From the IMG/VR virus record IMGVR_UViG_3300037418_002559, positions 15,999 to 79,998 of that record: a stretch of 64,000 bases of DNA; one strand, written 5' to 3'. Below are positions 1-64,000 of the stretch, one piece after another. The position numbers and the translations under genes are program-made. Positions within the stretch are counted from its first letter, which is position 1. Each line of letters begins with the position of its first letter. The notes below the pieces were generated by a model. It searched no databases, was not told where the DNA came from, and was given only the letters and a program-made list of their open reading frames with translations. Origin of the DNA: a virus. Its lineage: Duplodnaviria; Heunggongvirae; Uroviricota; Caudoviricetes.

Positions 1-1
1 C

Positions 2-2071
2 CCGGAGACGTTATTTCCACGTTACGCCGGATTTCAGTTACCTTACTTCAAGCTGGACGGTTCTGTCGACGAAGGCTTTTATCGTTTCCGTCTTCTACAG
101 ACGCAACCATCCAGAGGCTTCGCGGCCATTACCGAAGAGCCGAAGAAGCCGCGCCGTTACACCCAACCGCTGAATACGCAGTGCGGCGTGTATCTACCGC
201 CTCTCTTCGACGATTCTTGGGCCGTTATTGCCAAGAACCCAGAAATAGAGATCATCATTACCGAAGGCGAGCTGAAGGCAGCCTGCGCCTGCAAAGTAGG
301 CTTCCCCACCATTGGGCTGGGCGGCGTGTATAACTGGCGCAGCAGCAAGCAGAAGCAAGAGCTACTCCCCATTCTAGAGAAATTCAACTGGCTGGGCCGC
401 AAGGTGGTCATCTGCTTTGACAGCGACGCCATGACCAATCCTATGGTGCGTATGGCGGCCAGTCGTCTGGCCTATATATTGGCCATGCGCGGCGCGCACG
501 TGAAGTTCGCCCACATTCCGGAGGGGGAAGAGGCGGAGGACGGAACCCGTAAGAAGCAGGGTCTGGACGACTTTATTTATTCCTACGTGGTTGCGGCGAC
601 TTCGTCTTCGTCGTCTAGTCGCCAGAGTCCTAACCAAAAGAAGCTGGAAGCGCTGGAGGCTGCCGGACTGGAGGCCGGGACCGAGGCCTTCTACCACGTC
701 TTGCAGGAAGCGGAGGAGCTAGGGCCGGGGCAGGAGCTGCATCGGCTGAACGACGAAGTAGCCATTATACGCACCACCGGGGAAGTGGTGGAGCTATACA
801 CCGGCAATGTATACAGCCAGTCCGTATTCAGTGATACTGTGTATCGTAACCGTAAGTATCAGGATCACGCCGATGACAGCGGGCGCATGGTCACCAAATA
901 TGCCGCCAAGGAGTGGATTGGTTGGCGTATGCGCAATGATGTGGCCGCGTTGGCCTACGAGCCTGCCTGCACCAATATGCTGACCGCTAACGGTGAGTAC
1001 AATACGTGGTACGCGCAGCGCTGGCCCTTGACGCCCAAGCGTACCGGCACCATGGCGCCGTGGGAGAAGCTGTTCAAGCAGGTATTCGGCAGCCTCACGC
1101 CGGAGCACCAAACCTGGGTGCGGCAGTGGCTGGCCTATCCAATCCAGAAGCCGGGCACTAAGCTGTACACCGCCATGCTGGTCTGGGGCAAGGGGCAAGG
1201 TACTGGTAAGACGCTTATCGGCGAGCTGATGGAGGCCATCTACGGGCGCAACTTCGGCACCGTGGATCATGACCAGTTGAGCAGCCCATTCACCGAATGG
1301 GCACACGATAAGCAATTCATACTAGGCGACGAGATATCCATCGGCGACAAGCGCGGCCTCGCCAACAAGCTCAAGGATATGATTACGCGCCGCTCTGTCA
1401 TCATCAACATCAAGAATCGTAAGACCTACCGCGTGCGCGACTGCATTAACTATTACTTTACGTCCAACAGCGAGTCGGCGCTGTATATTGAGAACGCCGA
1501 CCGGCGCTACTTTATCCATCACGTGGACCAGCAGACGCTGGATAAGGAGGAGTATATTGCCATTCGTAAGTGGTGGGATAGCGGTGGGGCTGCGCGCCTA
1601 TTCTACTACTTCCAGAACGAGGTTGACCTGACCGGATTCGAGCCGACGGCGCACGCGCCCATTACCCACGCCAAGCTGGAGATGGCCGTGGCGGGGCGTA
1701 GCGAGATTGAAGACTGGGCGCACGATCTTGTGCGCGATCCAGACAGTATTCTGCGCGGAGACAAGACCTTTGACCTATGGCGCACGGAAGACCTGCTGGA
1801 CGTGTGGGAGGCCAAGGACGGTCGTAAAGGCAAGGCCGGTAATAAGGCATTGAGCGCTGCGCTGAGTAATGCCGGAGCCTTCCGGATTGCGAATGGGCAG
1901 AATGGCGCTATTATCAATGGTGCGCGCAGTAGGTTGTGGGCGCTCCGTAATGTGGACCAGTATCGCAAAATGGGCGCAGCCCCAGCCGGTAAGATGTACG
2001 AGGCCGAGCGTCCGCAGCAGCGTATCGTCGGCGATAGTAGGAAGTTCGCCGCTGGTAAGCGGGTGCAGTAG
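2..2071 (+). CDS. DNA primase-helicase (Toprim-like N-terminal part, SF3/D5-type P-loop helicase), 5' end outside window
   Basis: Frame is open from nt 2 with no stop, so the gene continues upstream of the window. Toprim-like segment IIITEGELKAACAC...VICFDSDAMTNP. Walker A VWGKGQGTGKT. Walker B-like ILGDEISIG. TAG stop at 2069-2071. Confidence 0.8.
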   Translation, partial: PETLFPRYAGFQLPYFKLDGSVDEGFYRFRLLQTQPSRGFAAITEEPKKPRRYTQPLNTQCGVYLPPLFDDSWAVIAKNPEIEIIITEGELKAACACKVGFPTIGLGGVYNWRSSKQKQELLPILEKFNWLGRKVVICFDSDAMTNPMVRMAASRLAYILAMRGAHVKFAHIPEGEEAEDGTRKKQGLDDFIYSYVVAATSSSSSSRQSPNQKKLEALEAAGLEAGTEAFYHVLQEAEELGPGQELHRLNDEVAIIRTTGEVVELYTGNVYSQSVFSDTVYRNRKYQDHADDSGRMVTKYAAKEWIGWRMRNDVAALAYEPACTNMLTANGEYNTWYAQRWPLTPKRTGTMAPWEKLFKQVFGSLTPEHQTWVRQWLAYPIQKPGTKLYTAMLVWGKGQGTGKTLIGELMEAIYGRNFGTVDHDQLSSPFTEWAHDKQFILGDEISIGDKRGLANKLKDMITRRSVIINIKNRKTYRVRDCINYYFTSNSESALYIENADRRYFIHHVDQQTLDKEEYIAIRKWWDSGGAARLFYYFQNEVDLTGFEPTAHAPITHAKLEMAVAGRSEIEDWAHDLVRDPDSILRGDKTFDLWRTEDLLDVWEAKDGRKGKAGNKALSAALSNAGAFRIANGQNGAIINGARSRLWALRNVDQYRKMGAAPAGKMYEAERPQQRIVGDSRKFAAGKRVQ

Positions 2072-2135
2072 GACGCAGGGACGCAGGGACGCAGGGACGC
2101 AGGGACGCAGGGACGCAGGGACGCAGGGACGCAGG
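2072..2135. repeat. Perfect tandem repeat, 8 copies of the 8-mer GACGCAGG
   Basis: Read directly from the sequence. The repeat starts 1 nt after the primase-helicase stop. The last copy runs into the SD (GGAGG) of the next small ORF. Confidence 0.9.
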
Positions 2136-2143
2136 AGGAATGG

Positions 2144-2305
2144 ATGGAGCACGACGGCGAGATCGAAGTAGGCTGGACTAAGGACTGTCGGGTCTACGTG
2201 ACGAATATAGAGTACACCACTATGTTGCTCACGCCCGAGAAGACGGAAGAGTTTGCGGCGCTGCTGCTGGCTGGCGCCAAGAAGGCGCGGAGGCAGTTGC
2301 AGTGA
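2144..2305 (+). CDS. hypothetical small protein (53 aa)
   Basis: GGAGG SD followed by ATG. The stop overlaps the next start (GTGATG). Below the 60-aa cutoff of the ORF track. Confidence 0.4.
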   Translation: MEHDGEIEVGWTKDCRVYVTNIEYTTMLLTPEKTEEFAALLLAGAKKARRQLQ

Positions 2306-2553
2306 TGGCACTACAAGGAGAGACAGCGATGAGTATGGACAATCCGTGGTACAAGGAAGAATTCCTGAAGCCTCGCCGCCGCGAGGCTGATGACTACCGC
2401 AGGTATTATCTAGGCGAATGGCGCGTCGAGACGCCGCAGCCTTTGGCCGCCGGGCGGCTGGCGGAACTAGCCAGCGAGCCCAGCATTGCGGAGAATGAGG
2501 AGGTCGCTTCCATGGCGTGCGAGCTGCTGCGGCAGAGGGAGCGCGAGCGATGA
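2305..2553 (+). CDS. hypothetical protein
   Basis: ATG at 2305; the track reports a GTG at 2302. Overlaps the next gene by ATGA. Confidence 0.5.
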   Translation: MALQGETAMSMDNPWYKEEFLKPRRREADDYRRYYLGEWRVETPQPLAAGRLAELASEPSIAENEEVASMACELLRQRERER

Positions 2554-2804
2554 GGGCGAAGGTCAAGTCGTTGGAGGAGGTGGCGCGGTGCGCGCCAGAC
2601 GTGGTTTGCTGCGCGGGGAGCAGGGCGGCGCAGCGCAGCGCACAGGGCATGGAGATCGAACTGGCCGGCGACTTCGTGCTGATGGCGTTCAAGTGCGCGT
2701 TCTGCGGAATTTCGGTCGCGTCCAAGCACTGCGGCGTGGTCGGCCAGCCGTTCCAGTGGGTGGACGCGCGCGTAATCGACATCGACGAGGGGAGCGCGGG
2801 CTGA
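2550..2804 (+). CDS. hypothetical Cys-containing small protein
   Basis: ATGA-coupled start. Contains FKCAFCG. Confidence 0.5.
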   Translation: MRAKVKSLEEVARCAPDVVCCAGSRAAQRSAQGMEIELAGDFVLMAFKCAFCGISVASKHCGVVGQPFQWVDARVIDIDEGSAG

Positions 2805-2951
2805 CCGGCGCGGAACGCAAGGCGTTGCGGCAGAGTAGGCGCAAGGCGCTGCTCAGAGGCCTTCTATGTTTACCAGTGCCTCCGCCGTCAGAGCTGCTGC
2901 GGGATTTCTACGCGCGGGTGCGTAAGAGCGAGGGTAAGGAAAGGCGGGCAG

Positions 2952-3332
2952 ATGCTGAGATTCGGCGTTGCACCGTATCTGGAATGCAGTAGTCGTGGTG
3001 ACCGCAGATTCAGTGCGTTTTATGCGCAAGTGCGCGCCTGCGGCGGGCGCACCATCGAGGATGTGTATCAGGGAGCCAAGGTGTTTTCTGACGGCAGCAC
3101 CGGGCTGCTTCCCTGCGCGGCCAAGGGACGGCGCTGCGTCAACCAAGAGGAGGTGCGCGCCTTGTACGCCGACCTGTGGGACTGCTACATGGAAGAGAAT
3201 CCACATCTAATGCCATTGATCACGCGGGCGTCCGGCCTGAGCGACTTGTTCGGGCAGGAGGGTCATGCGTGTCAGGCCGAGGAGCTGTGGCGCATACGGG
3301 CCGGGGTGCAGAAAGGAGCCGCGAATGAATAG
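2952..3332 (+). CDS. hypothetical protein
   Basis: ATG preceded by GGAAAGG. 126 aa. Confidence 0.5.
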   Translation: MLRFGVAPYLECSSRGDRRFSAFYAQVRACGGRTIEDVYQGAKVFSDGSTGLLPCAAKGRRCVNQEEVRALYADLWDCYMEENPHLMPLITRASGLSDLFGQEGHACQAEELWRIRAGVQKGAANE

Positions 3333-3744
3333 AAGAGAGCTGTTCCAAGTAGTCGCGCTGTTGGCTGGTGCTGCCACAATGAAGCCCGACCTGTTGGCGG
3401 AGGTGCTGCCGCGTGAGTCCACGCTGCCGCTCAGCGAGCTGGTCGATGTGCAAGTAGTGCTTACTCCGTGCGCTCCGCCTTGGCCGACCTACGCCAGTAT
3501 GCTGGCGGCTCTGCTTGAAGGATATGAAGCCTTGTTCGGCGTGCGACCGGCGGCAGGCTCGTCCGACTATGTGATGCTAGAGGAAGTGGCTAGGCTTGGA
3601 TGGCAGACACAAGAAAATCTTCGCGCGCTGTTATTGGCGTCTTCTCCGCTGACGGCCATCGGCGAGGACCTGGACCGACTCGCCAAGTCGGGCAGGCGCG
3701 ACGGAGAGACGGACGAAGAGCTGAGAAAGAGGATTCTGGCATGA
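3325..3744 (+). CDS. hypothetical protein
   Basis: AAAGGAG SD 5 nt before the ATG at 3325. Confidence 0.5.
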   Translation: MNRRELFQVVALLAGAATMKPDLLAEVLPRESTLPLSELVDVQVVLTPCAPPWPTYASMLAALLEGYEALFGVRPAAGSSDYVMLEEVARLGWQTQENLRALLLASSPLTAIGEDLDRLAKSGRRDGETDEELRKRILA

Positions 3745-3950
3745 CCAAGGGCGAAGTGGCCAAGGCGGTGCGCGAAGCGCTACATCGATTGGACGAGTGG
3801 CAGGAGGCGACTGGCGCGCTGGAAGGCGGCTACGAGGGCGAGGCCGCGAGCATTGTGGAGGACGCCGTGCACATCGGCATAAGGGCCGCGCTGGGACTGC
3901 TCTATGTCGGGCTGGAGGACGCGGCGCTGCGCACGGAGGCGGAGGGATGA
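3741..3950 (+). CDS. hypothetical small protein
   Basis: ATGA overlap start. Confidence 0.45.
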   Translation: MTKGEVAKAVREALHRLDEWQEATGALEGGYEGEAASIVEDAVHIGIRAALGLLYVGLEDAALRTEAEG

Positions 3951-4234
3951 GGACCGGGGACTGGGTTCGACTCACGGAGTACGGAGTGGCGGAGATCGAC
4001 GTGGCGGCGCGGGCAGTACAGGCGGCGTTTTGCGGCTACGACGAGCTCGCTGTGCATGCTGACATGCGGGGCTTGCTCACTAAAGATTTTGGTGACGGCC
4101 TGTTCGAGTGCAAGTTTACGCGCCTGAGCGTGGTCGTCGACGCGCGTATGGTGGAAAGGTGGTGCAGTGGCCCTGACAGAGCAAGAGATGGCGTATGTCG
4201 GCGAAGCAAATGGTCAAACTTCACTTGTTTATGA
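3947..4234 (+). CDS. hypothetical protein
   Basis: ATGA overlap start. Confidence 0.45.
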   Translation: MRTGDWVRLTEYGVAEIDVAARAVQAAFCGYDELAVHADMRGLLTKDFGDGLFECKFTRLSVVVDARMVERWCSGPDRARDGVCRRSKWSNFTCL

Positions 4235-4353
4235 TGGAGCGACTGCGATGAAGGTCCTGGTATACGTCAGTATTGTACTAAGCATTCTTCTCACACTGTG
4301 TATTATTACGCAAGGCTTATAATGGTTACAGGCGTTTGAAGGACGTCTACCAC

Positions 4354-4863
4354 ATGAAAACAGAATTGGAAGCATTCGAGTCCGACTCCGTCGGCAGCAA
4401 CCTGCTAGACCTATCCTGGGCAACTTGGACACAGATGGCGCAAATCGTACGTGCCATTTGGCACGAGACCAAGCGCCGCAATCCTCTCGGCGTGAATATC
4501 TACAATGGCGCCTTCTTCGCCTGCTTTACCGCGCTGGCCGAGATCGCCGAGGCGGAGGCCACTCATCCGACAGCGGAGCACGCTCCGTTCTTGGCGAAGT
4601 ATCCGAACATCGCGCGGCTGCTCGCCGAGGACAGGGCGCTGCACGGCGAGAGCTCGGCCACCGATCCGGCCTGCGCGGAGGGTGTGGACTCCAACGACGT
4701 GGAGTCGCTGGACGTGTGGCTCGGCACCCTGACGCCGCAGCAGCGCGAGACCTTGCTTCTGGGCGAGGACGAGTCGTTCTCCGCGCTGTTGACAGAGTCG
4801 CCGCAGAACGCGCGCGGTGAGCACGTCGGCATGCTGTTGAATGATCTTTGGGAGGTGCTGTGA
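4354..4863 (+). CDS. hypothetical acidic protein
   Basis: Internal ATG of track ORF 4336. Confidence 0.5.
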   Translation: MKTELEAFESDSVGSNLLDLSWATWTQMAQIVRAIWHETKRRNPLGVNIYNGAFFACFTALAEIAEAEATHPTAEHAPFLAKYPNIARLLAEDRALHGESSATDPACAEGVDSNDVESLDVWLGTLTPQQRETLLLGEDESFSALLTESPQNARGEHVGMLLNDLWEVL

Positions 4864-5039
4864 TGGCGCAGAAGCTGAAGTTTGATTACCCCGATGGGCA
4901 GATTCCGATCGCGTTCACGCGGGCACAGATTCAGGCTCTGTACGCATTTCTAACGGAGCACGACGCAGCGGAGCGCATCAAGAGCGTATACCGCAAGGTG
5001 GAGGACAATACACCACTGGAACTGCGAGGTGCGCGATGA
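4863..5039 (+). CDS. hypothetical small protein
   Basis: GGAGG SD; the start overlaps the upstream TGA. Confidence 0.45.
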   Translation: MAQKLKFDYPDGQIPIAFTRAQIQALYAFLTEHDAAERIKSVYRKVEDNTPLELRGAR

Positions 5040-5242
5040 TGTTCGATTCTGATACGATGGCTTCGTACTACCTTGACGATGCCATGATGGCGCACGAGGA
5101 AGACGACGAGCGGAGTGTAAGCTGCCGCTACTGCGGTAAGGACGGGTTCCACTGGGTCGAGACCAAGACCGGCTGGCGACTGTTCGACGCCGAGGGCGAA
5201 CTGCACAATTGCGCGGCGTACGGTAAGAAGGAGCAGCGATGA
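5036..5242 (+). CDS. zinc-ribbon small protein
   Basis: CRYCG...HNCAAYG; ATGA overlap. Confidence 0.5.
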   Translation: MMFDSDTMASYYLDDAMMAHEEDDERSVSCRYCGKDGFHWVETKTGWRLFDAEGELHNCAAYGKKEQR

Positions 5243-5469
5243 AGACCAAAGCAATCATGGTGCCGTGCCCCGGCGTCATCAACGATGGCCTTTTCGGCCA
5301 CAGCATGCGTGACAGCTGTCACAGCTGTGCGCCGTTCTGGGAGCAGTACCCTGTCTGCCCGGTTCATAAGCTGAAGCTGTCACAGGCGCTGTACTGCCGC
5401 ACATGCAAGCGTTACTACGCTGAACCGGAGCAGTTAGTTGGATTTGCGCGCTCCAACGAAAGGAAGTAG
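5239..5469 (+). CDS. zinc-ribbon small protein
   Basis: CPG...HSC..C...CP...CRTCKRYY; ATGA overlap. Confidence 0.5.
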   Translation: MKTKAIMVPCPGVINDGLFGHSMRDSCHSCAPFWEQYPVCPVHKLKLSQALYCRTCKRYYAEPEQLVGFARSNERK

Positions 5470-5471
5470 CC

Positions 5472-5813
5472 ATGAATAAAACGTATCGTATTCGCGTAAC
5501 GGAGTACAACGATATAGAGGCGGCTACGGCGGAGCAGGCCGTTGCCAAATTCCACGATAAATTACTACAAAGAATCAATATGGGCGGTGCCTTGGATACG
5601 AAGGTCACGCTCGTTGCCGAGATCGACGACGGCGAGGAGACGGAGCGCTCTGCGGAGGATCGCCCCGACAGTGCGGCGGCGCTGCCCGAAAAATACGAAT
5701 GCGCTCTCTGCGGCAAGAAGAGCGCCAGTTCCAGCTGGGTAGAGCCGTGCCCGAAGCGCGACCACGGATTCAGGCACGTGTGGCGGTTGAGACCGGGAAT
5801 GGAGTTCAAATGA
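5472..5813 (+). CDS. hypothetical protein
   Basis: AGGAAG SD; C-terminal CALCGK. Confidence 0.5.
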   Translation: MNKTYRIRVTEYNDIEAATAEQAVAKFHDKLLQRINMGGALDTKVTLVAEIDDGEETERSAEDRPDSAAALPEKYECALCGKKSASSSWVEPCPKRDHGFRHVWRLRPGMEFK

Positions 5814-6103
5814 TAATGCATCCGGCGGTGGTGAATTGGGTCGTGGAGGGCAAGTGTGCGCAGCTGGAGGAAACCAAGCAGCGGCAGCTGTGGTCGACGA
5901 CGAATCCGGTTCTGCGACGCAGTATCTCTCGCGCCTACAACGCCATGATCAGGGAAGAACGCAAACGCTACGCCACTGTGAAGGTGGTGCGCACGAAGAA
6001 GGTCCGGCGGCTCTGCTACGACGGCGAGAAGCCGTCGATGGGCACCGGACCGTTCGCCACCGTGGAAGAGGCGGTTGCGTGGTTTCTGGACGGAGGAAGA
6101 TAA
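5810..6103 (+). CDS. hypothetical protein
   Basis: ATGA-coupled start. Confidence 0.5.
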   Translation: MIMHPAVVNWVVEGKCAQLEETKQRQLWSTTNPVLRRSISRAYNAMIREERKRYATVKVVRTKKVRRLCYDGEKPSMGTGPFATVEEAVAWFLDGGR

Positions 6104-6438
6104 TGCCATACGACGAAGCGGTGAAGCAAAGGGCGTACGAGCTGGACCCAGAGTGCTGGGAGAGCTACATCGGCAAGCCGAAGGAGTTCAAGCGCGCCAT
6201 GGACGCGCGGCGAACGGCGGCGCTACGCAAGGCTCGCCGCATTGCCAAGATTGAGGAGGCGAACCTGTGCACTAGTTGCGTGCCCAGCATGAAGCCAACG
6301 TTGGACAATGCGGCGCTGCAGATGCTGCTGGCAGTGACGCTGGGCAAGCTGGCCGAGCTGTGCCACGTGCTCCCGCACGCGGACGACTGGACGGAGCAGT
6401 TCATGGAACTACGCGACGAGATCGCGTGGAGGGCTTGA
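6103..6438 (+). CDS. hypothetical protein
   Basis: GGAGG SD then ATG. The start was derived from the protein length in the track. Confidence 0.5.
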   Translation: MPYDEAVKQRAYELDPECWESYIGKPKEFKRAMDARRTAALRKARRIAKIEEANLCTSCVPSMKPTLDNAALQMLLAVTLGKLAELCHVLPHADDWTEQFMELRDEIAWRA

Positions 6439-6439
6439 C

Positions 6440-6739
6440 ATGGTCGCGACGCAGTACATCTATTATGCGGCTTGCCCCGACTGCGGAGCACCGTTCGAGG
6501 TTGTAAGGCGCAAGGTGACGGGCGGCGTGCTGCTAACGCACATCAACGGCGGCATCTGGGAGAGCGTGCAGTTCGCCTGCGGTCGCGAGGACGCCTACGT
6601 GCCGAATTTCTGCAAGATCATTACGGAGCGGCCCTGTAGCCGCACGCCAGTAGCCTTGGAGCGCCGCGCGAAGCGCAAGGCGGATTTGGACGAAGAAGTT
6701 CGGAAAAAGGTGTTTCACCAACTGAGGATGGTACTATGA
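6440..6739 (+). CDS. zinc-ribbon small protein
   Basis: CPDCGAPF...C motif. Confidence 0.5.
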   Translation: MVATQYIYYAACPDCGAPFEVVRRKVTGGVLLTHINGGIWESVQFACGREDAYVPNFCKIITERPCSRTPVALERRAKRKADLDEEVRKKVFHQLRMVL

Positions 6740-6921
6740 AGTACATCGCGAAGCTCACGGCCTCCACGCACACCATCGAGGCTGACAGTATTACCGTCAC
6801 TGGTGAGACCGTCATGTTCCACAAGGAGAGCCGCATCATCGGCGTGGCGCGCCTGAGCAACGGCGACGCTGTGTATGCTGAGGAATCGGTAAGAACCAAC
6901 GAAGCAAATCCAGTCTTGTAA
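6736..6921 (+). CDS. hypothetical small protein
   Basis: ATGA overlap. Confidence 0.4.
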   Translation: MKYIAKLTASTHTIEADSITVTGETVMFHKESRIIGVARLSNGDAVYAEESVRTNEANPVL

Positions 6922-6976
6922 GGCGGAAGCACGAAGAGTTTCGGGGCAAGGCACTCTACCAAATGAAAGGGCTATT

Positions 6977-7171
6977 ATGAAGAGCGAAGAGATAAGGGCT
7001 GCTTCGGCGGCCATCGTGACAGAAATCAACGAGGAGATGCGCTCCGAGCAGCCTATGGACTACCTGCTGCTCAAGGCAGCGTGCCTGGAGGCGCAGATGC
7101 TAGGAGAGATCGCGGCACAGCTGGCCCAGATGAACGAGCGCGCCGAGAAGAAGTCCGAGAGGAAACGATGA
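6977..7171 (+). CDS. hypothetical small protein
   Basis: ORF track entry. Confidence 0.4.
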   Translation: MKSEEIRAASAAIVTEINEEMRSEQPMDYLLLKAACLEAQMLGEIAAQLAQMNERAEKKSERKR

Positions 7172-7443
7172 AATACGTCATGGCGGAGGTTTCGCAAGGT
7201 TCCTTGCGGCGCAGCGTGCCGTGCGTGTTCCCGAACGAGCTGGTGCATGTGGTCATGGCGTCATACTTCAAGCAAGCACTGGAACACCATGGCTATACTG
7301 ACGTGGAGTTCGTTTCGGCGGGTGAGGTCACGCTGTTCGGCGCGGGCGTCGAGTGCAGCGGCAGTAGCGAGACGTTGAAGTTGTCAGCCCGCGAGAGCGA
7401 CGCACGTACCATCGAGATGTATGATTATTTGCATGGGGTATAA
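7168..7443 (+). CDS. hypothetical protein
   Basis: ATGA overlap start. Confidence 0.45.
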   Translation: MKYVMAEVSQGSLRRSVPCVFPNELVHVVMASYFKQALEHHGYTDVEFVSAGEVTLFGAGVECSGSSETLKLSARESDARTIEMYDYLHGV

Positions 7444-7445
7444 CC

Positions 7446-7619
7446 ATGGCGGCAAAGAAGAAGGAAGATATCGCAGTAAGAGCGCTGGAGGAAATCGTGC
7501 GGCTGGACTTCAATCGCAACGAGGACGGCAGTACCAACTTATACAGCGGTGCGCCTAACTTCGTCCGGGCGTGGTTGTTTGCAAGGGAAGCGCTGGACAA
7601 GCTGAAGGAGACAAGATGA
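7446..7619 (+). CDS. hypothetical small protein (57 aa)
   Basis: ATG 2 nt after the upstream stop. Its stop overlaps the next ATG. Confidence 0.35.
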   Translation: MAAKKKEDIAVRALEEIVRLDFNRNEDGSTNLYSGAPNFVRAWLFAREALDKLKETR

Positions 7620-7822
7620 CGCAAGTACAGATAGCCGAATTAGCGACGGCGCGCAATGCGCTCGAAGAAAAGCGCTTGGCGTATGAAGAAGCGAAACTGG
7701 TTTGGCAGCCAGTCATAGCGGCGTTCAGGTCCGCCTGCGACCACAAGAACCCAGACGGCAGCAGCGCCGTGGAGACCGGGTTTATATACGACACCTGCCT
7801 TATCTGCTCCAGGGACGTCTAG
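7616..7822 (+). CDS. hypothetical small protein
   Basis: ATGA overlap start. Confidence 0.4.
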   Translation: MTQVQIAELATARNALEEKRLAYEEAKLVWQPVIAAFRSACDHKNPDGSSAVETGFIYDTCLICSRDV

Positions 7823-7824
7823 CC

Positions 7825-7995
7825 ATGAACATGTGGACTTTGGTGAAGGCATTACTCTTGAAGGACTTGATTGGATTCTGTATCGGTGTCGCGTTCGTGG
7901 CGCTGTTCGCTCTTGTGGCTGCGCTCGTGGCTTGGCGTGAACAGGTCTGGGACAAGAAGCATCCATACGCGGTGCGAAAAGGAGAGAAGCGATGA
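7825..7995 (+). CDS. small membrane protein (one TM helix)
   Basis: Hydrophobic GFCIGVAFVALFALVAALVA segment. Confidence 0.4.
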   Translation: MNMWTLVKALLLKDLIGFCIGVAFVALFALVAALVAWREQVWDKKHPYAVRKGEKR

Positions 7996-8222
7996 CCAAG
8001 GTATGGGACTGCGTGGCGGTTAGCTGTCCGTCTTGCGACGCGGAGCCGGGGCAGCGGTGTCAACCACGCAAGCAGCGCAGCATGCGGAAGGAAGTGGATT
8101 ACCCGCACGTGGCGCGGCTCAGAAAGCACCGACGGACTGGCGCTGAGGCCCCGTTGATGGAAAACGCCAAGCTGTTCTTGCTAGCAAGATTCGTTAAAAG
8201 GAGTACGGGTGACAGAGGATGA
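7992..8222 (+). CDS. zinc-finger small protein
   Basis: CPSCDAEPGQRC. Confidence 0.4.
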   Translation: MTKVWDCVAVSCPSCDAEPGQRCQPRKQRSMRKEVDYPHVARLRKHRRTGAEAPLMENAKLFLLARFVKRSTGDRG

Positions 8223-9126
8223 GACGACCGCGCATATTCGGGCAGCGTTGGCTGGCGGTCAAGACTCTTACACGGCGCTTCACAAAGAAGTAACGAAGAT
8301 AGTGAAGCCCGTCAGCTATAAGTTCTTCCATGGCTCCGCTGAGGGCGAGGACTTCGAATGTGAAGCGGCCACGCACGTGCTTATGCGGCTAGACAAGTTC
8401 AACGGGGATTCTAGATTTTCCACTTGGGTCACGCGTGTGGCTCTTAATGAAGCACACGAAAGATTTCGTGGCAAGGCCAAGCATCATCGTGCCTTGTTGT
8501 CATACGACGCGGCGGAGGAGGAATCGGGGAAATCGCTGATAGCGACCTTCGCGGATCCAAGTGATGCGTACGCACAGATAGAAGTGAAGCAACTACTGGC
8601 CGTCGTGCTCGGCAGTCTCAGCGCGGAGAGCCAGTATCTGTTGACGGCGAAATACATGCAAGGCTACAGAAGCCAATACATGGCCGACGAATTGGGCATT
8701 ACGCTGGCCGCTTTGAAGGCACGCGTACACAGAGCACTACTGGAGGCAAGAACGATTATGGAAGGTCTTAATAATGGCACCAGTGCCCCACTGCACGCGA
8801 GCGCGCCAGCCGAGCTTGTGCCGGTCAACCCACGCAGCGGCAATCGACTAATTACGTGCGCCTGCGGCTGCAATCTGACTTGCGAGGCCACGGGACCGCG
8901 CCAGAAATACATCCCCGGTCATGCGCCGACGCCAGCGCCGGTGAAGACAGCGCGCGGCGACAAGATGAAGGCGTTCCCACACCTTGCGCCGCGCGCACAA
9001 GAAACTGTGCAGCTCAGCGTGCCGGTCAAAGCGCTGGACCACCTGCTCTCCATGCTGCCTGCCAAGACCAAGGCCAAGGCCGTGGAGTCCGCGCTGGCGG
9101 AGATGTACGCGCAGGCGGGAGAATAA
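8209..9126 (+). CDS. ECF-type RNA polymerase sigma factor with ~110-aa Cys-containing C-terminal extension
   Basis: GTG start after AAAGGAG. Region 2 FSTWVTRVALNEAHERFR resembles the FSTWLYRIARN consensus. Region 4 HTH LLTAKYMQGYRSQYMADELGITLAALKARVHRAL. C-terminal CACGCNLTC. Confidence 0.7.
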   Translation: MTEDETTAHIRAALAGGQDSYTALHKEVTKIVKPVSYKFFHGSAEGEDFECEAATHVLMRLDKFNGDSRFSTWVTRVALNEAHERFRGKAKHHRALLSYDAAEEESGKSLIATFADPSDAYAQIEVKQLLAVVLGSLSAESQYLLTAKYMQGYRSQYMADELGITLAALKARVHRALLEARTIMEGLNNGTSAPLHASAPAELVPVNPRSGNRLITCACGCNLTCEATGPRQKYIPGHAPTPAPVKTARGDKMKAFPHLAPRAQETVQLSVPVKALDHLLSMLPAKTKAKAVESALAEMYAQAGE

Positions 9127-9130
9127 GACG

Positions 9131-9367
9131 ATGAGAAATGGAATCAAGGTGACGGCGTTCTTATTGGTTTGGTGGATATGCGGGCTAAGTGGCTTCTGGT
9201 ATTGGGAAGGTACGAAATTCGACGTCCATGCGTCTGAGCTGCCACTGGTCTTCATGGTGGGCGCGGCTGGACCTTTGTCATGGGTAATCGGCTGGAGCGA
9301 TAGCGATAGCGAGCACGACCCGATAGTGATCCACCGGAGAAAGTCGAGGGCTGCAGATGGAAGCTGA
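9131..9367 (+). CDS. small membrane protein
   Basis: TM segment VTAFLLVWWICGLSGFWYW. Confidence 0.4.
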   Translation: MRNGIKVTAFLLVWWICGLSGFWYWEGTKFDVHASELPLVFMVGAAGPLSWVIGWSDSDSEHDPIVIHRRKSRAADGS

Positions 9368-9542
9368 GGGCAAACCGCGCTTGCGAATTCTGTGGACGCC
9401 GCTCATCCTGTGGTTTATATGGAGGCTGGCGTTTGCCTGCGGGCAGCATAATTGGTGGTGGGCCGACGACGCGTCCTTCTGGGCGCTGGTCGCTCTGTGT
9501 GGTTGGGATCGATTTGAATTCAGAGATAGGAAGGCTAAATGA
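9357..9542 (+). CDS. small membrane protein
   Basis: Hydrophobic LILWFIWRLAFA. Confidence 0.35.
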   Translation: MEAEGKPRLRILWTPLILWFIWRLAFACGQHNWWWADDASFWALVALCGWDRFEFRDRKAK

Positions 9543-9832
9543 AGAAGACAGCTATCTTGGTTTTATTCGCGTGCGTCGTAGGTCAGGCCCAAAAGAAGGG
9601 CGAAGAGGGAAACACGCTCTTAGAGGCCAGCCTCGCGGTGGCGAAAAGGGTGTGTGCCGCCCATCCGGATGCAAGTGTATGGGTGTATCACGAGAAGTCG
9701 TGGGACGCATATCCTTGTGGCCGACTTCAGCCAATCTTCGACTTGGATACCGACAATTCTTTCGATGCCCTGATCCCGTTGATTGAAGATATTCACAGCC
9801 CATCGTCCAGCAAGTCGAAGGAGACTAAATGA
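9539..9832 (+). CDS. secreted small protein (Sec signal peptide)
   Basis: N-terminus MKKTAILVLFACVVGQAQ. Confidence 0.5.
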   Translation: MKKTAILVLFACVVGQAQKKGEEGNTLLEASLAVAKRVCAAHPDASVWVYHEKSWDAYPCGRLQPIFDLDTDNSFDALIPLIEDIHSPSSSKSKETK

Positions 9833-10536
9833 TTACTTTATTGCTGTTCTTATTCATAGCAGGCGGGCAGAAGAAGCCTACTTCGACACTGCACGTGCAT
9901 ACTGCCATGTGCGTGGCGGGGTCGCACCAGGACGCGAATGAGGAGTGCGTGTGGGACAACGGGCAGAAGAAGCCTACGCCGAAGCCGCTGCAGCATGGTT
10001 CAACTTGTAGCCCAGAGAACCCATGCGAAATTCACCCACCGCCAGTGACGCAATACTCTGACGGCTGCAACACGACCACTTGCAGGGGCGATATGTGCGT
10101 TCAGACGCTACGGGCATGTGTGAAGGCCGACGAGCCGGAACTCGACGCCACGTTTCCCATACGGGTTCACAGCATACCGGCAGAGCCCTTGGGTTCGACG
10201 TCCGGAGACAAACGCTACGAATACCTGAACGATGAGATGCTGGGCTCCCCTGATGGCTCCAGGGTTGTGAAACTATCCGACGCTGAGTACACCCACCTCC
10301 AAGAGCTTCGCAAGGCCGTAGTAGATGAAGAGAAGAGGATCGCGGTGAAGTATGGGGCCGATCCTTGGTCTGCGATGGATTGTCTCAATATGCAGAGAGG
10401 TGCGACGAAAGAGGGCATGAAAGAACTGAACATCTATCCCGGATTGACTAACAAGTGCGATCCAGAAGCCTATCCTGACCGCAAGGACCACTACGAGTAT
10501 CATAAGCAGTTCCTGATTATAGAAAAGGAGAAGTAA
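9829..10536 (+). CDS. secreted Cys-rich protein with GQKKPT repeats
   Basis: Signal-like MITLLLFLFIAGG. GQKKPT occurs twice. Many Cys. Confidence 0.5.
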   Translation: MITLLLFLFIAGGQKKPTSTLHVHTAMCVAGSHQDANEECVWDNGQKKPTPKPLQHGSTCSPENPCEIHPPPVTQYSDGCNTTTCRGDMCVQTLRACVKADEPELDATFPIRVHSIPAEPLGSTSGDKRYEYLNDEMLGSPDGSRVVKLSDAEYTHLQELRKAVVDEEKRIAVKYGADPWSAMDCLNMQRGATKEGMKELNIYPGLTNKCDPEAYPDRKDHYEYHKQFLIIEKEK

Positions 10537-10539
10537 GCG

Positions 10540-11256
10540 ATGTCAGTGTCGAAGATTTGGTTCCAGTGTCCCTCTTGCCTAAGATGCTGCTACAACATAT
10601 GCATTGGCGGGATATGGCGTTGCGAACTATGCTTTCCGCCCATAGCTTCTGATCGAGAATCGGTTGCATCTCCCGCAGAGGACGCACGGCAAAGCGCTAC
10701 CGAATCTCTCCCCGCCCAACCGGAGCAGGTACGGCTATGTCCGCATGGCTTTGACGTAGGGTGTTTCGTCTGCAATTTTAAGCCGGTTGCATCTCTTCCC
10801 GTAGAGGACAAAGAGAAAGAACAGCCATGTGCTCATTACGGGGTATCCGGGCAGATAAATGGGAAGAAACAGTGTTCTATCTGCTATGACAGCGATCCGA
10901 AGCCCACTCAGATAGCAGAGGCCAAAGAGAAGTGTGACCTTTGCGGGCAGCCTAAAAATGACGGTTGGAATCATGCCCGTGAGAGTGGATATGTTGATTT
11001 CGCAACTGTTTCCTGCTCGGCTCCGGTGGTAGCAGAGGCCAAACCCTCTCCCGACCTGGACGCAGCGTTTGAGGAGCTACTTCGAGAGCCTTCGTGGAAG
11101 GAAATGAAAGTGTGCAACAACCGTCAGCGAGAATTGAATGCCCCTGCCGGAGCAGACATAAGCGCCGTCAATGCACAAAAGAAGGCCATTGGTGAAATGT
11201 TGGCTGCTCGACTGGCAGCATGGAACGCCGCAATCAAGAAAGCAGAGACCCGATGA
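10540..11256 (+). CDS. Cys-rich (multi CxxC) protein
   Basis: CPSCLRCC, CPHGFDVGCFVC, CSICYD, CDLCGQ. Confidence 0.5.
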   Translation: MSVSKIWFQCPSCLRCCYNICIGGIWRCELCFPPIASDRESVASPAEDARQSATESLPAQPEQVRLCPHGFDVGCFVCNFKPVASLPVEDKEKEQPCAHYGVSGQINGKKQCSICYDSDPKPTQIAEAKEKCDLCGQPKNDGWNHARESGYVDFATVSCSAPVVAEAKPSPDLDAAFEELLREPSWKEMKVCNNRQRELNAPAGADISAVNAQKKAIGEMLAARLAAWNAAIKKAETR

Positions 11257-11756
11257 CAACCAAACCAGAAGCTATGAGCGAAGAGAGTGAACGGGATGAA
11301 CTGCAAGGGGTATCTCCTCTGTCTCGGGATCAAATAACGCCCGAGATTGCAGATCAGGCTCGTAAGGCGGTAGCCAGCCATACAGTAGGAATGGGACATT
11401 CGATTCTGGCAACAGCGGGCATCTATGCGGCTTACACAATCATCCGCGAACGCCAAATCCTCCAACTCCAACGCGACAAGAGAGCCGCCGACCTACTGAA
11501 GAATACTGCCTTGCGGTCCCACCAAGAATGGCGCAAACGTGCCTTGGAAGCCGAAGCCGCTCTTGCCGCCGCTAATCAGAGAGCAGATGAAGCCTTCAAT
11601 GCAATGCCGAAGCAGTTGGTGAGTGACAAGAGTTTGGAGGGCGAAATCTGGGCATTTGATGAGCGCCGCTTCCACACGACGATAGCTCTGCTCAAAGAAC
11701 TTCAGGCGTGGCGCAAGTGGGCAAAAGAGCGCCCCACAGGAAAGGCTGGTGAGTGA
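11253..11756 (+). CDS. hypothetical protein
   Basis: ATGA overlap; coiled-coil-like. Confidence 0.45.
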   Translation: MTTKPEAMSEESERDELQGVSPLSRDQITPEIADQARKAVASHTVGMGHSILATAGIYAAYTIIRERQILQLQRDKRAADLLKNTALRSHQEWRKRALEAEAALAAANQRADEAFNAMPKQLVSDKSLEGEIWAFDERRFHTTIALLKELQAWRKWAKERPTGKAGE

Positions 11757-11986
11757 TGGCAGACGGTAGAGTGCAGCGGTTACAGTTCAGGACAACAGCG
11801 CAGGGAGCATTGGACTGTCTGCCACATCCCGAAGGCGGCTTCGTGCATTACGCCGACTACGCCAAGATCGAAACCGAACTCAAAGAAACAAAGAGGGCGC
11901 TGGAGATAATGGCGCTCGACCCTGAAGAGTTCGCAGTGTACCTCGCTTTGGCACGCGAGGAGATAAAGGACGAATCATGCGAGTGA
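11756..11986 (+). CDS. hypothetical small protein
   Basis: GTGATG overlapping the upstream stop. Confidence 0.4.
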   Translation: MADGRVQRLQFRTTAQGALDCLPHPEGGFVHYADYAKIETELKETKRALEIMALDPEEFAVYLALAREEIKDESCE

Positions 11987-12414
11987 AGCAGCTGGTATTA
12001 AAACTGTGTCCGGGGCTGGTGTGCTCCAACTTCGGGGATCAGAAGTTGTGGTCCATACGACTGGAGGATTCTGGCAACGCGCTGGCGGCGTCCAATGAAT
12101 CGGAGGAGGACGCTTGGCTGGAGATGCTTATACGGCTGCTGCGATGCGCCACCGAGGAGGAGCTGCGGGAGCAGGGACGCTCGCTGGCACGTAGTTACAA
12201 GCCGGGGCCGAGACAGGCGTCGCCGTTTCCGCCAGTGTCTCCCAGTGGGAGGCTTGGCGTATACAAACCGAAGCGGCGCACTTACGAAACGTCGGACATA
12301 AAGGAGTTACACCAGGCTATTATTAATAAAATAGCACTAACGCAGATAGCCGCATCAGGTGTAAGTGAGTCGGACTGTCTGGAATGGATCAAGCAGCAAC
12401 TGGAGGCCGTATGA
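11977..12414 (+). CDS. hypothetical protein
   Basis: ORF track entry. Confidence 0.45.
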   Translation: MRVKQLVLKLCPGLVCSNFGDQKLWSIRLEDSGNALAASNESEEDAWLEMLIRLLRCATEEELREQGRSLARSYKPGPRQASPFPPVSPSGRLGVYKPKRRTYETSDIKELHQAIINKIALTQIAASGVSESDCLEWIKQQLEAV

Positions 12415-12929
12415 GATGGAAGTGGGCTTGCCTTGGTATTGTTGGTGTCAGCGTTGCGCTGGGCGCGGCGGTCATATCGTACTGCCGCGTGGCAATTAAG
12501 CAGCAGCATAGTCAAAAGACGCTCAAGCGCTGGGCCGCTTGGCGTGTCGCGCATCCGGCGTGGAAGAAGAGCACGGCAGAGACGCTCGCGGCGCTAGACT
12601 TTACCTGTGGCCCTATCGCCACGCTCGACGCCACTACGCCAGCCACTCTAGTGCCGTTTCAGAGTGATGACAATGTGGCCGCACTTGAACCCAGTTTGCC
12701 GCTGCTACCTAAGACGGAAATTCCGTCGGAGCCGTTGTTCGCAAGCACATACGCCCCGCCGCAAAGTACCCTGCCTTATTCTGTAATACCGTTGCCCGTT
12801 CCAGTTGCGTATCCTGCGCCTTCGCCTGTGCCAGAGCCCAGCTCATTCATCTTTATGCTGAGCGGACTCGCGGCGCTGTGCGTAGGGCGTCAATCTTTCG
12901 CTTGTACTACCTCAGAAGGAGAGAAATGA
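12411..12929 (+). CDS. membrane/secreted Pro-rich protein with C-terminal PEP-CTERM-like sorting signal
   Basis: GGAGG SD then ATG at 12411. N-terminal TM WACLGIVGVSVALGAAVI. C-terminus VPEPSSFIFMLSGLAALCVGRQS. Confidence 0.55.
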   Translation: MRWKWACLGIVGVSVALGAAVISYCRVAIKQQHSQKTLKRWAAWRVAHPAWKKSTAETLAALDFTCGPIATLDATTPATLVPFQSDDNVAALEPSLPLLPKTEIPSEPLFASTYAPPQSTLPYSVIPLPVPVAYPAPSPVPEPSSFIFMLSGLAALCVGRQSFACTTSEGEK

Positions 12930-13450
12930 ACTGTTCTACCATTTTGAATACCGAATCGTTAGCCGTCTTGGTTCTGTCGATAGGCTATGCGCTACTGGCA
13001 CTTGCGTATATTGCCTGTATAGCAAGCAAGCGCAAGACCATGCTAGGCAGAGTGCGCGAGTTTCACAAGCGCTTCGACTGCTACACGGCGTCGGACGGTG
13101 TCAGCCTGCCGCCGGAAGACGTCATGGAGCTGCGACGCAGCCTGATCGCAGAGGAATTCTGGGAGCTCATGGACGCCATGGGGCGCGACGACCTCGTTGA
13201 TGTCGCCGATGCGATCGTGGATCTGCACTATGTATTGTCCGGAACGTCGCTGGTATATGGCCTACCGGAAGACGCCGTGTTCGACGAAGTGCACAGGTCC
13301 AACATGTCCAAGGCTGAGCCGGATGGCACGGTCCATCGCCGCGCCGATGGCAAGATACTGAAGGCTGCGCGCTGGACGCCGCCTGATATCGCCGGAGTCT
13401 TGGCGCGCCACGGCGGCTCGGTAATTACGCGCAAGGCGGTAAGATCGTGA
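12926..13450 (+). CDS. MazG-like nucleoside triphosphate pyrophosphohydrolase with N-terminal TM helix
   Basis: Strong AAGGAGAG SD before the ATG at 12926. TM LAVLVLSIGYALLALAYIACIA. MazG core EEFWELMDAMGRDDLVDVADAIVDLHYV. Confidence 0.7.
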   Translation: MNCSTILNTESLAVLVLSIGYALLALAYIACIASKRKTMLGRVREFHKRFDCYTASDGVSLPPEDVMELRRSLIAEEFWELMDAMGRDDLVDVADAIVDLHYVLSGTSLVYGLPEDAVFDEVHRSNMSKAEPDGTVHRRADGKILKAARWTPPDIAGVLARHGGSVITRKAVRS

Positions 13451-13654
13451 GTGTCGCACAAATGCCGCGTGCCATTGACATGCCGCTACGAAGGGCCACT
13501 GCGGAAGTCGTGGTTCGCAAACGGCCAGTGCCGGGCTGCAGGTCTAAGTTATGCATAGACGGTACGCATGTGCGCTGCTTTATGCTGCGGTGCTCATGCG
13601 ATTGTCACAAGGGAGGCGTGCGCTGAGGCGAGTTCTGGCGGAAATGAGGAAACC

Positions 13655-13987
13655 ATGAGAACAGTACCGTTTTTAAACGAAAAAGGTGAGGTAATCGGGT
13701 CGGCCACCATAAGCCATGACGGCATAGAAGCCGACGTCACCATAACAACCAGTGGCGAAGTGTTGGCTGTGTTAGAAGCAGCTGCAGTGAGCATAGGCTA
13801 CACGTGCACAATTAGCGTAGCGCTTCCCAAAGCGCTACCGTGTGATCACATGCACTGCAAGAACGCGGCTGTCTGGCGCGTGGCACTTGGTTCGGCTCCA
13901 GCCAAGAATATCTGCGCTGCCGCGCTGCACCATTACCTGAGTCAACGCTGCGGGGAACAATTGTATGTCGAGAGGATACGGAGTTGA
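13655..13987 (+). CDS. hypothetical protein
   Basis: Internal ATG after GAGGAA. Confidence 0.4.
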   Translation: MRTVPFLNEKGEVIGSATISHDGIEADVTITTSGEVLAVLEAAAVSIGYTCTISVALPKALPCDHMHCKNAAVWRVALGSAPAKNICAAALHHYLSQRCGEQLYVERIRS

Positions 13988-14013
13988 GTACAGTTGGCAA
14001 GAAGCCGGAAGGC

Positions 14014-14193
14014 ATGCGTGATTGGTACTACATTCTAATAGTAGGCTGGTGCCACATACTGGCTGTGGCATACGTGTTGCGGCTGCTGTTCTGGCATCCA
14101 TTGAGCTGGCGCGAAGAGGCTGCCAGACAAGGCTACATCAGCGCCGTGCGAGCGGCAGAATCTAGAAAGGACAATACCAATGAGCAGAACTAG
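14014..14193 (+). CDS. small membrane protein
   Basis: GGAAGG SD; hydrophobic ILIVGWCHILAVAYVL. Confidence 0.3.
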   Translation: MRDWYYILIVGWCHILAVAYVLRLLFWHPLSWREEAARQGYISAVRAAESRKDNTNEQN

Positions 14194-14791
14194 CCTGCAC
14201 GCACCGCCGCCCAAGGCCGACCTCGAAGAGAATGCGCAGTTCGAGCCGGAAGGCGAGCGCATACGCAAGGAGTTGATCGAATTCCTAGAACGGAACAGGA
14301 TAGCCTCTATCTATCTGGATACCGAGAAGCATGTGGTAGACATCCAATCGGCAGCGTTGCCTCCGAAAGTGAAGAACGTGCTGAGCCACTGGGGTAGTGT
14401 CTACGTCGTGGACGATTCGCCAGACGTCGTTGAAGAATGGGTGCGATCGACGCGCCCGGCGGACTGGGATGACAATCGTATACCGCCTATGACCCATCCG
14501 TTGTCTCGTGGTTGGAGCCAGCCGGACACAGCGCTGATTGCCATAGACGCCACGACTGCGCGCATGCCCGTTGCCGTGTTCCGCAGACTCATGGAATACT
14601 CCACTACGATGCCGTCCGGCGTGTACGAGGGCAAAATGTGGAAGGCGCACGTGCCAGTTCAGAGCAGCCAAGAGCCGCAGGAAGTATGGACTTGGTTTCT
14701 GCGCTGGTACGGTTACAGCAAGATAGTGCCTGGACATGTAAGCAACAACCAGCGTAGGATCGTGCTTACGGACGGAGGGTTACCGGGATGA
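14180..14791 (+). CDS. hypothetical protein
   Basis: 203-aa ORF. Confidence 0.5.
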   Translation: MSRTSLHAPPPKADLEENAQFEPEGERIRKELIEFLERNRIASIYLDTEKHVVDIQSAALPPKVKNVLSHWGSVYVVDDSPDVVEEWVRSTRPADWDDNRIPPMTHPLSRGWSQPDTALIAIDATTARMPVAVFRRLMEYSTTMPSGVYEGKMWKAHVPVQSSQEPQEVWTWFLRWYGYSKIVPGHVSNNQRRIVLTDGGLPG

Positions 14792-14930
14792 AAAGAATGA
14801 AGGTGATCGTGCTGCGCGATCCGTACTTACGCTACCTTTGGCGCGGAAACTTCTTAGTGGCCACACCGCAAGGTGTTGCTCTGGCCGGGGCACTGACGTT
14901 GGAGGAGGCCATGGAAGGAGCGCGAAGGTT

Positions 14931-15077
14931 ATGGCGACGGTTCAAAAACAGCTAGAAAGAAAGTGTCAACCCTGCGGCGGTAGCGGTAAGCTCAGCGTAG
15001 CGCATGCTGACAAAGTGGTACTGAAAAATTGCTTATTCTGCGGAGGAAGAGGATGCGTAAGAAGTTCAAAGGACTGA
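14931..15077 (+). CDS. zinc-ribbon small protein
   Basis: CQPCGGSGK...CLFCGGRGC. Confidence 0.3.
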   Translation: MATVQKQLERKCQPCGGSGKLSVAHADKVVLKNCLFCGGRGCVRSSKD

Positions 15078-15646
15078 GCGCGAAGGTGCTGGAGCGTATG
15101 GCCAAGAGGCGGCGGGAGCGGGCGGAGCGATGGCTCAACTGCTTTCTTGTTGTCTTGTCGGTTCTGTCATGCGGCGGAGTAAGCTGCCTCGCGTTCACGG
15201 CCATGCGGCCAGAAGCACCGACGTGGGCCGATTTTAAACCGATGAAGCTGGGGGACGTAAGCTACGAACTGACCGCGGCGTTCATGCCGGGCGGAGTGCC
15301 TGCGGAGCTCACCATCAACGGCGAGCGATGGAGTCTGGTGATGATCAACCACTTCAACGACGTGGACTTGACTAAGAAAGCCGTGGATGATCCGCGCATG
15401 GCGCAGACGGACTGCAAGCACCGCACCATTTCCTACATCGTCACGCAGGATCCGGAGCGGCTGAGAATCAACCTTATGCATGAGGTGTTCCACGCGGGTG
15501 CTTGTCTGCATGGTGGCGACACTTTCTGGAATAGCGCGGCAGTGGACGATCCGAAGAACCCGCATCCGGGTATATATCATCTAGGAGATTTCACCGCTAC
15601 GTTTCTGAGAGATAATCCGTCGTTTGCAACATGGGAAGCACAGTAA
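15053..15646 (+). CDS. membrane-anchored HExxH zinc metallopeptidase-like protein
   Basis: GGAGG SD; TM FLVVLSVLSCGGVSCLAF; MHEVFHAG. Confidence 0.45.
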   Translation: MRKKFKGLSAKVLERMAKRRRERAERWLNCFLVVLSVLSCGGVSCLAFTAMRPEAPTWADFKPMKLGDVSYELTAAFMPGGVPAELTINGERWSLVMINHFNDVDLTKKAVDDPRMAQTDCKHRTISYIVTQDPERLRINLMHEVFHAGACLHGGDTFWNSAAVDDPKNPHPGIYHLGDFTATFLRDNPSFATWEAQ

Positions 15647-15663
15647 CAAACAAGGAGGAATTT

Positions 15664-15903
15664 ATGTCTGTGAAAATAGACGTTACCGACCATAAGCCAG
15701 GCATACTGCTGGAACGGCACGGCAAAGCAAGCATAGCAGTCACACTACAGCCATACCCATTATCGCAGACCAGTATTATTTTTGCCGCTGACAAAATAGC
15801 CGACGCCATTCCGCTTATCTACGCTTGGTTGTTCCAGCATGAAATTCCTGCCAAGCCAGATTTTCGTAAAAAGAAAGGAGGCGGCGATGGGAGCGGCGCT
15901 TAA
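15664..15903 (+). CDS. hypothetical small protein
   Basis: AGGAGG SD then ATG. Confidence 0.4.
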   Translation: MSVKIDVTDHKPGILLERHGKASIAVTLQPYPLSQTSIIFAADKIADAIPLIYAWLFQHEIPAKPDFRKKKGGGDGSGA

Positions 15904-16147
15904 GAATTGGCTTTGGTTTGCAGGCATAGCGGTTTTGGCTGCGCTACTGTTGGCGGCCTTTTGCGGCGTACTCAACACGACATCCAAGGCCGAGTACGTA
16001 CGCAAGAACAGGTGCGTGCTGACAAGTGACAGCCCGGATTCCAAGCTCTTTCTGCACGGCAGGGTACATGAAGAGCCAGGCTGGAAGACCTACGCGTGCC
16101 CCGACAACGTCTTCGTGGTCATCGAAAACGACGAGGAGCAGCCATGA
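15887..16147 (+). CDS. small membrane protein
   Basis: TM WLWFAGIAVLAALLLAAFCGV. Confidence 0.4.
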   Translation: MGAALKNWLWFAGIAVLAALLLAAFCGVLNTTSKAEYVRKNRCVLTSDSPDSKLFLHGRVHEEPGWKTYACPDNVFVVIENDEEQP

Positions 16148-16190
16148 GGGTCTATCTACGGGCCACTTCCGGAGCCAGTAGGAAAGTAGT

Positions 16191-16229
16191 AGGCCTATAA
16201 TTAACCCAGTCCTGAAAGGGGACCTATAA
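16191..16229 (+). promoter_or_regulatory. promoter-like GCCTATAATTAA element followed by a short hairpin with an SD in the loop
   Basis: TATAAT at 16196-16201. Hairpin GTCC-TGAAAGG-GGAC. ATG at 16230. Confidence 0.4.
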
Positions 16230-18632
16230 ATGACAAACTACAGAAAAGCAGTAACGACAACCGGACGGTTGTCGAGTGGAACATCTAATTTACAGAAGAC
16301 GCCGTCGGCTTCATTCAGCGTCATCAAGCACGCAGTAGCCAGACAGTTTGAGTTGATGAAGGCGGACCGGTTGTTCCGCGTCGATCTAAGCGCTACATCT
16401 TCTGAGGTGCTTCTGGTGAAGTACGCCACGAACGGCGTAGAGACTCTGTCGTCAAAACAGCGCGTAGCCGCTACCGGAGACATTCTCTGGGAGGCCTACC
16501 TCGCGGCGTTCCCCGAGGGCACCAATCCCATCTACCGCGAGCGCACTGACCACGATTGCTCCTGCTGCCGTCATTTCATCAGAACGATGGGCGGCGTGGT
16601 CGCAATCATCGACGGCGAGTTGACCACGATTTGGGATGGAGAGCGCACCGGCACCTTCTACGACACAGTGCGCGAGAGAATGGCCGAACTGGTGCGTAGT
16701 GCCGTCATTGATAACATTTTCCTGCACACCGAGAGTTCCGTCGGCGTGGAGAAGACCTTTCAGCAGTTAGTGGCCGGTACTAAGCTTTCTGAAACTGTAA
16801 CGCAGTTTGAGAAAGGTGGCGTTCTTACTTGGGAGCACTTCCACCTGCACCTGCCAAACGCCGCCGTGCAGCGCAAAGACACCATCGGTTCGGCCTTAGC
16901 AGAAACAAGGGCTGCGCACGACGTGCTCAAGCGCGGACTGGAGGAGCTCACGCTCGACAGCGTCGACACCGTTCTGGAGCTCATCGCGCAGAACTCGCTG
17001 TACCGTGGCGAGGAGCACAAGTTCGTGCTGACTGAGTTCCGCAAGCTGAAGGTGGCGTACGGTGTGGAGAACGCGGAAAGGCCGTCAGGCGTGGATGTCG
17101 GCGCTTCGGTTCTGAAAGCGGCTGACAAGATGTACGGCATGCTGGGCAGCCGCGACGTGGAGCTAGACCGAGCACGCGACCTGTTCGTCTGGGATCGCTC
17201 CGTCGCCCTGCCGCCCGCCGTCGTGCGCATCCGCAACTCCGCCATCGGTACGCTGCTGATCGACTTGTCCGCCGACGTGGATCTGACAGAGGCGGTGCGC
17301 AAGTTCGAGACGAGCGTCATGGCTCCGGCGAACTACAAGCGGCCCACGGCGCTAGTGACCAAGGCGATGATCGAGAAGGCGCGCGCCAAGGTGGAAGGGC
17401 TTGGCTACACGTCCGCGCTGGAGCGGCGCTACGCGCACATCGACGACATCACGATCAACAACGTGTTGTTCGCTGACCGTACCGCGACCAAGCTGCACAA
17501 GGACGCCTTTGACGCACTGTCGGCACAGGTAGCCGAGAATCCCAGAAGCTACGATCGGGTGACAGAGGTGCCAATCGAAAAGTTCTTGGCTGAGGTCATG
17601 CCGAAGGCACGCTCGTTGGAGCTTCTGGTGGAGAATTGCCATGTCAGTAACCTCGTCAGCCTGATCGCGCCGGTCGATCCGGGCGCGAAGGGCATGTTCA
17701 AGTGGCCCAACAACTTCAGCTGGTCCTACAACGGCGAAGTCACGGACTCTATCAAGGAGCGGGTCAAGCGTGCCGGGGGCAGCGTGGTCGGCGACCTGTG
17801 CTGCAGGCTGGCTTGGGACTACACCGACGATCTGGACTTCCACATGCAGGAGCCGGGTGCGCCCAGACTGCTGGGCGGCTGGCTTTCCGCGCAAGGCAAC
17901 CACATCTACTACGGCAACGTGCGCCAGTTGTCCGTCAACGGCGGCATGCTGGATCTCGACGCCAATGGTTGCGATGGCATGAAGCCCGAACCGGCGGAGA
18001 ACATCTTCTACGCCGACAAGTGCACGATGGCCGAAGGCGTGTATGCTCTGTCCGTGCACAACTACAGACGTCGTGACGGCGGCAACGGTTTCGAGGTAGA
18101 GGTCGAGGTCGGCGGTGCGACGCACAGCTTCGTCTACGACAAACCGCTGCGAACTACCGAGACGGTGCACGTGGCGAACATACACTACTCGCGGGACGCG
18201 GGCTTCCGCGTGGAGGCTCTTATTCCGTCCACGCAGACCAGCAAGGCGGTGTGGGGCTTGCACACGCAGACATTCCAAAAGGTGAACGTGGTCATGCTGT
18301 CGCCGAACTATTGGGGCGGTGCGCACGTCGAGCGCGACGCTACCAACTCTGACATCGCGCGCAGTCTTGGCGACTTCGGCGTCGGCAACAAGCACTACTT
18401 CTTCATGCTGGAAGGCTGCCGCAACGAGGGACGGGCGCGCGGGTTCTTCAACGAGTTCCTGTCTGCCGAGCTGGAACCGCACCGCAAGACCATGGAGATG
18501 GTTGGCGCCAAGATGCGCACGGAGGAGGCGGAGCGGCAGCTGTCCGGCTTAGGCTTCAGCTCCACGCAGCGCGCGTCGGTGCTGTGCCGGGTCAAGGGCA
18601 GCGTGGACCGCGTCGTGAAGGTGGTGTTCTGA
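16230..18632 (+). CDS. large hypothetical protein (800 aa), no recognised domain
   Basis: Long ORF with its own promoter-like element. Contains HDCSCCRHF. No family recognised by eye. Confidence 0.7.
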   Translation: MTNYRKAVTTTGRLSSGTSNLQKTPSASFSVIKHAVARQFELMKADRLFRVDLSATSSEVLLVKYATNGVETLSSKQRVAATGDILWEAYLAAFPEGTNPIYRERTDHDCSCCRHFIRTMGGVVAIIDGELTTIWDGERTGTFYDTVRERMAELVRSAVIDNIFLHTESSVGVEKTFQQLVAGTKLSETVTQFEKGGVLTWEHFHLHLPNAAVQRKDTIGSALAETRAAHDVLKRGLEELTLDSVDTVLELIAQNSLYRGEEHKFVLTEFRKLKVAYGVENAERPSGVDVGASVLKAADKMYGMLGSRDVELDRARDLFVWDRSVALPPAVVRIRNSAIGTLLIDLSADVDLTEAVRKFETSVMAPANYKRPTALVTKAMIEKARAKVEGLGYTSALERRYAHIDDITINNVLFADRTATKLHKDAFDALSAQVAENPRSYDRVTEVPIEKFLAEVMPKARSLELLVENCHVSNLVSLIAPVDPGAKGMFKWPNNFSWSYNGEVTDSIKERVKRAGGSVVGDLCCRLAWDYTDDLDFHMQEPGAPRLLGGWLSAQGNHIYYGNVRQLSVNGGMLDLDANGCDGMKPEPAENIFYADKCTMAEGVYALSVHNYRRRDGGNGFEVEVEVGGATHSFVYDKPLRTTETVHVANIHYSRDAGFRVEALIPSTQTSKAVWGLHTQTFQKVNVVMLSPNYWGGAHVERDATNSDIARSLGDFGVGNKHYFFMLEGCRNEGRARGFFNEFLSAELEPHRKTMEMVGAKMRTEEAERQLSGLGFSSTQRASVLCRVKGSVDRVVKVVF

Positions 18633-18907
18633 TGGAAAGAGCAGAGCAGGAAGCACCACTATACGTGACGTGGAAGCAGCGCGACGGCACGCTCATTCGC
18701 ATCAAGGACATGGACGACCACCACCTTTACAGTGCGATTCGGATGCTGGAGCGCAAAGCTGATTACATGCTGATGAAGGCCGAGGAGAGGCAGCGCGGTT
18801 GCGAGGCGGACGAACATTTCGATTACTCGCGCGAGCAGTTCCTGAGGCCGATCTACTTCGCCATGGTGAAGTTGGCCGAGGCGCGCGGCATCGACCTTGC
18901 GCTGTAG
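18632..18907 (+). CDS. hypothetical protein
   Basis: ATG overlapping the upstream TGA. Confidence 0.45.
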   Translation: MERAEQEAPLYVTWKQRDGTLIRIKDMDDHHLYSAIRMLERKADYMLMKAEERQRGCEADEHFDYSREQFLRPIYFAMVKLAEARGIDLAL

Positions 18908-18940
18908 CAGTTGCGCCAAAGGCGCGCAGAAAGGAGAAAC

Positions 18941-19315
18941 ATGAAAAGGAGCATGGATGAAAATCTTACAGTTCAACTCGCATACATCCACGGTCGCATC
19001 GAAGCCCAGCTCGAAGCCTACGCACAAAGCCTCGGTCTACCTGCGGCCCAGCTTACCTCCCGGATGGGAACACTACTTCTCGGCACGCAAAACGGGGAAG
19101 TCATGGGGCCTGCGCGTGGAGTGCCCAAGCTGCGGAGCGAGGCCGCCAAGGGAGGTGAAGCCATGGAACCGATGGCGGTGGCTGGCAGTCCACGTCGCCG
19201 AGCATCGGGCAGTTCAAAGGCTTACTGGGCAAAAATGACGCCAGAGCAACGAAGCAAGGAGATGCAGAGGCGCACGAAGAAGCGGCTTGCGACAATCAAG
19301 GCAAAAGCGGCGTGA
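18941..19315 (+). CDS. hypothetical protein
   Basis: AAAGGAGAAACATG context. Confidence 0.45.
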   Translation: MKRSMDENLTVQLAYIHGRIEAQLEAYAQSLGLPAAQLTSRMGTLLLGTQNGEVMGPARGVPKLRSEAAKGGEAMEPMAVAGSPRRRASGSSKAYWAKMTPEQRSKEMQRRTKKRLATIKAKAA

Positions 19316-19449
19316 AGAAGTGCAACTGCTGGGCCGGAATACTGGGCGCGGTGCGCATGACCACCAAGCTGCTGATGGCCGGTGCACGGTGGCAAGAAAC
19401 CACGCCGCGTTATACTAAGTTTGCAGCACAACACAAAGGAGAAACAACC

Positions 19450-19839
19450 ATGTTCGAGAAAGCATCGCGACTGAAACTACGCTTCCCGACCGCCGTCGGA
19501 AGCCTGACTGTGGAGGACCTTTGGGATCTTCCCTTGACCAGCAACCGAACCGTGAGCCTGGACGACATCGCGCGAGCCCTCCACCAAGAGTTGAAAAACT
19601 CTGAGGAGACTAGCTTCGTGGTGAAGACCAGCAACCTCAACGAGAGACTGCAGCTAGAGTTCGACGTTGTGAAGCACATTATCGATGTCAAGCTGGCCGA
19701 GGAGGAAGCAGCGCGCACCAGAGCGGCCAACCGCGAGAAGAAGCAGCGCTTGCAGGCGCTCATCGCGGAGAAGCAGGACGAGTCGCTCAAGGCATCTTCT
19801 GTTGAGGAGCTGCAGAGTATGGTCGAGGCGCTGGACTAG
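19450..19839 (+). CDS. hypothetical protein
   Basis: AAAGGAGAAACAACCATG, nearly the same context as at 18941. Confidence 0.45.
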   Translation: MFEKASRLKLRFPTAVGSLTVEDLWDLPLTSNRTVSLDDIARALHQELKNSEETSFVVKTSNLNERLQLEFDVVKHIIDVKLAEEEAARTRAANREKKQRLQALIAEKQDESLKASSVEELQSMVEALD

Positions 19840-19917
19840 CAGCGCCGCCGTCGCAATTGCGTTGCGTATTGTCAGAGTGGCCACAATAAGCGTGACCACT
19901 CTGACATTCTTAGTAAA

Positions 19918-20199
19918 ATGAGGTATGACATGAGCTTACAATCAGTACGCAAATGTGACGAATGCGCCGCAATACACGGCGTGGTCAACAACTGGTGGTG
20001 CGTGATAGCGTCGCCCAAACAGCCATTGTTCGTGACCTTCGAAGAGGCCGAGCAAAAGGCGCGGGCGGGTGACTTATACCGCGATGCGTTCAGGCTGGAC
20101 TACTGCAGTCACGCCTGCGTCGGCACGGCGTTTCATCGTTGGTTGGACACCGGTAGTGTGGTACGGCAAGAAAACCAGACTAGCGAGGAATCTGATTAA
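19918..20199 (+). CDS. hypothetical protein
   Basis: ORF track entry. Confidence 0.4.
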   Translation: MRYDMSLQSVRKCDECAAIHGVVNNWWCVIASPKQPLFVTFEEAEQKARAGDLYRDAFRLDYCSHACVGTAFHRWLDTGSVVRQENQTSEESD

Positions 20200-20201
20200 T
20201 C

Positions 20202-20681
20202 ATGCCACAATTGTTCTTAGACTGCGATGGTGTCGTAGCCGATTTTGATGGTTATTTTTTGTCTGTATTTGGTGTACCTCCAACGGAGGTTGAGATCACG
20301 CATGGTACGCAGTATCTGTATGCACTGTTGCAGGGGCATAAAGATTTTTACTTTAATCTGCCGCTCTTACCAGATGCAATGCAACTATACAGCGCGGTAG
20401 CGCATCTAAAACCAATCATCCTTACCGGGCATCCGAACACCAGTACACCAGCTTGGGCCATTAACCAGAAATTGCGCTGGACGGCGCACCACTTTCCAGG
20501 CGTACAGACCATCGTGTGCCCTTCTAAAGAAAAGTGCAAACACATGAAGCGCTTCGGTGATGTACTGGTGGACGATCGTTTGAAGTACATGCATTTCTGG
20601 ACTGAGGCTGGTGGAATTTTTGTGTGGCATACTTCTGCCGAAGAGTCCATTTCAAGATTGAAAGAGCTGGATATCTTATGA
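20202..20681 (+). CDS. HAD-family 5'(3')-deoxyribonucleotidase (NT5C-like)
   Basis: N-terminal FLDCDGVVADFDG (DxDGV HAD motif I), typical of NT5C. Confidence 0.75.
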   Translation: MPQLFLDCDGVVADFDGYFLSVFGVPPTEVEITHGTQYLYALLQGHKDFYFNLPLLPDAMQLYSAVAHLKPIILTGHPNTSTPAWAINQKLRWTAHHFPGVQTIVCPSKEKCKHMKRFGDVLVDDRLKYMHFWTEAGGIFVWHTSAEESISRLKELDIL

Positions 20682-21715
20682 CGGAATTACAGCTAGTAGC
20701 GCGCGAACTGGAAAAGGCTCTGTGCCCAGAGGACGTATTCGGCGTAGATATCAAACGGTCTTTCCGACAGCTAGTCAAAATCGTACACCCTGATTTCAAC
20801 AAGAATGCACTCTTCGCGCACGAGACGATGGAGCGGCTGAACGAGCTGAAGAGCATAGCCGATGCGCGGGTGGAGGCCGGCACGTGGGGAACGCGCTTGC
20901 CGTTTCCTTGGCATGAAGTAGTTGAGATTGGCGGCTACGCGGTGGCGCAGAGACCGCTAGTCGGCGACGTTGCTGACGTTTACGTAGGGATTGAATACGT
21001 CGTCAAAGTAGCCAGAAATTCAGACGACAACGATTTGATGCGAGCCGAACGCGCGGCGCTCTCGCTCCTGGCGAGCAAAGTCAACACGAAAGTAGCGGCT
21101 GCATTTCCCACGTTGCGAGGACACTTCCAGCAGAGTAATCGTGACACAAACGTACTGCGCAAAGTACCAGATGGGTTCCTGCCTGCGGAGGAAGTCCATC
21201 GTAGAATGCCGTCTGTAGACGGACGTGCTTTGGTTTGGATGTTCAAACGGCTGCTGGTGGCGCTGGAATGGGCACATCACTGCGGGCTTGTGCACGGGGC
21301 GGTGCTGCCGTCGCACGTCATGCTCTACCCGGACAACGACGGCACCACGACCAATCCGCATCCCTGCAAGCATACAGTGCGCCTGTTAGATTGGTGCTAC
21401 AGCGTAAGGTACGCGGAGCGTACGCGGTTGTCATCCTGGGTGCCAGCCTGGACTGCGCACTATCCACCCGAGTTATTATTAAAGCAATCGGTTACACCCG
21501 CGTCGGATATTTTCATGGCAGCCAGTTTGATTGCGTATCTTGCGGGAGGTATCGACGGCACAGAAGCGCCGCTGCGAGCAGTAATCGAGCGCTGCGTGCT
21601 GGCTGATGTTACAAAGCGTTATCAAACCGTGGCCCATGTATTCACGGATTGGAATGCGGCTGCCCAGCGTATATACGGGCCACCGAAATGGGTAGACTTC
21701 AACCTGCCGGAGTAA
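20678..21715 (+). CDS. J-domain fused to a protein-kinase-like domain (degenerate catalytic loop)
   Basis: J-domain FRQLVKIVHPDFNKN (HPD). Kinase-like YVVKVAR, RAERAAL, HCGLVHGAVLPSHVML (Asp replaced), RLLDWCYS. Confidence 0.65.
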   Translation: MTELQLVARELEKALCPEDVFGVDIKRSFRQLVKIVHPDFNKNALFAHETMERLNELKSIADARVEAGTWGTRLPFPWHEVVEIGGYAVAQRPLVGDVADVYVGIEYVVKVARNSDDNDLMRAERAALSLLASKVNTKVAAAFPTLRGHFQQSNRDTNVLRKVPDGFLPAEEVHRRMPSVDGRALVWMFKRLLVALEWAHHCGLVHGAVLPSHVMLYPDNDGTTTNPHPCKHTVRLLDWCYSVRYAERTRLSSWVPAWTAHYPPELLLKQSVTPASDIFMAASLIAYLAGGIDGTEAPLRAVIERCVLADVTKRYQTVAHVFTDWNAAAQRIYGPPKWVDFNLPE

Positions 21716-21725
21716 AGGAGCAAGA

Positions 21726-22178
21726 ATGCAAAGTTATTATGTTGTGAAGCAGGACCCGCCGTTCAATTGGAACTCCATGTTCGGCAGCGGGATAAGTATC
21801 GGCATGTTGATTTGCGTGGCCGTGTTCGTGGCTATCGGAATCGTACTGTGGAGTTTGTGGCTGGAGCCACAGTGGCGCGTTTGGGCCGCACACCAGAAAG
21901 GACTGGCTGACTTAGCTATGGCACGCAACGATCAGCAGGTGCAAGTGGCCGAGGCGCAGGCCAGGTTGGATGCGGCTGAGCTGAACAAGAAGGCCGCCGT
22001 TGTGGAGGCGCAGGCGGTCGCGGAGCAGATTACTGCGATAGGCGCGCAGTTGAAGGAACACGACTTGTTCCTGCGCTGGCAATGGATCAAGATGATGGAA
22101 GACGGCAATTCCGGTGCCCAAGTGATCTACGTGCCAACTGAGGCCAACCTACCGATTTTGGAAGCGAAACGACTGTAG
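21726..22178 (+). CDS. membrane protein with HflC/SPFH-like C-terminal segment
   Basis: TM MLICVAVFVAIGIVLWSLWL; coiled coil; RWQWIKMMEDGNSGAQVIYVP. Confidence 0.45.
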   Translation: MQSYYVVKQDPPFNWNSMFGSGISIGMLICVAVFVAIGIVLWSLWLEPQWRVWAAHQKGLADLAMARNDQQVQVAEAQARLDAAELNKKAAVVEAQAVAEQITAIGAQLKEHDLFLRWQWIKMMEDGNSGAQVIYVPTEANLPILEAKRL

Positions 22179-22194
22179 TACAAGGAGAACAAGT

Positions 22195-22383
22195 ATGTGC
22201 GATGTAGCGTGCGACGCGGAATCGTCAGATTCTACAAACATAAGAAAGACTACCCTGAAGGAGCGCGCCACCAAACGGCGCGAGCGAATTACCAAGGAGC
22301 TCAGCGAATTGGACGCCTTCTTAACCTACCTGGAAGCACACCCAGAATTGGAAGAATTCGCGGCGTGCATTAGTAGGTACTGA
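22195..22383 (+). CDS. hypothetical small protein
   Basis: AGGAGAA SD. Confidence 0.35.
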   Translation: MCDVACDAESSDSTNIRKTTLKERATKRRERITKELSELDAFLTYLEAHPELEEFAACISRY

Positions 22384-22426
22384 GGTTTAGCGCAGTTAAA
22401 TAACCAAGAGATAAGGAGAACTAGCC

Positions 22427-23377
22427 ATGGGCGGAGGAAGTTGGGATACAGGGCGATACACAAGCGCCAAGACTACAAGGGCTGCAAAGGGAGTGGATGA
22501 CTTCCACTACTCAAAGACAGCAAGCAAGACTCACAGCAATCTCGACCCGAAGCGCATCAGTGCCAAGCCGTTCGCCAAATTGGAAAGCCGTGATTCGGAA
22601 GAACACCCGCAGAGTAATCCGGTGCTGGTGTGCTTCGACGTTACTGGTTCTAACTATACGCGGGCCGTCGACGCGCAGAAGCGCCTGCCGAACCTGATGG
22701 AGCTGCTCGGGCGCTACTTGCCAGATCCGCAGGTTGCCGTGGCTGCGAACGACGACTACAACTCGGTTGGCGACCAGTGCCTACAGATATCTGACTTCGA
22801 GAGCGACAATCGCGTGGACGAGCACATACGCTCCATACGGTTGACCAGCGAGGGCGGAGCCAACGATGGGGAATCCTACGACCTCATGCTGTACGCGGCG
22901 GCGCGGAAGACGACAACCGACTCCGTGGAGAAGCGCGGCAAGAAAGGCTACTTCTTTATGTACGCCGACGAGCCAATCTTCACCAAGGTAAGCGCTAACG
23001 AGGTAAAGTCCGTATTCGGCGACGTAGTACAACGGGACATCCCCATTGCGGAGATCATCGAGGAGGTGCGGCGCACTTGGCAATTGTTCGTCATATACCC
23101 TATTGGCGGCTACAAGCACGCGCGCAACCAGTACGTGGAGCTGTTCGGCGAGGAGTCGGTACTGGATTTGCAGGACGCCAATCTCATCTGCGAGCTGATA
23201 GCCTCCACTGTCGGTCTGTATGAGGGGAAGGCCACACCAGTATCTTTGGTCACCGACCTAGTATCCGTTGGTCTGGACCGAAACGAGGCGTCCACCATGG
23301 TGAGCCACGCTCTTGTAAAAACACAAAGCAGTAGCACGTTATCTACATCCGGTGGAGGCAAGGCCGCACGGTTGTAG
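22427..23377 (+). CDS. von Willebrand factor A domain protein
   Basis: MIDAS-like VLVCFDVTGSN; AAGGAGAA SD. Confidence 0.6.
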   Translation: MGGGSWDTGRYTSAKTTRAAKGVDDFHYSKTASKTHSNLDPKRISAKPFAKLESRDSEEHPQSNPVLVCFDVTGSNYTRAVDAQKRLPNLMELLGRYLPDPQVAVAANDDYNSVGDQCLQISDFESDNRVDEHIRSIRLTSEGGANDGESYDLMLYAAARKTTTDSVEKRGKKGYFFMYADEPIFTKVSANEVKSVFGDVVQRDIPIAEIIEEVRRTWQLFVIYPIGGYKHARNQYVELFGEESVLDLQDANLICELIASTVGLYEGKATPVSLVTDLVSVGLDRNEASTMVSHALVKTQSSSTLSTSGGGKAARL

Positions 23378-23597
23378 CATTGTGAGTGAGCGCCTCTGCC
23401 ACGGTAGTACCTGTGGATTCTCCCCACGGCGGCGCTTTCTTGCTTTGGATGGGCGTAGAACGGTCATGCGCCCATCGGAGTTCCTTATTGTGGGAACCAG
23501 TTGCAGCGTGAACCCGAGGCGAACGGGGCGCGTCATGCTGCGCAGGCTGCACGTAGGGAACTCCGATGGTTGCATGAACAAACGGGAAGAGGACAGA

Positions 23598-24764
23598 ATG
23601 AGTAGAGCAATCTTGGTGCAGGGCTTAGCCTATGGCGATGAGTGCAAGGGCGCAACAGTGGATTTTCTTTGCCGTCAGCTACCGGTAGACTTGGTGGTGC
23701 GGTTCAATGGCGGTAGTCAGGCAGCGCACAACGTGTGTACGACGGAGGGAGCACACCACACGTTCAGCCAATTCGGCTCTGGCACGCTTGCGGGAGAACA
23801 CGTGCGGACGCATCTTTCGCGCTTCATGCTGGTTGACCCATTGACGATGATGAACGAAGCGGCTGCTTTGCGTGAACAACTGGGAGTGCAGCCTTGGCGC
23901 GGTTTAACGGTGGATCCTCGATGCGTAATCATCACACCATTCCACAAGCAGGTGAATCGACTGCGCGAGATGGCACGCGGATTGGCGCGGCACGGCAGCT
24001 GCGGGATGGGTGTAGGCGTGGCACGCGAATGGCAGTTGAAATATGGTGACGCCGTGCTGTACGCGGAGGATGTGCTTGACACCCAGAAGGTGACGGAGAA
24101 GCTACGATTCTTGCTGAACCTTGCTTGCCAAGAGTTTGGTGTAACGCTGATGAGCTACAGTGAGATTAATCTGCGTGAGCTTGCCTACACCTACGCGAAG
24201 TGGCCGGTTGTGCTCGACACGATGCCCAAGTCCGATTTGGCGGTCTTCGAAGGTGCGCAGGGCGTCCTGTTGGATGAAACGCACGGCGAAGCGCCTTATC
24301 ACACATGGACGGATTGTACGTTCAACAATGCGGACACGCTTTGCGCAGAGGCCGGTATTACGGATCGCTTCAGAGTGGGTTGCGCGCGTGCCTACCTTAC
24401 GCGACACGGCGCTGGGCCATTGCCTGGCGCTTTAGCGCACGACCCTGCTTGGCACCCAGCGGAGCCGCACAATGTCACCAATGAGTTCCAAGGACCGTTT
24501 CGCGTAGCACCAATGAACTTCTTCTTGCTACGCAAGGCAATGAGCTACATCGGCAGCCTAGATTGCCTAGCAATCAGCCATCTGGATGTGTACGGCGGCG
24601 GCGTACTGGACACGCGTTTGATGCACGATCTGCTGGGCGTATTCGAGCAAGAGCTGGCTACGCCTATTGGAATCAAGGCTTGGGGGCCTACCGCACTCAA
24701 CCGTGAGTTCACGCCAGCGTGGACCACGGCTTGGGCAAGGATCTTAGAAGAGGCTGCGCAATGA
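23598..24764 (+). CDS. adenylosuccinate synthetase family protein, short divergent form (PurZ-like candidate)
   Basis: GDECKGA corresponds to PurA GDEGKGK. VVRFNGGSQAAHN, FEGAQGVLLD, RAYLTRHGAGP. 388 aa versus about 430 for bacterial PurA. Confidence 0.75.
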   Translation: MSRAILVQGLAYGDECKGATVDFLCRQLPVDLVVRFNGGSQAAHNVCTTEGAHHTFSQFGSGTLAGEHVRTHLSRFMLVDPLTMMNEAAALREQLGVQPWRGLTVDPRCVIITPFHKQVNRLREMARGLARHGSCGMGVGVAREWQLKYGDAVLYAEDVLDTQKVTEKLRFLLNLACQEFGVTLMSYSEINLRELAYTYAKWPVVLDTMPKSDLAVFEGAQGVLLDETHGEAPYHTWTDCTFNNADTLCAEAGITDRFRVGCARAYLTRHGAGPLPGALAHDPAWHPAEPHNVTNEFQGPFRVAPMNFFLLRKAMSYIGSLDCLAISHLDVYGGGVLDTRLMHDLLGVFEQELATPIGIKAWGPTALNREFTPAWTTAWARILEEAAQ

Positions 24765-25069
24765 CGCCATATGCTGTTCTACTTGTAAAGCCAACCGATT
24801 CTGACGAGGTTATTCGGAAAACCTACCATCGTATCGCGGAGCGTAACCACCCCGACGCCAATGGCGGCGTTGCAGGCGCGCTGTGGCACGCCGCTACAGC
24901 GGCATACACGACTGTTAAGACAGAAGAGAAGCGCGAGGCATGGGCGCACAAACAAGCACTATTATCTGGCCTATGCACTGAGTGCGAAGGCTATGGCGTG
25001 CGCGGCACGCGGATGTTCAAAGGTAAGATTCGCGTTTGCGCGGAGTGCAAGGGGGAAGGACGAATATGA
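24761..25069 (+). CDS. J-domain protein with DnaJ-type CxxCxG zinc finger
   Basis: VIRKTYHRIAERNHPD; CTECEGYG...CAECKGEG. Confidence 0.6.
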   Translation: MTPYAVLLVKPTDSDEVIRKTYHRIAERNHPDANGGVAGALWHAATAAYTTVKTEEKREAWAHKQALLSGLCTECEGYGVRGTRMFKGKIRVCAECKGEGRI

Positions 25070-25359
25070 ATCATGATCTGTACAAAGATGGTGACACAGG
25101 CATACCAGAACAGATCACTGACCGCAATGGCCAAGTGGAGCTGGCTTTGTGCAAGCGGTGCGGCAAAGCCGAAATAGAATTGTCTGGGCCCTGCGTAACG
25201 GAAAGAGAAAAGGCGTTGCGTGAAGCTGCCGCCATTGCGTACTCGGCGGTGTACAGCGGCGACTATCCAAGCAGTGACACAGACGCGCGCGACGATGTGG
25301 CGCGGTGGATCGAACGTCGTATTCTTATGTTGGCTGATGAAGAGAGTGCGAAAGCGTAG
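25066..25359 (+). CDS. hypothetical protein
   Basis: ATGA overlap; CKRCGK. Confidence 0.4.
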   Translation: MNHDLYKDGDTGIPEQITDRNGQVELALCKRCGKAEIELSGPCVTEREKALREAAAIAYSAVYSGDYPSSDTDARDDVARWIERRILMLADEESAKA

Positions 25360-25390
25360 CGCGTTATAATAGAAGCAGGAGGTAAGACCG

Positions 25391-25846
25391 ATGGCAAAGA
25401 GCAAGAAGCAGAAAACCGCAACTCCCCCTGTCGTAAGCCACGATCGCGCGCCTTGCTGGGAAGTGTTTTTCCGTGATCAGAAAAGTCCGTTGTTGCGTAG
25501 TCAACTGATTACGGCTTTGATGTCAGGCCACCAATTGGAAGTGGAACGCTTGCCCACGGCTACGCTGCTGGACGCTGTATTGCTTTCTATGAGTGCGCGC
25601 AGCTATTCCGAAGCTGAGATTGTCGATGATTACAATGCTTTACTTCGGCGGACTGACGCGGCCTGGAAAGATCCTATGTGGACAAGACGTACGTTTGACC
25701 AGACGCACATGAACGCTGCAGACTTCATCATTACGTGTGGCTCTTCTGAGTTTACTTGCGTGGAGGACGAGTATATTCCGGATCTCGTGCATTGGTTGTT
25801 GGAGCATGATCCGCCAGAGTATTTCAGCGAGGAACTCGCAGCGTGA
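25391..25846 (+). CDS. hypothetical protein
   Basis: GGAGG SD. Confidence 0.45.
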   Translation: MAKSKKQKTATPPVVSHDRAPCWEVFFRDQKSPLLRSQLITALMSGHQLEVERLPTATLLDAVLLSMSARSYSEAEIVDDYNALLRRTDAAWKDPMWTRRTFDQTHMNAADFIITCGSSEFTCVEDEYIPDLVHWLLEHDPPEYFSEELAA

Positions 25847-26472
25847 CAAAGCTAGACCTGTATCACATTGGAATTCAAGCGGCTATGGAATTTCTATCGC
25901 ATAATGATCTGCCTGACCCGATGTTCATGACCTACGAAGAAGCATTGCATACAGAAATGAAATCTCGCAGTGTGCTGCTTCTTCGTAGAGTTATGGATGG
26001 ACCAACGCTCGGTACAGGCACTGGGCTGTACAGCGAAGGCCATGTCTTTGTCAATATTCAACGCACTGCGTTTCCAGTACAAAACCCAGCCATGAGAAGT
26101 TGGAGTTGGCCCGGTTGGAAAACCGATCGTACTGCGGTGGGTGTGGTGGCACACGAGGTTGGGCACTACGTTTCTGAGCTTGTAAGTAAGCAGTATACTT
26201 CTGAAGAAAGGGCGGTAAAAAGAGCAGAATGGCTGGATGCTGTCAAAGGTAAGAAAGTGAGCGGGTACGAACCAGTGCCAGACGAGGCTGCGGCTGAGTC
26301 ATTACGGCTGTTCATACTGAACCCTGATCTACTTCGAAAAGCTATTCCAGCGCGCTATAATTTTATTTGTAAGCTTGGTCTGAAACCTCTGCCTCGGTTG
26401 CTGCGAAAAGGTTACGCAGCTGTGCTCAACAATGCGGCATATTTACAGGCCGCGCAACGTTTCATTGGTTAG
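25843..26472 (+). CDS. HExxH zinc metallopeptidase-like protein
   Basis: VVAHEVGHYV; GTG start after GAGGAA. Confidence 0.45.
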   Translation: MTKLDLYHIGIQAAMEFLSHNDLPDPMFMTYEEALHTEMKSRSVLLLRRVMDGPTLGTGTGLYSEGHVFVNIQRTAFPVQNPAMRSWSWPGWKTDRTAVGVVAHEVGHYVSELVSKQYTSEERAVKRAEWLDAVKGKKVSGYEPVPDEAAAESLRLFILNPDLLRKAIPARYNFICKLGLKPLPRLLRKGYAAVLNNAAYLQAAQRFIG

Positions 26473-26486
26473 GGAGTGAACGTTCT

Positions 26487-26747
26487 ATGTACGCTTCGGT
26501 TGACTTCGCTACTAAGAAAGACTTTCGCCGTGCAGTTCAACAAGGTCTAACGGTCGTCGTGTACTCACCTACGCTTGGTATGCCCGCCGTTACCGGTACA
26601 GCCACCGTCGTAGGCCCATGGCCTCTGACGCAGTCTCCAAAAGAAGAGCCGCTTATCGGCCCAAAAGAAAAGCGGCGTCCGCGTAGTGTACCAGCCTGGA
26701 TGGCTCATGTTGAGGTCAAAGACATGCGCGTCGTGGCGGTGCATTGA
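26487..26747 (+). CDS. hypothetical small protein
   Basis: GGAG SD. Confidence 0.4.
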   Translation: MYASVDFATKKDFRRAVQQGLTVVVYSPTLGMPAVTGTATVVGPWPLTQSPKEEPLIGPKEKRRPRSVPAWMAHVEVKDMRVVAVH

Positions 26748-27022
26748 TGAAAGGAAGTGGAACATTTCGCAGATTACTTGCTGCTGTCGGTGCTGTTGGC
26801 ATGCCACAAGGCATGCGGCTTCTGCCAGAACCGCTGCCAGCATTAGTTATCAATACAGAAGAACGCAGGACTAAGCCAAGAAAGCGGCGGCTCAGGCGAA
26901 GTCGGTCGACCATGCGTATGCGCAGGGGCTGGCCGATTTTGAAGTGGGGCGATTGCCCAGCACCCGTCAGTCGCAAGATGCTGAAACGTATTGCGTCAAG
27001 GCATCCACTACTGCATTCGTAG
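26744..27022 (+). CDS. hypothetical basic small protein
   Basis: ATGA overlap. Confidence 0.35.
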   Translation: MMKGSGTFRRLLAAVGAVGMPQGMRLLPEPLPALVINTEERRTKPRKRRLRRSRSTMRMRRGWPILKWGDCPAPVSRKMLKRIASRHPLLHS

Positions 27023-27175
27023 TACCAAAGATGGGCGGTTTGTGCGCCCATCGCCGCGCCTTCCCTGCTCTGCCGACCACGCACCGAGAGCTGGGTCTGG
27101 AAGATTACGGTCCCTTTCCCGTACTTGTGACTGGGAGGGCGCGGCGATGGTTGCACAAAGTTAGAAAGGGCTGCT

Positions 27176-27652
27176 ATGAGTAAGCCAGAAAAATTTACGT
27201 TGATAACTAATTTGCAGTTCGTGACCGTGCGCGGCGTGCGCACGTTCTGCCACGCGCTGCTTGTGACCGAGAATGACAAGGGTCTTTTCGGCCCAAGTTA
27301 CACCGTACGCGGATTCGGCACGGAGGGCGCATGGCCGGTCTTTGATATTCGCATAGCAAAGGAAGATTTGCCGTTCGCGCTTGCCGAAGCGCACAGTGCC
27401 GATAAGTTGTGGCTAAAAGAAGATGGAACCGCGCAGCCGTTAGTCAGCGGCGCTATTTTGTCATTCAAGTCCGGCCTGGATCTGCAGCTAGTGACTGCCA
27501 CGGACGAGAAGCCAATCGATGTTACACACTACACCGAAATCATCGAAGTCTGGCAGGCAGTTTGGCGCAAGACCGCCGAATACTGGCACATGCCTAACAT
27601 GCCGCGCCTCGTGTACGGTCCTCCATCACCCTCTGGGTGCACTTACCGCTGA
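27176..27652 (+). CDS. hypothetical protein
   Basis: ATGA overlap. Confidence 0.45.
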   Translation: MSKPEKFTLITNLQFVTVRGVRTFCHALLVTENDKGLFGPSYTVRGFGTEGAWPVFDIRIAKEDLPFALAEAHSADKLWLKEDGTAQPLVSGAILSFKSGLDLQLVTATDEKPIDVTHYTEIIEVWQAVWRKTAEYWHMPNMPRLVYGPPSPSGCTYR

Positions 27653-27666
27653 AAGGCTACGAAACA

Positions 27667-28527
27667 ATGAAACCACTGGTAATTTATCACTCCCCTTGCC
27701 TTGATGGCTTTACCGCAGCCTGGGCCATGTGGCTCAAGTACCCCGATGCCGAGTTCATCCCCGGCGTGTACGGGCAAGCACCACCTGATTGTACAGATCG
27801 CGACGTCTACTTGTTGGACTTCAGCTACAAACGCGACGTGCTCAAAGCCATAGCGCGCGTTGCGCGGAAGGTCATCGTACTGGACCACCATACTTCGGCT
27901 GAGAAAGAACTATCGAACTTGTGGGACGCAGACGGTACATTCGTAAACACCACGGCCATATTCGACATGCACAAATCCGGTGCGCGGTTGGCGTGGGAGT
28001 GGTTCCATCCGAGCACGGAGGTTCCGCTGCTCGTTCGTCTGGTGGAGGACCGCGACCTGTGGCGGTTCGCGGTGCCGAACAGCAAAGCGTTGAACGCGGT
28101 GTTCTTCAGCTATGACTACGCCTTTGATACGTGGAGCGAGCTTGCAGACGCCGTGGCGGATCATCGCTACTCTGCCTTAGTGCGCGCCGGTGAATCGATC
28201 GAGCGCAAGCACATAAAAGACGTGAAGGAGCTTGTCGGCAAGCTGCAGCACCTACGCGACTTCTTCACCGTCGCAGGAAGCGGCCTGCCTAGCACGGACA
28301 TACCATGTGCCAACCTGCCCTACACGCTGGCCAGCGACGCCGCCAATCTTATGGCGAAAGACGCGCCGTTCGCGGCGACGTACTTCCAAGACGGTGATGG
28401 TGTGTTCACCTTCAGCCTGCGCAGTGTAGAGGGTGGCGTGGATGTCAGCCTGATTGCCGCTCTCTACGGCGGCGGCGGCCACAAGCACGCCGCTGGATTC
28501 CGCGTGGCCAGTCTGGAGGAGCTGTGA
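27667..28527 (+). CDS. DHH-DHHA1 phosphoesterase (NrnA/RecJ-like)
   Basis: N-terminal IYHSPCLDGFTAA (DHH region); C-terminal DHHA1 GGGGHKHAAGF. Confidence 0.7.
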   Translation: MKPLVIYHSPCLDGFTAAWAMWLKYPDAEFIPGVYGQAPPDCTDRDVYLLDFSYKRDVLKAIARVARKVIVLDHHTSAEKELSNLWDADGTFVNTTAIFDMHKSGARLAWEWFHPSTEVPLLVRLVEDRDLWRFAVPNSKALNAVFFSYDYAFDTWSELADAVADHRYSALVRAGESIERKHIKDVKELVGKLQHLRDFFTVAGSGLPSTDIPCANLPYTLASDAANLMAKDAPFAATYFQDGDGVFTFSLRSVEGGVDVSLIAALYGGGGHKHAAGFRVASLEEL

Positions 28528-28606
28528 AGATATCCCTCATCTTGGCCTGGTTTGGCGGTTTATGCTTTGGTATCGCAATCGGACTGCAGCTCGCCAAGGT
28601 GCTGCC

Positions 28607-28795
28607 ATGAACAAAACCTTGTGGCGCTGGTATCCGGGGAAGGACGATTGGGAGTTCGTGACGCAAGCCACGCCCGACATGACCAGAAAGGTGCTGGCAC
28701 GGCACAAGCGGCATGACGTCAAGGGCGCGAGGTTCAAGTGGACAGACGGCGCTAAACCTAAGAAATTCAGAACGAGGGCAAAGAAAGGAGAATAG
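28607..28795 (+). CDS. hypothetical basic small protein
   Basis: ATGA overlap. Confidence 0.35.
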   Translation: MNKTLWRWYPGKDDWEFVTQATPDMTRKVLARHKRHDVKGARFKWTDGAKPKKFRTRAKKGE

Positions 28796-28797
28796 CA

Positions 28798-28977
28798 ATG
28801 CCAGAGCTACAGAACATACCAGCGCCAAAGAGTGCATTTCACACGCAAATTCAAAAGCTAGTGCAGGACCACAGAGAAAGTATTGACACGGCACGTAGCT
28901 ATCTGCGGGCGGATTACTCCGCCATAGAGCTGCGCATGCTTGTGCAGCAAAAGGAGAATGGCAATGCTAGAAGCTAA
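28798..28977 (+). CDS. hypothetical small protein (59 aa)
   Basis: AGGAGAA SD 6 nt before the ATG. Just below the track cutoff. Confidence 0.35.
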   Translation: MPELQNIPAPKSAFHTQIQKLVQDHRESIDTARSYLRADYSAIELRMLVQQKENGNARS

Positions 28978-29314
28978 CAGGCTGATCGTGGAATTGGCAA
29001 TGCGCGCATTGGAGGAAGAGACCACTGGACAGGAGGATTGGTGGTACTGCTCTTTTGCCAATGACGCAGGATTCGAAGGCGCCATTCTAGTACGCGCCAA
29101 GGGCGTTATCACTGCTAGACTGCGTGTCGACAAGCTAGGCTTCAGTCCGCGCGGTTCTATGCTGGCGGTGCCGGTAAACGGGCGCCAGCTGCCAGATGCG
29201 ACGTTTCTCGAGCGCCTGCTGTCTAAGCCAGAACTGGATGTAGCGTTCGCCAACCTTGGCGGCGTCGCCACCGTTCACATGCAAAGCAGTAAGGAGCCAC
29301 AGCATGTCAACTAA
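28964..29314 (+). CDS. hypothetical protein
   Basis: AAGGAG SD. Confidence 0.4.
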   Translation: MLEANRLIVELAMRALEEETTGQEDWWYCSFANDAGFEGAILVRAKGVITARLRVDKLGFSPRGSMLAVPVNGRQLPDATFLERLLSKPELDVAFANLGGVATVHMQSSKEPQHVN

Positions 29315-30284
29315 ATTGTGGAAACCAATGCTGGCGGCGAAGCCGAAGCCAGAGGAGCTCGACGAGGTATTGGCTGGATTGACGTACCCAGCGCTTTACT
29401 CGCCGAAGCTGGATGGAATTCGCGCCACGGTGCAGAACGGCAGACTGTACAGCCGAGCGCTGAAGCTAATTCCCAACAAGGAAATGCAGGCGCTGTGGGG
29501 GCGCGAAGAGTTGGACGGACTAGACGGCGAGATCATCGTGGGGCCGCCCACGGCGGAGAATTGCTTCAACCGTTCCACCAGCGTCGTGATGAGCCGCGAC
29601 AAGGTGTCCGATGACGCCATATTCCATGTTTTCGACATAATGCTGGATGGCGTGTCGTTCGACATGCGCCTGGCGCGCGCTGATGACTGCGTCATGAACG
29701 CGGATATTTCAGCCGTCAAGTTAGTGAAGCACGAGCTAATTAAGACGCACACGGCAGCGCTGAAGTATGAAGAGCGGATGACGAAGTTTGGCTATGAGGG
29801 TATCATGCGCCGCGACCCGAACGGCGCATACAAGCAAGGCCGTAGTACGTTGCGCGAGGGTGGGCTTATCGCTGTGAAACGTTTCGTGGATGCCGAGGCT
29901 GTCATCCTGGACACGTATGAGCAGGAGGAAAATACTAACGAGAAAACCACTAACGAGCTCGGTAAGTCAAAGCGCTCGTCGCACAAGGCCGGCAAGGTGG
30001 GCAAGGACACGTTGGGCGGGTTCACTGTACTTATACTGGAAGAGTATCTTTCGCAGGCAGGTATGTGGTCACTGAAGTCAATCACTGATAACGCTGTAAC
30101 GAAGAAGTTGGCGTTCAACATCGGCACTGGCGTAGGCTTGACGGACGCAGTGCGCACGGAGCTGTGGACGCGGCGAAAGACGTTGCCCGGCAAGATTGTC
30201 AAGTTCCGCTACCAAAAGATTGGAACCATGGAGAAGCCGCGTCTTCCGGTATTCTTAGGCTTCCGCGACGGGAGGGACTTGTGA
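29304..30284 (+). CDS. ATP-dependent DNA ligase
   Basis: Motif I KLDGIRA (KxDGxR) near the N-terminus; AAGGAG SD; about 326 aa, T7-ligase-like size. Confidence 0.8.
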   Translation: MSTKLWKPMLAAKPKPEELDEVLAGLTYPALYSPKLDGIRATVQNGRLYSRALKLIPNKEMQALWGREELDGLDGEIIVGPPTAENCFNRSTSVVMSRDKVSDDAIFHVFDIMLDGVSFDMRLARADDCVMNADISAVKLVKHELIKTHTAALKYEERMTKFGYEGIMRRDPNGAYKQGRSTLREGGLIAVKRFVDAEAVILDTYEQEENTNEKTTNELGKSKRSSHKAGKVGKDTLGGFTVLILEEYLSQAGMWSLKSITDNAVTKKLAFNIGTGVGLTDAVRTELWTRRKTLPGKIVKFRYQKIGTMEKPRLPVFLGFRDGRDL

Positions 30285-30454
30285 AGATACGCCGCGTGAC
30301 GCTGGAAGTGGAGGTGCCTTGGACGGTTCCGGCGGAGGACGTACTGCTTGTGCTCGGCCCGGTGCTAGACAAGCTAGCGGCAGTTCACCAAGCACAAATC
30401 ACTAAGGACGAGCTCAGCCGCAACACACGTATAGGTGCGGTGTTTAAGCTGTAA
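30281..30454 (+). CDS. hypothetical small protein
   Basis: GTG overlapping the ligase stop. Confidence 0.3.
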   Translation: MKIRRVTLEVEVPWTVPAEDVLLVLGPVLDKLAAVHQAQITKDELSRNTRIGAVFKL

Positions 30455-30464
30455 GAGTAGCTTA

Positions 30465-30521
30465 GGCTATAATTAATTACACCTTTAATTACACAATACA
30501 AACATCTGAAAGCGAACCTAC
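30465..30521 (+). promoter_or_regulatory. promoter-like GGCTATAATTAA element plus 2x TAATTACAC direct repeat
   Basis: TATAAT at 30468-30473. TAATTACAC at 30474-30482 and again at 30486-30494. CTGAAAG SD-like; ATG at 30522. Confidence 0.4.
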
Positions 30522-31025
30522 ATGCCTCCTACGACTCCGAACTTGGATATTACGCCGGAATTAGCAGCTGCCACCAAGGCACTTTCCCCAGCTGTGAAGC
30601 GCCTCTCAAAAGTGCTTGAGAAGTTAGCCTTAGATAAACTGCCCATTGGGGCAGTGGCTGATTCTCTGTATGACATGAAACAACTCAGTAAGATGTTAAA
30701 TGCGCTAACAGCGCCGTTTGAAGACTTGCTGCTCCCATCCGTAAAGACGACAGAAGAACACTTCATACAGAAGCTCGCTGTAGGCGAAGCAAGTGGCGTC
30801 CAAGGCCACAAGTCACGCGTACAGATAACTGACAGCGTCATACCAGTGGTGAAAGATTGGCCTAAGTTCTACGCCCACATCAAGAAGACCGGCAGCTTTG
30901 AGCTACTCAATCGCGCGCCTAACAAGACCGCCATTGTGGAGCGTTGGGATGCTAAGAAGGAAGTACCGGGCATCGACAAATTCCATGCGAAGAAAGTGAG
31001 CTGCACGAAGTTGGGAGGTAAGTGA
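30522..31025 (+). CDS. hypothetical protein
   Basis: 167-aa ORF after the promoter-like region. Confidence 0.5.
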   Translation: MPPTTPNLDITPELAAATKALSPAVKRLSKVLEKLALDKLPIGAVADSLYDMKQLSKMLNALTAPFEDLLLPSVKTTEEHFIQKLAVGEASGVQGHKSRVQITDSVIPVVKDWPKFYAHIKKTGSFELLNRAPNKTAIVERWDAKKEVPGIDKFHAKKVSCTKLGGK

Positions 31026-31279
31026 TGCGCTCCGCGCTCCTGTGTCTGTTCGTATTCTTGACTGGCTGCCGTTGTCTACCAAACCACGAACCTACCGAAA
31101 TAAAGTACGCGGCAGCCGACCATTACGGCTTTTCATTGGTTTGTACGCCGGATGGTCATGCTCAGTGGTTGTTCATCAACTACGGCGGCGGTACCATGGT
31201 GACGGTGCTAGGCGACCATGGCGAGCCTTTAGGTTGTGACCATGTCGAGCGGACCTACCACATACGCAGGTCCAACTAA
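31025..31279 (+). CDS. putative lipoprotein
   Basis: MRSALLCLFVFLTGC carries the lipobox LTGC. Confidence 0.45.
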   Translation: MRSALLCLFVFLTGCRCLPNHEPTEIKYAAADHYGFSLVCTPDGHAQWLFINYGGGTMVTVLGDHGEPLGCDHVERTYHIRRSN

Positions 31280-31280
31280 C

Positions 31281-31544
31281 ATGGACACGGGCGATGTCAT
31301 ACTACACAGACCTACTGGTGAACAATGGCTTGTTGCGTACGTTCAGGGTGACCGCTTAGTCTGTTGTGGTTGGCCAGAAACAGCTGCGCCAGTAAGTGAC
31401 TGCGAGCTTCTAGAGGCGGCTACACCGGAGCAGCGTCTTGAGCTACTACATCATATGGCTGCTATGTCTGGGTCGGACAGTCGTAAGAGTCACGCCTTGC
31501 AGCGGCTTGAGACCGCAGAAGACGTATTACCAAACTTGTATTGA
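31281..31544 (+). CDS. hypothetical protein
   Basis: ATG 1 nt after the upstream stop. Confidence 0.4.
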   Translation: MDTGDVILHRPTGEQWLVAYVQGDRLVCCGWPETAAPVSDCELLEAATPEQRLELLHHMAAMSGSDSRKSHALQRLETAEDVLPNLY

Positions 31545-31556
31545 AGGAGAAACTGG

Positions 31557-32459
31557 ATGGATCCTGTATTTTTGTTGGCGCTTGTGGTATTCGCACTGCT
31601 GTGTACGTGCCTACTGCTTGCTGGTTCTGTATTTTCTGTGAAGACGCAGACGGCGTACGTTGTCGAGCGCTTCGGTAAGTTCAACCGCGTCGCGCGCGCT
31701 GGCTTGAACTTCAAGCTGCCCTTTGTAGAGACGAAACATCTCATCAATTTGGCAACATTTCAACTGGATGGCAAGATTGAAACCAAAACGAAAGATAATG
31801 TATTCGTGACTCTGCCGGTTTCGTGCCAGTGGCACGTTGGCGAGAGCGACGCCGCCGTGCAAGCGTACTACTACAAGCTGACCGCCATAAAGCAGATCAG
31901 CTCGTATCTGTACAACATTCTGCTCGGGCACGTACCGGACATGGACCTGGACGATTTGTTCATAAGCCAACAGGCGGTTTCGGCCAAGGTTTCAGCCGAG
32001 CTAGAGGCGCAGATGACTTGCTTTGGTGTGGAGATTATCAAGGTGATGATAACTGACATCTGCCCCGATCAGGGCGTGGTCAAGGCCATGAATAGCATCA
32101 ACGAGCAGACTCGTCTGGCCGTGGCCAATAAGGCGCAGGGCGACGCCGAGTACGTACTTAAGGTGCGACAGGCAGAGGCTGATGCAGAAGTAAAGAGGCT
32201 TGCTGGAGTCGGTGTGGCTAAGGAGCGAGAGGCCATTGCTGAGGGCTGGGAAGAATCCATTAAGAAGATAAAGGCAGCAACTTCGCTGGACGACAGTGCC
32301 GCCACCTTCTTGCTGCTGTTTACCAACTGGACCGACATGCTGCGCGAAGTCGGCTCAACCAAGAATTCCACAATGATATTCATGCCACCGGGGCCGGAAG
32401 GTCTGCAGAACTTCCAGGCGACCATGACGAACGCTCTGCTTGCGGCGGGTGTAAAGTAA
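31557..32459 (+). CDS. SPFH/band-7 (stomatin/HflC-like) membrane protein
   Basis: N-terminal TM; YVVERFGKFNRVARAGLNFKLPFVE matches the SPFH core consensus. Confidence 0.75.
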   Translation: MDPVFLLALVVFALLCTCLLLAGSVFSVKTQTAYVVERFGKFNRVARAGLNFKLPFVETKHLINLATFQLDGKIETKTKDNVFVTLPVSCQWHVGESDAAVQAYYYKLTAIKQISSYLYNILLGHVPDMDLDDLFISQQAVSAKVSAELEAQMTCFGVEIIKVMITDICPDQGVVKAMNSINEQTRLAVANKAQGDAEYVLKVRQAEADAEVKRLAGVGVAKEREAIAEGWEESIKKIKAATSLDDSAATFLLLFTNWTDMLREVGSTKNSTMIFMPPGPEGLQNFQATMTNALLAAGVK

Positions 32460-32495
32460 GTTCACGGTAGTTCCAACAAAGGAGAAGTACGACAA

Positions 32496-33314
32496 ATGGC
32501 CGGAAAGAAAGTTGTAGCGACGACAACAAAGAAGACAGGCTCCACTGCACTTGTGAAGTGGGATGAAAAATTTTCGAAGTATGCCAAGGAGACGAAGGAC
32601 CAGGTAAAGAATATTGGCACTGGCGGTATCGGAGTTAAGTTTGGCCGTGGTAGTATTACGATCGGCGACGCGCCGGTTAAAGGCGGTAAGTTAGAGTGCG
32701 TTATCGTTGGTAGCTGCGCGCTCAATGCTTGGTACGCCACTGACTACGATCCGAATGATCGGCAACCACCAGATTGTTACGCCTTCGCTCTGATCTCGGA
32801 CGATCCGGAGATGGCGCCGCATCAGGCTGTTGTAAATAAGCAAGCAGAGCTTTGCGCAACCTGCGAGAAAAATCAGTTCGGCACAGCAAAGGTAGGACGC
32901 GGTAAAGCGTGCGGCAACAACATTCGCCTAGGGCTGTTCACGTCAAAGGATGTGGAGGACGCCAGCAACATTAACACAGCGGAGCTCGCGACTGCGAAGG
33001 TCAGTCCTACGAATCTCACGCACTACAAGAAGTATACAGACCTCCTGGAGGAAGAGTACAGCCGCCCACCTTGGGCCGTTGTAACTGAGATCAGTAGTTA
33101 CGACGATCCAAAGACACAGATACGGCTGGAGTTCAAGATGGTGTCTCTCATCGAAGACGACGACGTTCTGCTGGCGTTGGAGAAGCGCTTCCTGAAGGTA
33201 CAGGACACTCTTCAGAAGCCGTTCGCTGCACCTGCTGATCGCAGTGCAGCAAAGAAGCCAGCGGCTGGTGGCAATAAGAAATTCGCCGCCAAGAAGCAGT
33301 CTGCGCGGCGGTAA
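32496..33314 (+). CDS. Lys-rich protein, possible DNA-binding (SSB-like?)
   Basis: AAAGGAG SD. K-rich termini MAGKKVVATTTKK and KKFAAKKQSARR. Followed by a terminator. Confidence 0.55.
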   Translation: MAGKKVVATTTKKTGSTALVKWDEKFSKYAKETKDQVKNIGTGGIGVKFGRGSITIGDAPVKGGKLECVIVGSCALNAWYATDYDPNDRQPPDCYAFALISDDPEMAPHQAVVNKQAELCATCEKNQFGTAKVGRGKACGNNIRLGLFTSKDVEDASNINTAELATAKVSPTNLTHYKKYTDLLEEEYSRPPWAVVTEISSYDDPKTQIRLEFKMVSLIEDDDVLLALEKRFLKVQDTLQKPFAAPADRSAAKKPAAGGNKKFAAKKQSARR

Positions 33315-33331
33315 ACCAATTTCTCTGCAAA

Positions 33332-33363
33332 GGGCTGGTGCTGTCTAGCCAGCCCTACTTTTA
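33332..33363 (+). terminator. rho-independent terminator
   Basis: GGGCTGG-tgctgtctag-CCAGCCC followed by TACTTTTA, 18 nt after the stop at 33314. Confidence 0.6.
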
Positions 33364-33552
33364 GGAGCGTCATTGTGCTACGGTTCGTCTACATAATACC
33401 GAAATTATTCTTTTTGGCTTGCCTGCTTGTCGCTTCTATTATCTTCTTCCCTGTGTTCTTTCTTACAAGGCGGCGCTGATCTAGGTGGATCGCGCGCGCA
33501 TGGGGCAGTGTTTGAGAACTACACAGGGTTTTACAAAGCTATTGAGGTCAGC

Positions 33553-35448
33553 GTGATCAAGGCACCACCAGTAATTTCTTGCGATTTTGAGACACACGGT
33601 ATAGAAGGCCGTCCTGACTACCCACCTAAACCAGTGTCACTTGGGTTGAAGTGGCCTGACCAGCGCGAATACAAGCTCATGGCATGGGGCCACGAAGCTG
33701 GCGACAACAACTGCACCGAAAAAGAAGCACGCGCTGAATACAAAAAAGCACATAACAGTAAGTACGCCATGCTTTTTCAGAATGGCTCTTTCGACCAGGA
33801 TGTAGCAGAGACACATTGGGAGATTCCACTGCTACCTTGGGACAAGACGCAGGACACGATGTATCTCATATTCTTATGGGATCCGCATGCACCTTCGCTG
33901 GCGTTGAAAGAAAGTGCGCATCGTCTACTTGGCATTAAGCCAGAGGAGCAGGACTTACTTAAGGATTGGATTTTGGCCAACGTGCCTGAAGCCAAGCGCA
34001 AGCCAAGTAGCTGGGGTGCGTATATCTGGAAAGCGCCTTACCGCGTAGTACGCCCTTACCACAAAGGTGATCTCGTACGTACAGATAAGGTATTTAATTA
34101 TCTATATCCTCGTATTGTGCAGGCTGAGATGCTGGAGGCTTACCAGCGTGAGTTGAAGCTCATGCCTATATTACTGCGCAATGCTCGGGCTGGTATGCGT
34201 GTAGATATGGATGGTCTAGAGCGCGACTTACCGGCGATGGTTACTGGCGTTGAGAAAGCTGACGCTTGGCTGCGTAAGCGTCTTGGTATCGAAAACATCG
34301 ACAGCGACCGCCAACTAGGGCAAGCACTCTATGACAAAGGCATCGTCACTGATTTTAAGCTAACGCCCAAAGGTCAGCTCAGTACAAGCAAGAAGACACT
34401 TACTTTGAATAAGTTCAAAGACCCACGTGTCTATCAGGCACTCCAGTACCGTGGCCAGATGAGCACTTCTATCTCAATGTTCATCAAGCCTTGGCTGGAA
34501 CTGGGTACTACTGGTAAAGGCGTGATCCACCCAAATTGGTCACAAGTGCGCAGCCCAAAGGGCAACAAGGATACCGGTGGCGCGCGCAGTGGCCGTATCA
34601 TCTGCTCCCGTCCCAACTTTTTGAATATCCCGAAGAAATGGAAGCGCGCTGCTTCAGCCGGTTATGTGCATCCAGCGTTCTTGAAAGTTCCAGAGCTACC
34701 TTACGTCAGACAGTACTGTCTGCCTGACGTGGGCCAACAGTGGGGTAAACGCGACTTCAATCAGCAAGAACTACGTCTCTTCGGGCATTTTGAAGAAGGC
34801 CCGGTCATGCATGGTTTCTTACACGATCCGAAATTCGACATACACGAATCGGTAAGAGCGGAGTGTGAGCGGCGCTTGATAGAAGCCGCCTTGCGCGAAG
34901 GCTTTGACCGTGATACAGCGAAGAGCTGCGTATTTGGTCGACTGTACGGGCAAGGCATAGCTGGTCTGATGCAACTATTGCAACTCTTAGACGAAGAGCG
35001 ACCAATTGCGCAGATCATTCAGCAAGCGATCAACACGGCTGTACCATCTATTAAAGAGTTGGATAACCAGCTGAAGGCATTAGCGAAAGAAGGCCAGCCA
35101 ATCCGCACTTGGGGTGGCCGCTTGTACTACTGCGAAGAGCCTGAGTATAGCGAGAAGTACGGTCGTGACATGACCTTTGAGTATAAGCTGCTGAACTATC
35201 TGATGCAAGGTAGTGGCGCTGATGTTACGAAGGAGACTATCATACGGTACGACGAGGCGAAAAAGAACAGCCGCTTCATTGTCACCGTATATGACGAGAT
35301 CAATTTCAGTGCGCCAGCAAAGGCTATGAAAGAAGAGCAGAAGATACTGCGCGATTGTATGCGTAGTATAGAAACGGACGTCCCCATGCTCTCAGATGGA
35401 GAAGTAGGGACGGATTGGGGCAGACTTGAGAAGCTTAAGGAGCAATAG
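33553..35448 (+). CDS. family A DNA polymerase with 3'-5' exonuclease domain (T7/Pol I-like, no 5' nuclease)
   Basis: Exo I ISCDFETHG; Exo II NGSFDQDV; motif A DFNQQELRLFGHF; motif B AKSCVFGRLYGQG; motif C VTVYDEINF. Start taken at GTG 33553 after GAGGT. The track's TTG at 33427 is the alternative. Confidence 0.85.
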   Translation: MIKAPPVISCDFETHGIEGRPDYPPKPVSLGLKWPDQREYKLMAWGHEAGDNNCTEKEARAEYKKAHNSKYAMLFQNGSFDQDVAETHWEIPLLPWDKTQDTMYLIFLWDPHAPSLALKESAHRLLGIKPEEQDLLKDWILANVPEAKRKPSSWGAYIWKAPYRVVRPYHKGDLVRTDKVFNYLYPRIVQAEMLEAYQRELKLMPILLRNARAGMRVDMDGLERDLPAMVTGVEKADAWLRKRLGIENIDSDRQLGQALYDKGIVTDFKLTPKGQLSTSKKTLTLNKFKDPRVYQALQYRGQMSTSISMFIKPWLELGTTGKGVIHPNWSQVRSPKGNKDTGGARSGRIICSRPNFLNIPKKWKRAASAGYVHPAFLKVPELPYVRQYCLPDVGQQWGKRDFNQQELRLFGHFEEGPVMHGFLHDPKFDIHESVRAECERRLIEAALREGFDRDTAKSCVFGRLYGQGIAGLMQLLQLLDEERPIAQIIQQAINTAVPSIKELDNQLKALAKEGQPIRTWGGRLYYCEEPEYSEKYGRDMTFEYKLLNYLMQGSGADVTKETIIRYDEAKKNSRFIVTVYDEINFSAPAKAMKEEQKILRDCMRSIETDVPMLSDGEVGTDWGRLEKLKEQ

Positions 35449-36180
35449 ATGACCGAACTACTTACGAAAGATTTATACTGGATTCTGCGCCGTACACCGA
35501 GATGCGTCATTTCGCTTATGGAGTGTAACGCGCAAGTGTTCATGGCTGGCGGTTTCATACGCGCGCATGTGGCTAACGAAGAAGCGCAAGACATCGATCT
35601 ATTTGCACCGGACGAAGAGCGTGCTAGTTTATATGCACGTATACTGGCTGGCACAAATGGCAGTCTGTTCAAAACTAAGAATGCATACACAGTCAGAGCA
35701 GCGGAATATTCTCTGCCAATACAGGTCATCCATCGCTGGACATACACCAAGCCTGAAGAGCTTATTCAGAGCTTCGACTTTACAGTTGCAAAGACAGTTA
35801 TTTGGTGCAGTGGCAAGCGCGACGAACTTGCGCACCGCGTTGCTTGGCATTCGCTTACGCACGAAAACTTCTACGCCGACCTTGCTGCGAAGCGGTTAGC
35901 GTATACACGACCGCAGCGTAATGAAGATGCTGGTGGCAGTTTACTGCGCGTGCTGAAGTTCTACCAAAAGGGCTACCGTATTCCACTTGACTCGTTGAGC
36001 GCTGTTGTAGCCCGTATGCTCGTGGGTGTGGAGCCTGCGCAGGTTAACGATATCATGCTACAACTGGCGTGCACGAAGGAGGAAGCACTTACCACGGTAA
36101 TTACAGCCTTGCTGCATGAAGTCGATCCACAGCAAGACCCGCAGCATCTATTTCATTTACCATCGGAGGCTGATGCGTAG
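35449..36180 (+). CDS. Pol-beta-superfamily nucleotidyltransferase-fold protein
   Basis: AGGFIRAHVANEEAQDIDLF (GG...DxD). Confidence 0.55.
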   Translation: MTELLTKDLYWILRRTPRCVISLMECNAQVFMAGGFIRAHVANEEAQDIDLFAPDEERASLYARILAGTNGSLFKTKNAYTVRAAEYSLPIQVIHRWTYTKPEELIQSFDFTVAKTVIWCSGKRDELAHRVAWHSLTHENFYADLAAKRLAYTRPQRNEDAGGSLLRVLKFYQKGYRIPLDSLSAVVARMLVGVEPAQVNDIMLQLACTKEEALTTVITALLHEVDPQQDPQHLFHLPSEADA

Positions 36181-36355
36181 AATACCCAATGCCAAGCGGC
36201 GACCACGTCGCAGAAGCGAAACGCTTGCTTGCTACAAGAATGATCACGATAAGTGCCCCGGTAAAGTAAGCATGAACCACGGGCAATTCATTGATTGCAG
36301 TTGTAAATGTCATAGGAAAGAACAGAGGCCTCAGCTACAGCTATGCCACCCGTAA
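36173..36355 (+). CDS. Cys/His-rich small protein
   Basis: CYKNDHDKCPGK...CSCKCH. Confidence 0.35.
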   Translation: MRRIPNAKRRPRRRSETLACYKNDHDKCPGKVSMNHGQFIDCSCKCHRKEQRPQLQLCHP

Positions 36356-37071
36356 AGAAGGCTGTCCCACTCGCGAACCTAACGTCTTGGTCTTACTCCG
36401 TATACACAGCATATCTAAAGTGCCCACTTTCTGTATGCTTTGATAAAGTCAAACGAATTCGTATCATCGAACCACCAAACCCTCATTTTGAGAAGGGTAA
36501 CATGATCCATAAATCCGCCGAGAATTACATTGGCGGCAAAGGAAAGCCACCGGCCATCATACCAGAATTAAAAGCTGTGAAAGACCGTTTGGTAACCTTC
36601 CGAAAGCTGAAGGCGTTCGTGGAACAAGACTGGGCTTTTACTAAAGATTGGCTGCCGACGCAATGGAACGACTGGACACATTGTTGGCTACGTATCAAGG
36701 TGGACGTATGTGCGGTAACAAAGGAGCCACCGCTAGTACAGATCACTGACTGGAAGAGTGGTAAGGTCTACGATGATCACAAGCAACAACGCAGTTTGTA
36801 CGCACTAGGTGGCTTGCAGCTTGTGGAACTTGGCCTGCTAGCTGGCGGCGCTAAAGACGTCAAGGTGATCGCTGAGCACTTGTATACCGACACGACACAG
36901 TCGGCCACGGAAGAGTTCACCATGAAGGACCTGAAGCCTCTCAAACGTGAATGGACAACGCGCATTAAGCAGATGATGTCGGACACACGCTATCCAGCCA
37001 GAGTCGGCTCCCACTGTCGCTACTGCAAGTACAGAAAGTCGAATGGAGGCCCTTGCCCGGAGAATCAGTGA
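36343..37071 (+). CDS. Cas4/RecB-like PD-(D/E)XK nuclease with Fe-S Cys cluster
   Basis: N-terminal YLKCPLSV; VQITDWKSGK resembles iDYKTG; C-terminal HCRYCKYRKSNGGPC. Confidence 0.7.
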   Translation: MPPVKKAVPLANLTSWSYSVYTAYLKCPLSVCFDKVKRIRIIEPPNPHFEKGNMIHKSAENYIGGKGKPPAIIPELKAVKDRLVTFRKLKAFVEQDWAFTKDWLPTQWNDWTHCWLRIKVDVCAVTKEPPLVQITDWKSGKVYDDHKQQRSLYALGGLQLVELGLLAGGAKDVKVIAEHLYTDTTQSATEEFTMKDLKPLKREWTTRIKQMMSDTRYPARVGSHCRYCKYRKSNGGPCPENQ

Positions 37072-37164
37072 TGGAACAGTGTCAACACGAGGAGATTTAC
37101 AGAGAAGGATCGCTGGGTTGGTTCTGCAAGAAATGCCAGCAGCCGATTGAAAATCCGGAAGACT

Positions 37165-37398
37165 ATGCAGATGACTGAGTATACGCGAACGGAACTGCGC
37201 TTGACCAAAGACGGACCAGAATTAGTCCGCGTAAAGAAGTATGTGGCCCCGTCCAAGGAGGTGCTGGCCGAGCTGTATAGAACGGCGCGGTCAGTACCTG
37301 ACTTGGACGAATTGGCCGCGTGGATTGCCAAAATGCAAGGCTTGCACGCGGCCTACCAACGGGCGGTGAGGAGGGAGACAAGACGTGCCAAGACGTGA
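37165..37398 (+). CDS. hypothetical small protein
   Basis: Internal ATG of track ORF 37147. Confidence 0.35.
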   Translation: MQMTEYTRTELRLTKDGPELVRVKKYVAPSKEVLAELYRTARSVPDLDELAAWIAKMQGLHAAYQRAVRRETRRAKT

Positions 37399-37774
37399 AT
37401 CCGTGCTGGAATCATGGGCTGTACGATGGGCGCGGGGCTGTGGTATTATCAGGGCGAAGCTAACGGCCTGCGACGGCATACCGGATAGCATCTTCTTCAT
37501 TCCTGGCGGTTCGCCAGTAATCGTTGAGTTCAAGAAGAAGGGCAAAGTAGGCTCTGGATTGCAGCAGCTTACGCAGCCTTGGTACTGGAAAAAGCTGACA
37601 GAATTGGGGTACAAGGTCTACAAGTGTGACAGTAAAGAGCAATTCTTAGAAATCATGAAGGAGTACGAATCATGTCAGTCTGTGATATATGCAAAGAACG
37701 TGACCCAGAAGACTGCCGCTGCAAGCACGAAAGCTCGGCGCGAACAATACAAGACGAAGAGATCAAAGACATGA
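37385..37774 (+). CDS. VRR-NUC domain nuclease
   Basis: GIPDSIFFIPGGSPVIVEFKKKGKVGSGLQQLTQPWYWKKLTELGYKVYKC; GTG after GGAGGGAG. Confidence 0.65.
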   Translation: MPRRESVLESWAVRWARGCGIIRAKLTACDGIPDSIFFIPGGSPVIVEFKKKGKVGSGLQQLTQPWYWKKLTELGYKVYKCDSKEQFLEIMKEYESCQSVIYAKNVTQKTAAASTKARREQYKTKRSKT

Positions 37775-37887
37775 TCGCTTTTCTGCAAAATTCCGGTCTT
37801 GGTATCGTGATCAAGTCGAACACTTGTGCCATGCTCGAGGAGCTGTTAAAGCTGAGAAAGCGGGTACGCAATGCCGCCGCTGCTTGA
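37672..37887 (+). CDS. zinc-binding small protein
   Basis: CDICKERDPEDCRCKHE. Confidence 0.35.
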   Translation: MSVCDICKERDPEDCRCKHESSARTIQDEEIKDMIAFLQNSGLGIVIKSNTCAMLEELLKLRKRVRNAAAA

Positions 37888-38239
37888 TTGCAAAGTAGGG
37901 GACAAGGTGCGCGTGCGGCCTGGATGGAACCCAATGGCTCCCACGCGAACCGTGATCGAGGTAGATCAAAATACTGGCGAGGCGACGCTGGATTGCACGG
38001 CGCTCAACGATGTCAAAATAACGGGCAGCAACGTGGATATATGGGAGCTTGTGCCAGTTACGCCGTTGTTTGATTGCAAGCTAGGAGACAGAGTACGCGA
38101 TGGCAGAGGTGTTGAATGGACGGTAAAAGGCATCAACACGCGTAGTGGTGACTTATACGTGGAATGCGCGAGAGGCTACGGCACCATAACGGCAAAGACG
38201 GCCAAGCACTGGACACGCGTGAAAAGGAGTAGCAGGTGA
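37871..38239 (+). CDS. protein with two tandem ~45-aa repeats
   Basis: LLDCKVGDKVRVRPGW... and LFDCKLGDRVRDGRGV... Confidence 0.4.
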   Translation: MPPLLDCKVGDKVRVRPGWNPMAPTRTVIEVDQNTGEATLDCTALNDVKITGSNVDIWELVPVTPLFDCKLGDRVRDGRGVEWTVKGINTRSGDLYVECARGYGTITAKTAKHWTRVKRSSR

Positions 38240-39723
38240 GCTCTGATGATTTAGTACCAAAATCGCTGGCCGAAAAGATGTCGGAATGGCGGCGGCAGGC
38301 GCGAGCATGGCATCCGCATCCGTATCAGGGAAGAGCGCTGAAGTTTTTGCTGGAACACAGCTACGCTGGGCTACTACTTGACCCCGGCATGGGCAAAACT
38401 AGCGTATCGCTGGCAGCCGTAAAAATACTCTTACAGAAGAAGCTGATCAAGCGTGTGCTTGTTATCGCGCCGCTGCGCGCCTGCTACGATACATGGCCTG
38501 CCGAGGTGTGCGATTGGACCGACTTCAAGAACATGCGCATTGCGCTGCTACACGGTGCTGATAAGGAGAAGAACCTTAGATCACTTACGTCTGCACATCA
38601 GATTTGTATTATCAACCCAGAAGGAGTGCCGTGGCTGTTCGCGAATAAGACGCGTGTGCAGCTGCTCGGTGCCGACATGCTTATTGTGGACGAGTCCAGC
38701 CTTTGGAAGAGCTCGGTCACGGTGCGCTTCCGCGCGCTGCGCAAGTATTTAGCCGAGTTCAAACGCCGCGTCATACTCACAGGCAGCCCAAGGCCGCGCC
38801 ACTATCTTGACCTGCATGGACAAGTATATTTGATGGATCGCGGAGCCACGCTAGGCGAATATCTTACCCACTACCGCAATAACTTCTTCTTCCCTACCGG
38901 CTACCAAATGCGCGAATGGGAGATACTTCCCGGCGCGGCGGAGAAGATAGACGCGTTGGTAGCGCCCATGGTGCTGCGGCTGGATGCGCAAGACTACCTG
39001 ACACTGCCCAAGGAGCTGGAGCGCACCCACCGCATTGAGCTCCCGCCCAAAGCGCGCGCCGAGTACGACAGTATTGAGAATAGCCTGATGAGCACGCTGT
39101 TTACAGCGCCGCTCGTGAGCTCGGCCAGTGCGCGCTCAAAATGCTGCCAGATTGCGAATGGTGCAGTCTACACGGACATGCTGCCTGAGGAGCGGTGGAA
39201 CAAGACGCGCCCATCCAAGGTTATACACACGGCCAAAGTGGACGCTGTAGTAGACCTTGTGCGCGAGTTGCAGGGCGAGCCACTACTGCTGGGCATCGGA
39301 TTCCAGCACGACGTTACAGCGCTGCGGCTCGCGCTGGGGAAAGACGTGCCATGCATCAACGGCCATACGACGCGCGCGCAGGCGGCGGATTACATCGAGC
39401 GCTGGAATAAGGGATTGCTACCGTTGCTTCTTGGCCATCCGGCGTCCATGGGCCACTCACTTAACCTGCAGAAGTTCAACGCGCGGCACGTCGGGTTCTT
39501 CGACATACCGGATAACTTCGACTACTACGACCAGTTTTATAAGCGCGTGAACCGCCAAGGCAACAAAGCTGGCTTTGTCATGAAGCACCACTTCGTAGTG
39601 GCAGCAACAGTAGACGTGGTGAAGATGCGCAATTTGCGCGCCAAAGACACCGGCCAGAAGGCATTTCTAAATGCCATGAAGAAATACAGCGAAGAGCGGC
39701 ACCAAGGAAAGGCCTCATTATGA
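38236..39723 (+). CDS. SNF2-family ATP-dependent helicase
   Basis: HPYQGRALKFLL...LLDPGMGKTSVSL (motif I); LIVDESSLWKS (motif II); GTG after AAGGAG. Confidence 0.7.
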   Translation: MSSDDLVPKSLAEKMSEWRRQARAWHPHPYQGRALKFLLEHSYAGLLLDPGMGKTSVSLAAVKILLQKKLIKRVLVIAPLRACYDTWPAEVCDWTDFKNMRIALLHGADKEKNLRSLTSAHQICIINPEGVPWLFANKTRVQLLGADMLIVDESSLWKSSVTVRFRALRKYLAEFKRRVILTGSPRPRHYLDLHGQVYLMDRGATLGEYLTHYRNNFFFPTGYQMREWEILPGAAEKIDALVAPMVLRLDAQDYLTLPKELERTHRIELPPKARAEYDSIENSLMSTLFTAPLVSSASARSKCCQIANGAVYTDMLPEERWNKTRPSKVIHTAKVDAVVDLVRELQGEPLLLGIGFQHDVTALRLALGKDVPCINGHTTRAQAADYIERWNKGLLPLLLGHPASMGHSLNLQKFNARHVGFFDIPDNFDYYDQFYKRVNRQGNKAGFVMKHHFVVAATVDVVKMRNLRAKDTGQKAFLNAMKKYSEERHQGKASL

Positions 39724-39974
39724 ACAGAATTGAAGAAATAGACAAGCAGATTAAAGAGCTATCGGCTGAGAAGACAGCCATACAAGACGCCTGTGCACAC
39801 CCACCTTTGTGCATTCGGTATCAATACGACGCTAGTACTGGAAACTGGGACCGTAACTCTGATTGTTACTGGACAAACTTGCGCTGCACTCTGTGCGGTA
39901 AACGCTGGCAAGTCGAAGGAAGCATCGACCCAGGCGTGGGCGCAAAGAAGATAGAAAGAGGAGCGGAGCTATAA
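39720..39974 (+). CDS. zinc-ribbon small protein
   Basis: CAHPPLC...CTLCGKRW. Confidence 0.4.
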   Translation: MNRIEEIDKQIKELSAEKTAIQDACAHPPLCIRYQYDASTGNWDRNSDCYWTNLRCTLCGKRWQVEGSIDPGVGAKKIERGAEL

Positions 39975-40004
39975 TTATTCCAGCGCCTGAAGGAGCGCTT
40001 TGAA
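39970..40004 (+). promoter_or_regulatory. TATAAT element plus hairpin with SD in loop
   Basis: TATAAT at 39970-39975, overlapping the upstream stop. AGCGC-CTGAAGGA-GCGCT. ATG at 40005. Confidence 0.4.
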
Positions 40005-40317
40005 ATGAACAAAGACAGAGTATTCAGACTGCACGATGGTTGGTACTGCATCGTGGACGGACACACGTACGGCACATGGGAAACAAAGGAAATCGCCGAG
40101 GCTGGCATGGCTACTGAGCGCCGACGCGCCGACGCGCGAAAGGCGGCTGCGTAGTGAAAATACATACTATGAGTGAAACTGCCATTGACTATCTGGCCGC
40201 GCAGATATGGAGGCGCATTGACGCCTCTGACGTGCTTGTATGGCGCGATGTCGCGGTGGCGACGAGGCAGCGCTACCAACAATACGTGCGCGACATCATC
40301 CTGAAAGAGGAGGCGCT

Positions 40318-40548
40318 ATGAATGAGTTGTCTCCAAGGCAGCGGGTGGCCGTGCTGAACGCGGCCATCCAGGCTACAGCGACCGTACACAGCAGGGTATA
40401 CGACCAGCCTTTCTACGCAGTAACGCACATGAAAGATGCCGGGCGGTGCACCTGCGAATACGGCATGACAATACGCGGGCTGAAGCTCATGCGACGTGAA
40501 TACTACGTCGCCATTGAGCACGCCAAAAAGAAGGTGGTGAAGAAATGA
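40318..40548 (+). CDS. hypothetical small protein
   Basis: GAGGAGG SD. Confidence 0.35.
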   Translation: MNELSPRQRVAVLNAAIQATATVHSRVYDQPFYAVTHMKDAGRCTCEYGMTIRGLKLMRREYYVAIEHAKKKVVKK

Positions 40549-40925
40549 TTCCGACGACGGAGGAAGTGCTAAGAGAAATAGGAGCGGCGGGTGTGGTGGT
40601 CGGCAGCGTCGCGCGCGGAAAGGCGCATCCGAAAGATCTGGACGTCGTGGTGCGCCCGCGCGGCAAGGCAGCCAAGAATTCTGTATTCGACCGAATCAGT
40701 CGTCGTTGGCCCAAAGAAGTGGATAGTGAATGTATTGGCCACCTGACCGTGCGCGCCGCGCCGCTTTGCGTGGAGCTGTTCGAGCATCAGTATTTTAGGA
40801 CTGGCGACGCGGCAAAGGACGCTTGCCGTGTTGGATTCGCCAAGGCGCGGCGGAACAGCGCATGGCGCATGGTCTATGGTGCGACAATGCAAGTGCTGGA
40901 GGTGAGTAATGCAACTGCCGATTAG
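40545..40925 (+). CDS. minimal nucleotidyltransferase (MNT/KNTase-like)
   Basis: VVGSVARGKAHPKDLDVVV (GS...DxD); ATGA overlap. Confidence 0.6.
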   Translation: MIPTTEEVLREIGAAGVVVGSVARGKAHPKDLDVVVRPRGKAAKNSVFDRISRRWPKEVDSECIGHLTVRAAPLCVELFEHQYFRTGDAAKDACRVGFAKARRNSAWRMVYGATMQVLEVSNATAD

Positions 40926-41172
40926 TTTCGCTAGCTTCCCTGTCAAGGAGAAGTACATCGACGAAGAGACGTCCGTGTTGTCGCGTTGGATGGTCTTTGG
41001 CGAGCACAAAGACGGTACTGTGGATGTTTGCGACGCGCAAGGCAACGACATATTCACGCGCGTCCCGGCGCCATTGGCAGAACTACTATGCCGCAAACGA
41101 AATATCTGGGTAGGCGAGCTGCTGGAGCAGCTGAACGGGAAACGTGCGTTTCCGGGGTGGCCTCCATGCTGA
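40909..41172 (+). CDS. hypothetical protein
   Basis: ORF track entry. Confidence 0.35.
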   Translation: MQLPISFASFPVKEKYIDEETSVLSRWMVFGEHKDGTVDVCDAQGNDIFTRVPAPLAELLCRKRNIWVGELLEQLNGKRAFPGWPPC

Positions 41173-41690
41173 GTACATCTGGACGCCTCCAGAACTGGAG
41201 CGACGTGCGCGAGTTCGTGTTCGCCGGAAACGCCACTTTCACGCTCGTGTCGCTCAAGACCGGCGCGCGCTTCACGTACAAGGTAAGGGTGAAGAAGGAA
41301 GACTTGGCGCGGCTGGAAGACGACAGGAAGTTGTCTGCCGTGGTTGGCGAACCTCCGACGTTCTTCACGGAGGCCGACGTGACATACTTCGTCAACCTGC
41401 TGCGCGGCCCGGACAACACCGCCGACTTCGTGTACATGGGCGTGGTGCGCAAGCCGGGGCGGTTCTTCTGGACGGCGGCGTCGGGCAAGGTCGGGCGGCA
41501 GGCTCCAGCGTACAAGGCGCTGCTCTGGATGCTTGACGCCATGACGTGCGAGCGCGACGTGCTCAGCAAGCAGCTGGAGATATGGCATGAAGGAAGATGC
41601 GGGCGCTGCGGACGGAAGCTGACGGTGCCGGAATCTATTGCCGCCGGAATCGGCCCTGAGTGCGCCGGAAGGCTGGAGGTGGCAGCATGA
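41166..41690 (+). CDS. hypothetical protein with C-terminal zinc ribbon (CGRCGRKL...GIGPECA)
   Basis: Internal ATG of track ORF 40986. Confidence 0.4.
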   Translation: MLSTSGRLQNWSDVREFVFAGNATFTLVSLKTGARFTYKVRVKKEDLARLEDDRKLSAVVGEPPTFFTEADVTYFVNLLRGPDNTADFVYMGVVRKPGRFFWTAASGKVGRQAPAYKALLWMLDAMTCERDVLSKQLEIWHEGRCGRCGRKLTVPESIAAGIGPECAGRLEVAA

Positions 41691-41902
41691 ACAAGTGGCA
41701 GGTAAGGGCACTATATGCGCAAGGTTTGCTCGGTTTTGCGCAAGCGCTGCTGATACTGCGTGGCAGACTTACCTTGAACCAAAGCCACGGTTTATTCGGA
41801 ACAGCTACTGCCATGGAATTTCTAGAGTCTGTCAGCCCACTGAACGCAACGTATAGGCGGTGCGGCACCTGGCAGACTAATTGCGGCATTAGGCGGGACT
41901 AG
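41687..41902 (+). CDS. hypothetical small protein
   Basis: GGAGG SD; ATGA overlap. Confidence 0.35.
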   Translation: MNKWQVRALYAQGLLGFAQALLILRGRLTLNQSHGLFGTATAMEFLESVSPLNATYRRCGTWQTNCGIRRD

Positions 41903-42268
41903 AAAGGAGATAGTTACTTAGATGGCGCATAAACCAGCTCCAGAAGACAATGGATTCTCTAATTATGACGGTCCTATCAGACCAAACATTCAAAAGTTGA
42001 AACCCAATATGGAAGCGTACAGAGCAGCCTTAATACGTGCTCAGAAAGCTAAGGAGGAGGAGGAGGAGGACTCAGCGAAATGATGACGCGTTGGGGATTC
42101 ACGGTGCCGGGTGGCCTGGTCGAACGCTTACGCAAGGAGCACGCGCTGCACGAGGCGACGATCGCGTACACGCTGAACAACGGTATCAAAGAGCGGTTGG
42201 CTGCTAAGAACGCTGAGATTAAGCGGCAGCTGGAAGCATTTGGTGCTGCGTTAGAAAAGGGTTTGTAG

Positions 42269-42487
42269 ATGAAGAAGCTACGCGTGACAGGAAACTTTTA
42301 TAGCAGAAATTCCGAACGGAATTACAAGGGCATTTGGTGCGTGCCGTCGGCGTCGGAGAGAAGCCTGCTGTTCGCGTGCCGAACATGGCACAAGGCCGTC
42401 GCGTACGCCATGCTGCATAACGACGGCGTGCCTCACAAGAATGCGGTGCGGCTCGCGCGGCACTGTACGCCAGATTTCCGTGTATAA
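42269..42487 (+). CDS. hypothetical small protein
   Basis: ORF track entry. Confidence 0.4.
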   Translation: MKKLRVTGNFYSRNSERNYKGIWCVPSASERSLLFACRTWHKAVAYAMLHNDGVPHKNAVRLARHCTPDFRV

Positions 42488-42520
42488 TCTTTTCAGCGGC
42501 CTGAAGGGAGCCGACAGAAA
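42481..42520 (+). promoter_or_regulatory. TATAAT plus CAGCGGCCTGAAGGGAGCCGACAGAAAATG cassette
   Basis: TGTATAAT at 42481-42488. GC stem with SD in loop. ATG at 42521. A near-identical block occurs at 43897-43939. Confidence 0.45.
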
Positions 42521-42760
42521 ATGAAACAGAAAATTGATTTGGCGGATTCGAATTTGAAATTGGCGGTTGAAGGACAGGTGGCAACGCTTGTATTCAGGCG
42601 CCATCGCGACGGGCACGAACTCAGCCTGAGCTCGGTCGGCAAGAGCCTCGTGGAGTTCGCGCCCGATGGTTCGCAAGTGGTCGATCACGCCTCGTTCCAT
42701 TCGACAGAGTCGTTCGTGTCAATCTTGCTGGAGTTCCTTGACGCGGAGGTGCTGGCATGA
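42521..42760 (+). CDS. hypothetical small protein
   Basis: Preceded by the conserved cassette. Confidence 0.45.
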   Translation: MKQKIDLADSNLKLAVEGQVATLVFRRHRDGHELSLSSVGKSLVEFAPDGSQVVDHASFHSTESFVSILLEFLDAEVLA

Positions 42761-43056
42761 ACGCACTGACGATGAAACTTCGTTCTGACATGGAAGCGCT
42801 TGGGTTCGAGGAAGTGCCGACTTCGACGCCTTTGGGCGCTGTGATGGGCAACCGTGACTTCCAGCGCGGCGCAACGCTGATCCGCTTCTGGGGCGGTAGA
42901 CTGGCCCCAGAATGGGTACACATCGAGCACGAACCACTGGGTGACCTGGATGAACCGGCCTACGAGGGCCAGACACTGATCGAAATCATTAACAACGGCC
43001 ACGGCACAGGCATTGCGGCGCTGGCGGTCTATCTGAAGAAAGGTGGTCGCCTATGA
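42757..43056 (+). CDS. hypothetical protein
   Basis: ATGA overlap. Confidence 0.45.
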   Translation: MNALTMKLRSDMEALGFEEVPTSTPLGAVMGNRDFQRGATLIRFWGGRLAPEWVHIEHEPLGDLDEPAYEGQTLIEIINNGHGTGIAALAVYLKKGGRL

Positions 43057-43623
43057 AACCGTTTCCAGCGCCAGAGCCACCGAGCCAAGAAGAGCTAGAC
43101 TACTGGGAGGCTAGACGCGCGGCGCGCCTAGCGAAGCACCCCATCGACTACGACGCCTTAGAAGCCGCAGTCGAAGCCTCCGACGAAGACGAAGAGGAGG
43201 AAGACGAAGAGGAGGACGAAGATGCGTAAACAGCGTGTCACCGTCAACGGCACTGAGTATGACAGCGTTGTTGAAAACCCGCAAGGGCAGATTACGCTGT
43301 CTTCGTCTAGACATTCACAGCGGTTCGTGACAACCATGGAAGAGCTTCAGACGCAGTACGGCGTGAAGACGGCGTACTTCGTGAAGGAAGCCCTTGGACG
43401 GAGGAGCGATGATCGTACTTTGTTTGAATGATTATCCCATTGGGGTGTACACCACGTCGGACTTAGCCGATGCCGCTGCCTTGGCTGACTGGAAGCGCCG
43501 CGAGCCGCGCTGGGAAGCGCAGGACTTGCGACTGGGACAGTCCATGTCTGGTTTCACCGGCTACAAGTACATGCGCTACTTCTACCATCAGCACGAATTT
43601 GCCTTGGACGCGGAGGCGAAGCC

Positions 43624-43890
43624 ATGAGACGCTGTCCAAAACGTTACCGCCATCCTTGTGACACTGAGCTTCGTAATCATGCGCCGTTGTCGTATATCAT
43701 TCTGGACGCCGTTCGGTGCGGGCTGTACGCACCGACGCATCCAGACTCTACGCGGCAGCGGAAGACCCGGCAGCGCGTCGTCGAGCGGCGCGCAGAACGA
43801 TTCGCCAAGCAAAATCAACCGACCTGGCTCCCGACGCTTCCAACGGTCTGGGAGCCAAAGCCCGTTTACGGACGGTTCTGGAGCTATTGA
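43624..43890 (+). CDS. hypothetical basic small protein
   Basis: ATGA overlap. Confidence 0.35.
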   Translation: MRRCPKRYRHPCDTELRNHAPLSYIILDAVRCGLYAPTHPDSTRQRKTRQRVVERRAERFAKQNQPTWLPTLPTVWEPKPVYGRFWSY

Positions 43891-43896
43891 AAACGC

Positions 43897-43936
43897 GCTA
43901 TAATGTTTCCAGCGGCCTGAAGGGAGCCGACAGAAA
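43897..43936 (+). promoter_or_regulatory. TATAAT plus conserved SD-hairpin cassette (copy 2)
   Basis: TATAAT at 43899-43904. The next 33 nt are identical to 42491-42523. ATG at 43937. Confidence 0.45.
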
Positions 43937-44335
43937 ATGAAAAACAGAAAATCTCAACGAGCAGCAGCAGATTTTATATGCAACATGTCCACCAGTGAGT
44001 GGATCGCGTACTGCAATGCAATGACACCCGAAACTCGGCAAATGCTGCTTGGCGATGCGGCGCCAGTTTCACTTGCGGACTTTGAAGGCAGCCGCAAGAC
44101 AGTGAAAACGAATAGTCAGTACAACGAAAAGAAGGCAATGCGCCAAGGGTGGCTGCTTGCAAACACAGGCAAGAAAATTGAAATTCAGCGCTACGACAAA
44201 GCGGAGAGATTTTCTTCAGACGCTGAGGCGCTTAAATTCGTGAAAGTCTTAGCGAAGAACGGTGATGAACACGCAAAATTCTGTCTGCGTTGTCTGACGC
44301 AAACAAGAAACAACGTACCTTGGGCGATCAACTAG
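43937..44335 (+). CDS. hypothetical protein
   Basis: ORF track entry. Confidence 0.45.
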   Translation: MKNRKSQRAAADFICNMSTSEWIAYCNAMTPETRQMLLGDAAPVSLADFEGSRKTVKTNSQYNEKKAMRQGWLLANTGKKIEIQRYDKAERFSSDAEALKFVKVLAKNGDEHAKFCLRCLTQTRNNVPWAIN

Positions 44336-44360
44336 GCCGCTAACAGGCAAACTTCGAATC

Positions 44361-44390
44361 TTTTAGCGGCCTGAAAGGAGCCGACGGAAA
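44361..44390 (+). promoter_or_regulatory. conserved SD-hairpin cassette (copy 3, no TATAAT)
   Basis: TTTTAGCGGCCTGAAAGGAGCCGACGGAAAATG. Confidence 0.4.
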
Positions 44391-44903
44391 ATGAAAACGA
44401 TAAAGGATTTTCAAGCAGATGCCGCGTATTATGCGCACTTGGCAAGACGACAAGGCGCGCTGGTAAAATTGACGATCGAAGCGATGGACAGTTGCGGAAT
44501 TGGACACGCGTATACGCCGCAACTCGCTGAGCAGCTTCAGAAGGGCGCTATGAAGGCGTGGCGCTTGGCCGAGATGGCCGTATCCAACGGGTACGTTTTG
44601 CCAGAAGACCTGCAACAGAAAGCCTACACGTCTGAAGACGCAGCAAAGAAGGAAACGCACCGTCCAGCGCTCGTAAGAAAATTCATCACAAGCATAGCGC
44701 CTTACGACCCGCGCATCGCGAACGAGGTAGGAGGGTTTGGAATCGGATTCCCACACGTTGGTCTACGGAAAATTGCCGAAGAGATGGGCTTCGGTACTAC
44801 GTACAGCACGTTCGGAACCGTGAATGTATTTTCTTCCACTTTGAAAGCGTGGAATGGCTGTCCGCTTCAACTCGGTTGGATCGTGGAGGTCTCCAATGCC
44901 TAA
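44391..44903 (+). CDS. hypothetical protein
   Basis: ORF track entry. Confidence 0.45.
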   Translation: MKTIKDFQADAAYYAHLARRQGALVKLTIEAMDSCGIGHAYTPQLAEQLQKGAMKAWRLAEMAVSNGYVLPEDLQQKAYTSEDAAKKETHRPALVRKFITSIAPYDPRIANEVGGFGIGFPHVGLRKIAEEMGFGTTYSTFGTVNVFSSTLKAWNGCPLQLGWIVEVSNA

Positions 44904-45933
44904 CGAAGTCATCTCAGACAACGTCGTACGCAAGATTCAGCTTCTGCTGCAACTCGCGGAGCGCGCGCACGGTAACGAGGTTGAGGCCGCAGCAGCGATG
45001 GCCAAGGCGCAAGAGCTCCTCGCGCGCTACAACCTGGACCTCACCACCGTACAGGACAAGGTAGTCGCAGGCGGCACCAACACGCCGGATGATGCAATGG
45101 CGAAGCGCGATTACGCCGTCACAAAGCGTAGCGCGATGTACCAGTGGCAGCGCAACCTTGTACGCGCGATTGCTGAAGCGAACTACTGCAAATACTGGAC
45201 GGCTGAGGTTACTGAAAAGGCGTACATTCCGCCCAGCAAGCGCAAGTATGGCACGGAAGATGAATCGCATCAGGACATCCATGTCAAGCGTCACAAGGTG
45301 CTGGGGCGCACGGCGAACACGATGTCGGTCATGCTCATGGTGGATTATCTGCTGGACACGATTGAGCGCTTACTGCCGTATCCGCAGAAAGAACGACTCA
45401 GCCGCTCAGCGAACAGCTGGCGCGAAGGATGCGCTGACCGGCTGATAGAGCGCGTGCGTGATAAGGCCGAGTCTATGCGCAAGGCGGACTATGCTACCCA
45501 AGGCGAAGCTGCGTACAGCACGGCTATCGCGGTACGCAATATGGCCACGGCTGAAGAAATCGGCAACTACGACCACATCAACGGCACGGGCGCGTGGGCG
45601 CGCAAACTTGAGCGTGATGCGAAGTGGGCAGAAGAGTCTAAGCAGTGGGCAGCCGCGCGAGAAGAACGCGAGAAACGTGAACTCGCTGAACTGGAAGCGA
45701 AGCTCGCCTTGGAAACGCCGGAGCAGAAAGCGCGCCGCGAAAAGAAGGAGGCGAAGCAGCGAGAAGCTGACGCGCGCTATGCAAGTCGTTACTGGGAACG
45801 GCAGGATCGCAAGGCGGAGCGCGAAGCACAGCGACGCGACCACGCCGCGTACAGCAGCGGGTCCAGAACGGCTGAGAAAATCGGGCTGGACGCGCAGCTG
45901 AAGCCCGGCAAGGAGGCCCAGAAGCTGGGCTAA
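44896..45933 (+). CDS. hypothetical protein with Lys/Glu/Arg-rich coiled-coil C-terminus
   Basis: GGAGG SD before ATG at 44896; EEREKRELAELEAKLALE... Confidence 0.5.
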   Translation: MPNEVISDNVVRKIQLLLQLAERAHGNEVEAAAAMAKAQELLARYNLDLTTVQDKVVAGGTNTPDDAMAKRDYAVTKRSAMYQWQRNLVRAIAEANYCKYWTAEVTEKAYIPPSKRKYGTEDESHQDIHVKRHKVLGRTANTMSVMLMVDYLLDTIERLLPYPQKERLSRSANSWREGCADRLIERVRDKAESMRKADYATQGEAAYSTAIAVRNMATAEEIGNYDHINGTGAWARKLERDAKWAEESKQWAAAREEREKRELAELEAKLALETPEQKARREKKEAKQREADARYASRYWERQDRKAEREAQRRDHAAYSSGSRTAEKIGLDAQLKPGKEAQKLG

Positions 45934-45995
45934 GTCACTGATTCTGCGCTGGTTGCAGCGAAGAAAATAAATCCTTCACGTGCCAATTTCTCCGT

Positions 45996-46030
45996 TATAA
46001 TTGTTGTGCGGCTGAAAGGAGCCGCTCCAA
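45996..46030 (+). promoter_or_regulatory. TATAAT plus perfect GCGGC/GCCGC hairpin with TGAAAGGA loop
   Basis: TATAAT at 45996-46001; hairpin 46008-46025; ATG at 46031. Confidence 0.45.
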
Positions 46031-46219
46031 ATGTTTATTTTCTTCGCTCCTGCCTTGCTCGCTTTACTCACAATCTTCGTGATCGCGTTCCGTGATCAGT
46101 TCGCCGCTGACAAACAGAAACCCATGCTGGAAGAAATACAGGATGCGCGGATCGCCTACAGCCAAGAAGTTTGGGAACAGGCCCGCAAGGAAGCTCTCGG
46201 AATCGAAGTAAACGCCTAG
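46031..46219 (+). CDS. small membrane protein
   Basis: MFIFFAPALLALLTIFVIAF. Confidence 0.35.
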   Translation: MFIFFAPALLALLTIFVIAFRDQFAADKQKPMLEEIQDARIAYSQEVWEQARKEALGIEVNA

Positions 46220-46241
46220 TCAACGCAGCACGAACCCGAGT

Positions 46242-46268
46242 CCAGCGCCTGAAGGGAGCGCCACTCAA
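46242..46268 (+). promoter_or_regulatory. SD-hairpin cassette variant
   Basis: CCAGCGCCTGAAGGGAGCGCC then ATG at 46269. Confidence 0.35.
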
Positions 46269-47936
46269 ATGACCGCAAAGAAAGTTACCGCCACCGTGAA
46301 GAAGTCCGCTAAACCAGAAGCCGTAAAAGCCACCGCCGCGCGCCTCACAAAGAAAGCTGACGCCGCCATCAAGAAGGCTGTCAGCGCGACTGCATCGCGG
46401 ATGGCCGATGAAGTCATCGCTCCCACACCGGTCAAGGCGAAGGAAATCAATGTCCGTAAACGGAACAAGGTTGGACTGGGTGTTATTGCAGATGAATTAC
46501 TCAGGCCAGTCAAAGCGCCAGTAACGCCGCTTACGAAGCTTTTGCTCAATGCGGGCTTCGTACACGCTCGTTCAGAAGCTGCCGACGAGCGCGACATTGC
46601 GCACGGCTACACCCACCCGGACGGCTCCGCTGCGATGTTCGTCCACTCCGCTACGAGTACGGACGTAGCGCCACGCTGGACCATCAAACAAGCGGACGGC
46701 ACGACGCTGAATGGTAAGACCGCCAAAGAGCTCGCGCTCGCTCTAACAAAGCCAGAAGCGCTTCCGGCGAATGTAACGTCGGCGCTGGACCTGCTTCGTA
46801 AGCTGACCAAAGGAACGTACCGACTCAACGACCTTGCCGGCGACGGTAATTACAAGGCACGCTTGCAGTTGCTGAAAAAGCTACTCAATACGGACAAGGT
46901 GCTTGTGAAGCAAAGCGGCGTCAACAACCTTGTCAAAGCGTTTTACTCGGCTCTGGACATCAAGACTGCAGCCGCTGCAGTCATGGCGTCTGAGTTCGAA
47001 GCGCGGTGCACTAGCCTTTTCAAGCAAGAGCAGAAGGCGGAGCGCGTTGTAGCGCGCGTAGAGAAGGCTGAAGTCAAAGAAGTTTTGAAGAACACGGCTT
47101 TTCAGCGCGAAGTCCACGATGGGAAGCCGATTCTTCCTGGTGTAAAGAAGCTGAGTGCCAAGAAACAGCGCGCCGCCGACGAAGCAGCCAAGGCCGAACT
47201 CGCAGCACAAATAGCACACAAGCGGCGGCAGGAAGAGTATACGCCGATTGCGGTCCCCCGTCCAGATTCAAAGGTAGATATCGACCTTTCCAGCATCTGT
47301 TTACTGGAAGACCCAAACAATGGAATCGTACTCATGTGTTTGGAAAAGCCAAATTCCCAGGGCGCGATTTGCGTGTATAATAATGGAAGTCGCGTTGCAG
47401 CCGGTGTTGTACCGACAGAAGTTTTGAATTCCCTGCGTCCCTTAGTGTCAGAAGACCTAGTGAGGGATGTGAACCAGTTACTGCACCCGATAACTGCGGG
47501 TGTCATTGTAACTCCACAAGCTGAACAACAGCTAACCGCAGTACTCAACTACTGCAAGGAGAATATCATCATGTCGACCGAAACCGCAGTAAAGACCAAG
47601 AAGTTCGCTCCTCCCGCCAGCGCCGCCAAGAAGGCATCGAAGAAGGCCGCGAAGCCAGCGCTCAAGACAGCCAAGAAGTCAGCCCACGACAAGGCTGAGC
47701 GCGCGCCGCGTATCACCGAAGATCGCAAGATCAAGGCGCTCATCACGGCGAAGGACAAGGAGCGCATGCCGCGCGAAGGCAGCTTCTGCTTCGGACAAGT
47801 CCAGGCCGTCATCGGCAGCAAGACTGTCAGCGAGGCGCAGGCCAAGCTGGACAAGAGTGGCCTGAATCCCAACAACCGTAAGCTGGAAGTCGCGTGGCTC
47901 CAGAAGCAAGGCTTCATCGAAGTAGCCACCGCCTAA
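46269..47936 (+). CDS. histone H1-like Lys/Ala-rich protein (555 aa)
   Basis: AKKA/KKAV-type low-complexity regions at both termini (KKVTATVKKSAKPEAVKATAARLTKKADAAIKKAV; KKASKKAAKPALKTAKKSA). Confidence 0.55.
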   Translation: MTAKKVTATVKKSAKPEAVKATAARLTKKADAAIKKAVSATASRMADEVIAPTPVKAKEINVRKRNKVGLGVIADELLRPVKAPVTPLTKLLLNAGFVHARSEAADERDIAHGYTHPDGSAAMFVHSATSTDVAPRWTIKQADGTTLNGKTAKELALALTKPEALPANVTSALDLLRKLTKGTYRLNDLAGDGNYKARLQLLKKLLNTDKVLVKQSGVNNLVKAFYSALDIKTAAAAVMASEFEARCTSLFKQEQKAERVVARVEKAEVKEVLKNTAFQREVHDGKPILPGVKKLSAKKQRAADEAAKAELAAQIAHKRRQEEYTPIAVPRPDSKVDIDLSSICLLEDPNNGIVLMCLEKPNSQGAICVYNNGSRVAAGVVPTEVLNSLRPLVSEDLVRDVNQLLHPITAGVIVTPQAEQQLTAVLNYCKENIIMSTETAVKTKKFAPPASAAKKASKKAAKPALKTAKKSAHDKAERAPRITEDRKIKALITAKDKERMPREGSFCFGQVQAVIGSKTVSEAQAKLDKSGLNPNNRKLEVAWLQKQGFIEVATA

Positions 47937-47952
47937 GTTCATCAACCGCGTG

Positions 47953-47983
47953 GGACCGGCGCGTAATCCGGTCCATTCCTCTT
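47953..47983 (+). terminator. putative terminator hairpin (weak U tract)
   Basis: GGACCGG-cgcgtaat-CCGGTCC followed by ATTCCTCTT, 17 nt after the stop at 47936. Confidence 0.35.
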
Positions 47984-48005
47984 AGCCTGCAAAGGATCCA
48001 GACAA

Positions 48006-48230
48006 ATGCCTGTAACGCTCGCCCGTCGCATTCGCCGCATCGGACTTCTGCCAACAACCTACAAGGAAACCAAGGAGACCGTTCTCAGGGTCAACGAGGA
48101 CGGAGAAGAAATCACAATCACGCACACCAAGAAAATTCCTGTTCGGCACCACAGCCGCATGTCTAACGATACGCGCGCTGAAATAACCAGTAAGCTACGC
48201 GCTGAAGCGAAAGCAAAACGCAAGAAGTAG
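48006..48230 (+). CDS. hypothetical basic small protein
   Basis: ORF track entry. Confidence 0.4.
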   Translation: MPVTLARRIRRIGLLPTTYKETKETVLRVNEDGEEITITHTKKIPVRHHSRMSNDTRAEITSKLRAEAKAKRKK

Positions 48231-48267
48231 TAGCCAGCCTACCAAACTAAATTCAAACCCCTATTGC

Positions 48268-48304
48268 CGTCCACCCAGTTCAACGGGTGGACGTCGTAGT
48301 TTCT
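48268..48304 (+). terminator. rho-independent terminator
   Basis: 9-bp stem CGTCCACCC-agttcaac-GGGTGGACG followed by TCGTAGTTTCT. Separates the upstream genes from the cassette starting at 48318. Confidence 0.6.
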
Positions 48305-48317
48305 GGAACGGAGATAA

Positions 48318-49163
48318 ATGAAAAATTTAACGCTCATCATACCCACGCATGGCCGGGTGGGAAAGCAAACCACGCTCCAAGCATTACCGACCAAACTTCA
48401 GGCCGAGGTCATTCTCGTTACTTCTCTGCCAGGAGAAGCGAAAGAGCTGCGCGCCCTTTACCCTAAGAACGAGGTAGCCGTAGCCAAGGGGACTACGTCT
48501 ATCGCTACCAAGCGGCACTGGATTATGCAGAACATTAAAGGCCGCATGCTGTTCATGCTGGACGACGACATAGCCTTCTTTGAGCGCTGCCCGCCCAAGT
48601 GGCGCGTGTGGGAGCCGCACCGCAAGGCCTACGCCTTGGCCAAGGAGGCCCCGGCCGACGCTGCCTTGATGAAGCGCCTGTATCCGCAGGACGCCAAGCT
48701 GCTCTCTTTGTTTCAGGACATGGATAAACGGGTGGCTTCACACAAACCAGCCATGATTGGTATAGCGCATCGGCGGCACAGCGATAAGAAGCAGGAATCA
48801 TGGGAAGTCAACGCGCGCATGATGTACGCATTCGGCGTAGATCCGGCCATTTACAAGGAAGAGAAAATTCGGTTCGATCGTGTAGGACTTCGTGAGGATT
48901 TCCACGTTGTTCTAAGCATGCTGCGCAGAGGACACGAGTGTCATAATTATCTGGAGCTACTGAACAATGAGTATGGCTCGTTCGGCGCTGCTGGTGGGTG
49001 CAGTGGTGAACGCTCCATGGAGTACAGCAACGAGCAGTGCTACGCGCTGCAGAAGCTGCACCCGGAGTTCGTCAAAGTTGTGGAGAGAGATTACAAAGGC
49101 TCCTTTCCACGCAAAGAGGTAGTCGTAGCCTGGAAGAAAGCATTTGAAAGTAGCAAGCAATGA
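48318..49163 (+). CDS. GT-A-fold (DXD) glycosyl/phospho-group transferase
   Basis: GGAG SD; LTLIIPTHGR (GT2-like N-terminus); MLFMLDDDIAFF (DXD). Confidence 0.6.
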   Translation: MKNLTLIIPTHGRVGKQTTLQALPTKLQAEVILVTSLPGEAKELRALYPKNEVAVAKGTTSIATKRHWIMQNIKGRMLFMLDDDIAFFERCPPKWRVWEPHRKAYALAKEAPADAALMKRLYPQDAKLLSLFQDMDKRVASHKPAMIGIAHRRHSDKKQESWEVNARMMYAFGVDPAIYKEEKIRFDRVGLREDFHVVLSMLRRGHECHNYLELLNNEYGSFGAAGGCSGERSMEYSNEQCYALQKLHPEFVKVVERDYKGSFPRKEVVVAWKKAFESSKQ

Positions 49164-49858
49164 TCATAGACCATAAAATTGTACGTAATAGCGGCTCCAC
49201 GCTGGAGCCGTGCATCTATAAGAGCGGCCCAGGTACAGTCGCGCAAGGTAGGAAGATGCTGGCGTATCCACACGTATTTGCGCCTGTGCTCGGTATTACT
49301 GACCATGGCTACTGTATGCCACGTCTGAATGAACCGTCCAGTGTCTCTCTTTCTGCAGCGCTGGATCGATTAGTCGTACTCTGGAACTCGACGGACATTG
49401 GACTGCTTGTCGCAACGCGTGCGCAACACCACGAAACGCAAGTAGCGCCTTTGGCTACTGAGCCGCTCCTGCGGCGCGCGCTGGAGCAGTGGCACGCACG
49501 TGTGCAGACAGTACACGGTACTGCTGTCAACGTTGTGCACGGTGATCCAACACTTGAGAATTACATGTACAATGGTGTCTGGCTGGACCCCAGTACGCGC
49601 CCGTTGCCTTTGGAAGCTGAGTTGGATGGCGGCAAGTTACTACAGTCTTACTTTGGCTACGGCCATTGTGGCACTACGGAAGAACTGCAAGCGATCAGAA
49701 AATTCATTCACACATGTGGACTGAATCTAGATTTGTGCGCGTATTACCTGGTCACACACTTGGTACGCTTGTACCGTGTTCAGCCGCAGGCCCAGTTCTG
49801 GGCAGTTACAGTAGCCGAAACGCTTGAGGAAAGAATGGAGGATTTTAAATGCAAGTAG
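49160..49858 (+). CDS. APH/choline-kinase-fold small-molecule kinase
   Basis: Brenner motif VVHGDPTLENYMY (HGDxxxxN) then WLDPS; ATGA overlap with the upstream gene. Confidence 0.6.
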   Translation: MIIDHKIVRNSGSTLEPCIYKSGPGTVAQGRKMLAYPHVFAPVLGITDHGYCMPRLNEPSSVSLSAALDRLVVLWNSTDIGLLVATRAQHHETQVAPLATEPLLRRALEQWHARVQTVHGTAVNVVHGDPTLENYMYNGVWLDPSTRPLPLEAELDGGKLLQSYFGYGHCGTTEELQAIRKFIHTCGLNLDLCAYYLVTHLVRLYRVQPQAQFWAVTVAETLEERMEDFKCK

Positions 49859-50583
49859 TAATCTTAGCTGCTGGGCGTGGCATACGCTTCGGCTCGGATA
49901 TTGTGCCGAAGATACTGCATACAGCCAGAGGCAAAACGTTGTTCAGACATGCCTTGGAGCAAGCTGCGGAGGTAAGCCGAACGCCAGTAGTCGTATGCAT
50001 GGCTGGGCTGGAAGAACGTCTGTCCAAAAATACACCCGTAAGTATTTATCCGTTGTTCAGCCCTATCCACGTCACACAGCAAGGTGCAGCGCTGTCGTTG
50101 CTTACGGCGGCTGGTCGTATGCAAGATGATGAGCCACTACTTGTCATGGACTGCGATACTATCTTTGCAAGTGGTACTATGATGCGCTTCGCTGACTTCG
50201 CTACGCGTGCATTCGCTGCTGGAAAAAACTCGGCTGTACTGACCTTCGTTCCAAACGACGACAGTGCGCGCTACAGCTTCGCAGCTGTCGATACGCAGGA
50301 AGATACGCCGTTCCCACACGTCGCCATGGTAGTGGAAAAGGAGCGTATTAGTAACGTGGCCACTTGCGGCGTCCATGCCTTCGCGTCTTGGACTGTCGTT
50401 CGGCAGGCCATTTATGAAATGGTTATTTTACAGACCATGACGAACGGAGAGTATTACTTAGCCCCTGCGCACAACAACATCGTTGGTACGACAGCCATGC
50501 TGATCGTTGCTGACCAGTTCAACCACGTTGGTACACCTGCTGAATTGGAGGCCTATGAGCGAGCAGTTTCCGCGACTCGATGA
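49849..50583 (+). CDS. sugar-phosphate nucleotidyltransferase (GlmU/IspD/RmlA-like NTP_transferase)
   Basis: N-terminal VVILAAGRGIRFGSDIVPKILHTARGKTL signature; 10-nt overlap with the kinase gene. Confidence 0.65.
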   Translation: MQVVILAAGRGIRFGSDIVPKILHTARGKTLFRHALEQAAEVSRTPVVVCMAGLEERLSKNTPVSIYPLFSPIHVTQQGAALSLLTAAGRMQDDEPLLVMDCDTIFASGTMMRFADFATRAFAAGKNSAVLTFVPNDDSARYSFAAVDTQEDTPFPHVAMVVEKERISNVATCGVHAFASWTVVRQAIYEMVILQTMTNGEYYLAPAHNNIVGTTAMLIVADQFNHVGTPAELEAYERAVSATR

Positions 50584-51418
50584 GTTTGTTCGGTTTGTAA
50601 ATGAACGTTGGAGCATACACCTGAAGCGCACAGAAGGTCTGCCGGCACCATGGACGAAGGATCCTATACTACAAAAGTACCGCTTTACAAATGTTCGCCG
50701 AGAAGATGACCGTGTTACTCGCTGGATACATGAGCAGTGGCTACGCGACCGCGCGACCGACGAGCTGTGGCTCGCTTTCTACGTTAGTCGCGTATTCAAT
50801 AAGCCGGAAACATTGGCCGCAATTGGTTGGCCGTTACCATGGAGCGCTGCTACGAAGAAACGAGTGTATACCGCCATTAAGAAGAGGCAAGCAAATGGTG
50901 AGCGGGTCTTCAACGCAGCCTACATCGTATCATCACATGGGCGCGCGACTTGCTCTAAGACTGAATACTACATGGAGATCTTCGACGAACTGTGGGCGCG
51001 ACGTAAAGTTGTTCGGCCCGTTCACGGAGATAGTCTGGAATCATTTTTCAGTAGATTGTGCGAACAGCCCGGTATCGGCGGCTTTATGGGAGCTCAAGTA
51101 GTGGCTGACATAAAAGCGTACGAGCCACTATACGGCTCTGACGACCTGTACACGTTTGCACGTAGCGGCCCTGGTAGTCGGCGTGGCATGCATTGGGTGC
51201 GTGGAACGGAGCCACTGCCGCGGTACAACGAGAGTGCATGGCAGGCAGACTTACTACTACTTATGGCTGCAGTGCGGCCTAAGCTCAAAGTATCGCTGGA
51301 TGCTCAGAATCTACAGAATTGCCTGTGCGAGTTCAGTAAGTACTGCAAGGTGAAGTTCAACGGCGGACGGGCTAAACAGATATTCCGGCCGAGTGTAGCT
51401 GCTTACACCAGCCTATAA
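50555..51418 (+). CDS. putative aGPT-Pplase-like DNA base hypermodification enzyme
   Basis: GGAGG SD 3 nt before the ATG. N-terminal WSIHLKRTEGLPAPWTKDPILQKYRFTNVRREDDRVTRW matches my recollection of the aGPT-Pplase family. The call rests on context and memory. Confidence 0.45.
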   Translation: MSEQFPRLDEFVRFVNERWSIHLKRTEGLPAPWTKDPILQKYRFTNVRREDDRVTRWIHEQWLRDRATDELWLAFYVSRVFNKPETLAAIGWPLPWSAATKKRVYTAIKKRQANGERVFNAAYIVSSHGRATCSKTEYYMEIFDELWARRKVVRPVHGDSLESFFSRLCEQPGIGGFMGAQVVADIKAYEPLYGSDDLYTFARSGPGSRRGMHWVRGTEPLPRYNESAWQADLLLLMAAVRPKLKVSLDAQNLQNCLCEFSKYCKVKFNGGRAKQIFRPSVAAYTSL

Positions 51419-51440
51419 TTAAAGTAAACAAGGAGAAGTA
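51411..51440 (+). promoter_or_regulatory. internal promoter-like GCCTATAATTAA element
   Basis: TATAAT at 51414-51419, overlapping the upstream stop. AAGGAGAAG SD then ATG at 51441. Confidence 0.4.
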
Positions 51441-52511
51441 ATGTTTAGTTATAAAGCACATGATGTAAATGAAGCGCTCTCATTCGGCCTGCAGCATTTA
51501 CTGCGTGAAGGCATCGAAGAAACCAGTCGTGTGGGTCCAGTGCTCGTAGCACCCGGCCCTGTGTGTATTGAATATGTAAACCCAAGACAGCGAGTTTTGT
51601 ATAGTCCAACACGTGACGCGAACCACGTATTCCATCTTATGGAATCACTGTGGCTGCTGTCTGGTAGCAACGAGATTGAATTTCCGGTATTCTTTAACAA
51701 AGCCTACGCACAGTTCAGCGACGACGGAACTACGATATGGGACAGCTACGGTTGGCGCTGGCGGCAGTTCTTTGGCTATGATCAATTGGAAGAAATCGTC
51801 GCAGAGCTAAAGAGGAATCCCAGCTCAAGGCGCTGCGTGCTGAGTATGTGGAATGGCGCAGAATGGTCGGCAGGCAATGGTCCTGATCCGTCTTGGGCGC
51901 GTGAAGACGGGCTTTGGATGCAAAGCGATCTTAGTGTAGCTTGCAATGGTGGCAAAGCGGTCCCCTGCAACACGCATGCGTATTTCGCTGTACGTGGTGG
52001 TAAGCTCAACATGACGGTCATGAATCGCTCCAACGATGCTATGTGGGGCTGCTTCGGCGCGAATGCCGTTCACTTCAGCTTACTGCTGGAATACATGGCT
52101 GTGCGTGTTGGGTTGCCTATGGGTAGTTACTTCCAGTTCACAAACAACCTGCACACCTACACCGATAAATTCAGTGTAGACATGCTCAATACAATAGAGC
52201 ACGAATGCGATACGGTTGGCGCGCTGCCGCAACCTGGCCCTGCGATTGAACCTGGATTTGACGAGGATCTGCGCCTATTCATGCCTTGGGCACTGTCAGT
52301 TATACGTTCGACGCCGGGGGATACTTTGCGCGCGCTGAACGTACCACAATTAGAAACACCATTCATGTATTCCGTAGTAGCTCCTATGTTTTTGTTCTGG
52401 GTGTATCGTAAGTGGAAAGACGAGTACAGCAGCTCTATTTGCTTGAATGGTATTGATGCGCCAGACTGGCAACGGGCTTGTGAAGAATGGAAGGAGCGTA
52501 GACGTAAGTGA
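51441..52511 (+). CDS. ThyA-family pyrimidine C5 hydroxymethylase/methylase (likely dUMP hydroxymethylase)
   Basis: MESLWLLSGSNE, DQLEEIVAELKRNPSSRRCVLSMWN, catalytic PC in VPCNTHAYFAVRGGKLNMTVMNRSNDAMWG, TNNLHTY. 356 aa with a C-terminal extension. Confidence 0.8.
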   Translation: MFSYKAHDVNEALSFGLQHLLREGIEETSRVGPVLVAPGPVCIEYVNPRQRVLYSPTRDANHVFHLMESLWLLSGSNEIEFPVFFNKAYAQFSDDGTTIWDSYGWRWRQFFGYDQLEEIVAELKRNPSSRRCVLSMWNGAEWSAGNGPDPSWAREDGLWMQSDLSVACNGGKAVPCNTHAYFAVRGGKLNMTVMNRSNDAMWGCFGANAVHFSLLLEYMAVRVGLPMGSYFQFTNNLHTYTDKFSVDMLNTIEHECDTVGALPQPGPAIEPGFDEDLRLFMPWALSVIRSTPGDTLRALNVPQLETPFMYSVVAPMFLFWVYRKWKDEYSSSICLNGIDAPDWQRACEEWKERRRK

Positions 52512-53095
52512 AAGAGGTTCTGCAATTCATCATGGAAGGTGGTAGTGTGCAGCGCTACCACACGCGTCCGGGCATAAGGCCGGACACAAACGCGCACCAC
52601 AGCCATGGCGTCCTGATGCTGGCCAGTCTGCTGGCCGGTCAGAATGAGCAAACAGGCTGCACGCAGGCTAGTGTTAATTTACTCATGGCATGTGCTACGC
52701 ATGATTTGGCGGAGCAACTGGCCTGCGATGTAAGCGCGCCAGCCAAGCGGTTGCTCGGTATACGTGAGCTTCTGCATGACTTGGAGTCCAACGAGCTGAG
52801 AACGCATCTGCTCGACTACGAGCAGCACCTTACAGAAGACGAGCGTACTATTCTGCAGCTTGCCGATTGCTTTGATGGTATGATGTATTGCTGTCGAGAG
52901 CTTGCTCTGGGTAATAGAAATGCCTTGCTCATCTGGCGTCGGTTTTGCAGTTACATAACTAAGATTACAGCACAACACGACATTGAGTTTGAAATTGGGC
53001 TGCGCGCCAGTGTGATGTTTGAATCCATCAAAGAAATCTACAGAGAGGTTACAAGTGTCACAGGACCAGAATTCGACATCTTCAAAGGCAAATGA
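52508..53095 (+). CDS. HD-domain phosphohydrolase, YfbR/OxsA/DatZ-like 5'-deoxynucleotidase
   Basis: RYHTRP...NAHHSHGVLMLASLLA...CATHDLAEQ...DCFDGMMY. GTGA overlap with the ThyA-like stop. Confidence 0.7.
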   Translation: MKEVLQFIMEGGSVQRYHTRPGIRPDTNAHHSHGVLMLASLLAGQNEQTGCTQASVNLLMACATHDLAEQLACDVSAPAKRLLGIRELLHDLESNELRTHLLDYEQHLTEDERTILQLADCFDGMMYCCRELALGNRNALLIWRRFCSYITKITAQHDIEFEIGLRASVMFESIKEIYREVTSVTGPEFDIFKGK

Positions 53096-53327
53096 TGTGC
53101 AGGTTGGTGGTACGCATTACCAAAATGCTGTTGGAACTTGCCCTCATTGTGGCGGCCCCATCCAACATTGGGATCTGTTCGGTAAAATGCCGTACTTAGT
53201 TGGGCAGGTCTGCCGCTACGTACTACGCTTCCAAGGCAAGAATGGCAAGGAAGACATAGAAAAGGCTGGGCACTTCCTTCAGAAATTGAAGGAAGTCTAC
53301 TTCCCAGAGCAAGAAAAGAAGCCTTAA
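53019..53327 (+). CDS. small Zn-ribbon protein (VGGTHYQ...CPHCGG...YVLRFQGK), possibly DUF3310-like
   Basis: The track gives a TTG start at 53019. A GTG at 53097 after AAAGG is the likelier start and overlaps the HD stop. Confidence 0.45.
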   Translation: MNPSKKSTERLQVSQDQNSTSSKANDVQVGGTHYQNAVGTCPHCGGPIQHWDLFGKMPYLVGQVCRYVLRFQGKNGKEDIEKAGHFLQKLKEVYFPEQEKKP

Positions 53328-53333
53328 ACGACA

Positions 53334-53380
53334 AAAGACCCTCTCCTAAGCCCACAAAAGGGGCCAAGGAGAGGGTCTTT
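53334..53380. terminator. bidirectional intrinsic terminator between convergent modules
   Basis: 14-bp perfect stem AAAGACCCTCTCCT / AGGAGAGGGTCTTT with an inner GCCC/GGGC stem. Lies between the TAA at 53325-53327 (+) and the lysin stop at 53379-53381 (-). T-rich tails on both strands. Confidence 0.7.
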
Positions 53381-53840
53381 ATGCTTGCAATAAAGCTGCG
53401 TGCGCATGCAGGATAGAAGTGCAGGTTGCGCTCCGCGCCGGGTCCGTGCTCCACGTCATTGACACTTGTCGTAGGAACTCTTCAGGCGTGCCGGCCACGA
53501 GCGCCGCCGCGTAGTGCGGGTAGCTTGGTGCCAACCGTTTGAGAGTGTCCATCCGGTCGGCAAAGCAGGCCGACAGTGACGGGTAGTTTATAAAGTCGGC
53601 CTGTACAACCGTCCAGTGTCCGTCCAAGAACTCTCGTGTTGGCAGGCTGACAGTGGCGTAGACCGGGTGGCTGTGCTGCTTCATGCCGAACCCGTTGTTG
53701 TAATCCAGGAAGAGGCGCGAGGTTCCCCACGCGCTCTCCACCATCATCTCGCAGGCCTGCGCATTGGGGAATAGCACCCCAGAGGCGCAGGCCTGCTCGT
53801 AGGCGCGTCGTAGCGCCGCTTGTTGCTGCTGTGTTATCAT
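53379..53840 (-). CDS. endolysin, mannosyl-glycoprotein endo-beta-N-acetylglucosaminidase (FlgJ-type glucosaminidase) domain
   Basis: ESAWGTSRLFLDYNNGFGMK matches the glucosaminidase signature ESGWG.S.L...NN.FGIK. Confidence 0.7.
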   Translation of the reverse strand: MITQQQQAALRRAYEQACASGVLFPNAQACEMMVESAWGTSRLFLDYNNGFGMKQHSHPVYATVSLPTREFLDGHWTVVQADFINYPSLSACFADRMDTLKRLAPSYPHYAAALVAGTPEEFLRQVSMTWSTDPARSATCTSILHAHAALLQA

Positions 53841-53849
53841 GGCTAAGTC

Positions 53850-56800
53850 TCAATACGGTGTGCACAATACGTCGTAAGTCATGCCTGCGGTCGCGGTGTG
53901 CGTGACGGTTATTTGGTTGGTGATTTTAGCGCTGACATAAGTGGTGGCGATGTTCGTAGCTGCGGCGGCGTTGGTAGCCGTCAGCGAGCAATGCCCACTG
54001 GCGGTCATGCCGGTCACCGTAACGTTGTCGGACGCAGCGGCGGTAGTGGTGAGAGCTCCTACAGGTAGATTTGCAGCAGACGGGCAGTTCGTGCCGTTGG
54101 CCTGGCAGACGTTCTGCCCGGCAACGGTCAACGAGCCGGTGAACGTGCCCTGCGCCGACATCACTTTGCCGGTTGTGTCGACGGCTGGTGGCGCTGCACC
54201 AGCGGCCTGCCCTGTGTCGTCACAGGCACCGCTTGATATACTTCCAGAGATAAGGTTATTAGTAACTGTGCAAATAAGCCCTAATGAGGGGCTCCCCGGA
54301 CCTGCCGTACGGTAGACCTTAGTCGACTGTGCCCCGTATCCAAGCAGTATGAAGATGCTGTTTTTGTTGGTAGAGCTGAGGGTTGCATTGCCAGTGTTAG
54401 TTAGTGTGACTGCGCTTGGCAGCGATTCGCCGTTTTGCGTCACGCTGGTGGCTACGTAGCTCCATGTTGAACTGCCGGTGGTGCCTTGCGGTTGCACCGA
54501 CGTTATGGTGGGTGGCGCCGCTCCAGCGTAGAGCGTGCCAGAGTAGTGCGTTTTGTCGGCGATTATGGCGGACGTGTCGAGGATACCCTCGTTGCCAAAC
54601 GTGCCGTAGGTTCCAAGGGCTGCTTGAAGGTTGGAGCGACTGTCTGCCGCCGATGTAAGAGCCACTGGAAGCCCCGGAGTAAATCCCCCGTTTACGTAAG
54701 TGCCATCGCCGGTGCTGAGTATGTTGGCACGAGTGCGCGCCGTTTTTACGTTGTTTAGGTACCAATCTTGCGTGGTGGACGTGTAGTTTATCTTGCCGGC
54801 TCCGCCGTCTACCGACATCACCTGCATGTCGTTGCGCGCATTGCCGCAGCCGCCCTGCGTAGAAACCACGCACCCCAGAGCAATGGCCGGTTTCCCGTCG
54901 ATAGGAAACTGAGCCACGGTGATTGCCGTGCTCATCGGCCCGTTGAGTATGATGCCGCGCGGCGCGGTCAGCCAACCACCACCTCCCACGTACCACGAAC
55001 TAGGATTCGTGTTCTGCTCGCTGAGGAACTTGTACTGCCCACTTATCCCCATGCCGCCGCCCAAGAAATTAAACGCGCCGATGTTGTTGATTGAGCCGGA
55101 ATCAGGGCTGTTCACAGTGGCAGCCGCCGCTACAGTGTACCCACCGAAGGCCGGGTCGAATGGGTTCTCGATAAGATTTCCCACGCTCCAGTCCACGGAG
55201 TTTGGTTCAAGTGGAACGCCCGCCGAAGTCGCCGGTTGCACAACCGCTGCGCCTCGGAAAAGGTAGTAGTTGAAGTACACCTGTGGGTACGATATCTGTG
55301 CCGTCGCCGAAGTACCCGAGACGCCGCTCTGCGTCCAAGAGATGGTCTGATTATTGTTACTCAGCTTGACGTTAGTGACAGTCCCATTGAAGGCGGAGTT
55401 GGAGGCGTTGCTGATGACTGCTGAGGCTAGGTTATCGAGCACGCTGGAAGAATTGGTGCTCGCAAAGCCAGCCGTCACCGTGGTTCCAGACACCGATAGA
55501 TTGACAAGGCCAACATTCGCCGTGCTGCTATTCCAGAGGGTAGGAATTGGTGCCGATGTCGCCATAGTGCCGCTACTACTAGTCAGGAACCTACCTACAA
55601 TCTCATGTATTGATCTTGCTCCGAAGACGGGGTAGTCGGTGCGCCAACCAGCAAACGGACCATTGAAAAATGGCTGGGAGGCCATGTAGTAGGTTCCGCA
55701 AAGCCCTCCCAGCCCTCCTCCAGCGTTTTGCCAAAGCGAAGTTCCAAGCTGCGGATTCGGGTAGCGGTGCGTGAAGGTGACGGACTGCTGCCCGCCAGAC
55801 AGAGTTCCGACGGCTGTAATGGCAACCTGCTCATATTTCGCCGCGCCATCCAGACAAGCTGTTCCGACTACGTAGCCTCCTGCATTCGTCCCGCCATCGA
55901 CCGAAAAGGTGACGGTATCAGTTTGTGGGTTAATGTTTGTAATTGGTGTTGGAATGGCGGCCTGGGCAAGTCCGTATGCTCCGGATACAGTAACTGTCGC
56001 GTCGGTTGGCGTCGCCCACGCGGCATAGCCGGGAACCTGCGTGGCTACTCCTGTGACGTTGGCTCCGCTGACAGCGATGCTGTGGAGGTTGAGCATGATT
56101 CCGCCGACGGAGACCTGTGAGCGTGAGTTCGTTCCTGCGGTATAGGTCACGGGCAGCAGCTGCGTTCCCGTCGTCGCTCCCGCCGCAACCGTGCCATGGA
56201 ACCATGAGGAATGCTGATTGTCTTGCAACCCAAGCCCGGTGGAACACTCGTCCCCTCCAGAACTGCAGCCGCCGTCGGTATTATTGTAGAGGTATGCGTT
56301 CTGGCCGTCGCCAGAAGAGAACTTATCTTGCGTGCCAGATATCATACTGGCGATGGTAGGCGTGCTAACTGTTTGACTGATGTTGATACCGTGAACAGAA
56401 GACCAATCAGAACCGAGGTAGGGACCGCCCCATGTGCCGAAATAGAAGCCCTTTCCATTGAAGGTGTTTACTAGATGCAGCGCATCTTGCTGCTGTCCGG
56501 GGTAGTTTCCGGCGCTCGGCGTGGCCTGATCCCAAAGACTGTAGACCGTTCTAGCACTTGCGTAGGATGCGCCGAAAAGATTGTAAACCCGCGACGGCGG
56601 ATTCTGAAAGAAGCTGTTCGCGCCGCCGAGCCTGAAATCGTGCGCCTGCGAACCCGTCTTAGTCGTCACCTCTTCCGTGGACGCGCTGGTTTGCGGCACC
56701 TCCACATCGCAGCCAGCCACGCAATCAGAGCTGGCGTAGGCGTTCACAACACCGCCGTACTGCGCGGCATTGAGCGCCCCGTTGGTCACGTTGCCCGTCA

Positions 56801-57158
56801 AAGTGCCCAGAACGGTAAGCGGGTTGCCGGTGGCATCCGTGAACGCAGTGGAATGCCCGAATGTGCTTATATTGCTTGTCTGAATGGAGTACTGCGGCCC
56901 AGAAGGCAATGTCGTAGTGCCGCTCGCCTTGACCCAGCCGGAAGTGGCGCATACGAATAAATTTCCAGATACGGTGTTGGTGTACGGCTGTCCGTAGTGC
57001 GAGGAGTCGCATGGCCATGCTGGGGATACTGGATCCACTGCGCCAGTAATCGCTGGCCAACGTACTTGGGTCGATGGGTTCACTTGTGTCTGCGCCGTGC
57101 TTTGTATAGGCGACAGCAAAGCAGACAGCAGTGCGGCTAGAATAACAAAATACTTCAT
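53850..57158 (-). CDS. large beta-helix/tail-spike-like protein with N-terminal Sec signal peptide
   Basis: Start chosen at Met24 of the track ORF (MKYFVILAALLSALLSPIQSTAQ-TQ). Rich in G/T/S/N repeats. About 1100 aa. Confidence 0.6.
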   Translation of the reverse strand: MKYFVILAALLSALLSPIQSTAQTQVNPSTQVRWPAITGAVDPVSPAWPCDSSHYGQPYTNTVSGNLFVCATSGWVKASGTTTLPSGPQYSIQTSNISTFGHSTAFTDATGNPLTVLGTLTGNVTNGALNAAQYGGVVNAYASSDCVAGCDVEVPQTSASTEEVTTKTGSQAHDFRLGGANSFFQNPPSRVYNLFGASYASARTVYSLWDQATPSAGNYPGQQQDALHLVNTFNGKGFYFGTWGGPYLGSDWSSVHGINISQTVSTPTIASMISGTQDKFSSGDGQNAYLYNNTDGGCSSGGDECSTGLGLQDNQHSSWFHGTVAAGATTGTQLLPVTYTAGTNSRSQVSVGGIMLNLHSIAVSGANVTGVATQVPGYAAWATPTDATVTVSGAYGLAQAAIPTPITNINPQTDTVTFSVDGGTNAGGYVVGTACLDGAAKYEQVAITAVGTLSGGQQSVTFTHRYPNPQLGTSLWQNAGGGLGGLCGTYYMASQPFFNGPFAGWRTDYPVFGARSIHEIVGRFLTSSSGTMATSAPIPTLWNSSTANVGLVNLSVSGTTVTAGFASTNSSSVLDNLASAVISNASNSAFNGTVTNVKLSNNNQTISWTQSGVSGTSATAQISYPQVYFNYYLFRGAAVVQPATSAGVPLEPNSVDWSVGNLIENPFDPAFGGYTVAAAATVNSPDSGSINNIGAFNFLGGGMGISGQYKFLSEQNTNPSSWYVGGGGWLTAPRGIILNGPMSTAITVAQFPIDGKPAIALGCVVSTQGGCGNARNDMQVMSVDGGAGKINYTSTTQDWYLNNVKTARTRANILSTGDGTYVNGGFTPGLPVALTSAADSRSNLQAALGTYGTFGNEGILDTSAIIADKTHYSGTLYAGAAPPTITSVQPQGTTGSSTWSYVATSVTQNGESLPSAVTLTNTGNATLSSTNKNSIFILLGYGAQSTKVYRTAGPGSPSLGLICTVTNNLISGSISSGACDDTGQAAGAAPPAVDTTGKVMSAQGTFTGSLTVAGQNVCQANGTNCPSAANLPVGALTTTAAASDNVTVTGMTASGHCSLTATNAAAATNIATTYVSAKITNQITVTHTATAGMTYDVLCTPY

Positions 57159-57183
57159 CAGATAGAGCCCTTTCAGCAATTGG

Positions 57184-59247
57184 TTACTGTAGCTGTGTGG
57201 CGCCAGACAGTCCGTTGCCGCCTTCAAGCGATACGGGATACGGCACTAGCGTGAGATATTCGTAGGCTCCGTCGCTGGGCGGGTAGGGCCTACGAGTACC
57301 GGCGTAGTCAGTGGTCAGTCCTGGTATGGACACGCCAGCTGCTACAAGCGGACTTATGGACGTCAGGTGCGCGTCGATGGCGTTAACGTCAGACTCTGCC
57401 ACGAACTTGGGATCGGTGCAGACGTAATTGATCTCATGGCCATCGCCGGGGCAGGTTGTCCCAGAGTTACCCATGTGATACCAAGCATTATTCGCCGCAG
57501 AAGAAGCCGGATTGGCGAATGGATCGGGTCCGCCAAAATTGAATGCACCCGCGTAGGTTCCGTAAAATGGGCTGATGAAGCTCATGGTAGTGTTGTTCTT
57601 GAAGATCAGCGTGCAGGCTGTCGTGGTGGAGCAGTTCGCGTTGGCAATATCCCAAGCGACGTTCTGCTCGCCGTTGTTGGTCACGTTCTCAATGGTAAGC
57701 GTGTCGCCATCCTGCATCCCGAACGCCATGCCATCGTTAGCGCGGCAGCGGAGCTGCGCCAAAGCGTTCCAGCCGGGAGGGTTGAGCGGAAAGTTAGACG
57801 CATTGGCAAATATGTTGCAGTTGGCTATGCCGATGCTGTTGGTGAGCGTCGCCTGCCCGCCGCCGCCCTTGATAGATTGGCCCTCGTTGCCTTCGGCGTA
57901 GATGTCGGTCATGGTGAGCGTTGGCCGCACTAGAGGATCATCACCCACGTGAAGGCTGTCGAAGCCGTCCTGAGCGCTGTACTTGGATGTGATGTGCGCC
58001 CAGTGCCAAGTACCGCCTGTGGCGATCATGACGACGTTGTCGCCGTTCCCGCCATAAGCCTGATCGACCGTGCAGGCGTACCCGTTGCCTCCGATTGTTC
58101 CACCATTCGGATGAACTTCACAGCTACCATTCCAGAGGGAGGTTAGATAGCTGATGTTCATCGTACCCTGTGATTCGCAGCTATTGCCACAGCCGCCGCC
58201 GTCGGCGTCCCAGCCGGATTCCCCGTTGCCAGCAATGTAGATGTCCGAAGCCGTGAAGGTGTCAGTCGGCGCAGTGTTGAACTTGCTGCCAAGAATGGCC
58301 GTGCTCTTGAGGCCGTGGATGCTAATGTCCTTTAGGGTAGCATTCGACGGGCCTTGCGCGACCGTGTACTCCATCACGATTCCGATGCCCACGTAGTCGT
58401 TTGACTGTCCCGGAGCGTCACACCAGTTGGCAAAATACGCCGTTCCGGTGTCGGCGGCTGAGGCCACGTCTGCGTGCGTCAAAGCCACCGTGAACGTGCC
58501 GGACGACCCGCCAGCGTTCGTGACCGAAGTGATGATGGCCCCTGTCACGTTGAAAACACCGCCGCCGTTCGTGGTTCCGGTCACGGTGATTGGCTCGCCA
58601 AGCGCTATGTGCTGGTCGAAACTCCACGTCCAAGAGTAAGTAGCAACGTTGCCGGTCAGGGATGTGTTCGTAATCGAGACGTCTGTCTTTCCCTGCGACG
58701 TGCAGGTGGCGAGTTGTGTTATGTCGAGGCACTCCATGTCCACGTTGTTCGTTCCCTGCAGGCTGAACATGCGAAAAAGGAAGTTGATGCCGATGAACTG
58801 CGTAGGATTAGTCACTCCCGTGTGAGAGGCGTCGTGGCATGCCCCCGTGCCTACGCCGTAGAACTTCACGCCGTCAGGAAACGGCGGAAGGTAGCAGTCC
58901 GCCGTATCGCCAGCGCAGTGCGCCCAACTCAGGCCGTGCCCGTTGTGCTGCTGTCCCATGTAGTAAGGCCCAGCATCGGCGAACTGTATGGTGTCGTTCG
59001 CGGCAACCAGCCACGTCCACGAACTCTGGTCTAGCAGCCAATAAGGGTGGTTCAGGCGGCACGGCTGAGCAGTGCCAGAGCCTGGGTACGGCGCGTTGGC
59101 GAGTCCGGTGCATTGCGTGGCCGTTCCGCCGTCGAGTCCAATGTAGTGTGTGGTCGCGCGCGCTGTAGGGCAGAAAGTTATGAAAAGCAGCGCAACCAAT
59201 AGTATTTGCAAGCCAACTGTACGGCGCGCACAAGATGATGTTTGCAT
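57184..59247 (-). CDS. right-handed beta-helix (pectin-lyase-fold-like) protein with Sec signal peptide
   Basis: MQTSSCARRTVGLQILLVALLFITFCPTARA-TT. Repeated G/N/T-rich beta-helix-like segments. GAAGGT SD. Confidence 0.6.
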   Translation of the reverse strand: MQTSSCARRTVGLQILLVALLFITFCPTARATTHYIGLDGGTATQCTGLANAPYPGSGTAQPCRLNHPYWLLDQSSWTWLVAANDTIQFADAGPYYMGQQHNGHGLSWAHCAGDTADCYLPPFPDGVKFYGVGTGACHDASHTGVTNPTQFIGINFLFRMFSLQGTNNVDMECLDITQLATCTSQGKTDVSITNTSLTGNVATYSWTWSFDQHIALGEPITVTGTTNGGGVFNVTGAIITSVTNAGGSSGTFTVALTHADVASAADTGTAYFANWCDAPGQSNDYVGIGIVMEYTVAQGPSNATLKDISIHGLKSTAILGSKFNTAPTDTFTASDIYIAGNGESGWDADGGGCGNSCESQGTMNISYLTSLWNGSCEVHPNGGTIGGNGYACTVDQAYGGNGDNVVMIATGGTWHWAHITSKYSAQDGFDSLHVGDDPLVRPTLTMTDIYAEGNEGQSIKGGGGQATLTNSIGIANCNIFANASNFPLNPPGWNALAQLRCRANDGMAFGMQDGDTLTIENVTNNGEQNVAWDIANANCSTTTACTLIFKNNTTMSFISPFYGTYAGAFNFGGPDPFANPASSAANNAWYHMGNSGTTCPGDGHEINYVCTDPKFVAESDVNAIDAHLTSISPLVAAGVSIPGLTTDYAGTRRPYPPSDGAYEYLTLVPYPVSLEGGNGLSGATQLQ

Positions 59248-59257
59248 TGGGAGACCT

Positions 59258-59647
59258 TCACTTCATGTATACAGCGTATACGGTATCACCGGCTGATGTA
59301 GCTGACACAGTGAATGTTATCGTTGCGCCTGACAGTGTGTAATCAAGGCCGGGTCGTTGAAAAATACCGTTCCAATAGAACCCGAACAATACTGTAGGCA
59401 CGTTGGCCAATGTGTACGAATTGCCCGGCACCACGCCTGCAGGAACCTCCGTTACGAAGGAGTTCGCCATTTGCAGGCCGATATTCGTGATGATGAAGTT
59501 CGTCACTGCCAAGGCTGGTACAGTTACCTCGCCGCCAAATATCAGGTCTAGCAGGTTCCAGTTGTAGTTCGTAGGTACTTGCCAGTTGCCTTGGTCGAAC
59601 GCCGGTATTTGCAGCCCTATGTTGGGTGTTGCAGTCTCACTTGCCAT
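59258..59647 (-). CDS. hypothetical tail-associated protein
   Basis: GGAAGG SD 6 nt before the ATG (Met6 of the track ORF). Confidence 0.4.
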   Translation of the reverse strand: MASETATPNIGLQIPAFDQGNWQVPTNYNWNLLDLIFGGEVTVPALAVTNFIITNIGLQMANSFVTEVPAGVVPGNSYTLANVPTVLFGFYWNGIFQRPGLDYTLSGATITFTVSATSAGDTVYAVYMK

Positions 59648-59651
59648 TGGC

Positions 59652-60605
59652 CTACCTTCCAAAAGCGAAAACTGTTGGTGAGGTCACGTAATCTTCGCTC
59701 TCGTCCCCGCGCCGCTGGCGAATAACCGTCACCCCGGCATTGTTATAGGAGGAAACGGAGTACATCTGGATGTCATTGCTGGCACCGGAAAAGAAGTTGG
59801 TAGACACGTAGGCCGCGAAGCAGCTGTTAGGAAAGTTGGACGCGAATCCGACAGTCTGCACCGGGTTGGTGTTAACGCCGTGGTCCTGGTTTCCGGTGGC
59901 CCACTTGATAATAAGACCGCTGGGCAGGCTCTGCGATCCGTTGGAGGCGAGCGTGGCCGCGAAGTTCAGCGCGGCTATTTGCGCCAGCGCGGTGTTAGCG
60001 CTGTTCTGCGCCGCTGCCGTCAGGCCACTCAAGGTGTTCAAGAAATTCTCTGCGGGATATAGATTGGTGCCGTCGGATATAAACTGCTCCGTGAGCAGGT
60101 TGCCCTGGCTTTCCGTCTTGACGTTGCGCGCGAAAAGTACGTTTCCCGGCCAAGCGAAGCTGTAATTGCCAGGACTGTTGCTGACTATGTAGAACGTGAT
60201 TACGCTGCCTGACGGCGGCGCATTTACGAGCGTGGAGCTCGTGACGTTGCCGGACAAGTCTATGCGAAACCCGTTAGCCAAATTGCAGTCAAATACCGGG
60301 TTGGGCGAAAACGGTACTTGTACCTGCGCAGGTTTGATGTCGGCAGACGTTAGGAAGTTGGCGCACTGAGCCGTCAACGTGGAAAGGTTGGAGTCAGAAG
60401 TTGTAAAGCCCTTGTTGGCAAACGCCTGGAATAGTGCCGCCACATAGGTCGTGCACTGGAAGAACAGTTTGTTAGCCAGCTCGGCCTCGAACACGGAGGG
60501 GTTTGTGGCTCCTCCGGCTCGCTGCGAGTCGGCCAAGTATTCGCTGTCAGTTTCTTGGTTTGCTGCAGTGGGGTTCCACTGCAGTATATTGGTAGTTCCA
60601 GCCAT
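59652..60605 (-). CDS. putative tail fiber/baseplate-distal protein
   Basis: Position in the baseplate module; 317 aa. Confidence 0.45.
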   Translation of the reverse strand: MAGTTNILQWNPTAANQETDSEYLADSQRAGGATNPSVFEAELANKLFFQCTTYVAALFQAFANKGFTTSDSNLSTLTAQCANFLTSADIKPAQVQVPFSPNPVFDCNLANGFRIDLSGNVTSSTLVNAPPSGSVITFYIVSNSPGNYSFAWPGNVLFARNVKTESQGNLLTEQFISDGTNLYPAENFLNTLSGLTAAAQNSANTALAQIAALNFAATLASNGSQSLPSGLIIKWATGNQDHGVNTNPVQTVGFASNFPNSCFAAYVSTNFFSGASNDIQMYSVSSYNNAGVTVIRQRRGDESEDYVTSPTVFAFGR

Positions 60606-60611
60606 AGTTAG

Positions 60612-61247
60612 TTACACCCAATGCCCTTCGCCGAAGCCTGCTATGAATCCTGGTGAACTGCCGAACCCGAAGAACGGCAGTGTTCCAAACAAGTAGTTGT
60701 ACAGAACGCCTTCCGGTCTTGGAACAATGTAGCCGTTAGTGATCAGGTCCTGAATGATGGAAGTGAACGTGCCTTTCAGGGTTATGTCCGCCGTCATGTT
60801 CTGGTTGTCGAGTATGATGATCGAGCCGCCCGGAAACAGAGTCTGCCAAATGGGATATAAGCTCGATATACTGCCGTCCCACTGATTCTGTGCTATTTTT
60901 GCCTTGATGTACAGGCGATACGTGGTGTCGTCCAGGATCGGGCTGACGCCATTTCTGGGTTGAAAATTTACCGTGCGCGCAGCTCCAGCTGTTGCCCCAA
61001 GCATGTCCAATTGAGCCCCGACAGCGGCGTCCAGATCCAGCGCCGTGTCCATGCGTACCAGTACCTGTGACACGTCGTCGAACTTGCGCAGCAGCACTTG
61101 CAGCAGTTTGTTCAATTTTGGCGCTGCGGGTAAAGCGTACTGATGGGTGAGTAGTGACTTGTAGTAGCCAATTGGCAAGTTTTCGATGGGCTGATTGCCA
61201 TAGCCGCCGGTGCCGTAACCTTGCGTGCCATATGTGGGATTGCTCAT
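60612..61247 (-). CDS. baseplate/tail protein (Mu gp48 / P2 gpI-like position)
   Basis: ATGA-coupled to the upstream J-like gene. Gly/Tyr-rich N-terminus. Confidence 0.4.
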   Translation of the reverse strand: MSNPTYGTQGYGTGGYGNQPIENLPIGYYKSLLTHQYALPAAPKLNKLLQVLLRKFDDVSQVLVRMDTALDLDAAVGAQLDMLGATAGAARTVNFQPRNGVSPILDDTTYRLYIKAKIAQNQWDGSISSLYPIWQTLFPGGSIIILDNQNMTADITLKGTFTSIIQDLITNGYIVPRPEGVLYNYLFGTLPFFGFGSSPGFIAGFGEGHWV

Positions 61248-62665
61248 GCCGACACCACAGATACATTAGCTGCAGTGCCTAGAGCGGCGTAATAAAAGTT
61301 CGGCATTGTGATGTCCGTGGTGCTCAGCGTAGAGAATGAAAGGGCCGCAGCTGTTCCGGCAGCCGTAGTGGCAATGGAAAGAGTTACTGTGGTGCCTACT
61401 GGCGCACCAACCACCAGTGTTCCAGCCGCGATACCTTCACCCACCACCAGCTGGCCGTCCGCAATTCCGGCTGCAGAAGCGACGGCCAGCGTAACTGCGC
61501 CGGAGGCGTAGGTGCCAGTAGTAGCCACAGTCAGCGTACCCACGCGCAGCGACTGCACGCCAAAATTAGGCGCTGTCAGGCTGGCGTTCACGGCCATGAT
61601 TTCGTAGTACAGTGCACCTATTGAAACTACCTCGCCTATTTCCAAGGCATTAAGATACGTGACAAGTGACTTCTGCACAGCCTGTAAAGCAGCCGTGGTC
61701 GGCACGCTTCCGTATCCGTTCAACACAGCCAAAATGAATATAGGCAGGTCAGTAGGTTGGAAGAAGCTGATGTCCTCGGTAACACCGGTGGTTTCGTCTA
61801 CGACCGGCACCGTTGTCGTTCCGTTTGTGAAGCAGCCTATTGTCTTCTTCTTGTATATGGCTGTAGCCACTGCCAGCGTGTCTGTGCACTCGGCCACTAT
61901 GGATATGGAATGCGGCGGGTTGCCCCAGCTGTCAACCGCTCCGGTCGGATTCTCGATGGATGAACCGGGGCCACCGGGTGTTTGATAACCCGGCGCTACG
62001 CGCACCACACCGCTGGCAGCCAGGACTGCTGCTATGGTGGAAGCAAGCGGCGTAGTCGAAGGCAGCGCCACAGATATGGCCTGCCGTGCGCGCAACTTGG
62101 AATCCGATTCCACTGGCAGCCCGGCAATGGCCGGATTCTGATTAGTTACAGAGCTCCAGCCAGCTGTTGGCGTATTGATGATGTTGATAGTGTTGCTGTC
62201 CGCCGTGATTGATCCTGGCGTGGTGCATACTGCTGTTACATTTATTGTCCCAGAGTTTGGAATTGTGACTGTCGTCGGAAGTGCCCAAACATTTCCTTGC
62301 TGGTCCTGTGCGAAGCCGTTCGTAATCGTCTTCTGCGCAGTTCCGGCAATAGTGAGTAGCGCGGTTGAGAACGAAAACGGCTCACGAGCTAGACCGTTCA
62401 TCTTAACTTGTCTGTCGAGCCCAGCGCCGACGGCAGTCTGCGGCGAAGACTGGTTGTACGCGAGTTGAAGCGCCAGATTTACGTCTGCTTGCTTGAGTGA
62501 AATGGCGCTAAGTAGCTGATAGATGGCTGAGTCCGGCGCCACGTACTGATTGGTTCCGTAGATATTCAGAAATGACTGCAAATTGTCTGCCAATATGGAC
62601 TGGTACGACGGTAATTGCAGGCCTGCTGGGCCGATCGATGGTGGAAAGTATGGTGGAGTGCTCAT
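61244..62665 (-). CDS. baseplate J-like protein (by size and position)
   Basis: 473 aa, between the gp25/W-like gene and the gp48-like gene. Confidence 0.45.
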   Translation of the reverse strand: MSTPPYFPPSIGPAGLQLPSYQSILADNLQSFLNIYGTNQYVAPDSAIYQLLSAISLKQADVNLALQLAYNQSSPQTAVGAGLDRQVKMNGLAREPFSFSTALLTIAGTAQKTITNGFAQDQQGNVWALPTTVTIPNSGTINVTAVCTTPGSITADSNTINIINTPTAGWSSVTNQNPAIAGLPVESDSKLRARQAISVALPSTTPLASTIAAVLAASGVVRVAPGYQTPGGPGSSIENPTGAVDSWGNPPHSISIVAECTDTLAVATAIYKKKTIGCFTNGTTTVPVVDETTGVTEDISFFQPTDLPIFILAVLNGYGSVPTTAALQAVQKSLVTYLNALEIGEVVSIGALYYEIMAVNASLTAPNFGVQSLRVGTLTVATTGTYASGAVTLAVASAAGIADGQLVVGEGIAAGTLVVGAPVGTTVTLSIATTAAGTAAALSFSTLSTTDITMPNFYYAALGTAANVSVVSA

Positions 62666-62669
62666 GGCT

Positions 62670-63065
62670 TTAGACGCTTATCCCAATCGTGCTCAATGCT
62701 GGTGCCATACTTATGGCAATTGGTCCGAACTGCGTGTACGCTAGGCCTGTGATGGCGAGCCGACCGTCTGTGAAATCCACAGCCAAATCGCTTACACTGG
62801 TTACGTAAGGAGCGCCTTCTATGTTTTGTTGCACGGCCAGCGTCATGGCTGCCAGGCCTTGTGACGTGGCAAGCTGGCCTAGTATAGACTGAAACACTGG
62901 CAAGCCTATGTTGGCGTTTTCCCACCATTCACCTAAAAATAACCGCAGGCGCGTCAGTATGGCCTGCGTCACGGCGTACGCATCTGTCAGATTAGCGGCA
63001 GGATCGAAGATTGGGTCGTCGTTAACGTCTAGCTGTAAATACTGAATGGTAGGCGCTGTAGCCAA
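62670..63065 (-). CDS. baseplate wedge protein (Mu gp46 / gpW / T4 gp25-like)
   Basis: 131 aa; LFLGEWWENANIGLPVF recalls the FxGEWFLD motif of the GP46 family. Confidence 0.45.
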   Translation of the reverse strand: MATAPTIQYLQLDVNDDPIFDPAANLTDAYAVTQAILTRLRLFLGEWWENANIGLPVFQSILGQLATSQGLAAMTLAVQQNIEGAPYVTSVSDLAVDFTDGRLAITGLAYTQFGPIAISMAPALSTIGISV

Positions 63066-63066
63066 G

Positions 63067-63777
63067 TCACTGACCTTTCAAAATAGTAGTCTCAGAATCG
63101 GTTGGTACAGGCGGTCCAAGGTAGCCTTTCGACACCAAGAATGGTTGTATATTTGCCACGTACCATTTGTAAAAGTTGTCGTTAACCAAGGCCAAAGGCA
63201 TTCCACCGTGGCTCGTGACCGTGACGCCGGATGCTGATACGTCTATAACAGCTGAGCCATCATCTGCACGAACTTGCAGCGAATCCGTGGAGTAGTTAGA
63301 TATGAGATTATTCTGGCTCCAAAACCCTGGCAGGAACCCACAATCATGCACGTGATGTCTACGCACTTCCAGCTGCCGCTGCGACCCAGAAGCCGCAGTT
63401 ACATTGGCCGCTGGTGGTGCCTTATCTTGTCCATTCACCCACCAGTTATCAAAACAAGTGTCACAGAAAATAAGCAGACCTTGATCGCCTTTCTTCAGCG
63501 GTAGCGTGATACTGTAGCCGCCGCCGCGCGGCACTATGATGGGCACGTTGACGATGGGCGGCACGTCCCACCATTGCGCCTTGCCGCTTGCAGGGCGCAC
63601 ACGCTCCTGGATCGCGATCTGCACGGTCACGGTCTGCTGTGCACTGACGTCTTCCACGAGGAACGCTGCGGAGGCACAACGTGTGTCGTCCAAAGCTTGC
63701 CGAACTATCTGCCGCCACTGCGCCGGTTCGGCATAGTTAACCTGTGCTGGCGATAGTCCTGGTGCGAATGCTGACAT
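63067..63777 (-). CDS. baseplate assembly/spike protein (gpV / Mu gp45-like)
   Basis: 236 aa; NVPIIVPRGGGYSITLPLKKGDQGLLIF OB-fold-like segment. Confidence 0.45.
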   Translation of the reverse strand: MSAFAPGLSPAQVNYAEPAQWRQIVRQALDDTRCASAAFLVEDVSAQQTVTVQIAIQERVRPASGKAQWWDVPPIVNVPIIVPRGGGYSITLPLKKGDQGLLIFCDTCFDNWWVNGQDKAPPAANVTAASGSQRQLEVRRHHVHDCGFLPGFWSQNNLISNYSTDSLQVRADDGSAVIDVSASGVTVTSHGGMPLALVNDNFYKWYVANIQPFLVSKGYLGPPVPTDSETTILKGQ

Positions 63778-63780
63778 AAA

Positions 63781-64000
63781 CTAGGCTCCTGACGACTCGG
63801 CTGCGAACACACCATCTAGCAGATTAGACGCGTATGTCGTACCGTAGCCAGTTACTTCTGTGTACCAATCATTGCCGCGAGAGTCGCCAATATGCCGCAC
63901 CTGTGCCACAAAGAAAGTTAGGTTAGCACTCATAGGAGATGCTACAGTCTGTCCTGGAAGTACGGCAATTTGCGTGATGAGCGTGCGTACGAGTTGAACT
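63781..64000 (-). CDS. structural protein, 5' part outside window (C-terminal fragment)
   Basis: The minus-strand frame is open from the TAG at 63781-63783 to the window edge. Same frame as the downstream gene. Not in the track because no start lies in the window. Confidence 0.35.
   Translation of the reverse strand, partial: VQLVRTLITQIAVLPGQTVASPMSANLTFFVAQVRHIGDSRGNDWYTEVTGYGTTYASNLLDGVFAAESSGA

Follow-up and report, generated by a model that had tools for sequence, protein, structure and literature searches.

A phage gene cassette predicted to glycosylate 5-hydroxymethyluracil in DNA

In the base J system of kinetoplastids (JBP1/2 and JGT), thymine in DNA is acted on by a dioxygenase, at a small fraction of sites and in a regulatory role. 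Among phages, PaMx11 and M6 make hmdU before replication and tailor it on the DNA polymer, using a P-loop 5-hmdU DNA kinase and a clade-2 amino-acid:DNA transferase, followed by FAD/acetyltransferase or PLP/radical-SAM enzymes (Lee et al. 2018, 2022; PMC5889632, PMC8989533). In the arabinosyl-5-hydroxycytosine pathway of RB69, DLP3 and HY126, the bifunctional nucleotidyltransferase (NTase)/APH-like kinase AfhE acts with glycosyltransferases (PMC13326640). Phage GT-A enzymes of the kind encoded here glycosylate 5hmC in DNA, with a structure resembling the base-J glucosyltransferase; a metagenome survey also placed GT-A genes beside ThyS genes and APH phosphotransferases, where the ThyS-linked thymine glycoside was not chemically defined (Pyle et al. 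2024, 10.1101/2023.12.21.572611).

The gene inventory presented here covers a 64-kb window, the whole stretch that was analysed, of a metagenome contig of about 100 kb. No homologue of the PaMx11/M6 tailoring enzymes was found within this window. In place of that set, it encodes a GT-A glycosyltransferase (GT), an APH-fold kinase and an NTase.

Organization of the cassette

The cassette consists of seven overlapping plus-strand genes at 48318-53327, with one hairpin on either side (Table 1). Every open reading frame of the seven-gene plus-strand operon described in the original prediction was recovered in its place, and the ATG that it gave as the start of gene 4 is also used in the gene calling of the identical JGI protein P0022. 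Gene junctions are overlaps of 4, 10, 29, 4 and up to 77 nt, with a single 22-nt gap. The start of gene 7 is uncertain, and an alternative GTG near 53097 is possible. All seven genes keep their order in metagenomic relatives at 48-80% protein identity; because the identical gene set and order recur in this way, the arrangement is not a product of chance.

Table 1. Features of the cassette and possible accessory genes elsewhere in the window
Feature	Position	Strand	Size	Assignment
Gene 1	48318-49163	+	281 aa	TAGT-family GT-A glycosyltransferase; predicted DNA 5-hydroxymethyluracil (hmU) glycosyltransferase
Gene 2	49160-49858	+	232 aa	Small stand-alone APH/choline-kinase-fold kinase; predicted to phosphorylate a sugar or sugar phosphate as input for gene 3
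Gene 3	49849-50583	+	244 aa	Predicted sugar-1-phosphate nucleotidylyltransferase making NDP-sugar donor
Gene 4	50555-51418 (ORF open from 50507)	+	287 aa	PF18723 protein (HMUDK_hel, formerly aGPT-Pplase clade 1)
Gene 5	51441-52511	+	356 aa	ThyA-family enzyme; predicted dUMP 5-hydroxymethylase
Gene 6	52508-53095	+	195 aa	HD-domain YfbR-like protein; predicted deoxynucleotide hydrolase helping to exclude canonical dT nucleotides
Gene 7	53019-53327	+	<=102 aa	DUF3310 protein; possible nucleotide-binding or kinase accessory
Upstream hairpin	48263-48300	+		Possible terminator of preceding transcription unit
Downstream hairpin	53334-53380	either	14-bp stem	Stem AAAGACCCTCTCCT / AGGAGAGGGTCTTT
MazG-like NTP pyrophosphohydrolase	12878-13450	+		Possible accessory outside cassette (Pfam PRA-PH, E = 1.4e-13)
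NT5C/HAD-like phosphatase	20202-20681	+		Possible accessory outside cassette (Pfam NT5C, E = 4.5e-6)

The upstream hairpin has a GC-rich stem of 9 bp (CGTCCACCC / GGGTGGACG, 48268-48276 and 48285-48293) and a loop of 8 nt, with a folding energy of -20.1 kcal/mol (z = -2.4 against shuffles), and is followed by a weak T tail, TCGTAGTTTCT. For the downstream hairpin, the values were -34.4 kcal/mol (z = -7.4) on the plus strand and -37.6 kcal/mol (z = -7.35) on the minus strand, with short U-runs of 3 and 4. It is flanked by convergent genes, gene 7 (+) and a lysin gene at 53379-53840 (-), and is likely a bidirectional terminator between them. Both hairpins that had been put forward as strong terminators are real. 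However, neither was called by a terminator scan and both lack a canonical T-run, so the label is fair for the downstream hairpin only.

Predicted activities of the core and tailoring genes

Genes 4-7 would form a core module and genes 1-3 a tailoring module. [quoted passage not shown] The protein is a Cys-dependent member of the superfamily of amino-acid:DNA transferases and probably acts on hmU in DNA.

Gene 5 matched Pfam Thymidylat_synt (E = 1.1e-19) and phrog_5131 (E = 1e-92). As expected of the ThyA-family enzyme with a catalytic Cys that had been predicted, it keeps Cys146, together with Arg166, Asp169 and Asn177, and has Ala in place of Leu143 (E. coli numbering). Under the residue rules of the family, Asn177 marks dUMP enzymes, Asp177 dCMP enzymes and D169N 5-hydroxy-dCMP synthases (PMC13326640); RB69 gp48 and the enzyme of another locus, L094, fit these rules in our alignment. 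Judged by sequence, the active-site residues of gene 5 are of the uracil type. Its nearest cultured relatives are the M6, PaMx11 and phiRSL1 homologues (37-38% identity), and it scored 66 bits against the cut-off of 327 of the NCBIfam thymidylate synthase equivalog. The Asn177-type site, the score far under this cut-off and the closeness to M6, PaMx11 and phiRSL1 thus favour an hmdU-forming role. Position 143, however, is acidic (Asp/Glu) in known hydroxymethylases, PaMx11, phiRSL1 and PhiJL001 but Ala in gene 5, so that gene 5 may be a methylase instead of the predicted hydroxymethylase.

The HD protein encoded by gene 6 matched Pfam YfbR-like (E = 7e-9, 36 bits against a cut-off of 25.9), and its closest solved relative was E. 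coli YfbR (E = 1.5e-5), in agreement with the YfbR-type identity predicted for it; no DatZ match was found. It has homologues in PaMx11 gp52 and PhiJL001 gp25, as gene 7 has in PaMx11 gp53 and PhiJL001 gp26. Gene 7 matched Pfam DUF3310 (E = 4e-5) with 24.0 bits, exactly at the cut-off of 24, as well as 'nucleotide kinase' families in PHROG. Its earlier description as a small Zn-ribbon protein undersells it, because DUF3310 is also the C-terminal part (residues 122-184) of the T7 gp1.7 nucleotide kinase.

The original prediction cast the MazG-like and NT5C-like proteins outside the cassette in putative roles as destroyers of dTTP and dTMP. The nearest solved relative of the MazG-like protein was DR2231 (E = 1.9e-16), which is a dUTPase; a MazG-like protein of this type would be as compatible with providing dUMP as with removing dTTP. 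The NT5C-like protein displayed weak PDB similarity only, to 5'(3')-deoxyribonucleotidases, and no similarity to RB69 gp51. Either a dNMP or a sugar phosphate may serve as its substrate.

In the tailoring module, gene 1 matched Pfam TAGT (PF20691; E = 2.7e-13, 50.8 bits against a cut-off of 27.5) and phrog_842 (E = 2e-41). Its DXD motif, LDDD, is also present in PhiJL001 gp22 and in phiRSL1 ORF234 and ORF237, the last being 34% identical to gene 1. Profile searches with gene 2 produced no Pfam or PHROG match. Its AF2 model (pLDDT 95.6) matched APH/choline-kinase-fold kinases only in Foldseek (probability up to 1.0, TM 0.5-0.6), which upholds the fold predicted earlier, and the matches were spread evenly over sugar, antibiotic and choline kinases. 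The gene 2 family comprises 424 cluster representatives, nearly all of 210-270 aa, with H127, G128, D129, N134 and D143 (HGDPTLEN and a downstream Asp) invariant. A weak profile match linked gene 2 to the kinase part of RB69 AfhE (hhalign probability 28%), and the motifs HGDPxxxN, DP[RS] and K[LV]L..GY are common to gene 2, this part of AfhE and phiRSL1 ORF236. Among distant relatives, that in L094, a locus that lacks PF18723, lies beside an NTase and a ThyA homologue of dCMP type; here a separate P-loop thymidylate-kinase-like gene (weak match) lies beside the ThyA homologue; another, in L095, is fused to a MazG-like NTP pyrophosphohydrolase, with a HAD-like gene adjacent.

Gene 3 matched the Pfam models NTP_transf_3 (E = 2.1e-13) and NTP_transferase (E = 1e-5). 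Its best PDB match was the GlmU uridylyltransferase domain (E = 4e-7), with the motif LAAGxGxR...PK, and its nearest NCBIfam neighbours were GlmU, AglF and MurU, all far under equivalog cut-offs. It carries a sugar-1-phosphate nucleotidyltransferase signature. This signature, the APH-fold kinase and the motifs common to AfhE and ORF236 favour a role in NDP-sugar supply. The cassette contains no phosphatase, isomerase or epimerase that could hint at the identity of the sugar.

Module exchange and competing explanations

The counterparts of genes 4-7 are PaMx11 gp50-53 and, in PhiJL001, gp19 and gp24-26. A syntenic sister phage (L009/L019) shares the flanks (DUF2786, 56% identity; ThyA, 62%), and the slot of the GT, kinase and NTase is filled there by GATase-ADDT (an amino-acid:DNA transferase), HMUDK_HMUD1 (a P-loop 5-hmdU DNA kinase) and an acetyltransferase. 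Modules of this type are proven to hypermodify thymidine. Co-occurrence was counted across 80 IMG/VR viral loci with PF18723, which are related to one another, so the counts are not independent. A ThyA homologue was present in 75 of the 80, a TAGT-like GT in 27, and a P-loop kinase and/or AADT likewise in 27; GT and P-loop kinase/AADT were together in none, and 26 loci had no recognisable tailoring gene. The APH-kinase occurred in seven loci, with the NTase in the same seven and a GT in each, and 20 GT-bearing loci had neither kinase nor NTase. The GT therefore does not depend on either for its action on DNA, in keeping with a role for the pair in supplying the donor. The PF18723 protein is a steady companion of the core genes under either tailoring chemistry.

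From the gene set, folds, active-site residues, synteny and co-occurrence we infer, with moderate confidence, that hmdU is made at the nucleotide level and then glycosylated on DNA with a phage-made NDP-sugar. The ThyA homologue would convert dUMP to 5-hydroxymethyl-dUMP, the HD protein, perhaps with the distant MazG-like and NT5C-like enzymes, would bias the nucleotide pool against dT, and the DUF3310 protein may assist phosphorylation of the new nucleotide, before the family-A polymerase of the phage would incorporate hmdU into DNA. The APH-fold kinase would phosphorylate a sugar or sugar phosphate, the NTase would form an NDP-sugar from sugar 1-phosphate, with a UDP-sugar as the likeliest form, and the TAGT GT-A enzyme, working on the DNA polymer, would move the sugar onto the 5-hydroxymethyl group of hmU. 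This would give a base-J-like O-glycosyl-hmU that shields the genome from host nucleases. Several points count against this reading: PF18723 without a P-loop kinase matches no established scheme, although such a kinase may be encoded elsewhere in the genome, the ThyA homologue has Ala143, the kinase-AfhE similarity is weak, the substrate is not readable from the kinase fold, and the cassette lacks sugar-defining enzymes.

The uracil-type ThyA residues, the aGPT-Pplase clade of gene 4 and the module slot give indirect support to the core of the original prediction, in which hmdU arises at the level of nucleotides and the DNA later receives a group activated by the phage. In a LicA/LicC-style version of such decoration, the kinase would yield a phospho-alcohol (phosphocholine, phosphoethanolamine or glycerol phosphate) or phospho-sugar, the NTase a CDP-alcohol, and the group would be joined to hmU-DNA through a phosphodiester. 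The best fold matches of gene 2 include choline and ethanolamine kinases, IspD and MobA-type cytidylyl/guanylyl-transferase models also match the NTase N-terminus, and thymidine hypermodifications with phosphate are known in SP-15, YerA41 and Carin-5 (PMC12686479). Yet the cassette has neither a LicD nor a CDP-alcohol phosphotransferase, its sole transferase being a DXD GT-A enzyme of TAGT type, a family that glycosylates DNA, full-length NTase matches are the sugar-1-phosphate uridylyltransferases GlmU and AglF, with MurU also near, and the kinase matches are even across substrate classes. The LicD-like branch of the prediction is weakened by these assignments, and we regard a phospho-alcohol as unlikely. 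It is quite unlikely that activation occurs on DNA, with the APH-fold kinase replacing the P-loop 5-hmdU DNA kinase to phosphorylate hmU, the NTase perhaps nucleotidylating the phosphate into a better leaving group, the PF18723 Cys enzyme swapping in a nucleophile like the amino-acid:DNA transferases, and the GT decorating the product or leftover hmU. PF18723 does not need the APH-fold kinase, since it occurs with a GT alone in 20 loci and without a recognisable tailoring gene in 26. The kinase, for its part, invariably accompanies an NTase with the sugar-1-phosphate signature and has relatives in L094, where PF18723 is absent, and the kinase, NTase and GT logic has direct precedent in AfhE.

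The fusion to a MazG-like protein in L095, the position of the kinase beside ThyA homologues in two unrelated contexts and the GT-only loci, which show that host donors can suffice, would be consistent with a kinase acting on a nucleotide, such as hmdUMP or its hydroxymethyl group, and a GT using a host UDP-sugar. However, APH-fold kinases phosphorylate hydroxyl groups rather than phosphates, the strict pairing with the NTase would be left without explanation, L094 has its own thymidylate-kinase-like gene, and in its DUF3310 protein the cassette already has a relative of part of a nucleotide kinase; we consider such a role very unlikely. Least probable of all would be a system unrelated to DNA, with an ordinary thymidylate synthase for replication and a GT, kinase and NTase modifying a host envelope glycan or phage protein. 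Ala143, in place of the acidic residue of proven hydroxymethylases, would agree with it, as would the finding that most GT-A contigs have no neighbouring base-modification gene (Pyle et al. 2024). Against this, PF18723 is specific to thymidine-hypermodifying phages and has the NTase on one side and the ThyA homologue on the other, the sister phage carries an AADT/DNA-kinase module as a one-for-one substitute for the triple, GT and AADT modules are mutually exclusive across the 80 loci, and the ThyA homologue, far under the synthase cut-offs, clusters with enzymes of hmdU-using phages.

Comparison with described systems

The locus shares with PaMx11 and M6 the PF18723, ThyA-type dUMP hydroxymethylase, HD and DUF3310 genes in the same order, and the predicted sequence of events, hmdU before replication and tailoring on the polymer, is also theirs (PMC5889632, PMC8989533). 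With the AfhE/AfhF pathway it shares the overall logic, in which a ThyA homologue makes the modified nucleotide, a phage NTase and APH-like kinase make an NDP-sugar and DNA glycosyltransferases act on the polymer, as well as catalytic-region motifs common to both kinase families. The base in that pathway is cytosine, however, with N177D and D169N in ThyA where the window has Asn177 and Asp169. The NTase and kinase are fused there in that order, whereas here they are separate genes; that pathway also requires an HAD phosphatase and an arabinose-5-phosphate isomerase, has transferases of GT-B type and lacks a PF18723 protein. No similarity between the NTases of the two systems was detectable by BLASTP.

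By gene content, the nearest cultured-phage counterpart is ORF228-238 of the Ralstonia jumbo phage phiRSL1 (NC_010811), where a ThyA homologue (38% identity), PF18723, an NTase, an APH-domain protein and three glycosyltransferases resembling TAGT lie in one block. None of the papers searched was found to describe this cluster or phiRSL1 DNA chemistry. It is much larger, with extra glycosyltransferases, a sulfotransferase, an APS-kinase-like P-loop protein and an HAD/PNKP-type phosphatase, and its kinase lies within a 477-aa protein instead of standing alone.

Pfam TAGT is shared with the TET/5mYOX-associated GT-A enzymes, of which metavirome members were shown to glycosylate 5-hydroxymethylpyrimidine in DNA (Burke et al. 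2021, PMC8256090; Pyle et al. 2024). The hydroxymethyl group is post-replicative in those systems, placed by a dioxygenase on 5mC, whereas it is predicted here to be pre-replicative, from a ThyA-type enzyme on uracil. The predicted product class, O-glycosylated 5-hydroxymethyluracil in DNA, equals that of base J, and the transferase is of GT-A type in both; here, in contrast, the nucleotide pool would be the source of hmU, probably throughout the genome, with a donor sugar predicted to be phage-made.

The view that an APH-fold kinase, an NTP-transferase and a GT are combined in no system described so far was overstated, given the precedents of the AfhE pathway (PMC13326640), the survey of Pyle et al. 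and the analogous thymine-type cluster of phiRSL1. The kinase/NTase and GT logic is already known from cytosine systems, and its thymine-side use would be what is new. If our reading is true, the cassette would be a thymine-side version of known phage DNA glycosylation, with a chemically undescribed product.

Layout and setting of the cassette

The cassette consists of seven plus-strand ORFs whose junctions overlap or nearly abut. The start of gene 4 is TTG 50507 in the ORF listing and ATG 50555 in the identical JGI protein P0022. The upstream hairpin has a GC-rich stem of 9 bp (-20.1 kcal/mol, z = -2.4), and the downstream hairpin a stem of 14 bp (-34.4 kcal/mol, z = -7.4). The latter separates gene 7 from a convergent lysin gene (Glucosaminidase domain), and is therefore probably a bidirectional terminator. 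A long T-run is absent from both hairpins, and neither was called by a consensus terminator scan.

The window is clearly phage DNA. It encodes a family-A DNA polymerase, an ATP-dependent ligase, an SNF2 helicase, a primase-like DUF3854/DUF5906 protein, a PD-(D/E)XK nuclease, a sigma-like factor and a tail-fibre-like ORF of 1125 aa. The cassette had no match, and no near-identical relative, in a megablast search of 50,697 phage records, indicating a lineage without a close cultured relative. A PEP-CTERM sorting motif, unusual among phage genes, was found near the C-terminus of an ORF that overlaps the start of the MazG-like gene (Pfam E = 5.9e-5); this motif may hint at the host group.

Positions of the cassette genes and of other ORFs discussed in the text (window coordinates)
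Feature	Position	Strand	Length (aa)	Assignment
Gene 1	48318-49163	+	281	TAGT-like glycosyltransferase
Gene 2	49160-49858	+	232	APH-fold kinase
Gene 3	49849-50583	+	244	Nucleotidyltransferase (NTase)
Gene 4	50555-51418	+	287	PF18723 protein
Gene 5	51441-52511	+	356	ThyA homologue
Gene 6	52508-53095	+	195	Predicted YfbR-like HD protein
Gene 7	53019-53327	+	<=102, start uncertain	DUF3310 protein
PEP-CTERM ORF	12384-12929	+	181	
MazG-like gene	12878-13450			MazG-like protein
NT5C-like gene	20202-20681	+		NT5C-like, weak match
ORF 3' of NT5C-like gene	20624-21715	+	363	
PurA homologue	23352-24764	+	470	PurA homologue

The probable modified base and the nucleotide-metabolism genes

Gene 5 belongs to the Pfam thymidylate synthase family (E = 1e-19) and is 26% identical to E. 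coli ThyA. Its score against the NCBIfam thymidylate synthase equivalog was 66.6 bits, with a cut-off of 327, and it was not classed as a canonical ThyA equivalog. Rules tested in a 2026 paper assign ThyA homologues with Asn177 to dUMP and those with Asp177 to dCMP (E. coli numbering); hydroxymethylation goes with loss of the bulky Leu143, and D169N marks 5-hydroxy-dCMP synthases (PMC13326640). In gene 5, Cys146, Arg166, Ser167 and Tyr94 are conserved and Asp169 and Asn177 are retained, the Asn at position 177 being found in both MAFFT and HMMER alignments. The controls behaved as the rules predict, with D169N and N177D in RB69 gp48 and N177D in the enzyme of an unrelated phage (metagenomic locus L094). 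A 5-hydroxy-dCMP synthase of the RB69 gp48 type was rejected on Asp169 and Asn177. The nearest cultured relatives of gene 5 are the phiRSL1, PaMx11 and M6 enzymes (37-38% identity), and PaMx11 and M6 tailor 5-hydroxymethyldeoxyuridine (hmdU) in DNA (PMC8989533). Together, the residues, the low ThyA score and these relatives make dUMP the very probable substrate and hmdUMP the probable product. The product is only probable because position 143 in the gene 5 clade is Ala, small but not acidic, where the PaMx11, phiRSL1 and PhiJL001 enzymes have Asp; loss of Leu143, usually by change to Asp or Glu, lets water in.

The original prediction held that dTMP and dTTP are destroyed by the HD enzyme together with an NT5C and a MazG protein encoded elsewhere in the window. 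Gene 6 scored 36 bits against the Pfam YfbR-like family (cut-off 25.9), and its best solved relative was YfbR (E = 1.5e-5), with the HD motif aligned; it is predicted to be a YfbR-like HD 5'-deoxynucleotidase. The MazG-like gene is real, with a Pfam match, and is nearest to DR2231, a dUTPase. An enzyme of this kind could serve to supply dUMP just as well as to remove dTTP. For the NT5C-like gene the family match is weak, and it is unrelated to the RB69 sugar phosphatase gp51. Directly 3' of it, the 363-aa ORF gave weak sub-threshold matches to DnaJ and protein-kinase families. Gene 7 carries DUF3310 with a score exactly at the Pfam cut-off. This is the only domain it has in common with the T7 gp1.7 nucleotide kinase, where it occupies residues 122-184, and BLASTP between the two gave E = 0.14.

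The presence of a PurA homologue prompted a different reading, in which the HD and MazG-like genes would belong to a Z-genome (2-aminoadenine) pathway. This was rejected because the HD protein is nearest to YfbR and not to DatZ, which was not among the PDB matches of gene 6, and because the PurA homologue keeps the Asp of GDE.KG, with bacterial PurA and the 'PurA-like' genes of Mycobacterium cluster C phages (36-38% identity) as its nearest relatives. The homologue, which has an N-terminal extension of ~80 aa, also fell far under both the PurA and PurZ equivalog cut-offs, scoring 38.6 bits against the PurZ model where 300 are required.

A constant core and a swappable slot for predicted tailoring genes

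Genes 4-7 correspond one-to-one with PaMx11 gp50-53, and with PhiJL001 gp19 and gp24-26. In PaMx11, experimentally defined tailoring enzymes are encoded just upstream of gp50-53: the glycine:DNA transferase gp46, the flavin lyase gp47, the acetyltransferase gp48 and the P-loop 5-hmdU DNA kinase gp49 (PMC8989533). A tblastn search with gp49, the kind of kinase that provides amino-acid:DNA transferases with 5-PmdU, gave no match in the 64-kb window of the ~100-kb contig, and no homologue of gp46, a clade-2 transferase, was found in the window. A sister phage (L009, 3699-7004, and L019; ENA ERZ27245386 / IMGVR_UViG_3300028666_000026) has flanks related to those of the window (identities of 56% for a DUF2786 protein, 37% for a 555-aa protein, 62% for ThyA and 65% for DUF3310). 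Where the window has the glycosyltransferase (GT), kinase and NTase, the sister phage encodes a 620-aa GATase-ADDT fusion, a 5-hmdU DNA kinase (PF18748), an acetyltransferase and a 136-aa unknown protein. The resulting amino-acid-type thymidine hypermodification is probably uncharacterised too.

The same pattern was seen across 80 IMG/VR loci encoding PF18723, scanned with HMMs built from these proteins. A ThyA homologue was present at 75/80 loci, a TAGT-like GT at 27, and a P-loop kinase and/or amino-acid:DNA transferase (AADT) at another 27; no locus had a GT together with a P-loop kinase or AADT (Fisher's test p = 7e-7, which is no true probability as the loci are interrelated). The APH-fold kinase occurred at seven loci and the NTase at the same seven, all of them with the GT. 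The slot swap and the co-occurrence place the GT/kinase/NTase triple in the functional slot of post-replicative tailoring of 5-hydroxymethyluracil (hmU). The remaining 26 loci, in the set L011-L090 (e.g. L024, L030, L038, L043, L049, L060, L065), encode PF18723, ThyA, HD and DUF3310 proteins, with no GT, P-loop kinase or AADT recognised by the HMMs within ~9 kb. Either tailoring at these loci relies on genes of a different type, or the core produces a modification by itself.

Gene 4 matched PF18723 (HMUDK_hel) over almost its whole length (145.6 bits, cut-off 25), and its homologues are labelled 'aGPT-Pplase clade 1' by JGI. Its fold is helix-hairpin-helix, DNA-glycosylase-like. Residues C258 and E259 are invariant among 22 sequences, and in alignment C258 coincides with the PaMx11 gp46 Cys; the active-site Cys is essential in AADTs (PMC8989533). 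Assignment of gene 4 as an AADT (PF18724, formerly aGPT-Pplase clade 2) was rejected, since PF18723 was the sole match at E <= 0.1. The protein was present at every thymidine-hypermodification locus examined here, alongside glycosyl-type, amino-acid-type or unrecognised tailoring modules, and so is more than a helical add-on to the P-loop kinase. Its fold and its aligned Cys are those of an enzyme attacking C6 of a 5-substituted uracil in DNA. In lysate reconstitution, the first transfer step did not need the M6 homologue gp55, which the minimal in-vitro reaction yielding the first intermediate did not include (PMC8989533). Our best guess is that the PF18723 protein acts on hmU at the DNA level in a way shared by all these pathways.

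Gene 1 matched the Pfam TAGT family (PF20691, TET-associated glycosyltransferase, GT-A) over residues 6-216 (50.8 bits, cut-off 27.5), and also phrog_842 (E = 2e-41). The DXD motif for metal and NDP-sugar binding is present, with LDDD common to the phiRSL1 and PhiJL001 homologues. From its slot and co-occurrence, gene 1 is predicted to transfer a sugar onto a 5-hydroxymethylpyrimidine in DNA. When 48318-50583 was compared with four metagenomic relatives (L004, L006, L018, L040), the GT (72-80% identity) was far better conserved than the adjoining kinase (48-61%) or NTase (41-58%).

Gene 2 had no match in Pfam (APH and Choline_kinase included), PHROG or NCBIfam. A structure model built with 21 homologues (pLDDT 95.6) had only APH-fold kinases as neighbours: choline kinase, macrolide and spectinomycin phosphotransferases, fructosamine-3-kinase, and maltose and methylthioribose kinases. 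The model and alignment show a bilobal kinase fold, an HxDxxxxN catalytic loop and a metal-binding Asp, with H127, G128, D129, N134 and D143 (the HGDPTLEN loop and the downstream Asp) invariant across the 21 homologues. A profile search of 1.84 billion representatives yielded a family of 424 clusters, nearly all stand-alone proteins of 210-270 aa. No match to the kinase was found by tblastn against phages or by a pattern-based search of IMG/VR; the latter negative reflects over-strict patterns, as homologues are present in the loci fetched via PF18723.

Gene 3 scored 51.2 bits against NTP_transf_3 (cut-off 27) and 25.4 bits against NTP_transferase (cut-off 21.2). The GlmU uridylyltransferase domain was its best solved relative, and the LAAGxGxR...PK signature is present; at the N-terminal G-x-G-x-R...PK signature, gene 3 LAAGRGIRFGSDIVPK aligns to GlmU LAAGKGTRMYSDLPK. 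The nearest NCBIfam models were GlmU (47 bits), AglF (39) and MurU (30), all far under their equivalog cut-offs (367, 400 and 250, respectively), and gene 3 is not assigned as the equivalent of any of these named enzymes.

Members of the kinase family also occur away from this lineage. One distant member, in the unrelated phage L094, has a dCMP-type ThyA homologue on one side and an NTase on the other, and another forms a fusion with a MazG-like domain, with a HAD-like gene after it (L095). Pairing of the kinase family with NTases and pyrimidine-modifying ThyA homologues thus recurs beyond the lineage. The L094 row (4114-8680 of a 15.3-kb Logan ERR4450733 contig) runs from the ThyA homologue (N177D) through the kinase and NTase to a 403-aa protein without a family, a PP-binding (acyl-carrier-like) protein and a dCMP deaminase, and may represent cytosine hypermodification involving a carrier protein. 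In L095 (1642-3247 of a 3.4-kb JGI 3300014873 contig), the MazG-like pyrophosphohydrolase/kinase fusion adjoins a C5 DNA methylase gene.

As 20 GT loci lack both the kinase and the NTase, the most plausible role for these two genes is provision of a special donor, not action on DNA. Among the large ORFs of the window, a search for a sugar isomerase, epimerase or HAD phosphatase found only the distant NT5C-like gene. Alternatively, the pair would activate the 5-hydroxymethyl of hmU on DNA by phosphorylation and then nucleotidylation, with no free NDP-sugar, and a nucleophile would then replace the NDP-type leaving group through the PF18723 Cys enzyme, the GT-A enzyme or both. We regard this as very improbable; if true, the chemistry would be of an 'inverted' glycosyltransferase-like kind, with the DNA base serving as activated donor. 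Under the preferred model, a phage-made NDP-sugar would be transferred by the GT to hmU in DNA.

Relation to known systems

If this prediction is true, the lineage carries glycosylated 5-hydroxymethyluracil, a base-J-like modification, by a thymidylate-synthase route. No paper on the chemical characterisation of glycosylated hmU made by the ThyA route in a phage was found in the literature searched. The kinase/NTase/GT trio is compact and expressible in E. coli, making the donor sugar and product directly testable, as is the function of the PF18723 protein. The sister phages, glycosyl and amino-acid type, offer a natural experiment on tailoring-module swap over a constant hmU core. New DNA glycosides would bear on restriction and CRISPR resistance, phage therapy design and enzymatic DNA labelling.

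The TAGT and aGPT-Pplase predictions are said to originate with Iyer et al. 2013. Outside that work, the literature searched contained no paper defining a product of the cassette type. The original prediction knew of no system using an APH-fold kinase, an NTP-transferase and a GT-A enzyme, and recent literature has partly overtaken it. The general association was already on record: in a contig survey, Pyle et al. found GT-A genes beside ThyS genes and APH phosphotransferases, and related clusters are present in the public genomes of phiRSL1 and PhiJL001.

The larger thymine-type cluster of the cultured jumbo phage phiRSL1 (NC_010811, 161844-171498, ORF228-238) comprises a ThyA homologue, PF18723, three TAGT-like GTs, an NTase, a 477-aa protein with an APH domain, a sulfotransferase, an APS-kinase-like protein and a HAD/PNKP phosphatase. 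Such a gene set points to a sulfated glycan on thymine; no description of the cluster was found in the literature searched. In PhiJL001, gp23 (locus L002, 7473-8072), an Nmad5 protein (nucleotide-modification-associated domain 5), lies between a TAGT-like GT and the ThyA homologue. No kinase or NTase was found at that site, making this a simpler GT-type cluster in a cultured phage.

The closest published precedent for the kinase and NTase as a donor pair is the arabinosyl-5-hydroxycytosine pathway, in which HY126 AfhE, RB69 gp52:53 and DLP3 gp82 are bifunctional, with an NTase domain and an APH-like kinase domain, and the AfhE-type enzyme makes UDP-arabinose for DNA glycosyltransferases (PMC13326640). 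The alignment of the kinase family with RB69 gp52 was weak (hhalign E = 6e-4, probability 28%), as was that with the APH part of phiRSL1 ORF236; the HGDPxxxN, DP[RS] and K[LV]L..GY motifs were covered. When the NTase and kinase were compared directly by BLASTP with RB69 gp53/gp52 and phiRSL1 ORF236, matches were absent or marginal, and the kinases are linked by profile comparison and motifs only.

The predicted system belongs to an established type, phage pyrimidine hypermodification by a ThyA homologue and on-DNA transferases. Unlike characterised thymidine systems, it uses a GT-A glycosyltransferase and a dedicated kinase/NTase pair, without a P-loop kinase or clade-2 transferase in the 64-kb window. 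Compared with characterised glycosylation systems, the base, the fold of the GT and the domain organisation are different, and PF18723 is present in addition.

Follow-up and report, generated by a model that had tools for sequence, protein, structure and literature searches.

A conserved phage cassette of a GT-A glycosyltransferase, an APH-fold kinase and a nucleotidyltransferase, predicted to make and use a sugar donor for glycosylation of a thymine-derived base in DNA

Phage RB69 and Acinetobacter phage DLP3 carry fusions of a nucleotidyltransferase (NTase) and a kinase (gp52:53 and gp82, respectively) that are proposed to make UDP-arabinose for the arabinosylation of 5-hydroxycytosine in DNA, and AfhE of HY126, also an NTase-kinase fusion, is cited as a characterized dual-function enzyme (PMC13326640). 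The substitutions N177D and D169N in the thymidylate synthase (TS) homologue serve as criteria for a 5-hydroxy-dCMP synthase (PMC13326640). Thymidine hypermodification in PaMx11, M6, ViI and PhiW-14 involves a dUMP hydroxymethylase, a P-loop 5-hmdU DNA kinase (5-HMUDK) and an amino-acid:DNA transferase (PMC8989533, PMC5889632, PMC11472151), and the DNA of PaMx11 bears 5-hmdU-derived modifications (PMC8989533). Base J of kinetoplastids is produced by a JBP hydroxylase and the glucosyltransferase JGT, and phage TET/5mYOX and TAGT enzymes glycosylate 5hmC (PMC8256090; 10.1101/2023.12.21.572611). GT-A/TAGT glycosyltransferases encoded near ThyS genes, with APH phosphotransferases nearby, have been catalogued as pathways of DNA sugar hypermodification (10.1101/2023.12.21.572611). 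TAGT stands for TET-associated glycosyltransferase, a GT-A family that was defined through TET/JBP dioxygenases and 5hmC. The definitions of TAGT, HMUDK and aGPT-Pplase reportedly go back to Iyer et al. in 2013. For the Ralstonia jumbo phage RSL1, which appears repeatedly below, our literature search found no paper on DNA modification.

The locus described here lies in a 64-kb window, the whole stretch of DNA that was analyzed, which belongs to a contig of approximately 100 kb; all statements of absence refer to this window. A GT-A glycosyltransferase (GT), an APH-fold kinase and an NTase are followed directly by a set of genes typical of thymidine hypermodification (Table 1). We consider it probable that the kinase and the NTase would make an NDP-sugar and that the GT would add this sugar to 5-hmdU in phage DNA, giving a hypermodification similar to base J. 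The original prediction had a GT-A transferase with a DXD motif immediately upstream of the kinase, and this arrangement was found, the two ORFs overlapping by 4 nt (ATGA); the 10-nt overlap between kinase and NTase was likewise borne out by the ORF coordinates. Ribosome-binding sites (GGAG or GGAGG) lie 5' of the ATGs of the GT (GGAG), the NTase and the gene after the NTase. The GT, the kinase and the NTase are real genes and not chance ORFs, given the numbers of homologues of the kinase and the NTase and the retention of the seven-gene order in independent metagenomic contigs with 41 to 74% amino acid identity. The window also encodes a family-A DNA polymerase, a primase-like DUF3854/DUF5906 protein, a ligase, an SNF2 helicase, a PD-(D/E)XK nuclease, an endolysin and a 1,125-aa tail-fibre-like ORF, and the relatives of the region are IMG/VR viral contigs, which confirms the phage setting of the cassette. 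Searching 50,697 phage records with the nucleotide sequence of the 4.8-kb region returned no matches.

Table 1. Genes of the cassette and of the adjoining conserved module (positions within the 64-kb window)
Feature	Position	Strand	Length	Remarks
TAGT-type GT-A glycosyltransferase	48318-49163	+	281 aa	
APH/choline-kinase-fold kinase	49160-49858	+	232 aa	predicted sugar kinase
Sugar-1-phosphate-type nucleotidyltransferase	49849-50583	+	244 aa	predicted NDP-sugar pyrophosphorylase
HMUDK_hel/PaMx11-gp50-like helical protein	50555-51418	+		Pfam HMUDK_hel PF18723, 2.1e-42
Thymidylate synthase homologue, dUMP-hydroxymethylase type	51441-52511	+		Pfam Thymidylat_synt 1.1e-19; phrog_5131 1e-92
HD-domain YfbR-like 5'-deoxynucleotidase	52508-53095	+		Pfam YfbR-like 7e-9; top PDB match YfbR 1.5e-5
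DUF3310 protein, last gene of the conserved module	53019-53327	+		Pfam DUF3310 24.0 bits, at cut-off

The kinase ORF includes VVHGDPTLENYMY; its product has a bilobal kinase fold whose C-lobe is helical, as is typical for APH and ChoK enzymes. The predicted Brenner motif was present and intact: the catalytic loop HxDxxxxN (H127-G-D129-P-T-L-E-N134) and the metal-binding D143 are invariant in 20 close homologues, and in 68 divergent members H127 and G128 do not vary, and D129, N134 and D143 each reach a conservation of 90% or more. These motifs align with HGD..N and (I)DF of Bud32/TP53RK. K21, in the strand formed by residues 18 to 22, is invariant in the homologues, and helix 26-35 has a conserved Gln29 and no obvious Glu. 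The original prediction had named a modelled kinase without a functional ATP site as speaking against it; no such defect was seen in the fold or in the catalytic motif. The kinase has an APH/choline-kinase fold, but its family is described by no current Pfam model. At E ≤ 0.1 it matched neither APH (PF01636) nor Choline_kinase and gave one spurious 2CSK_N match, NCBIfam gave no match, and Pfam APH was matched weakly by 12 of the 68 family members (best E, 8e-5). There are 21 close homologues of the kinase, and at E ≤ 0.001 the family numbers 432 representative clusters; a tblastn search of phage records with the kinase gave no match.

Two profiles of the kinase were used, A1 from close homologues and A2 from the broader family, the latter being required for comparison with the PDB. 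Profile A1 returned noise from the PDB (APH(3') at E 1.7). With profile A2, the top score among 177,635 PDB sequences was 28 bits, below that of the kinase part of RB69 gp52:53; RB69p052 scored 48.8 bits (E 6e-12) and RSL1 ORF236 scored 38.8 bits. The corresponding hhalign probabilities were 96.7% and 96.2%, and HGDPxxxN, (I/L)DP and D-x-[GA]-K-[LV]-L-x-[SA]-x-x-G-Y are shared motifs. The nearest relatives of the window enzymes are phage proteins of putative DNA glycosylation, namely, the kinase part of gp52:53 in RB69 and the ORF237-236-235 cassette in RSL1. The third-ranked BFVD match of the kinase was a 441-aa "NTP transferase" (E 0.027), which may be a further fusion of an NTase and a kinase. 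A role of the kinase as a 5-hmdUMP (NMP) kinase was considered and rejected on the grounds of chemistry, since the acceptors of APH-fold enzymes are hydroxyl groups and the phosphorylation of NMPs is the work of P-loop enzymes.

The NTase ORF starts MQVVILAAGRGIRFGSDIVPK and contains the predicted signature LAAGRGIRF...PK (G-x-G-x-R ... K, nucleotide binding), in which L6, A7, G9, G11, R13 and K21 are invariant in 26 to 27 homologues. In all, 28 homologues were found. The signature aligns with LAAGKGTRM...PK of GlmU, in an alignment whose register is ambiguous at the uracil-contacting Gln. The NTase scored above the curated cut-offs of the sugar-1-phosphate nucleotidyltransferase models (PF00483/PF12804), and its fold is full length, with the sugar-binding half included. 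By both structure and profile, the nearest enzymes act on hexose-1-P (4evw, RmlA, GlmU and GalU), the structure model having been built from an alignment without the RSL1 sequence. Scores against specific NCBIfam models were low (MurU NF045761, 30 bits with a cut-off of 250; GlmU TIGR01173, 47 bits with a cut-off of 367), and the match to the NTase part, RB69p053, was marginal (hhalign probability, 39%). The NTase belongs with the sugar-1-phosphate nucleotidyltransferases and not with MobA, a grouping that the original prediction had named as the one that would speak against it. Taken together, the folds and motifs of the two enzymes fit phosphorylation of a small molecule followed by nucleotidylylation of a sugar-1-phosphate.

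The GT matched Pfam TAGT (PF20691) over residues 6 to 216 with 50.8 bits (cut-off, 27.5; E 2.7e-13) and phrog_842, "beta-glucosyl-HMC-alpha-glucosyltransferase," at 2e-41, and its LDDDIAF segment provides the acidic DDD motif of the DXD type. Its top match among cultured phages was RSL1 ORF237, at 34% identity over the full length (E 1e-40); solved structures yielded no sequence matches, and a Pfam scan found no TET_JBP in the window. We predict that the GT is a DNA glycosyltransferase acting on 5-hmdU, the choice of base being suggested by the uracil-type TS homologue alone.

In principle, such a pair could work in the manner of LicA/LicC and convert an alcohol or polyol other than a sugar (choline, ethanolamine, glycerol, ribitol or inositol, for example) into an NDP-alcohol, from which a phospho-substituent would be placed on the DNA itself or on a sugar linked to it. 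We regard this as unlikely in view of the hexose-1-P relatives of the NTase, of a sole cassette transferase that is a GT-A/TAGT enzyme and not LicD or a CDP-alcohol phosphotransferase, and of the kinase's closeness to the RB69 and DLP3 kinase parts, which are assigned to arabinose activation (PMC13326640).

The genes downstream of the cassette, a context absent from the original prediction, form a thymidine-hypermodification island. The order of the four genes is identical to that in PaMx11, with identities of 40% to gp51 (TS homologue), 31% to gp50 (helical protein), 29% to gp52 (HD protein) and 28% to gp53 (DUF3310 protein). The TS homologue shares the long C-terminal extension of gp51 and keeps Cys146, Asp169 and Asn177, with His147 replaced by Asn as in gp51 (E. 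coli ThyA numbering). Because the dUMP-specific Asn177 and Asp169 are kept, its residues place it outside the 5-hydroxy-dCMP synthase type (N177D, D169N), and it is predicted to make 5-hmdUMP. The gp50-like gene likely starts at ATG 50555 rather than at TTG 50507, as a GGAGG site precedes the former. Homologues of its product were found in 451 phage records, including PaMx11 gp50 and RSL1 ORF231, and some of these records label the match aGPT-Pplase. The gp50-like protein consistently accompanies the TS homologue in clusters for thymidine hypermodification; it had no sequence matches among solved structures. The HD nucleotidase, which has homologues at the same position in PaMx11 and PhiJL001, probably edits the nucleotide pool by removing a canonical dNMP. 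The DUF3310 protein matches PHROG families of nucleotide-kinase-associated domains, and its gene is syntenic in all relatives, in PaMx11 and in PhiJL001.

Searches of the 64-kb window, with one query per family, detected neither a P-loop 5-HMUDK (tblastn with PaMx11 gp49, best E 0.38, and Pfam scans of about 50 ORFs) nor an aGPT-Pplase2/AADT amino-acid:DNA transferase (tblastn with PaMx11 gp46, best E 0.50). No PLP, radical-SAM or FAD enzymes were detected in the window, and neither a SIS/arabinose-5-P isomerase nor an adjacent phosphatase was found among the approximately 50 window ORFs scanned. The sole HAD-type match among these ORFs was NT5C (20202-20681), about 29 kb from the cassette. 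A PurA-like gene (23352-24764) and the MazG-like and HD genes raised the possibility of a 2-aminoadenine (Z) genome, which was not supported, since the closest relatives of the PurA-like protein are bacterial PurA and the "PurA-like" proteins of mycobacteriophages, and that of the HD protein is YfbR.

The presence of HMUDK_hel with no P-loop 5-HMUDK detected, together with the chemical plausibility of a primary alcohol in DNA as an acceptor for an APH-fold kinase, is consistent with a second reading. Here the APH-fold kinase would be a non-orthologous substitute for 5-HMUDK that phosphorylates the hydroxymethyl group of 5-hmdU in DNA, possibly with the HMUDK_hel protein, and the NTase and the GT would each work on their own, with a host sugar-1-phosphate or the phosphorylated base as substrate. 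We find this quite improbable. The gp50-like proteins also occur in kinase-free, GT-only clusters (PhiJL001 and LuckyBarnes), and thus the helical protein needs no kinase partner; no aGPT-Pplase2 able to use 5-PmdU was detected in the window. In addition, the kinase family accompanies NTases, and in RB69p052 and RSL1 ORF236 the kinase is attached to an NTase or an NTase-like N-terminal part, which points to consecutive steps on one small molecule.

The GT-kinase-NTase order was present in all close relatives, in members 26 to 33% identical (P0040/L006 and P0150/L011) and in RSL1 (ORF237-236-235), where the GT and the NTase are the best or significant cultured-phage homologues. A search for related loci with profile A1 found 10 viral loci, mostly close relatives. 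When eight distant members of the kinase family were looked up singly, five had a Pfam-recognized NTase no more than two genes downstream of the kinase, and distant loci adjoin genes for TS, dCMP deaminase, dUTPase, DNA methylase or PolA. The three genes form a conserved unit with translational coupling, and we therefore favor a donor route in which the kinase and then the NTase supply the neighboring GT-A enzyme. The cassette sits directly upstream of the gp50-like gene, in the slot that gp46-49 occupy in PaMx11, and this position within the island makes phage DNA the probable acceptor.

A GT sequence does not fix the acceptor, and about 65% of surveyed phage GT-containing contigs are not beside a base-modification gene (10.1101/2023.12.21.572611), which would suit a cassette that has nothing to do with DNA and glycosylates a virion protein or the host envelope (seroconversion or superinfection exclusion), its nucleotide-gene neighbors being accidental. 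We think this very unlikely, because the cassette is coupled to and syntenic with the gp50-like, TS and HD genes across lineages, in the hypermodification slot of PaMx11, the GT falls in the TAGT family and in a PHROG named for a DNA glucosyltransferase, and distant kinase members adjoin the nucleotide and DNA genes listed above.

For the preferred pathway, in which a sugar is activated and transferred to DNA, we infer substrates and products from the folds, catalytic motifs, gene order, coupling, homologies and recurrent co-occurrence. The TS homologue would convert dUMP to 5-hydroxymethyl-dUMP, as suggested by its homology to PaMx11 gp51, the HD 5'-deoxynucleotidase would help to bias the nucleotide pool, and the family-A polymerase of the phage would put 5-hmdU into phage DNA. 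In parallel, the APH-fold kinase would use ATP to phosphorylate a sugar, assumed to be a free sugar, most simply at the anomeric position, and the NTase would join this sugar phosphate to an NTP, yielding an NDP-sugar. The TAGT-type GT would then move the sugar onto the hydroxymethyl group of 5-hmdU in DNA, and the product, an O-glycosylated, base-J-like replacement of thymine, should block restriction and other nucleases. A more specific version, in which the DNA bears a base-J-like glycosyl-hmdU with a rare sugar made only by the viral two-enzyme route, is a possibility that we put forward tentatively. It is much more likely than the highly improbable scheme, without precedent if true as a nucleotidyl activation of a DNA base, in which the kinase phosphorylates 5-hmdU in the polymer, the NTase caps the phosphate group with an NMP to give an NDP-activated C5-methylene, and the GT-A or gp50-like protein resolves this with a nucleophile.

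If the prediction holds, this phage group and the cultured phage RSL1 replace thymine by a glycosylated 5-hydroxymethyluracil with a virus-made donor, and the use of virus-made donors is extended beyond the cytosine arabinosylation described for RB69 and DLP3, to include thymine as well as GT-A/TAGT enzymes. Such a modification is relevant to how phages withstand restriction, CRISPR and type IV systems, and the kinase, the NTase and the DNA GT could serve for enzymatic labelling of 5hmU. The kinase family could mark further DNA-glycosylation pathways, since the loci examined sit by NTases and by DNA-modification or nucleotide-metabolism genes. The original prediction had taken a phage-encoded activation route as a sign of an unusual donor, since phages normally borrow host NDP-sugars; the route stands as the best reading, but precedents exist (PMC13326640; 10.1101/2023.12.21.572611). 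A virus-made sugar donor has counterparts in other phages, and the likely target, a modified thymine, would be the extension.

The pair had also been likened to LicA/LicC, AmgK/MurU and NahK/GlmU. The kinase-then-NTase order and its coupling are conserved, but the pair has no family-level sequence membership in these systems (no Pfam APH or Choline_kinase match; MurU and GlmU below the cut-offs), and its end user is a DNA-type GT and not a cell wall or teichoic acid pathway. As with base J and the TET-TAGT systems, the pathway is predicted to leave a glycosylated 5-hydroxymethylpyrimidine in the DNA, its GT belongs to the TAGT GT-A family, and APH phosphotransferases occur near such GTs. However, the hydroxymethyl base would arise before replication through the TS homologue and not after replication through a dioxygenase, no methyltransferase or TET/JBP genes were found in the window, and the donor is apparently made by the virus instead of being taken from the host. 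The PaMx11 pathway shares the core module of the gp50-like, TS, HD and DUF3310 genes, also found in PhiJL001, and has its modification-specific genes directly upstream of that module. In the window, these are GT-kinase-NTase in place of 5-HMUDK and aGPT-Pplase2/AADT, which leads us to predict that the hydroxymethyl group is O-glycosylated and not phosphorylated and then displaced.

Like RB69, DLP3 and HY126, the locus combines a phage APH-fold kinase and a sugar-1-P-type NTase with a TS homologue and a DNA glycosyltransferase, and, as in RB69 and DLP3, the virus is predicted to make its own NDP-sugar donor for DNA glycosylation. In contrast to the NTase-kinase fusions of these three phages, the window enzymes are encoded by separate, overlapping genes with the kinase first. 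The RB69 and DLP3 enzymes are accompanied by an arabinose-5-phosphate isomerase and a phosphatase, and neither was found in the window, so the sugar route must differ. Their arabinosyltransferases match structures such as BshA, MshA and sucrose-phosphate synthase, whereas the window GT is a TAGT-type GT-A enzyme, and their TS homologues are of the D169N, N177D type, whereas that of the window is of the uracil type; the modified base is probably derived from T and the sugar is probably a different one. The region ORF238-ORF230 of RSL1 has the TAGT GT (ORF237), the APH-domain kinase (ORF236) and the NTase (ORF235; 28% identity), with HMUDK_hel (ORF231) and the TS homologue (ORF230) after the NTase. 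It differs in that ORF236 bears an additional, degenerate NTase-like N-terminal half and in the presence of two further TAGT GTs, a sulfotransferase and an "APS kinase," which suggests that the glycan of RSL1 may be longer and possibly sulfated.

The three ORFs of the original prediction were all found at exactly the positions it gave, and the TAGT-type GT-A glycosyltransferase (GT), the kinase of the APH/choline-kinase fold, and the sugar-1-phosphate-type nucleotidyltransferase (NTase) are real genes. They lie on one strand, tightly packed, with overlaps of 4 nt (ATGA) between GT and kinase and 10 nt between kinase and NTase, and they look translationally coupled; a ribosome-binding site (GGAG or GGAGG) lies ahead of the start of the GT, of the NTase, and of the next gene. 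The window is a tailed-phage genome encoding a family-A polymerase, primase-like DUF3854/DUF5906, a ligase, an SNF2 helicase, a PD-(D/E)XK nuclease, an endolysin, and a 1125-aa tail-fiber-like ORF, and its relatives are IMG/VR contigs. All relatives examined encode, at the position of the window's 555-aa protein, a protein of 519 to 678 aa without a Pfam match, flanked by a DUF2786/DUF7168 protein on one side and a glycosyltransferase on the other. The PEP-CTERM sorting motif of another window protein may be a pointer to the host.

Genes of the cassette, the downstream module, and other observations in the window
Feature	Position	Strand	Description
PEP-CTERM protein	12384-12929	+	sorting motif
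MazG/PRA-PH	12878-13450	+	pyrophosphohydrolase
NT5C-type nucleotidase	20202-20681	+	deoxypyrimidine 5'-nucleotidase
ORF	20624-21715	+	363 aa
PurA homolog	23352-24764	+	adenylosuccinate-synthetase homolog
SPFH/Band-7 protein	31557-32459	+	
Lys/Ala-rich protein	46269-47936	+	555 aa; no family match
GT	48318-49163	+	281 aa; LDDDIAF in sequence
Kinase	49160-49858	+	232 aa; includes VVHGDPTLENYMY
NTase	49849-50583	+	244 aa; N-terminus MQVVILAAGRGIRFGSDIVPK
gp50-like protein	50555-51418	+	HMUDK_hel; likely start, ATG 50555
TS homolog	51441-52511		thymidylate-synthase homolog
HD nucleotidase	52508-53095		YfbR-like 5'-deoxynucleotidase
DUF3310 protein	53019-53327		

The kinase had 21 close homologs, its profile search recovered 432 representative clusters at E values of ≤0.001, and no Pfam, PHROG, or NCBIfam model matched it. 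Residues H127-G-D129-x4-N134 and D143, whose counterparts in the profile search were the catalytic loop and metal-binding Asp of Bud32/TP53RK, were invariant in the close homologs, and their conservation across 68 divergent members was at least 90%. In those divergent members, K21, D156, and R203 were invariant, and K159 was conserved to at least 90%. The AlphaFold model, built from 20 homologs, had a pLDDT of 95.8 and a pTM of 0.90. With the catalytic residues conserved and the fold confident, neither sequence nor model gave a sign of the nonfunctional ATP site that had been named beforehand as grounds for rejecting the proposal. On another contig (L009, JGI 3300014873), a C5 DNA methyltransferase gene is followed immediately by the gene for P0110, a fusion of a MazG (PRA-PH) domain with a member of the same kinase family. 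Within the window, the 363-aa ORF gave weak, subthreshold matches to a protein-kinase domain (E, 7.5e-4) and DnaJ (E, 7e-4) and may be a second, ePK-like kinase of the phage.

The NTase (28 homologs) scored above the cutoffs of both Pfam NTP_transf_3 and NTP_transferase, and a 27-sequence profile matched the NDP-sugar pyrophosphorylase 4evw full-length (E, 2.5e-15), followed by GlmU, GalU, MurU, RmlA, and ManC. These results place the NTase, by sequence, with the sugar-1-phosphate enzymes and not with MobA, the grouping that had been named beforehand as speaking against the proposal. Its top NCBIfam matches, the GlmU N-terminal domain, AglF, and MurU, were each far under the equivalog threshold. 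The JGI gene call on the source contig has 194 aa (P0166, 80% coverage) and probably lacks the GxGxR motif at the N-terminus; a better model is the ORF of 244 aa that starts at ATG 49849, which has a GGAGG ribosome-binding site and whose N-terminus is conserved in 26 homologs. The folds would also permit a LicA/LicC-like product, an NDP-alcohol instead of an NDP-sugar, but the nearest relatives of the NTase and its GT-A partner speak against this, and we consider it improbable.

The original prediction recognized the GT-kinase-NTase locus but overlooked the downstream genes and the probable DNA target. The gene after the NTase matched Pfam HMUDK_hel ("5-hmdU DNA kinase, helical domain"; 2e-42), where 5-hmdU is 5-hydroxymethyl-dU, and its product had no match among solved structures. 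It is followed by a thymidylate-synthase (TS) homolog (phrog_5131, 1e-92), the HD nucleotidase gene, and the DUF3310 gene. The seven-gene order from GT to DUF3310 is repeated in independent contigs at 41 to 74% identity, and the four genes after the NTase belong to one unit with the cassette. They match gp50 to gp53 of PaMx11, in which thymidine hypermodification via 5-hmdU has been established by experiment (PMC8989533), and the equivalent PhiJL001 genes. The TS homolog is 40% identical to PaMx11 gp51 and has in common with it an H147N change and a long C-terminal extension. It keeps Cys146, Asp169, and Asn177 (E. coli ThyA numbering). By published criteria (PMC13326640), the retained Asn177 would make dUMP its substrate, and the retained Asp169 would set it apart from the 5-hydroxy-dCMP synthases. 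Each of the thymidine-hypermodification clusters that we examined had a gp50-like protein together with a TS homolog.

Directly upstream of the gp50-like gene, the GT-kinase-NTase cassette occupies the site of the modification-specific genes of PaMx11, namely, gp46 (PUGT, a glycine:DNA transferase), gp47 (FAD lyase), gp48 (acetyltransferase), and gp49 (P-loop 5-hmdU DNA kinase). Homologs of gp49 and gp46 were not found in the window, which covers 64 kb of a source contig of ~100 kb, and Pfam scans of approximately 50 window ORFs revealed no P-loop kinase or sugar-metabolism enzymes. The window thus shows neither of the enzymes that define the 5-PmdU pathway, the P-loop kinase and the amino-acid:DNA transferase. 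As no P-loop kinase was found, the cassette kinase itself might be the DNA 5-hmdU kinase; however, gp50-like proteins also occur in glycosyltransferase-only, kinase-free clusters (PhiJL001 and LuckyBarnes), and NTases accompany the kinase family, being joined to it in RB69p052 and RSL1 ORF236, so that this role is slightly less probable still than an NDP-alcohol product.

NDP-sugar supply by the kinase and NTase, with the TAGT GT glycosylating 5-hmdU in phage DNA, is the reading that we favor, with reasonable, not full, confidence. The TS homolog would make 5-hmdUMP, with the HD nucleotidase editing the nucleotide pool, and the phage polymerase would put 5-hmdU into DNA. The kinase would phosphorylate a sugar, the NTase would convert it to an NDP-sugar, and the GT would move the sugar onto the hydroxymethyl group of 5-hmdU in DNA. 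We infer all of these substrates; the folds, motifs, operon structure, homologies, and co-occurrence are observed. The NT5C-type nucleotidase fits pyrimidine pool editing. An acceptor other than DNA is the least probable alternative, as synteny and coupling to the nucleotide module speak against it.

The PurA homolog (Pfam, 5.7e-45) and the MazG protein, which this phage encodes besides its thymine-modification island, hint that purine nucleotides may be altered as well, possibly in the manner of PurZ/2-aminoadenine. The best matches of the former, however, are bacterial PurA (PDB E, 8e-26) and "PurA-like" proteins of mycobacteriophages Bxz1/I3 (36 to 38% identity), so that it does not support a 2-aminoadenine (Z) genome.

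In a comparison that used a single HMM and a single database size, the profile of the kinase family scored RB69p052 at 48.8 bits (E, 6e-12), RSL1 ORF236 at 38.8 bits, and the best PDB sequence at 28.2 bits; hhalign probabilities were 96.7% for RB69p052 and 96.2% for ORF236. RB69 gp52:53, DLP3 gp82, and HY126 AfhE are NTase-kinase proteins, the first two proposed to make UDP-arabinose for phage DNA arabinosylation and AfhE cited as a characterized dual-function enzyme (PMC13326640). The top cultured-phage homolog of the GT is ORF237 of Ralstonia phage RSL1 (34% identity; E, 1e-40). Next to it come ORF236, whose APH domain is preceded by a degenerate, NTase-like N-terminal part, and then ORF235, an NTase that shares 28% identity with the window NTase, so that the GT-kinase-NTase order is that of the window. 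Further along in RSL1 are two more TAGT GTs, a sulfotransferase (Sulfotransfer_2, ORF232), an HMUDK_hel protein, and a TS homolog, and the cluster (NC_010811.2, 158288-171172) also has an annotated APS kinase (ORF238). The extra GTs, sulfotransferase, and APS kinase suggest that RSL1 DNA may bear an oligosaccharide, possibly sulfated. Our literature search found no experimental study of RSL1 DNA or its modification, and this cultured phage is therefore the obvious test system. TAGT-kinase-NTase trios recur around kinase-family members only 26 to 33% identical to the window kinase. A second kinase subfamily (metagenomic contigs L007, L024, and L026) lies in TS-kinase-(~180 aa)-NTase-(400 to 440 aa, no Pfam match) arrays, beyond which come either dCMP deaminase and PolA or dUTPase and a DNA methylase; these arrays probably represent another, different DNA-modification pathway, and that of L024 includes a PP-binding (acyl-carrier) protein. 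A survey of phage DNA glycosyltransferases places "APH phosphotransferase" near GT-A/GT-B genes linked to ThyS or 5mYOX (10.1101/2023.12.21.572611).

The original interpretation is partly supported. The biochemical logic of a donor-activation pair was correctly predicted, and it is that of the RB69/DLP3 donor pathway and of AmgK/MurU-type salvage pairs. The family assignments went too far, since the LicA/LicC, AmgK/MurU, and NahK/GlmU models were tested and did not match the pair, and the rarity of phage-encoded donor activation was overstated. The system also lacks what defines that of RB69, namely, an NTase-kinase fusion, an isomerase with a phosphatase, and a TS carrying D169N. With no isomerase detected in the window and no phosphatase close to the cassette, sugar supply would be simpler here than for arabinose in RB69, and the sugar probably differs. 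Overall, this uncharacterized system is best placed in a known class, the glycosylation of phage DNA by systems that encode their own NDP-sugar synthesis, from which it is predicted to differ in its thymine-derived base, GT-A enzyme, and split genes.

Follow-up and report, generated by a model that had tools for sequence, protein, structure and literature searches.

A probable dUMP 5-hydroxymethylase of the thymidylate synthase family encoded beside glycosyltransferase and sugar-activating genes in a phage metagenome contig

The ORF at positions 51441-52511 of the window (the whole 64,000-nt stretch of viral DNA analyzed here) is likely to encode a folate-dependent dUMP 5-hydroxymethylase of the SPO1 gp29-type phage clade, with dUMP as its predicted substrate and 5-hydroxymethyl-dUMP (5-hmdUMP) as its predicted product. 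It is very probably a further member of an already known phage enzyme family making 5-hydroxymethyl-dUMP, the compound from which chemically altered thymine in phage DNA is derived. An earlier note on this DNA had preferred a dUMP hydroxymethylase over a thymidylate synthase or a dCMP hydroxymethylase, and this preference is favored by the closeness of the protein to SPO1 gp29, the retention of Asn177 and Asp169 (E. coli ThyA numbering), the failed NCBIfam cutoffs, and the 5-hmdU-specific neighbors of its homologues.

The ThyA-like ORF and its relatives

The ORF runs from an ATG to a stop codon on the + strand and encodes 356 aa, and an independent gene call on a matching metagenome contig gave an identical 356-aa product. 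It is the only ThyA-family gene in the window. The start signals, the ORF, and the parts of the ORF discussed below are as follows.

51414-51419, + strand: TATAAT hexamer overlapping the stop codon of the upstream HMUDK_hel gene; promoter unsupported
51430-51435, + strand: Shine-Dalgarno sequence AAGGAG, read from the sequence, 5 nt before the ATG of the ThyA-like gene
51441-52511, + strand: ThyA-family CDS, predicted dUMP hydroxymethylase (5-hmdUMP synthase), 356 aa; from the ORF, Pfam, PHROG, the SPO1 gp29 match, and an AlphaFold2 model
51861-51950, + strand: sub-clade-specific insertion of ~25-30 aa (residues ~141-170) that follows the MWN strand and precedes the catalytic loop and the catalytic Cys
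51957-51959, + strand: Ala173 codon, at the E. coli L143 position; Ala in the sub-clade, Asp in SPO1, M6, PaMx11, phiRSL1, and T4
51966-51971, + strand: Cys176-Asn177 codons (E. coli C146-H147); nucleophile of catalysis followed by the Asn typical of the clade; from alignments
52026-52037, + strand: Arg196-Ser197-Asn198-Asp199 codons (E. coli R166-S167-C168-D169), with Asp169 kept; from alignments
52062-52064, + strand: codon of the uracil-specifying Asn208 (E. coli N177, T4 D179); from HMMER alignments to ThyA and MilA and from MAFFT
52176-52508, + strand: C-terminal helical region (residues ~246-356), replacing the folate-closing C-terminus of thymidylate synthase

The protein motifs quoted in the earlier note were all found in the translation: DQLEEIVAELKRNPSSRRCVLSMWN corresponds to residues 114-138, PCNTHAYFAV to residues 175-184, MNRSND to residues 194-199, and GANAV to residues 206-210. 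The promoter-like GCCTATAATTAA that it placed directly upstream of the gene was dropped as a candidate. A sigma-70 scan gave no -35/-10 pair at TATAAT 51414-51419, and this lone hexamer occurs at a chance-level frequency (11 copies on the + strand of the window vs ~8 expected by a rough composition-based estimate).

Kinship with the thymidylate synthase family, also claimed earlier, is far above chance. The Pfam model Thymidylat_synt (PF00303) matched at 1.1e-19 (71 bits vs a cutoff of 24.3), and PHROG 5131 matched at 1.1e-92 over the full length (residues 4-355), including the C-terminal extension. All seven NCBIfam thymidylate synthase equivalog models stayed below their cutoffs (best 66.6 bits vs 327), and the scores were at least 5-fold under every one of these cutoffs. 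Thus, a true thymidylate synthase is disfavored.

SPO1 gp29 is a purified and characterized dUMP hydroxymethylase (Wilhelm & Ruger 1992 and Schellenberger 1995, both as cited in later papers). It appears to be the closest assayed relative (32% identity over 264 aa, E 1.9e-40), while the homologues of M6 and PaMx11 have been assigned by homology and pathway logic. E. coli ThyA (1.6e-12) and T4 gp42 (3.5e-6) gave weaker matches. M6 gp58, PaMx11 gp51, and the homologues of ZC01 and phiRSL1 (ORF230) are 37-39% identical to the protein over 97-100% of its length. The last two are annotated in GenBank as deoxyuridylate hydroxymethyltransferase, and most homologues in public records are annotated as thymidylate synthase. 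No close DNA relatives of positions 44000-56000 were found by megablast among 50,697 phage records.

The AlphaFold2 model of the protein has a pLDDT of 94.2. Its closest solved fold is MilA, the CMP 5-hydroxymethylase of mildiomycin biosynthesis (PDB 5b6d and 5jnh), with a TMq of 0.73-0.76, C-terminal helices included, vs ~0.5 for ThyA. MilA is also the best PDB sequence match (20-24% identity). It differs in acting on cytosine ribonucleotides, and its N177 and L143 positions are both occupied by Asp, whereas the phage protein has Asn and Ala there. A fold search of BFVD added only generic "thymidylate synthase" labels.

The earlier estimate of about 90 extra residues was accurate, since 356 aa compared with 264 aa in E. 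coli ThyA leaves an excess of 92 aa. Both the insertion ahead of the catalytic Cys and the C-terminal helical region contribute to this excess. The insertion before the catalytic loop is poorly conserved, and its residues 143-155 are predicted to be disordered in the model. The C-terminal helical region superposes on MilA (the alignment has ~360 columns overall) and ends in a conserved DWxxAxxEWxxRR motif, with W343 and W350 invariant.

Neighboring genes and known systems

The ThyA-like gene belongs to a co-directional module. The genes of the module, together with the DNA polymerase gene mentioned below, are as follows.

33427-35448: phage family-A DNA polymerase
48318-49163, + strand: TAGT-family (GT-A) DNA glycosyltransferase, 281 aa; Pfam PF20691 2.7e-13, PHROG 842 2.1e-41
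49160-49858, + strand: small-molecule kinase of the APH / FN3K / choline-kinase fold, 232 aa; HGDxxxxN motif, AlphaFold2 and Foldseek
49849-50583, + strand: sugar-1-phosphate nucleotidyltransferase-like protein, 244 aa; Pfam NTP_transf_3 2.1e-13 and NTP_transferase, weak NCBIfam matches to the GlmU N-terminus, AglF, and MurU
50555-51418, + strand: HMUDK_hel (PF18723) protein, M6 gp55 homologue, 287 aa (also by gene call); Pfam 2.5e-42
52508-53095, + strand: HD phosphohydrolase of the YfbR-like 5'-deoxynucleotidase family, M6 gp59 homologue, 195 aa; Pfam 7.1e-9
53055-53327, + strand: DUF3310 protein, ~90 aa, last gene of the module; Pfam, PHROG, and gene call

The start of the HD gene overlaps with the stop codon of the ThyA-like gene. 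The HD protein is 33% identical to M6 gp59, and YfbR is its best PDB sequence match. The HMUDK_hel protein is 26% identical to M6 gp55 (E 3e-34), which was entered as an aG/PT-PPlase paralogue by Lee et al. 2018. In that sense the "aGPT-Pplase-like" label given earlier to this neighbor holds, but the protein is not the catalytic amino-acid:DNA transferase (ADDT, PF18724). It has no similarity to M6 gp51/ADDT, and its Pfam family is HMUDK_hel, so the transferase reading was rejected. The HMUDK_hel and TAGT proteins had no relative in PDB sequence searches. The putative APH-fold kinase has no Pfam match; its model has a pLDDT of 95.8, and its best 50 Foldseek PDB matches all belong to this kinase superfamily, with a marginal E of 2e-3 and TM scores of 0.5-0.6. 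Its residues H127, G128, D129, and N134 are invariant.

The TAGT, kinase, and nucleotidyltransferase genes all lie upstream of the HMUDK_hel/ThyA-like pair. TAGT and sugar-activating genes located at most a few kb from a gene of the ThyA family are the mark of a hydroxymethyl-pyrimidine glycosylation cluster, and an association of GT-A transferases with ThyS genes was described in the survey of Pyle et al. (bioRxiv 10.1101/2023.12.21.572611). The glycosylation genes upstream of the ThyA-like gene had been missed in the earlier note. Neither phmmer searches with M6 and PaMx11 proteins as queries nor Pfam detected the P-loop 5-hmdU DNA kinase (PF18748) or ADDT in the window. Genes for a dCMP deaminase, a dNMP kinase, and a dTTPase were likewise not recognized there, and may lie outside the window because the source contig is ~100 kb in length.

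Is this gene order common among related viruses? In 80 IMG/VR loci, an HMUDK_hel gene lies upstream of the ThyA-like gene in 68, an HD gene lies downstream in 60, and a DUF3310 gene is present in 42. A TAGT gene is found in 30 of the 80 loci and a 5-hmdU DNA kinase gene in 22, with no locus having both (Fisher p = 4e-6). Since the two never occur together, glycosylated 5-hydroxymethyluracil is the likely end product. The active-site signature of the ThyA-like proteins is identical in the 30 TAGT loci and the 22 kinase loci. Homologues with 53-58% identity to the protein adjoin ADDT and a PLP enzyme, or a faint HMUDK P-loop kinase match.

Among isolated phages, M6 and PaMx11 have the same gene order of HMUDK_hel, ThyA-like, and HD genes. 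These are thymidine-hypermodifying Pseudomonas phages whose DNA modifications derive from 5-hmdU (PMC8989533). Their M6 gp58 and PaMx11 gp51 proteins ("dU hmt"; PMC5889632, PMC8989533) share 37-38% full-length identity and the DWxxAxxEWxxRR motif with the protein studied here, but have Asp instead of Ala at the L143 position. Their tailoring cassette consists of a P-loop 5-hmdU DNA kinase and ADDT with PLP/rSAM or FAD/acetyltransferase enzymes, in contrast to the TAGT, APH-fold kinase, and nucleotidyltransferase of the present module. The best-scoring homologue of an isolated phage is ORF230 of the Ralstonia phage phiRSL1 (38% identity, E 3e-73 by tblastn). Its cluster also has an HMUDK_hel gene (ORF231), TAGT-like glycosyltransferases, a nucleotidyltransferase, and an APH-domain protein. 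On the other hand, this 231-kb jumbo phage has three glycosyltransferases, a nucleotidyltransferase-like annotation on the APH protein, a sulfotransferase, and Asp at the L143 position. No chemical analysis of phiRSL1 DNA was found in a literature search.

SPO1 gp29 shares the P-C-N, RSND, and GAN(x) motifs with the protein and is also long (383 vs 356 aa), with a helical C-terminus replacing the thymidylate synthase tail. In contrast, its L143 position is occupied by Asp, the 25-30 aa insertion is missing, and the C-terminal regions align poorly. In SPO1, 5-hmdU is left unmodified in the DNA, and the gene has no TAGT or HMUDK_hel neighbor.

Active-site residues and competing assignments

Cys176 is the equivalent of E. 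coli C146 and is followed by Asn where E. coli has His147. The earlier note had pointed out this Cys-Asn dyad and the long C-terminus. Both are present, but neither is peculiar to this protein. The Cys and the following Asn are invariant in 114/114 close homologues and in all 80 IMG/VR loci, the Asn is also found in the SPO1, M6, PaMx11, and phiRSL1 homologues, and the extension is shared with PHROG 5131 and MilA. The claim that the uracil-specifying Asn177 is retained was borne out. Asn208 aligns to E. coli N177 and T4 gp42 D179 by HMMER and MAFFT, although in two MAFFT alignments of larger sets a one-residue insertion just before Asn208 displaces T4 by a single column. The residue is Asn in 113 of the 114 homologues and in 79 of the 80 loci, including all 30 TAGT loci. 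Asp199 at the D169 position is invariant in both sets.

Overall, the dUMP-binding and catalytic positions are all kept (R21, E58, Y94, R126/127, C146, R166, S167, D169, N177, H207, and Y209), while H147, L143, and W80/W83 of thymidylate synthase are replaced by N, A, and Y/F, respectively. The L143 position has neither an acidic nor a bulky hydrophobic residue, and Ala is found there in 70 of the 114 close homologues. Ala at this position is not linked to the presence of TAGT (2/30 TAGT loci vs 1/22 kinase loci), and the idea of such a link was rejected. Variants with Ala or Cys adjoin 5-hmdU-pathway genes, with a faint HMUDK P-loop kinase match in one locus (L011) and ADDT in another (L012). 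According to published criteria (PMC13326640), N177 specifies uracil, D169N is the signature of 5-hydroxy-dCMP synthases, L143 excludes water, and Asp or Glu at the L143 position is typical of hydroxymethylases. A dCMP hydroxymethylase and a 5-hydroxy-dCMP synthase are therefore disfavored by the kept N177 and Asp169. Because Ala and not Asp/Glu occupies the L143 position, the water-addition step is less well supported than in SPO1 or M6.

A genuine thymidylate synthase would supply dTMP for phage replication, leaving the modification genes to act on something else. The Pfam match and all NCBIfam matches are to thymidylate synthase models, the public annotations mostly agree, every dUMP-binding and catalytic residue is kept, and Ala173 has no acidic side chain, unlike the residue usual in hydroxymethylases. 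E. coli ThyA and T4 gp42 both share the fold, the catalytic Cys, the phosphate-binding arginines, E58, Y94, H207, and Y209 with the protein. Still, this reading is very improbable given the NCBIfam shortfall and the replacement of H147, W80, W83, L143, and the C-terminal folate lid, by which the protein departs from E. coli ThyA along with its 92 additional residues. Furthermore, its nearest characterized relative and its nearest solved fold are both hydroxymethylases, 5-hmdU-pathway genes adjoin it in 68/80 loci, and the Pfam matches to the scanned window ORFs include no DHFR-like family. The least probable reading is a dCMP hydroxymethylase of the T4 gp42 type, with the TAGT enzyme glycosylating 5-hydroxymethylcytosine as in T-even and TET phages. 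It would suit the TAGT-family and PHROG 842 glycosyltransferases, which are known from 5hmC pathways, and the best PDB matches, which are to the cytosine-nucleotide hydroxymethylase MilA. Against it, the specificity residue is Asn where T4 gp42 has Asp179, with the same Asn throughout the TAGT loci, and T4 gp42 resembles the protein only weakly. Thymidine-modifying phages share its HMUDK_hel and HD neighbors, and no dCTPase was seen.

Might Ala173 and the insertion support other C5 chemistry on dUMP, such as flavin-dependent 5-hydroxy-dUMP formation or trapping of the methylene by another nucleophile? RB69 gp48 and DLP3 gp80 are ThyA homologues recently shown to be flavin-dependent 5-hydroxy-dCMP synthases, which provide the hydroxyl group to which the sugar is attached in DNA, and they too are clustered with glycosyltransferase and NDP-sugar synthesis genes (PMC13326640). 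The sub-clade deviates at L143, has an insertion of 25-30 aa beside the catalytic loop, and the gene lies within a glycosylation cluster. However, RB69 gp48 and DLP3 gp80 have N177D, L143E, and the diagnostic D169N, where the present protein has N, A, and D, and this Asp is kept in all of the homologues and loci. Proteins with Ala or Cys at L143 also adjoin 5-hmdU-pathway genes, and the insertion is the disordered, poorly conserved segment described above. This other chemistry is thus improbable.

Proposed reaction and modification pathway

For a dUMP hydroxymethylase, the catalytic steps can be proposed from the chemistry of the family. dUMP would be held by conserved residues that bind its phosphate (R30, R196, and S197 together with R130/R131 of the partner subunit), with N208 reading the uracil. 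The Cys176 thiolate would attack uracil C6, and C5 would then attack the iminium form of 5,10-methylene-THF. Elimination would leave an exocyclic C5-methylene intermediate. In thymidylate synthase this intermediate would be reduced by hydride from THF; here, water would be added to it in a pocket without L143, W80/W83, H147, and the C-terminal lid, giving 5-hmdUMP and THF.

The gene context suggests the subsequent steps, including glycosylation. The 5-hmdUMP may be converted to the triphosphate and used by the family-A DNA polymerase instead of dTTP, while the HD 5'-deoxynucleotidase-like enzyme may help to lower the competing nucleotide. After replication, the TAGT glycosyltransferase would put a sugar on the 5-hydroxymethyl group in DNA, with an NDP-sugar donor made by the APH-fold kinase and the nucleotidyltransferase, so that glycosylated 5-hydroxymethyluracil would be the end product. 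The TAGT enzymes characterized to date act on 5hmC and not on 5hmU (PMC8256090).

A wider proposal is tentative, with its chances put somewhat below even: the present lineage, phiRSL1, and about one-third of the related viral contigs may use a pre-replicative supply of 5-hmdU to make a glycosylated 5-hydroxymethyluracil resembling base J. Glycosylation and phosphorylation/amino-acid transfer would then be exclusive, swappable cassettes on a core of HMUDK_hel, hydroxymethylase, HD, and DUF3310 genes, and the HMUDK_hel protein would have a core role of its own rather than being a kinase accessory.

The ThyA-like protein is a divergent addition to the phage dUMP hydroxymethylase clade, with 32-39% identity to any homologue of an isolated phage. 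To my knowledge, no structure is available for this clade, and SPO1 gp29 is its only assayed member. Ala at the L143 position provides a test case for the recently proposed rule by which hydroxymethylases are recognized from an acidic residue at that site. From the genes around it, glycosylation of 5-hydroxymethyluracil is suggested for many uncultured phages as well as for phiRSL1; a literature search of incomplete coverage found no report of glycosylated 5-hmU in phages. If true, this modification would bear on the evasion of restriction and CRISPR and on the sequencing of such genomes, and these phages would be a source of DNA glycosyltransferases active on 5hmU.

An adenylosuccinate-synthetase homologue (23352-24764), together with MazG-like and HD proteins, prompted the idea of a Z-genome with PurZ, MazZ, and DatZ. 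This idea was set aside since the PurA-like protein scores far below the cutoffs (121.6 vs 402 for PurA and 38.6 vs 300 for PurZ). M6 gp59, the homologue of the HD protein, comes from a phage for which no PurZ was noted. The nearest phage relatives of the PurA-like protein are the PurA-like proteins of Bxz1-type mycobacteriophages.

Relatives and active site of the ThyA-like protein

An ORF scan of the window gave the following frame:
51441..52511 (+): ThyA-like ORF, ATG to stop, 356 aa

A ribosome-binding site (AAGGAG) lies 5 nt upstream, and on a matching metagenome contig the same 356-aa product was called independently. Pfam Thymidylat_synt matches residues 61-245 (1.1e-19), while PHROG 5131, a 357-position profile, spans the whole protein (residues 4-355, 1.1e-92). 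The ThyA-family ORF described in the earlier note was thus borne out, and all its quoted motifs were found: DQLEEIVAELKRNPSSRRCVLSMWN (114-138), PCNTHAYFAV (175-184), MNRSND (194-199), and GANAV (206-210). The best phage relatives, in Pseudomonas phages M6, PaMx11, Ab18/19, and ZC01 and Ralstonia phage phiRSL1, share 37-39% identity over 97-100% of the length. The 5-hmdU-derived thymidine hypermodifications of M6 and PaMx11 have been worked out, and their ThyA homologue is taken as a dUMP hydroxymethyltransferase (PMC5889632, PMC8989533). In BLASTP comparisons with the products of SPO1 gene 29, E. coli thyA, and T4 gene 42, the protein matched SPO1 gp29, a purified dUMP hydroxymethylase, at E 1.9e-40 (32% identity, 264 aa), E. 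coli ThyA at 1.6e-12, and the T4 dCMP hydroxymethylase at 3.5e-6. It passed none of the seven NCBIfam thymidylate synthase equivalog cutoffs (best 66.6 bits vs 327).

Active-site residues read from alignments with reference sequences (E. coli ThyA: ThyA-like protein)
R21: R30
E58: E68
Y94: Y103
R126/127: R130/R131
L143: A173
C146: C176
H147: N177
R166-S167-C168-D169: R196-S197-N198-D199
N177: N208
H207: H238
Y209: Y240

According to a 2026 paper (PMC13326640; E. coli numbering), N177 specifies dUMP and Asp at this position dCMP; L143 is bulky and water-excluding in thymidylate synthase, the position being acidic in hydroxymethylases; and D169N marks newly found flavin-dependent 5-hydroxy-dCMP synthases. 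The uracil-specifying Asn that had been thought retained is indeed there (N208), and Asp169 is also kept (D199), which together speak against dCMP as substrate and do not fit the hydroxylase signature. The Cys-Asn pair pointed out before is present but is clade-typical rather than peculiar to this protein: P-C-N is common to SPO1 gp29, M6, PaMx11, and phiRSL1, and occurs in 114/114 close metagenomic homologues and 80/80 IMG/VR loci. The one real deviation is Ala173 at the L143 position, which is Asp in SPO1, M6, PaMx11, phiRSL1, and T4. Within the sub-clade of the protein Ala is usual at this site (70 of the 114 close homologues, including all those with at least 70% identity), and it is rare more widely (5/80 loci). 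Since Ala is not bulky or water-excluding, and since Ala or Cys variants also adjoin 5-hmdU-pathway genes, Ala173 can be read as variation within hydroxymethylases rather than as a sign of another reaction. Even so, the hydroxymethylase assignment is weakest here.

An AlphaFold2 model built from 90 homologues (pLDDT 94.2, pTM 0.93) revealed two sources of the extra length: an insertion before the catalytic loop (residues ~141-170, with 143-155 disordered) and a C-terminal region of helices (246-356) closed by a conserved DWxxAxxEWxxRR motif. The long C-terminal extension of the earlier note exists but, being clade-typical, is not unusual. The closest solved structure is the CMP hydroxymethylase MilA (E 2e-19, TMq 0.73-0.76), which aligns over ~360 columns, C-terminal helices included, whereas thymidylate synthases fit in the core only (TMq ~0.5). 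No dUMP hydroxymethylase was among the PDB matches listed in this fold search.

What is seen directly for this protein is homology, residues, fold, and neighbourhood statistics; its substrate and product, like the glycosylation step proposed below, are inferred. The SPO1 gp29 similarity, the failed equivalog cutoffs, the active-site residues, the fold, and the gene context all support the dUMP hydroxymethylase proposed before, and it is likely that the protein makes 5-hmdUMP from dUMP and methylene-THF. A true thymidylate synthase is very unlikely, as the cutoffs, the replacement of its specific residues and lid, and the gene context speak against it. A dCMP hydroxymethylase is highly improbable, given that residue 208 is Asn and that gp42 is only weakly similar. 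Ala173 and the insertion, and nothing else, would favour a different C5 chemistry, which the kept Asp169 renders very improbable. The presumed dUMP hydroxymethylase is a fairly divergent member of a known enzyme family; the gene cluster around it is the more interesting lead.

Neighbouring genes

The cluster consists of the ThyA-like gene and these genes:
48318..49163 (+): TAGT-family DNA glycosyltransferase (Pfam 2.7e-13, PHROG 842 2.1e-41)
49160..49858 (+): kinase-like protein, 232 aa
49849..50583 (+): sugar-1-phosphate nucleotidyltransferase-like protein (Pfam, NCBIfam)
50555..51418 (+): HMUDK_hel protein, 287 aa (Pfam 2.5e-42), directly upstream of the ThyA-like gene
52508..53095 (+): HD phosphohydrolase, YfbR 5'-deoxynucleotidase family, homologue of M6 gp59, directly downstream
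53055..53327 (+): DUF3310 protein

The first three were absent from the earlier note. The 232-aa protein has no Pfam match; its AlphaFold2 model (pLDDT 95.8) matched only small-molecule kinases of the APH / FN3K / choline-kinase fold, with marginal Foldseek E-values, and its HGDxxxxN motif is invariant. The HD and DUF3310 genes overlap by ~40 nt. Gene calling on a matching contig put the DUF3310 start at 53055, although a TTG at 53019 opens the longest ORF. All genes from 48318 to 53327 run in one direction with mostly overlapping ends, consistent with co-transcription. The promoter-like element reported upstream of the ThyA-like ORF did not hold up: a sigma-70 scan found TATAAT (51414-51419) without a -35 partner. 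This hexamer overlaps the stop codon of the preceding gene and occurs 11 times on the + strand, against ~8 expected (a rough figure from base composition).

The name HMUDK_hel (PF18723) derives from 5-hmdU DNA kinase. Pfam assigns HMUDK_hel to M6 gp55, PaMx11 gp50, and phiRSL1 ORF231, ADDT to M6 gp51, and a P-loop kinase to M6 gp54. The neighbour resembles gp55 (26% identity, E 3e-34), and comparison with gp51, the catalytic amino-acid:DNA transferase, revealed no kinship. Its earlier label, aGPT-Pplase-like, is loosely right, because Lee et al. 2018 put gp55 among the aG/PT-PPlase paralogues, but the protein is an HMUDK_hel member unrelated to gp51/ADDT. In the 2021 reconstitution, gp55 was dispensable. 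Sequence search found no solved relative. Missing from the 64-kb window are a P-loop 5-hmdU DNA kinase, ADDT, a second ThyA-family gene, and an M6-type dCMP deaminase.

Tailoring genes in related loci

In related ~100 kb contigs, the core order HMUDK_hel, ThyA-like, HD, DUF3310 is kept, and the upstream genes differ:
TAGT, kinase-like protein, and nucleotidyltransferase
Glyco_transf_4 and methyltransferase
protein faintly matching the HMUDK P-loop kinase
ADDT and PLP enzyme, as in M6

A UDG-like gene lies between the HMUDK_hel and ThyA-like genes in one contig (L011, 7572-8000), and an SPFH/Band_7 gene between the ThyA-like and HD genes in another (L004, 6472-7326); the window also has a Band_7 gene (31557-32459).

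Neighbours in 80 IMG/VR loci encoding ThyA-like relatives (L015-L094; phmmer vs reference proteins)
HMUDK_hel: 68/80
HD: 60/80
DUF3310: 42/80
TAGT: 30/80
P-loop 5-hmdU DNA kinase: 22/80
ADDT: 11/80

The 68 loci in which HMUDK_hel adjoins the ThyA-like gene take in most of the 30 with TAGT. As P-loop kinase is absent from all 30, the role of HMUDK_hel seems tied to the hydroxymethylase core, not to the kinase. The TAGT and P-loop kinase loci do not overlap (Fisher p = 4e-6) and share the same hydroxymethylase active-site signature. This supports one precursor, 5-hmdU, with two alternative kinds of tailoring, glycosylation on the one hand and phosphorylation plus amino-acid transfer on the other, and suggests that TAGT and P-loop kinase are interchangeable cassettes around the ThyA-like clade.

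The isolated jumbo phage phiRSL1 has a cluster of the same kind (ORF230-237), with three TAGT-like glycosyltransferases, a nucleotidyltransferase, a sulfotransferase, and a protein with an APH domain and the annotation NDP-sugar pyrophosphorylase-like. Such a gene set may point to a pyrimidine bearing a sulfated glycan; no chemical analysis of phiRSL1 DNA was found in the literature searched. GT-A glycosyltransferases beside ThyS genes and APH phosphotransferases were already known from the Pyle et al. survey (bioRxiv 10.1101/2023.12.21.572611), which left base and chemistry unresolved. The literature searched, whose coverage was incomplete, gave no report of glycosylated 5-hmU in phage.

In the proposed pathway, the ThyA-like enzyme would convert dUMP and methylene-THF to 5-hmdUMP through the usual ThyA-family steps, hydride transfer being replaced by addition of water, and the phage family-A polymerase (33427-35448) would incorporate the hydroxymethylated product. 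The adjacent kinase and nucleotidyltransferase may make an NDP-sugar, the donor with which the TAGT enzyme would then glycosylate the base on DNA. Glycosyl-5-hmU is a tentative end product.

Other genes of the window

Three nucleotide-pool candidates could have a role in excluding dTTP or other nucleotides:
12878-13450 (+): MazG / PRA-PH-like pyrophosphohydrolase (1.4e-13)
20202-20681 (+): NT5C-like 5'-deoxynucleotidase (4.5e-6)
27637-28527 (+): DHHA1-domain protein (8e-6)

An adenylosuccinate synthetase homologue (23352-24764, +, 470 aa, Pfam 5.7e-45) has an N-terminal extension of ~85 aa and scores far under the NCBIfam cutoffs (PurA 121.6 vs 402, PurZ 38.6 vs 300); its nearest phage relatives are 'PurA-like' genes of Bxz1-type mycobacteriophages (36-38% identity). 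Neither Pfam nor NCBIfam matched a 555-aa ORF (46269-47936, +); upstream of the module, four related contigs (L002, L004, L011, L013) carry ORFs similar to it in size (519-587 aa) and position. Phage-encoded control of transcription is suggested by a sigma-70-like factor with regions 2 and 4 (8209-9126, +) and by a protein (20624-21715, +) in which DnaJ and protein-kinase domains were weakly matched.
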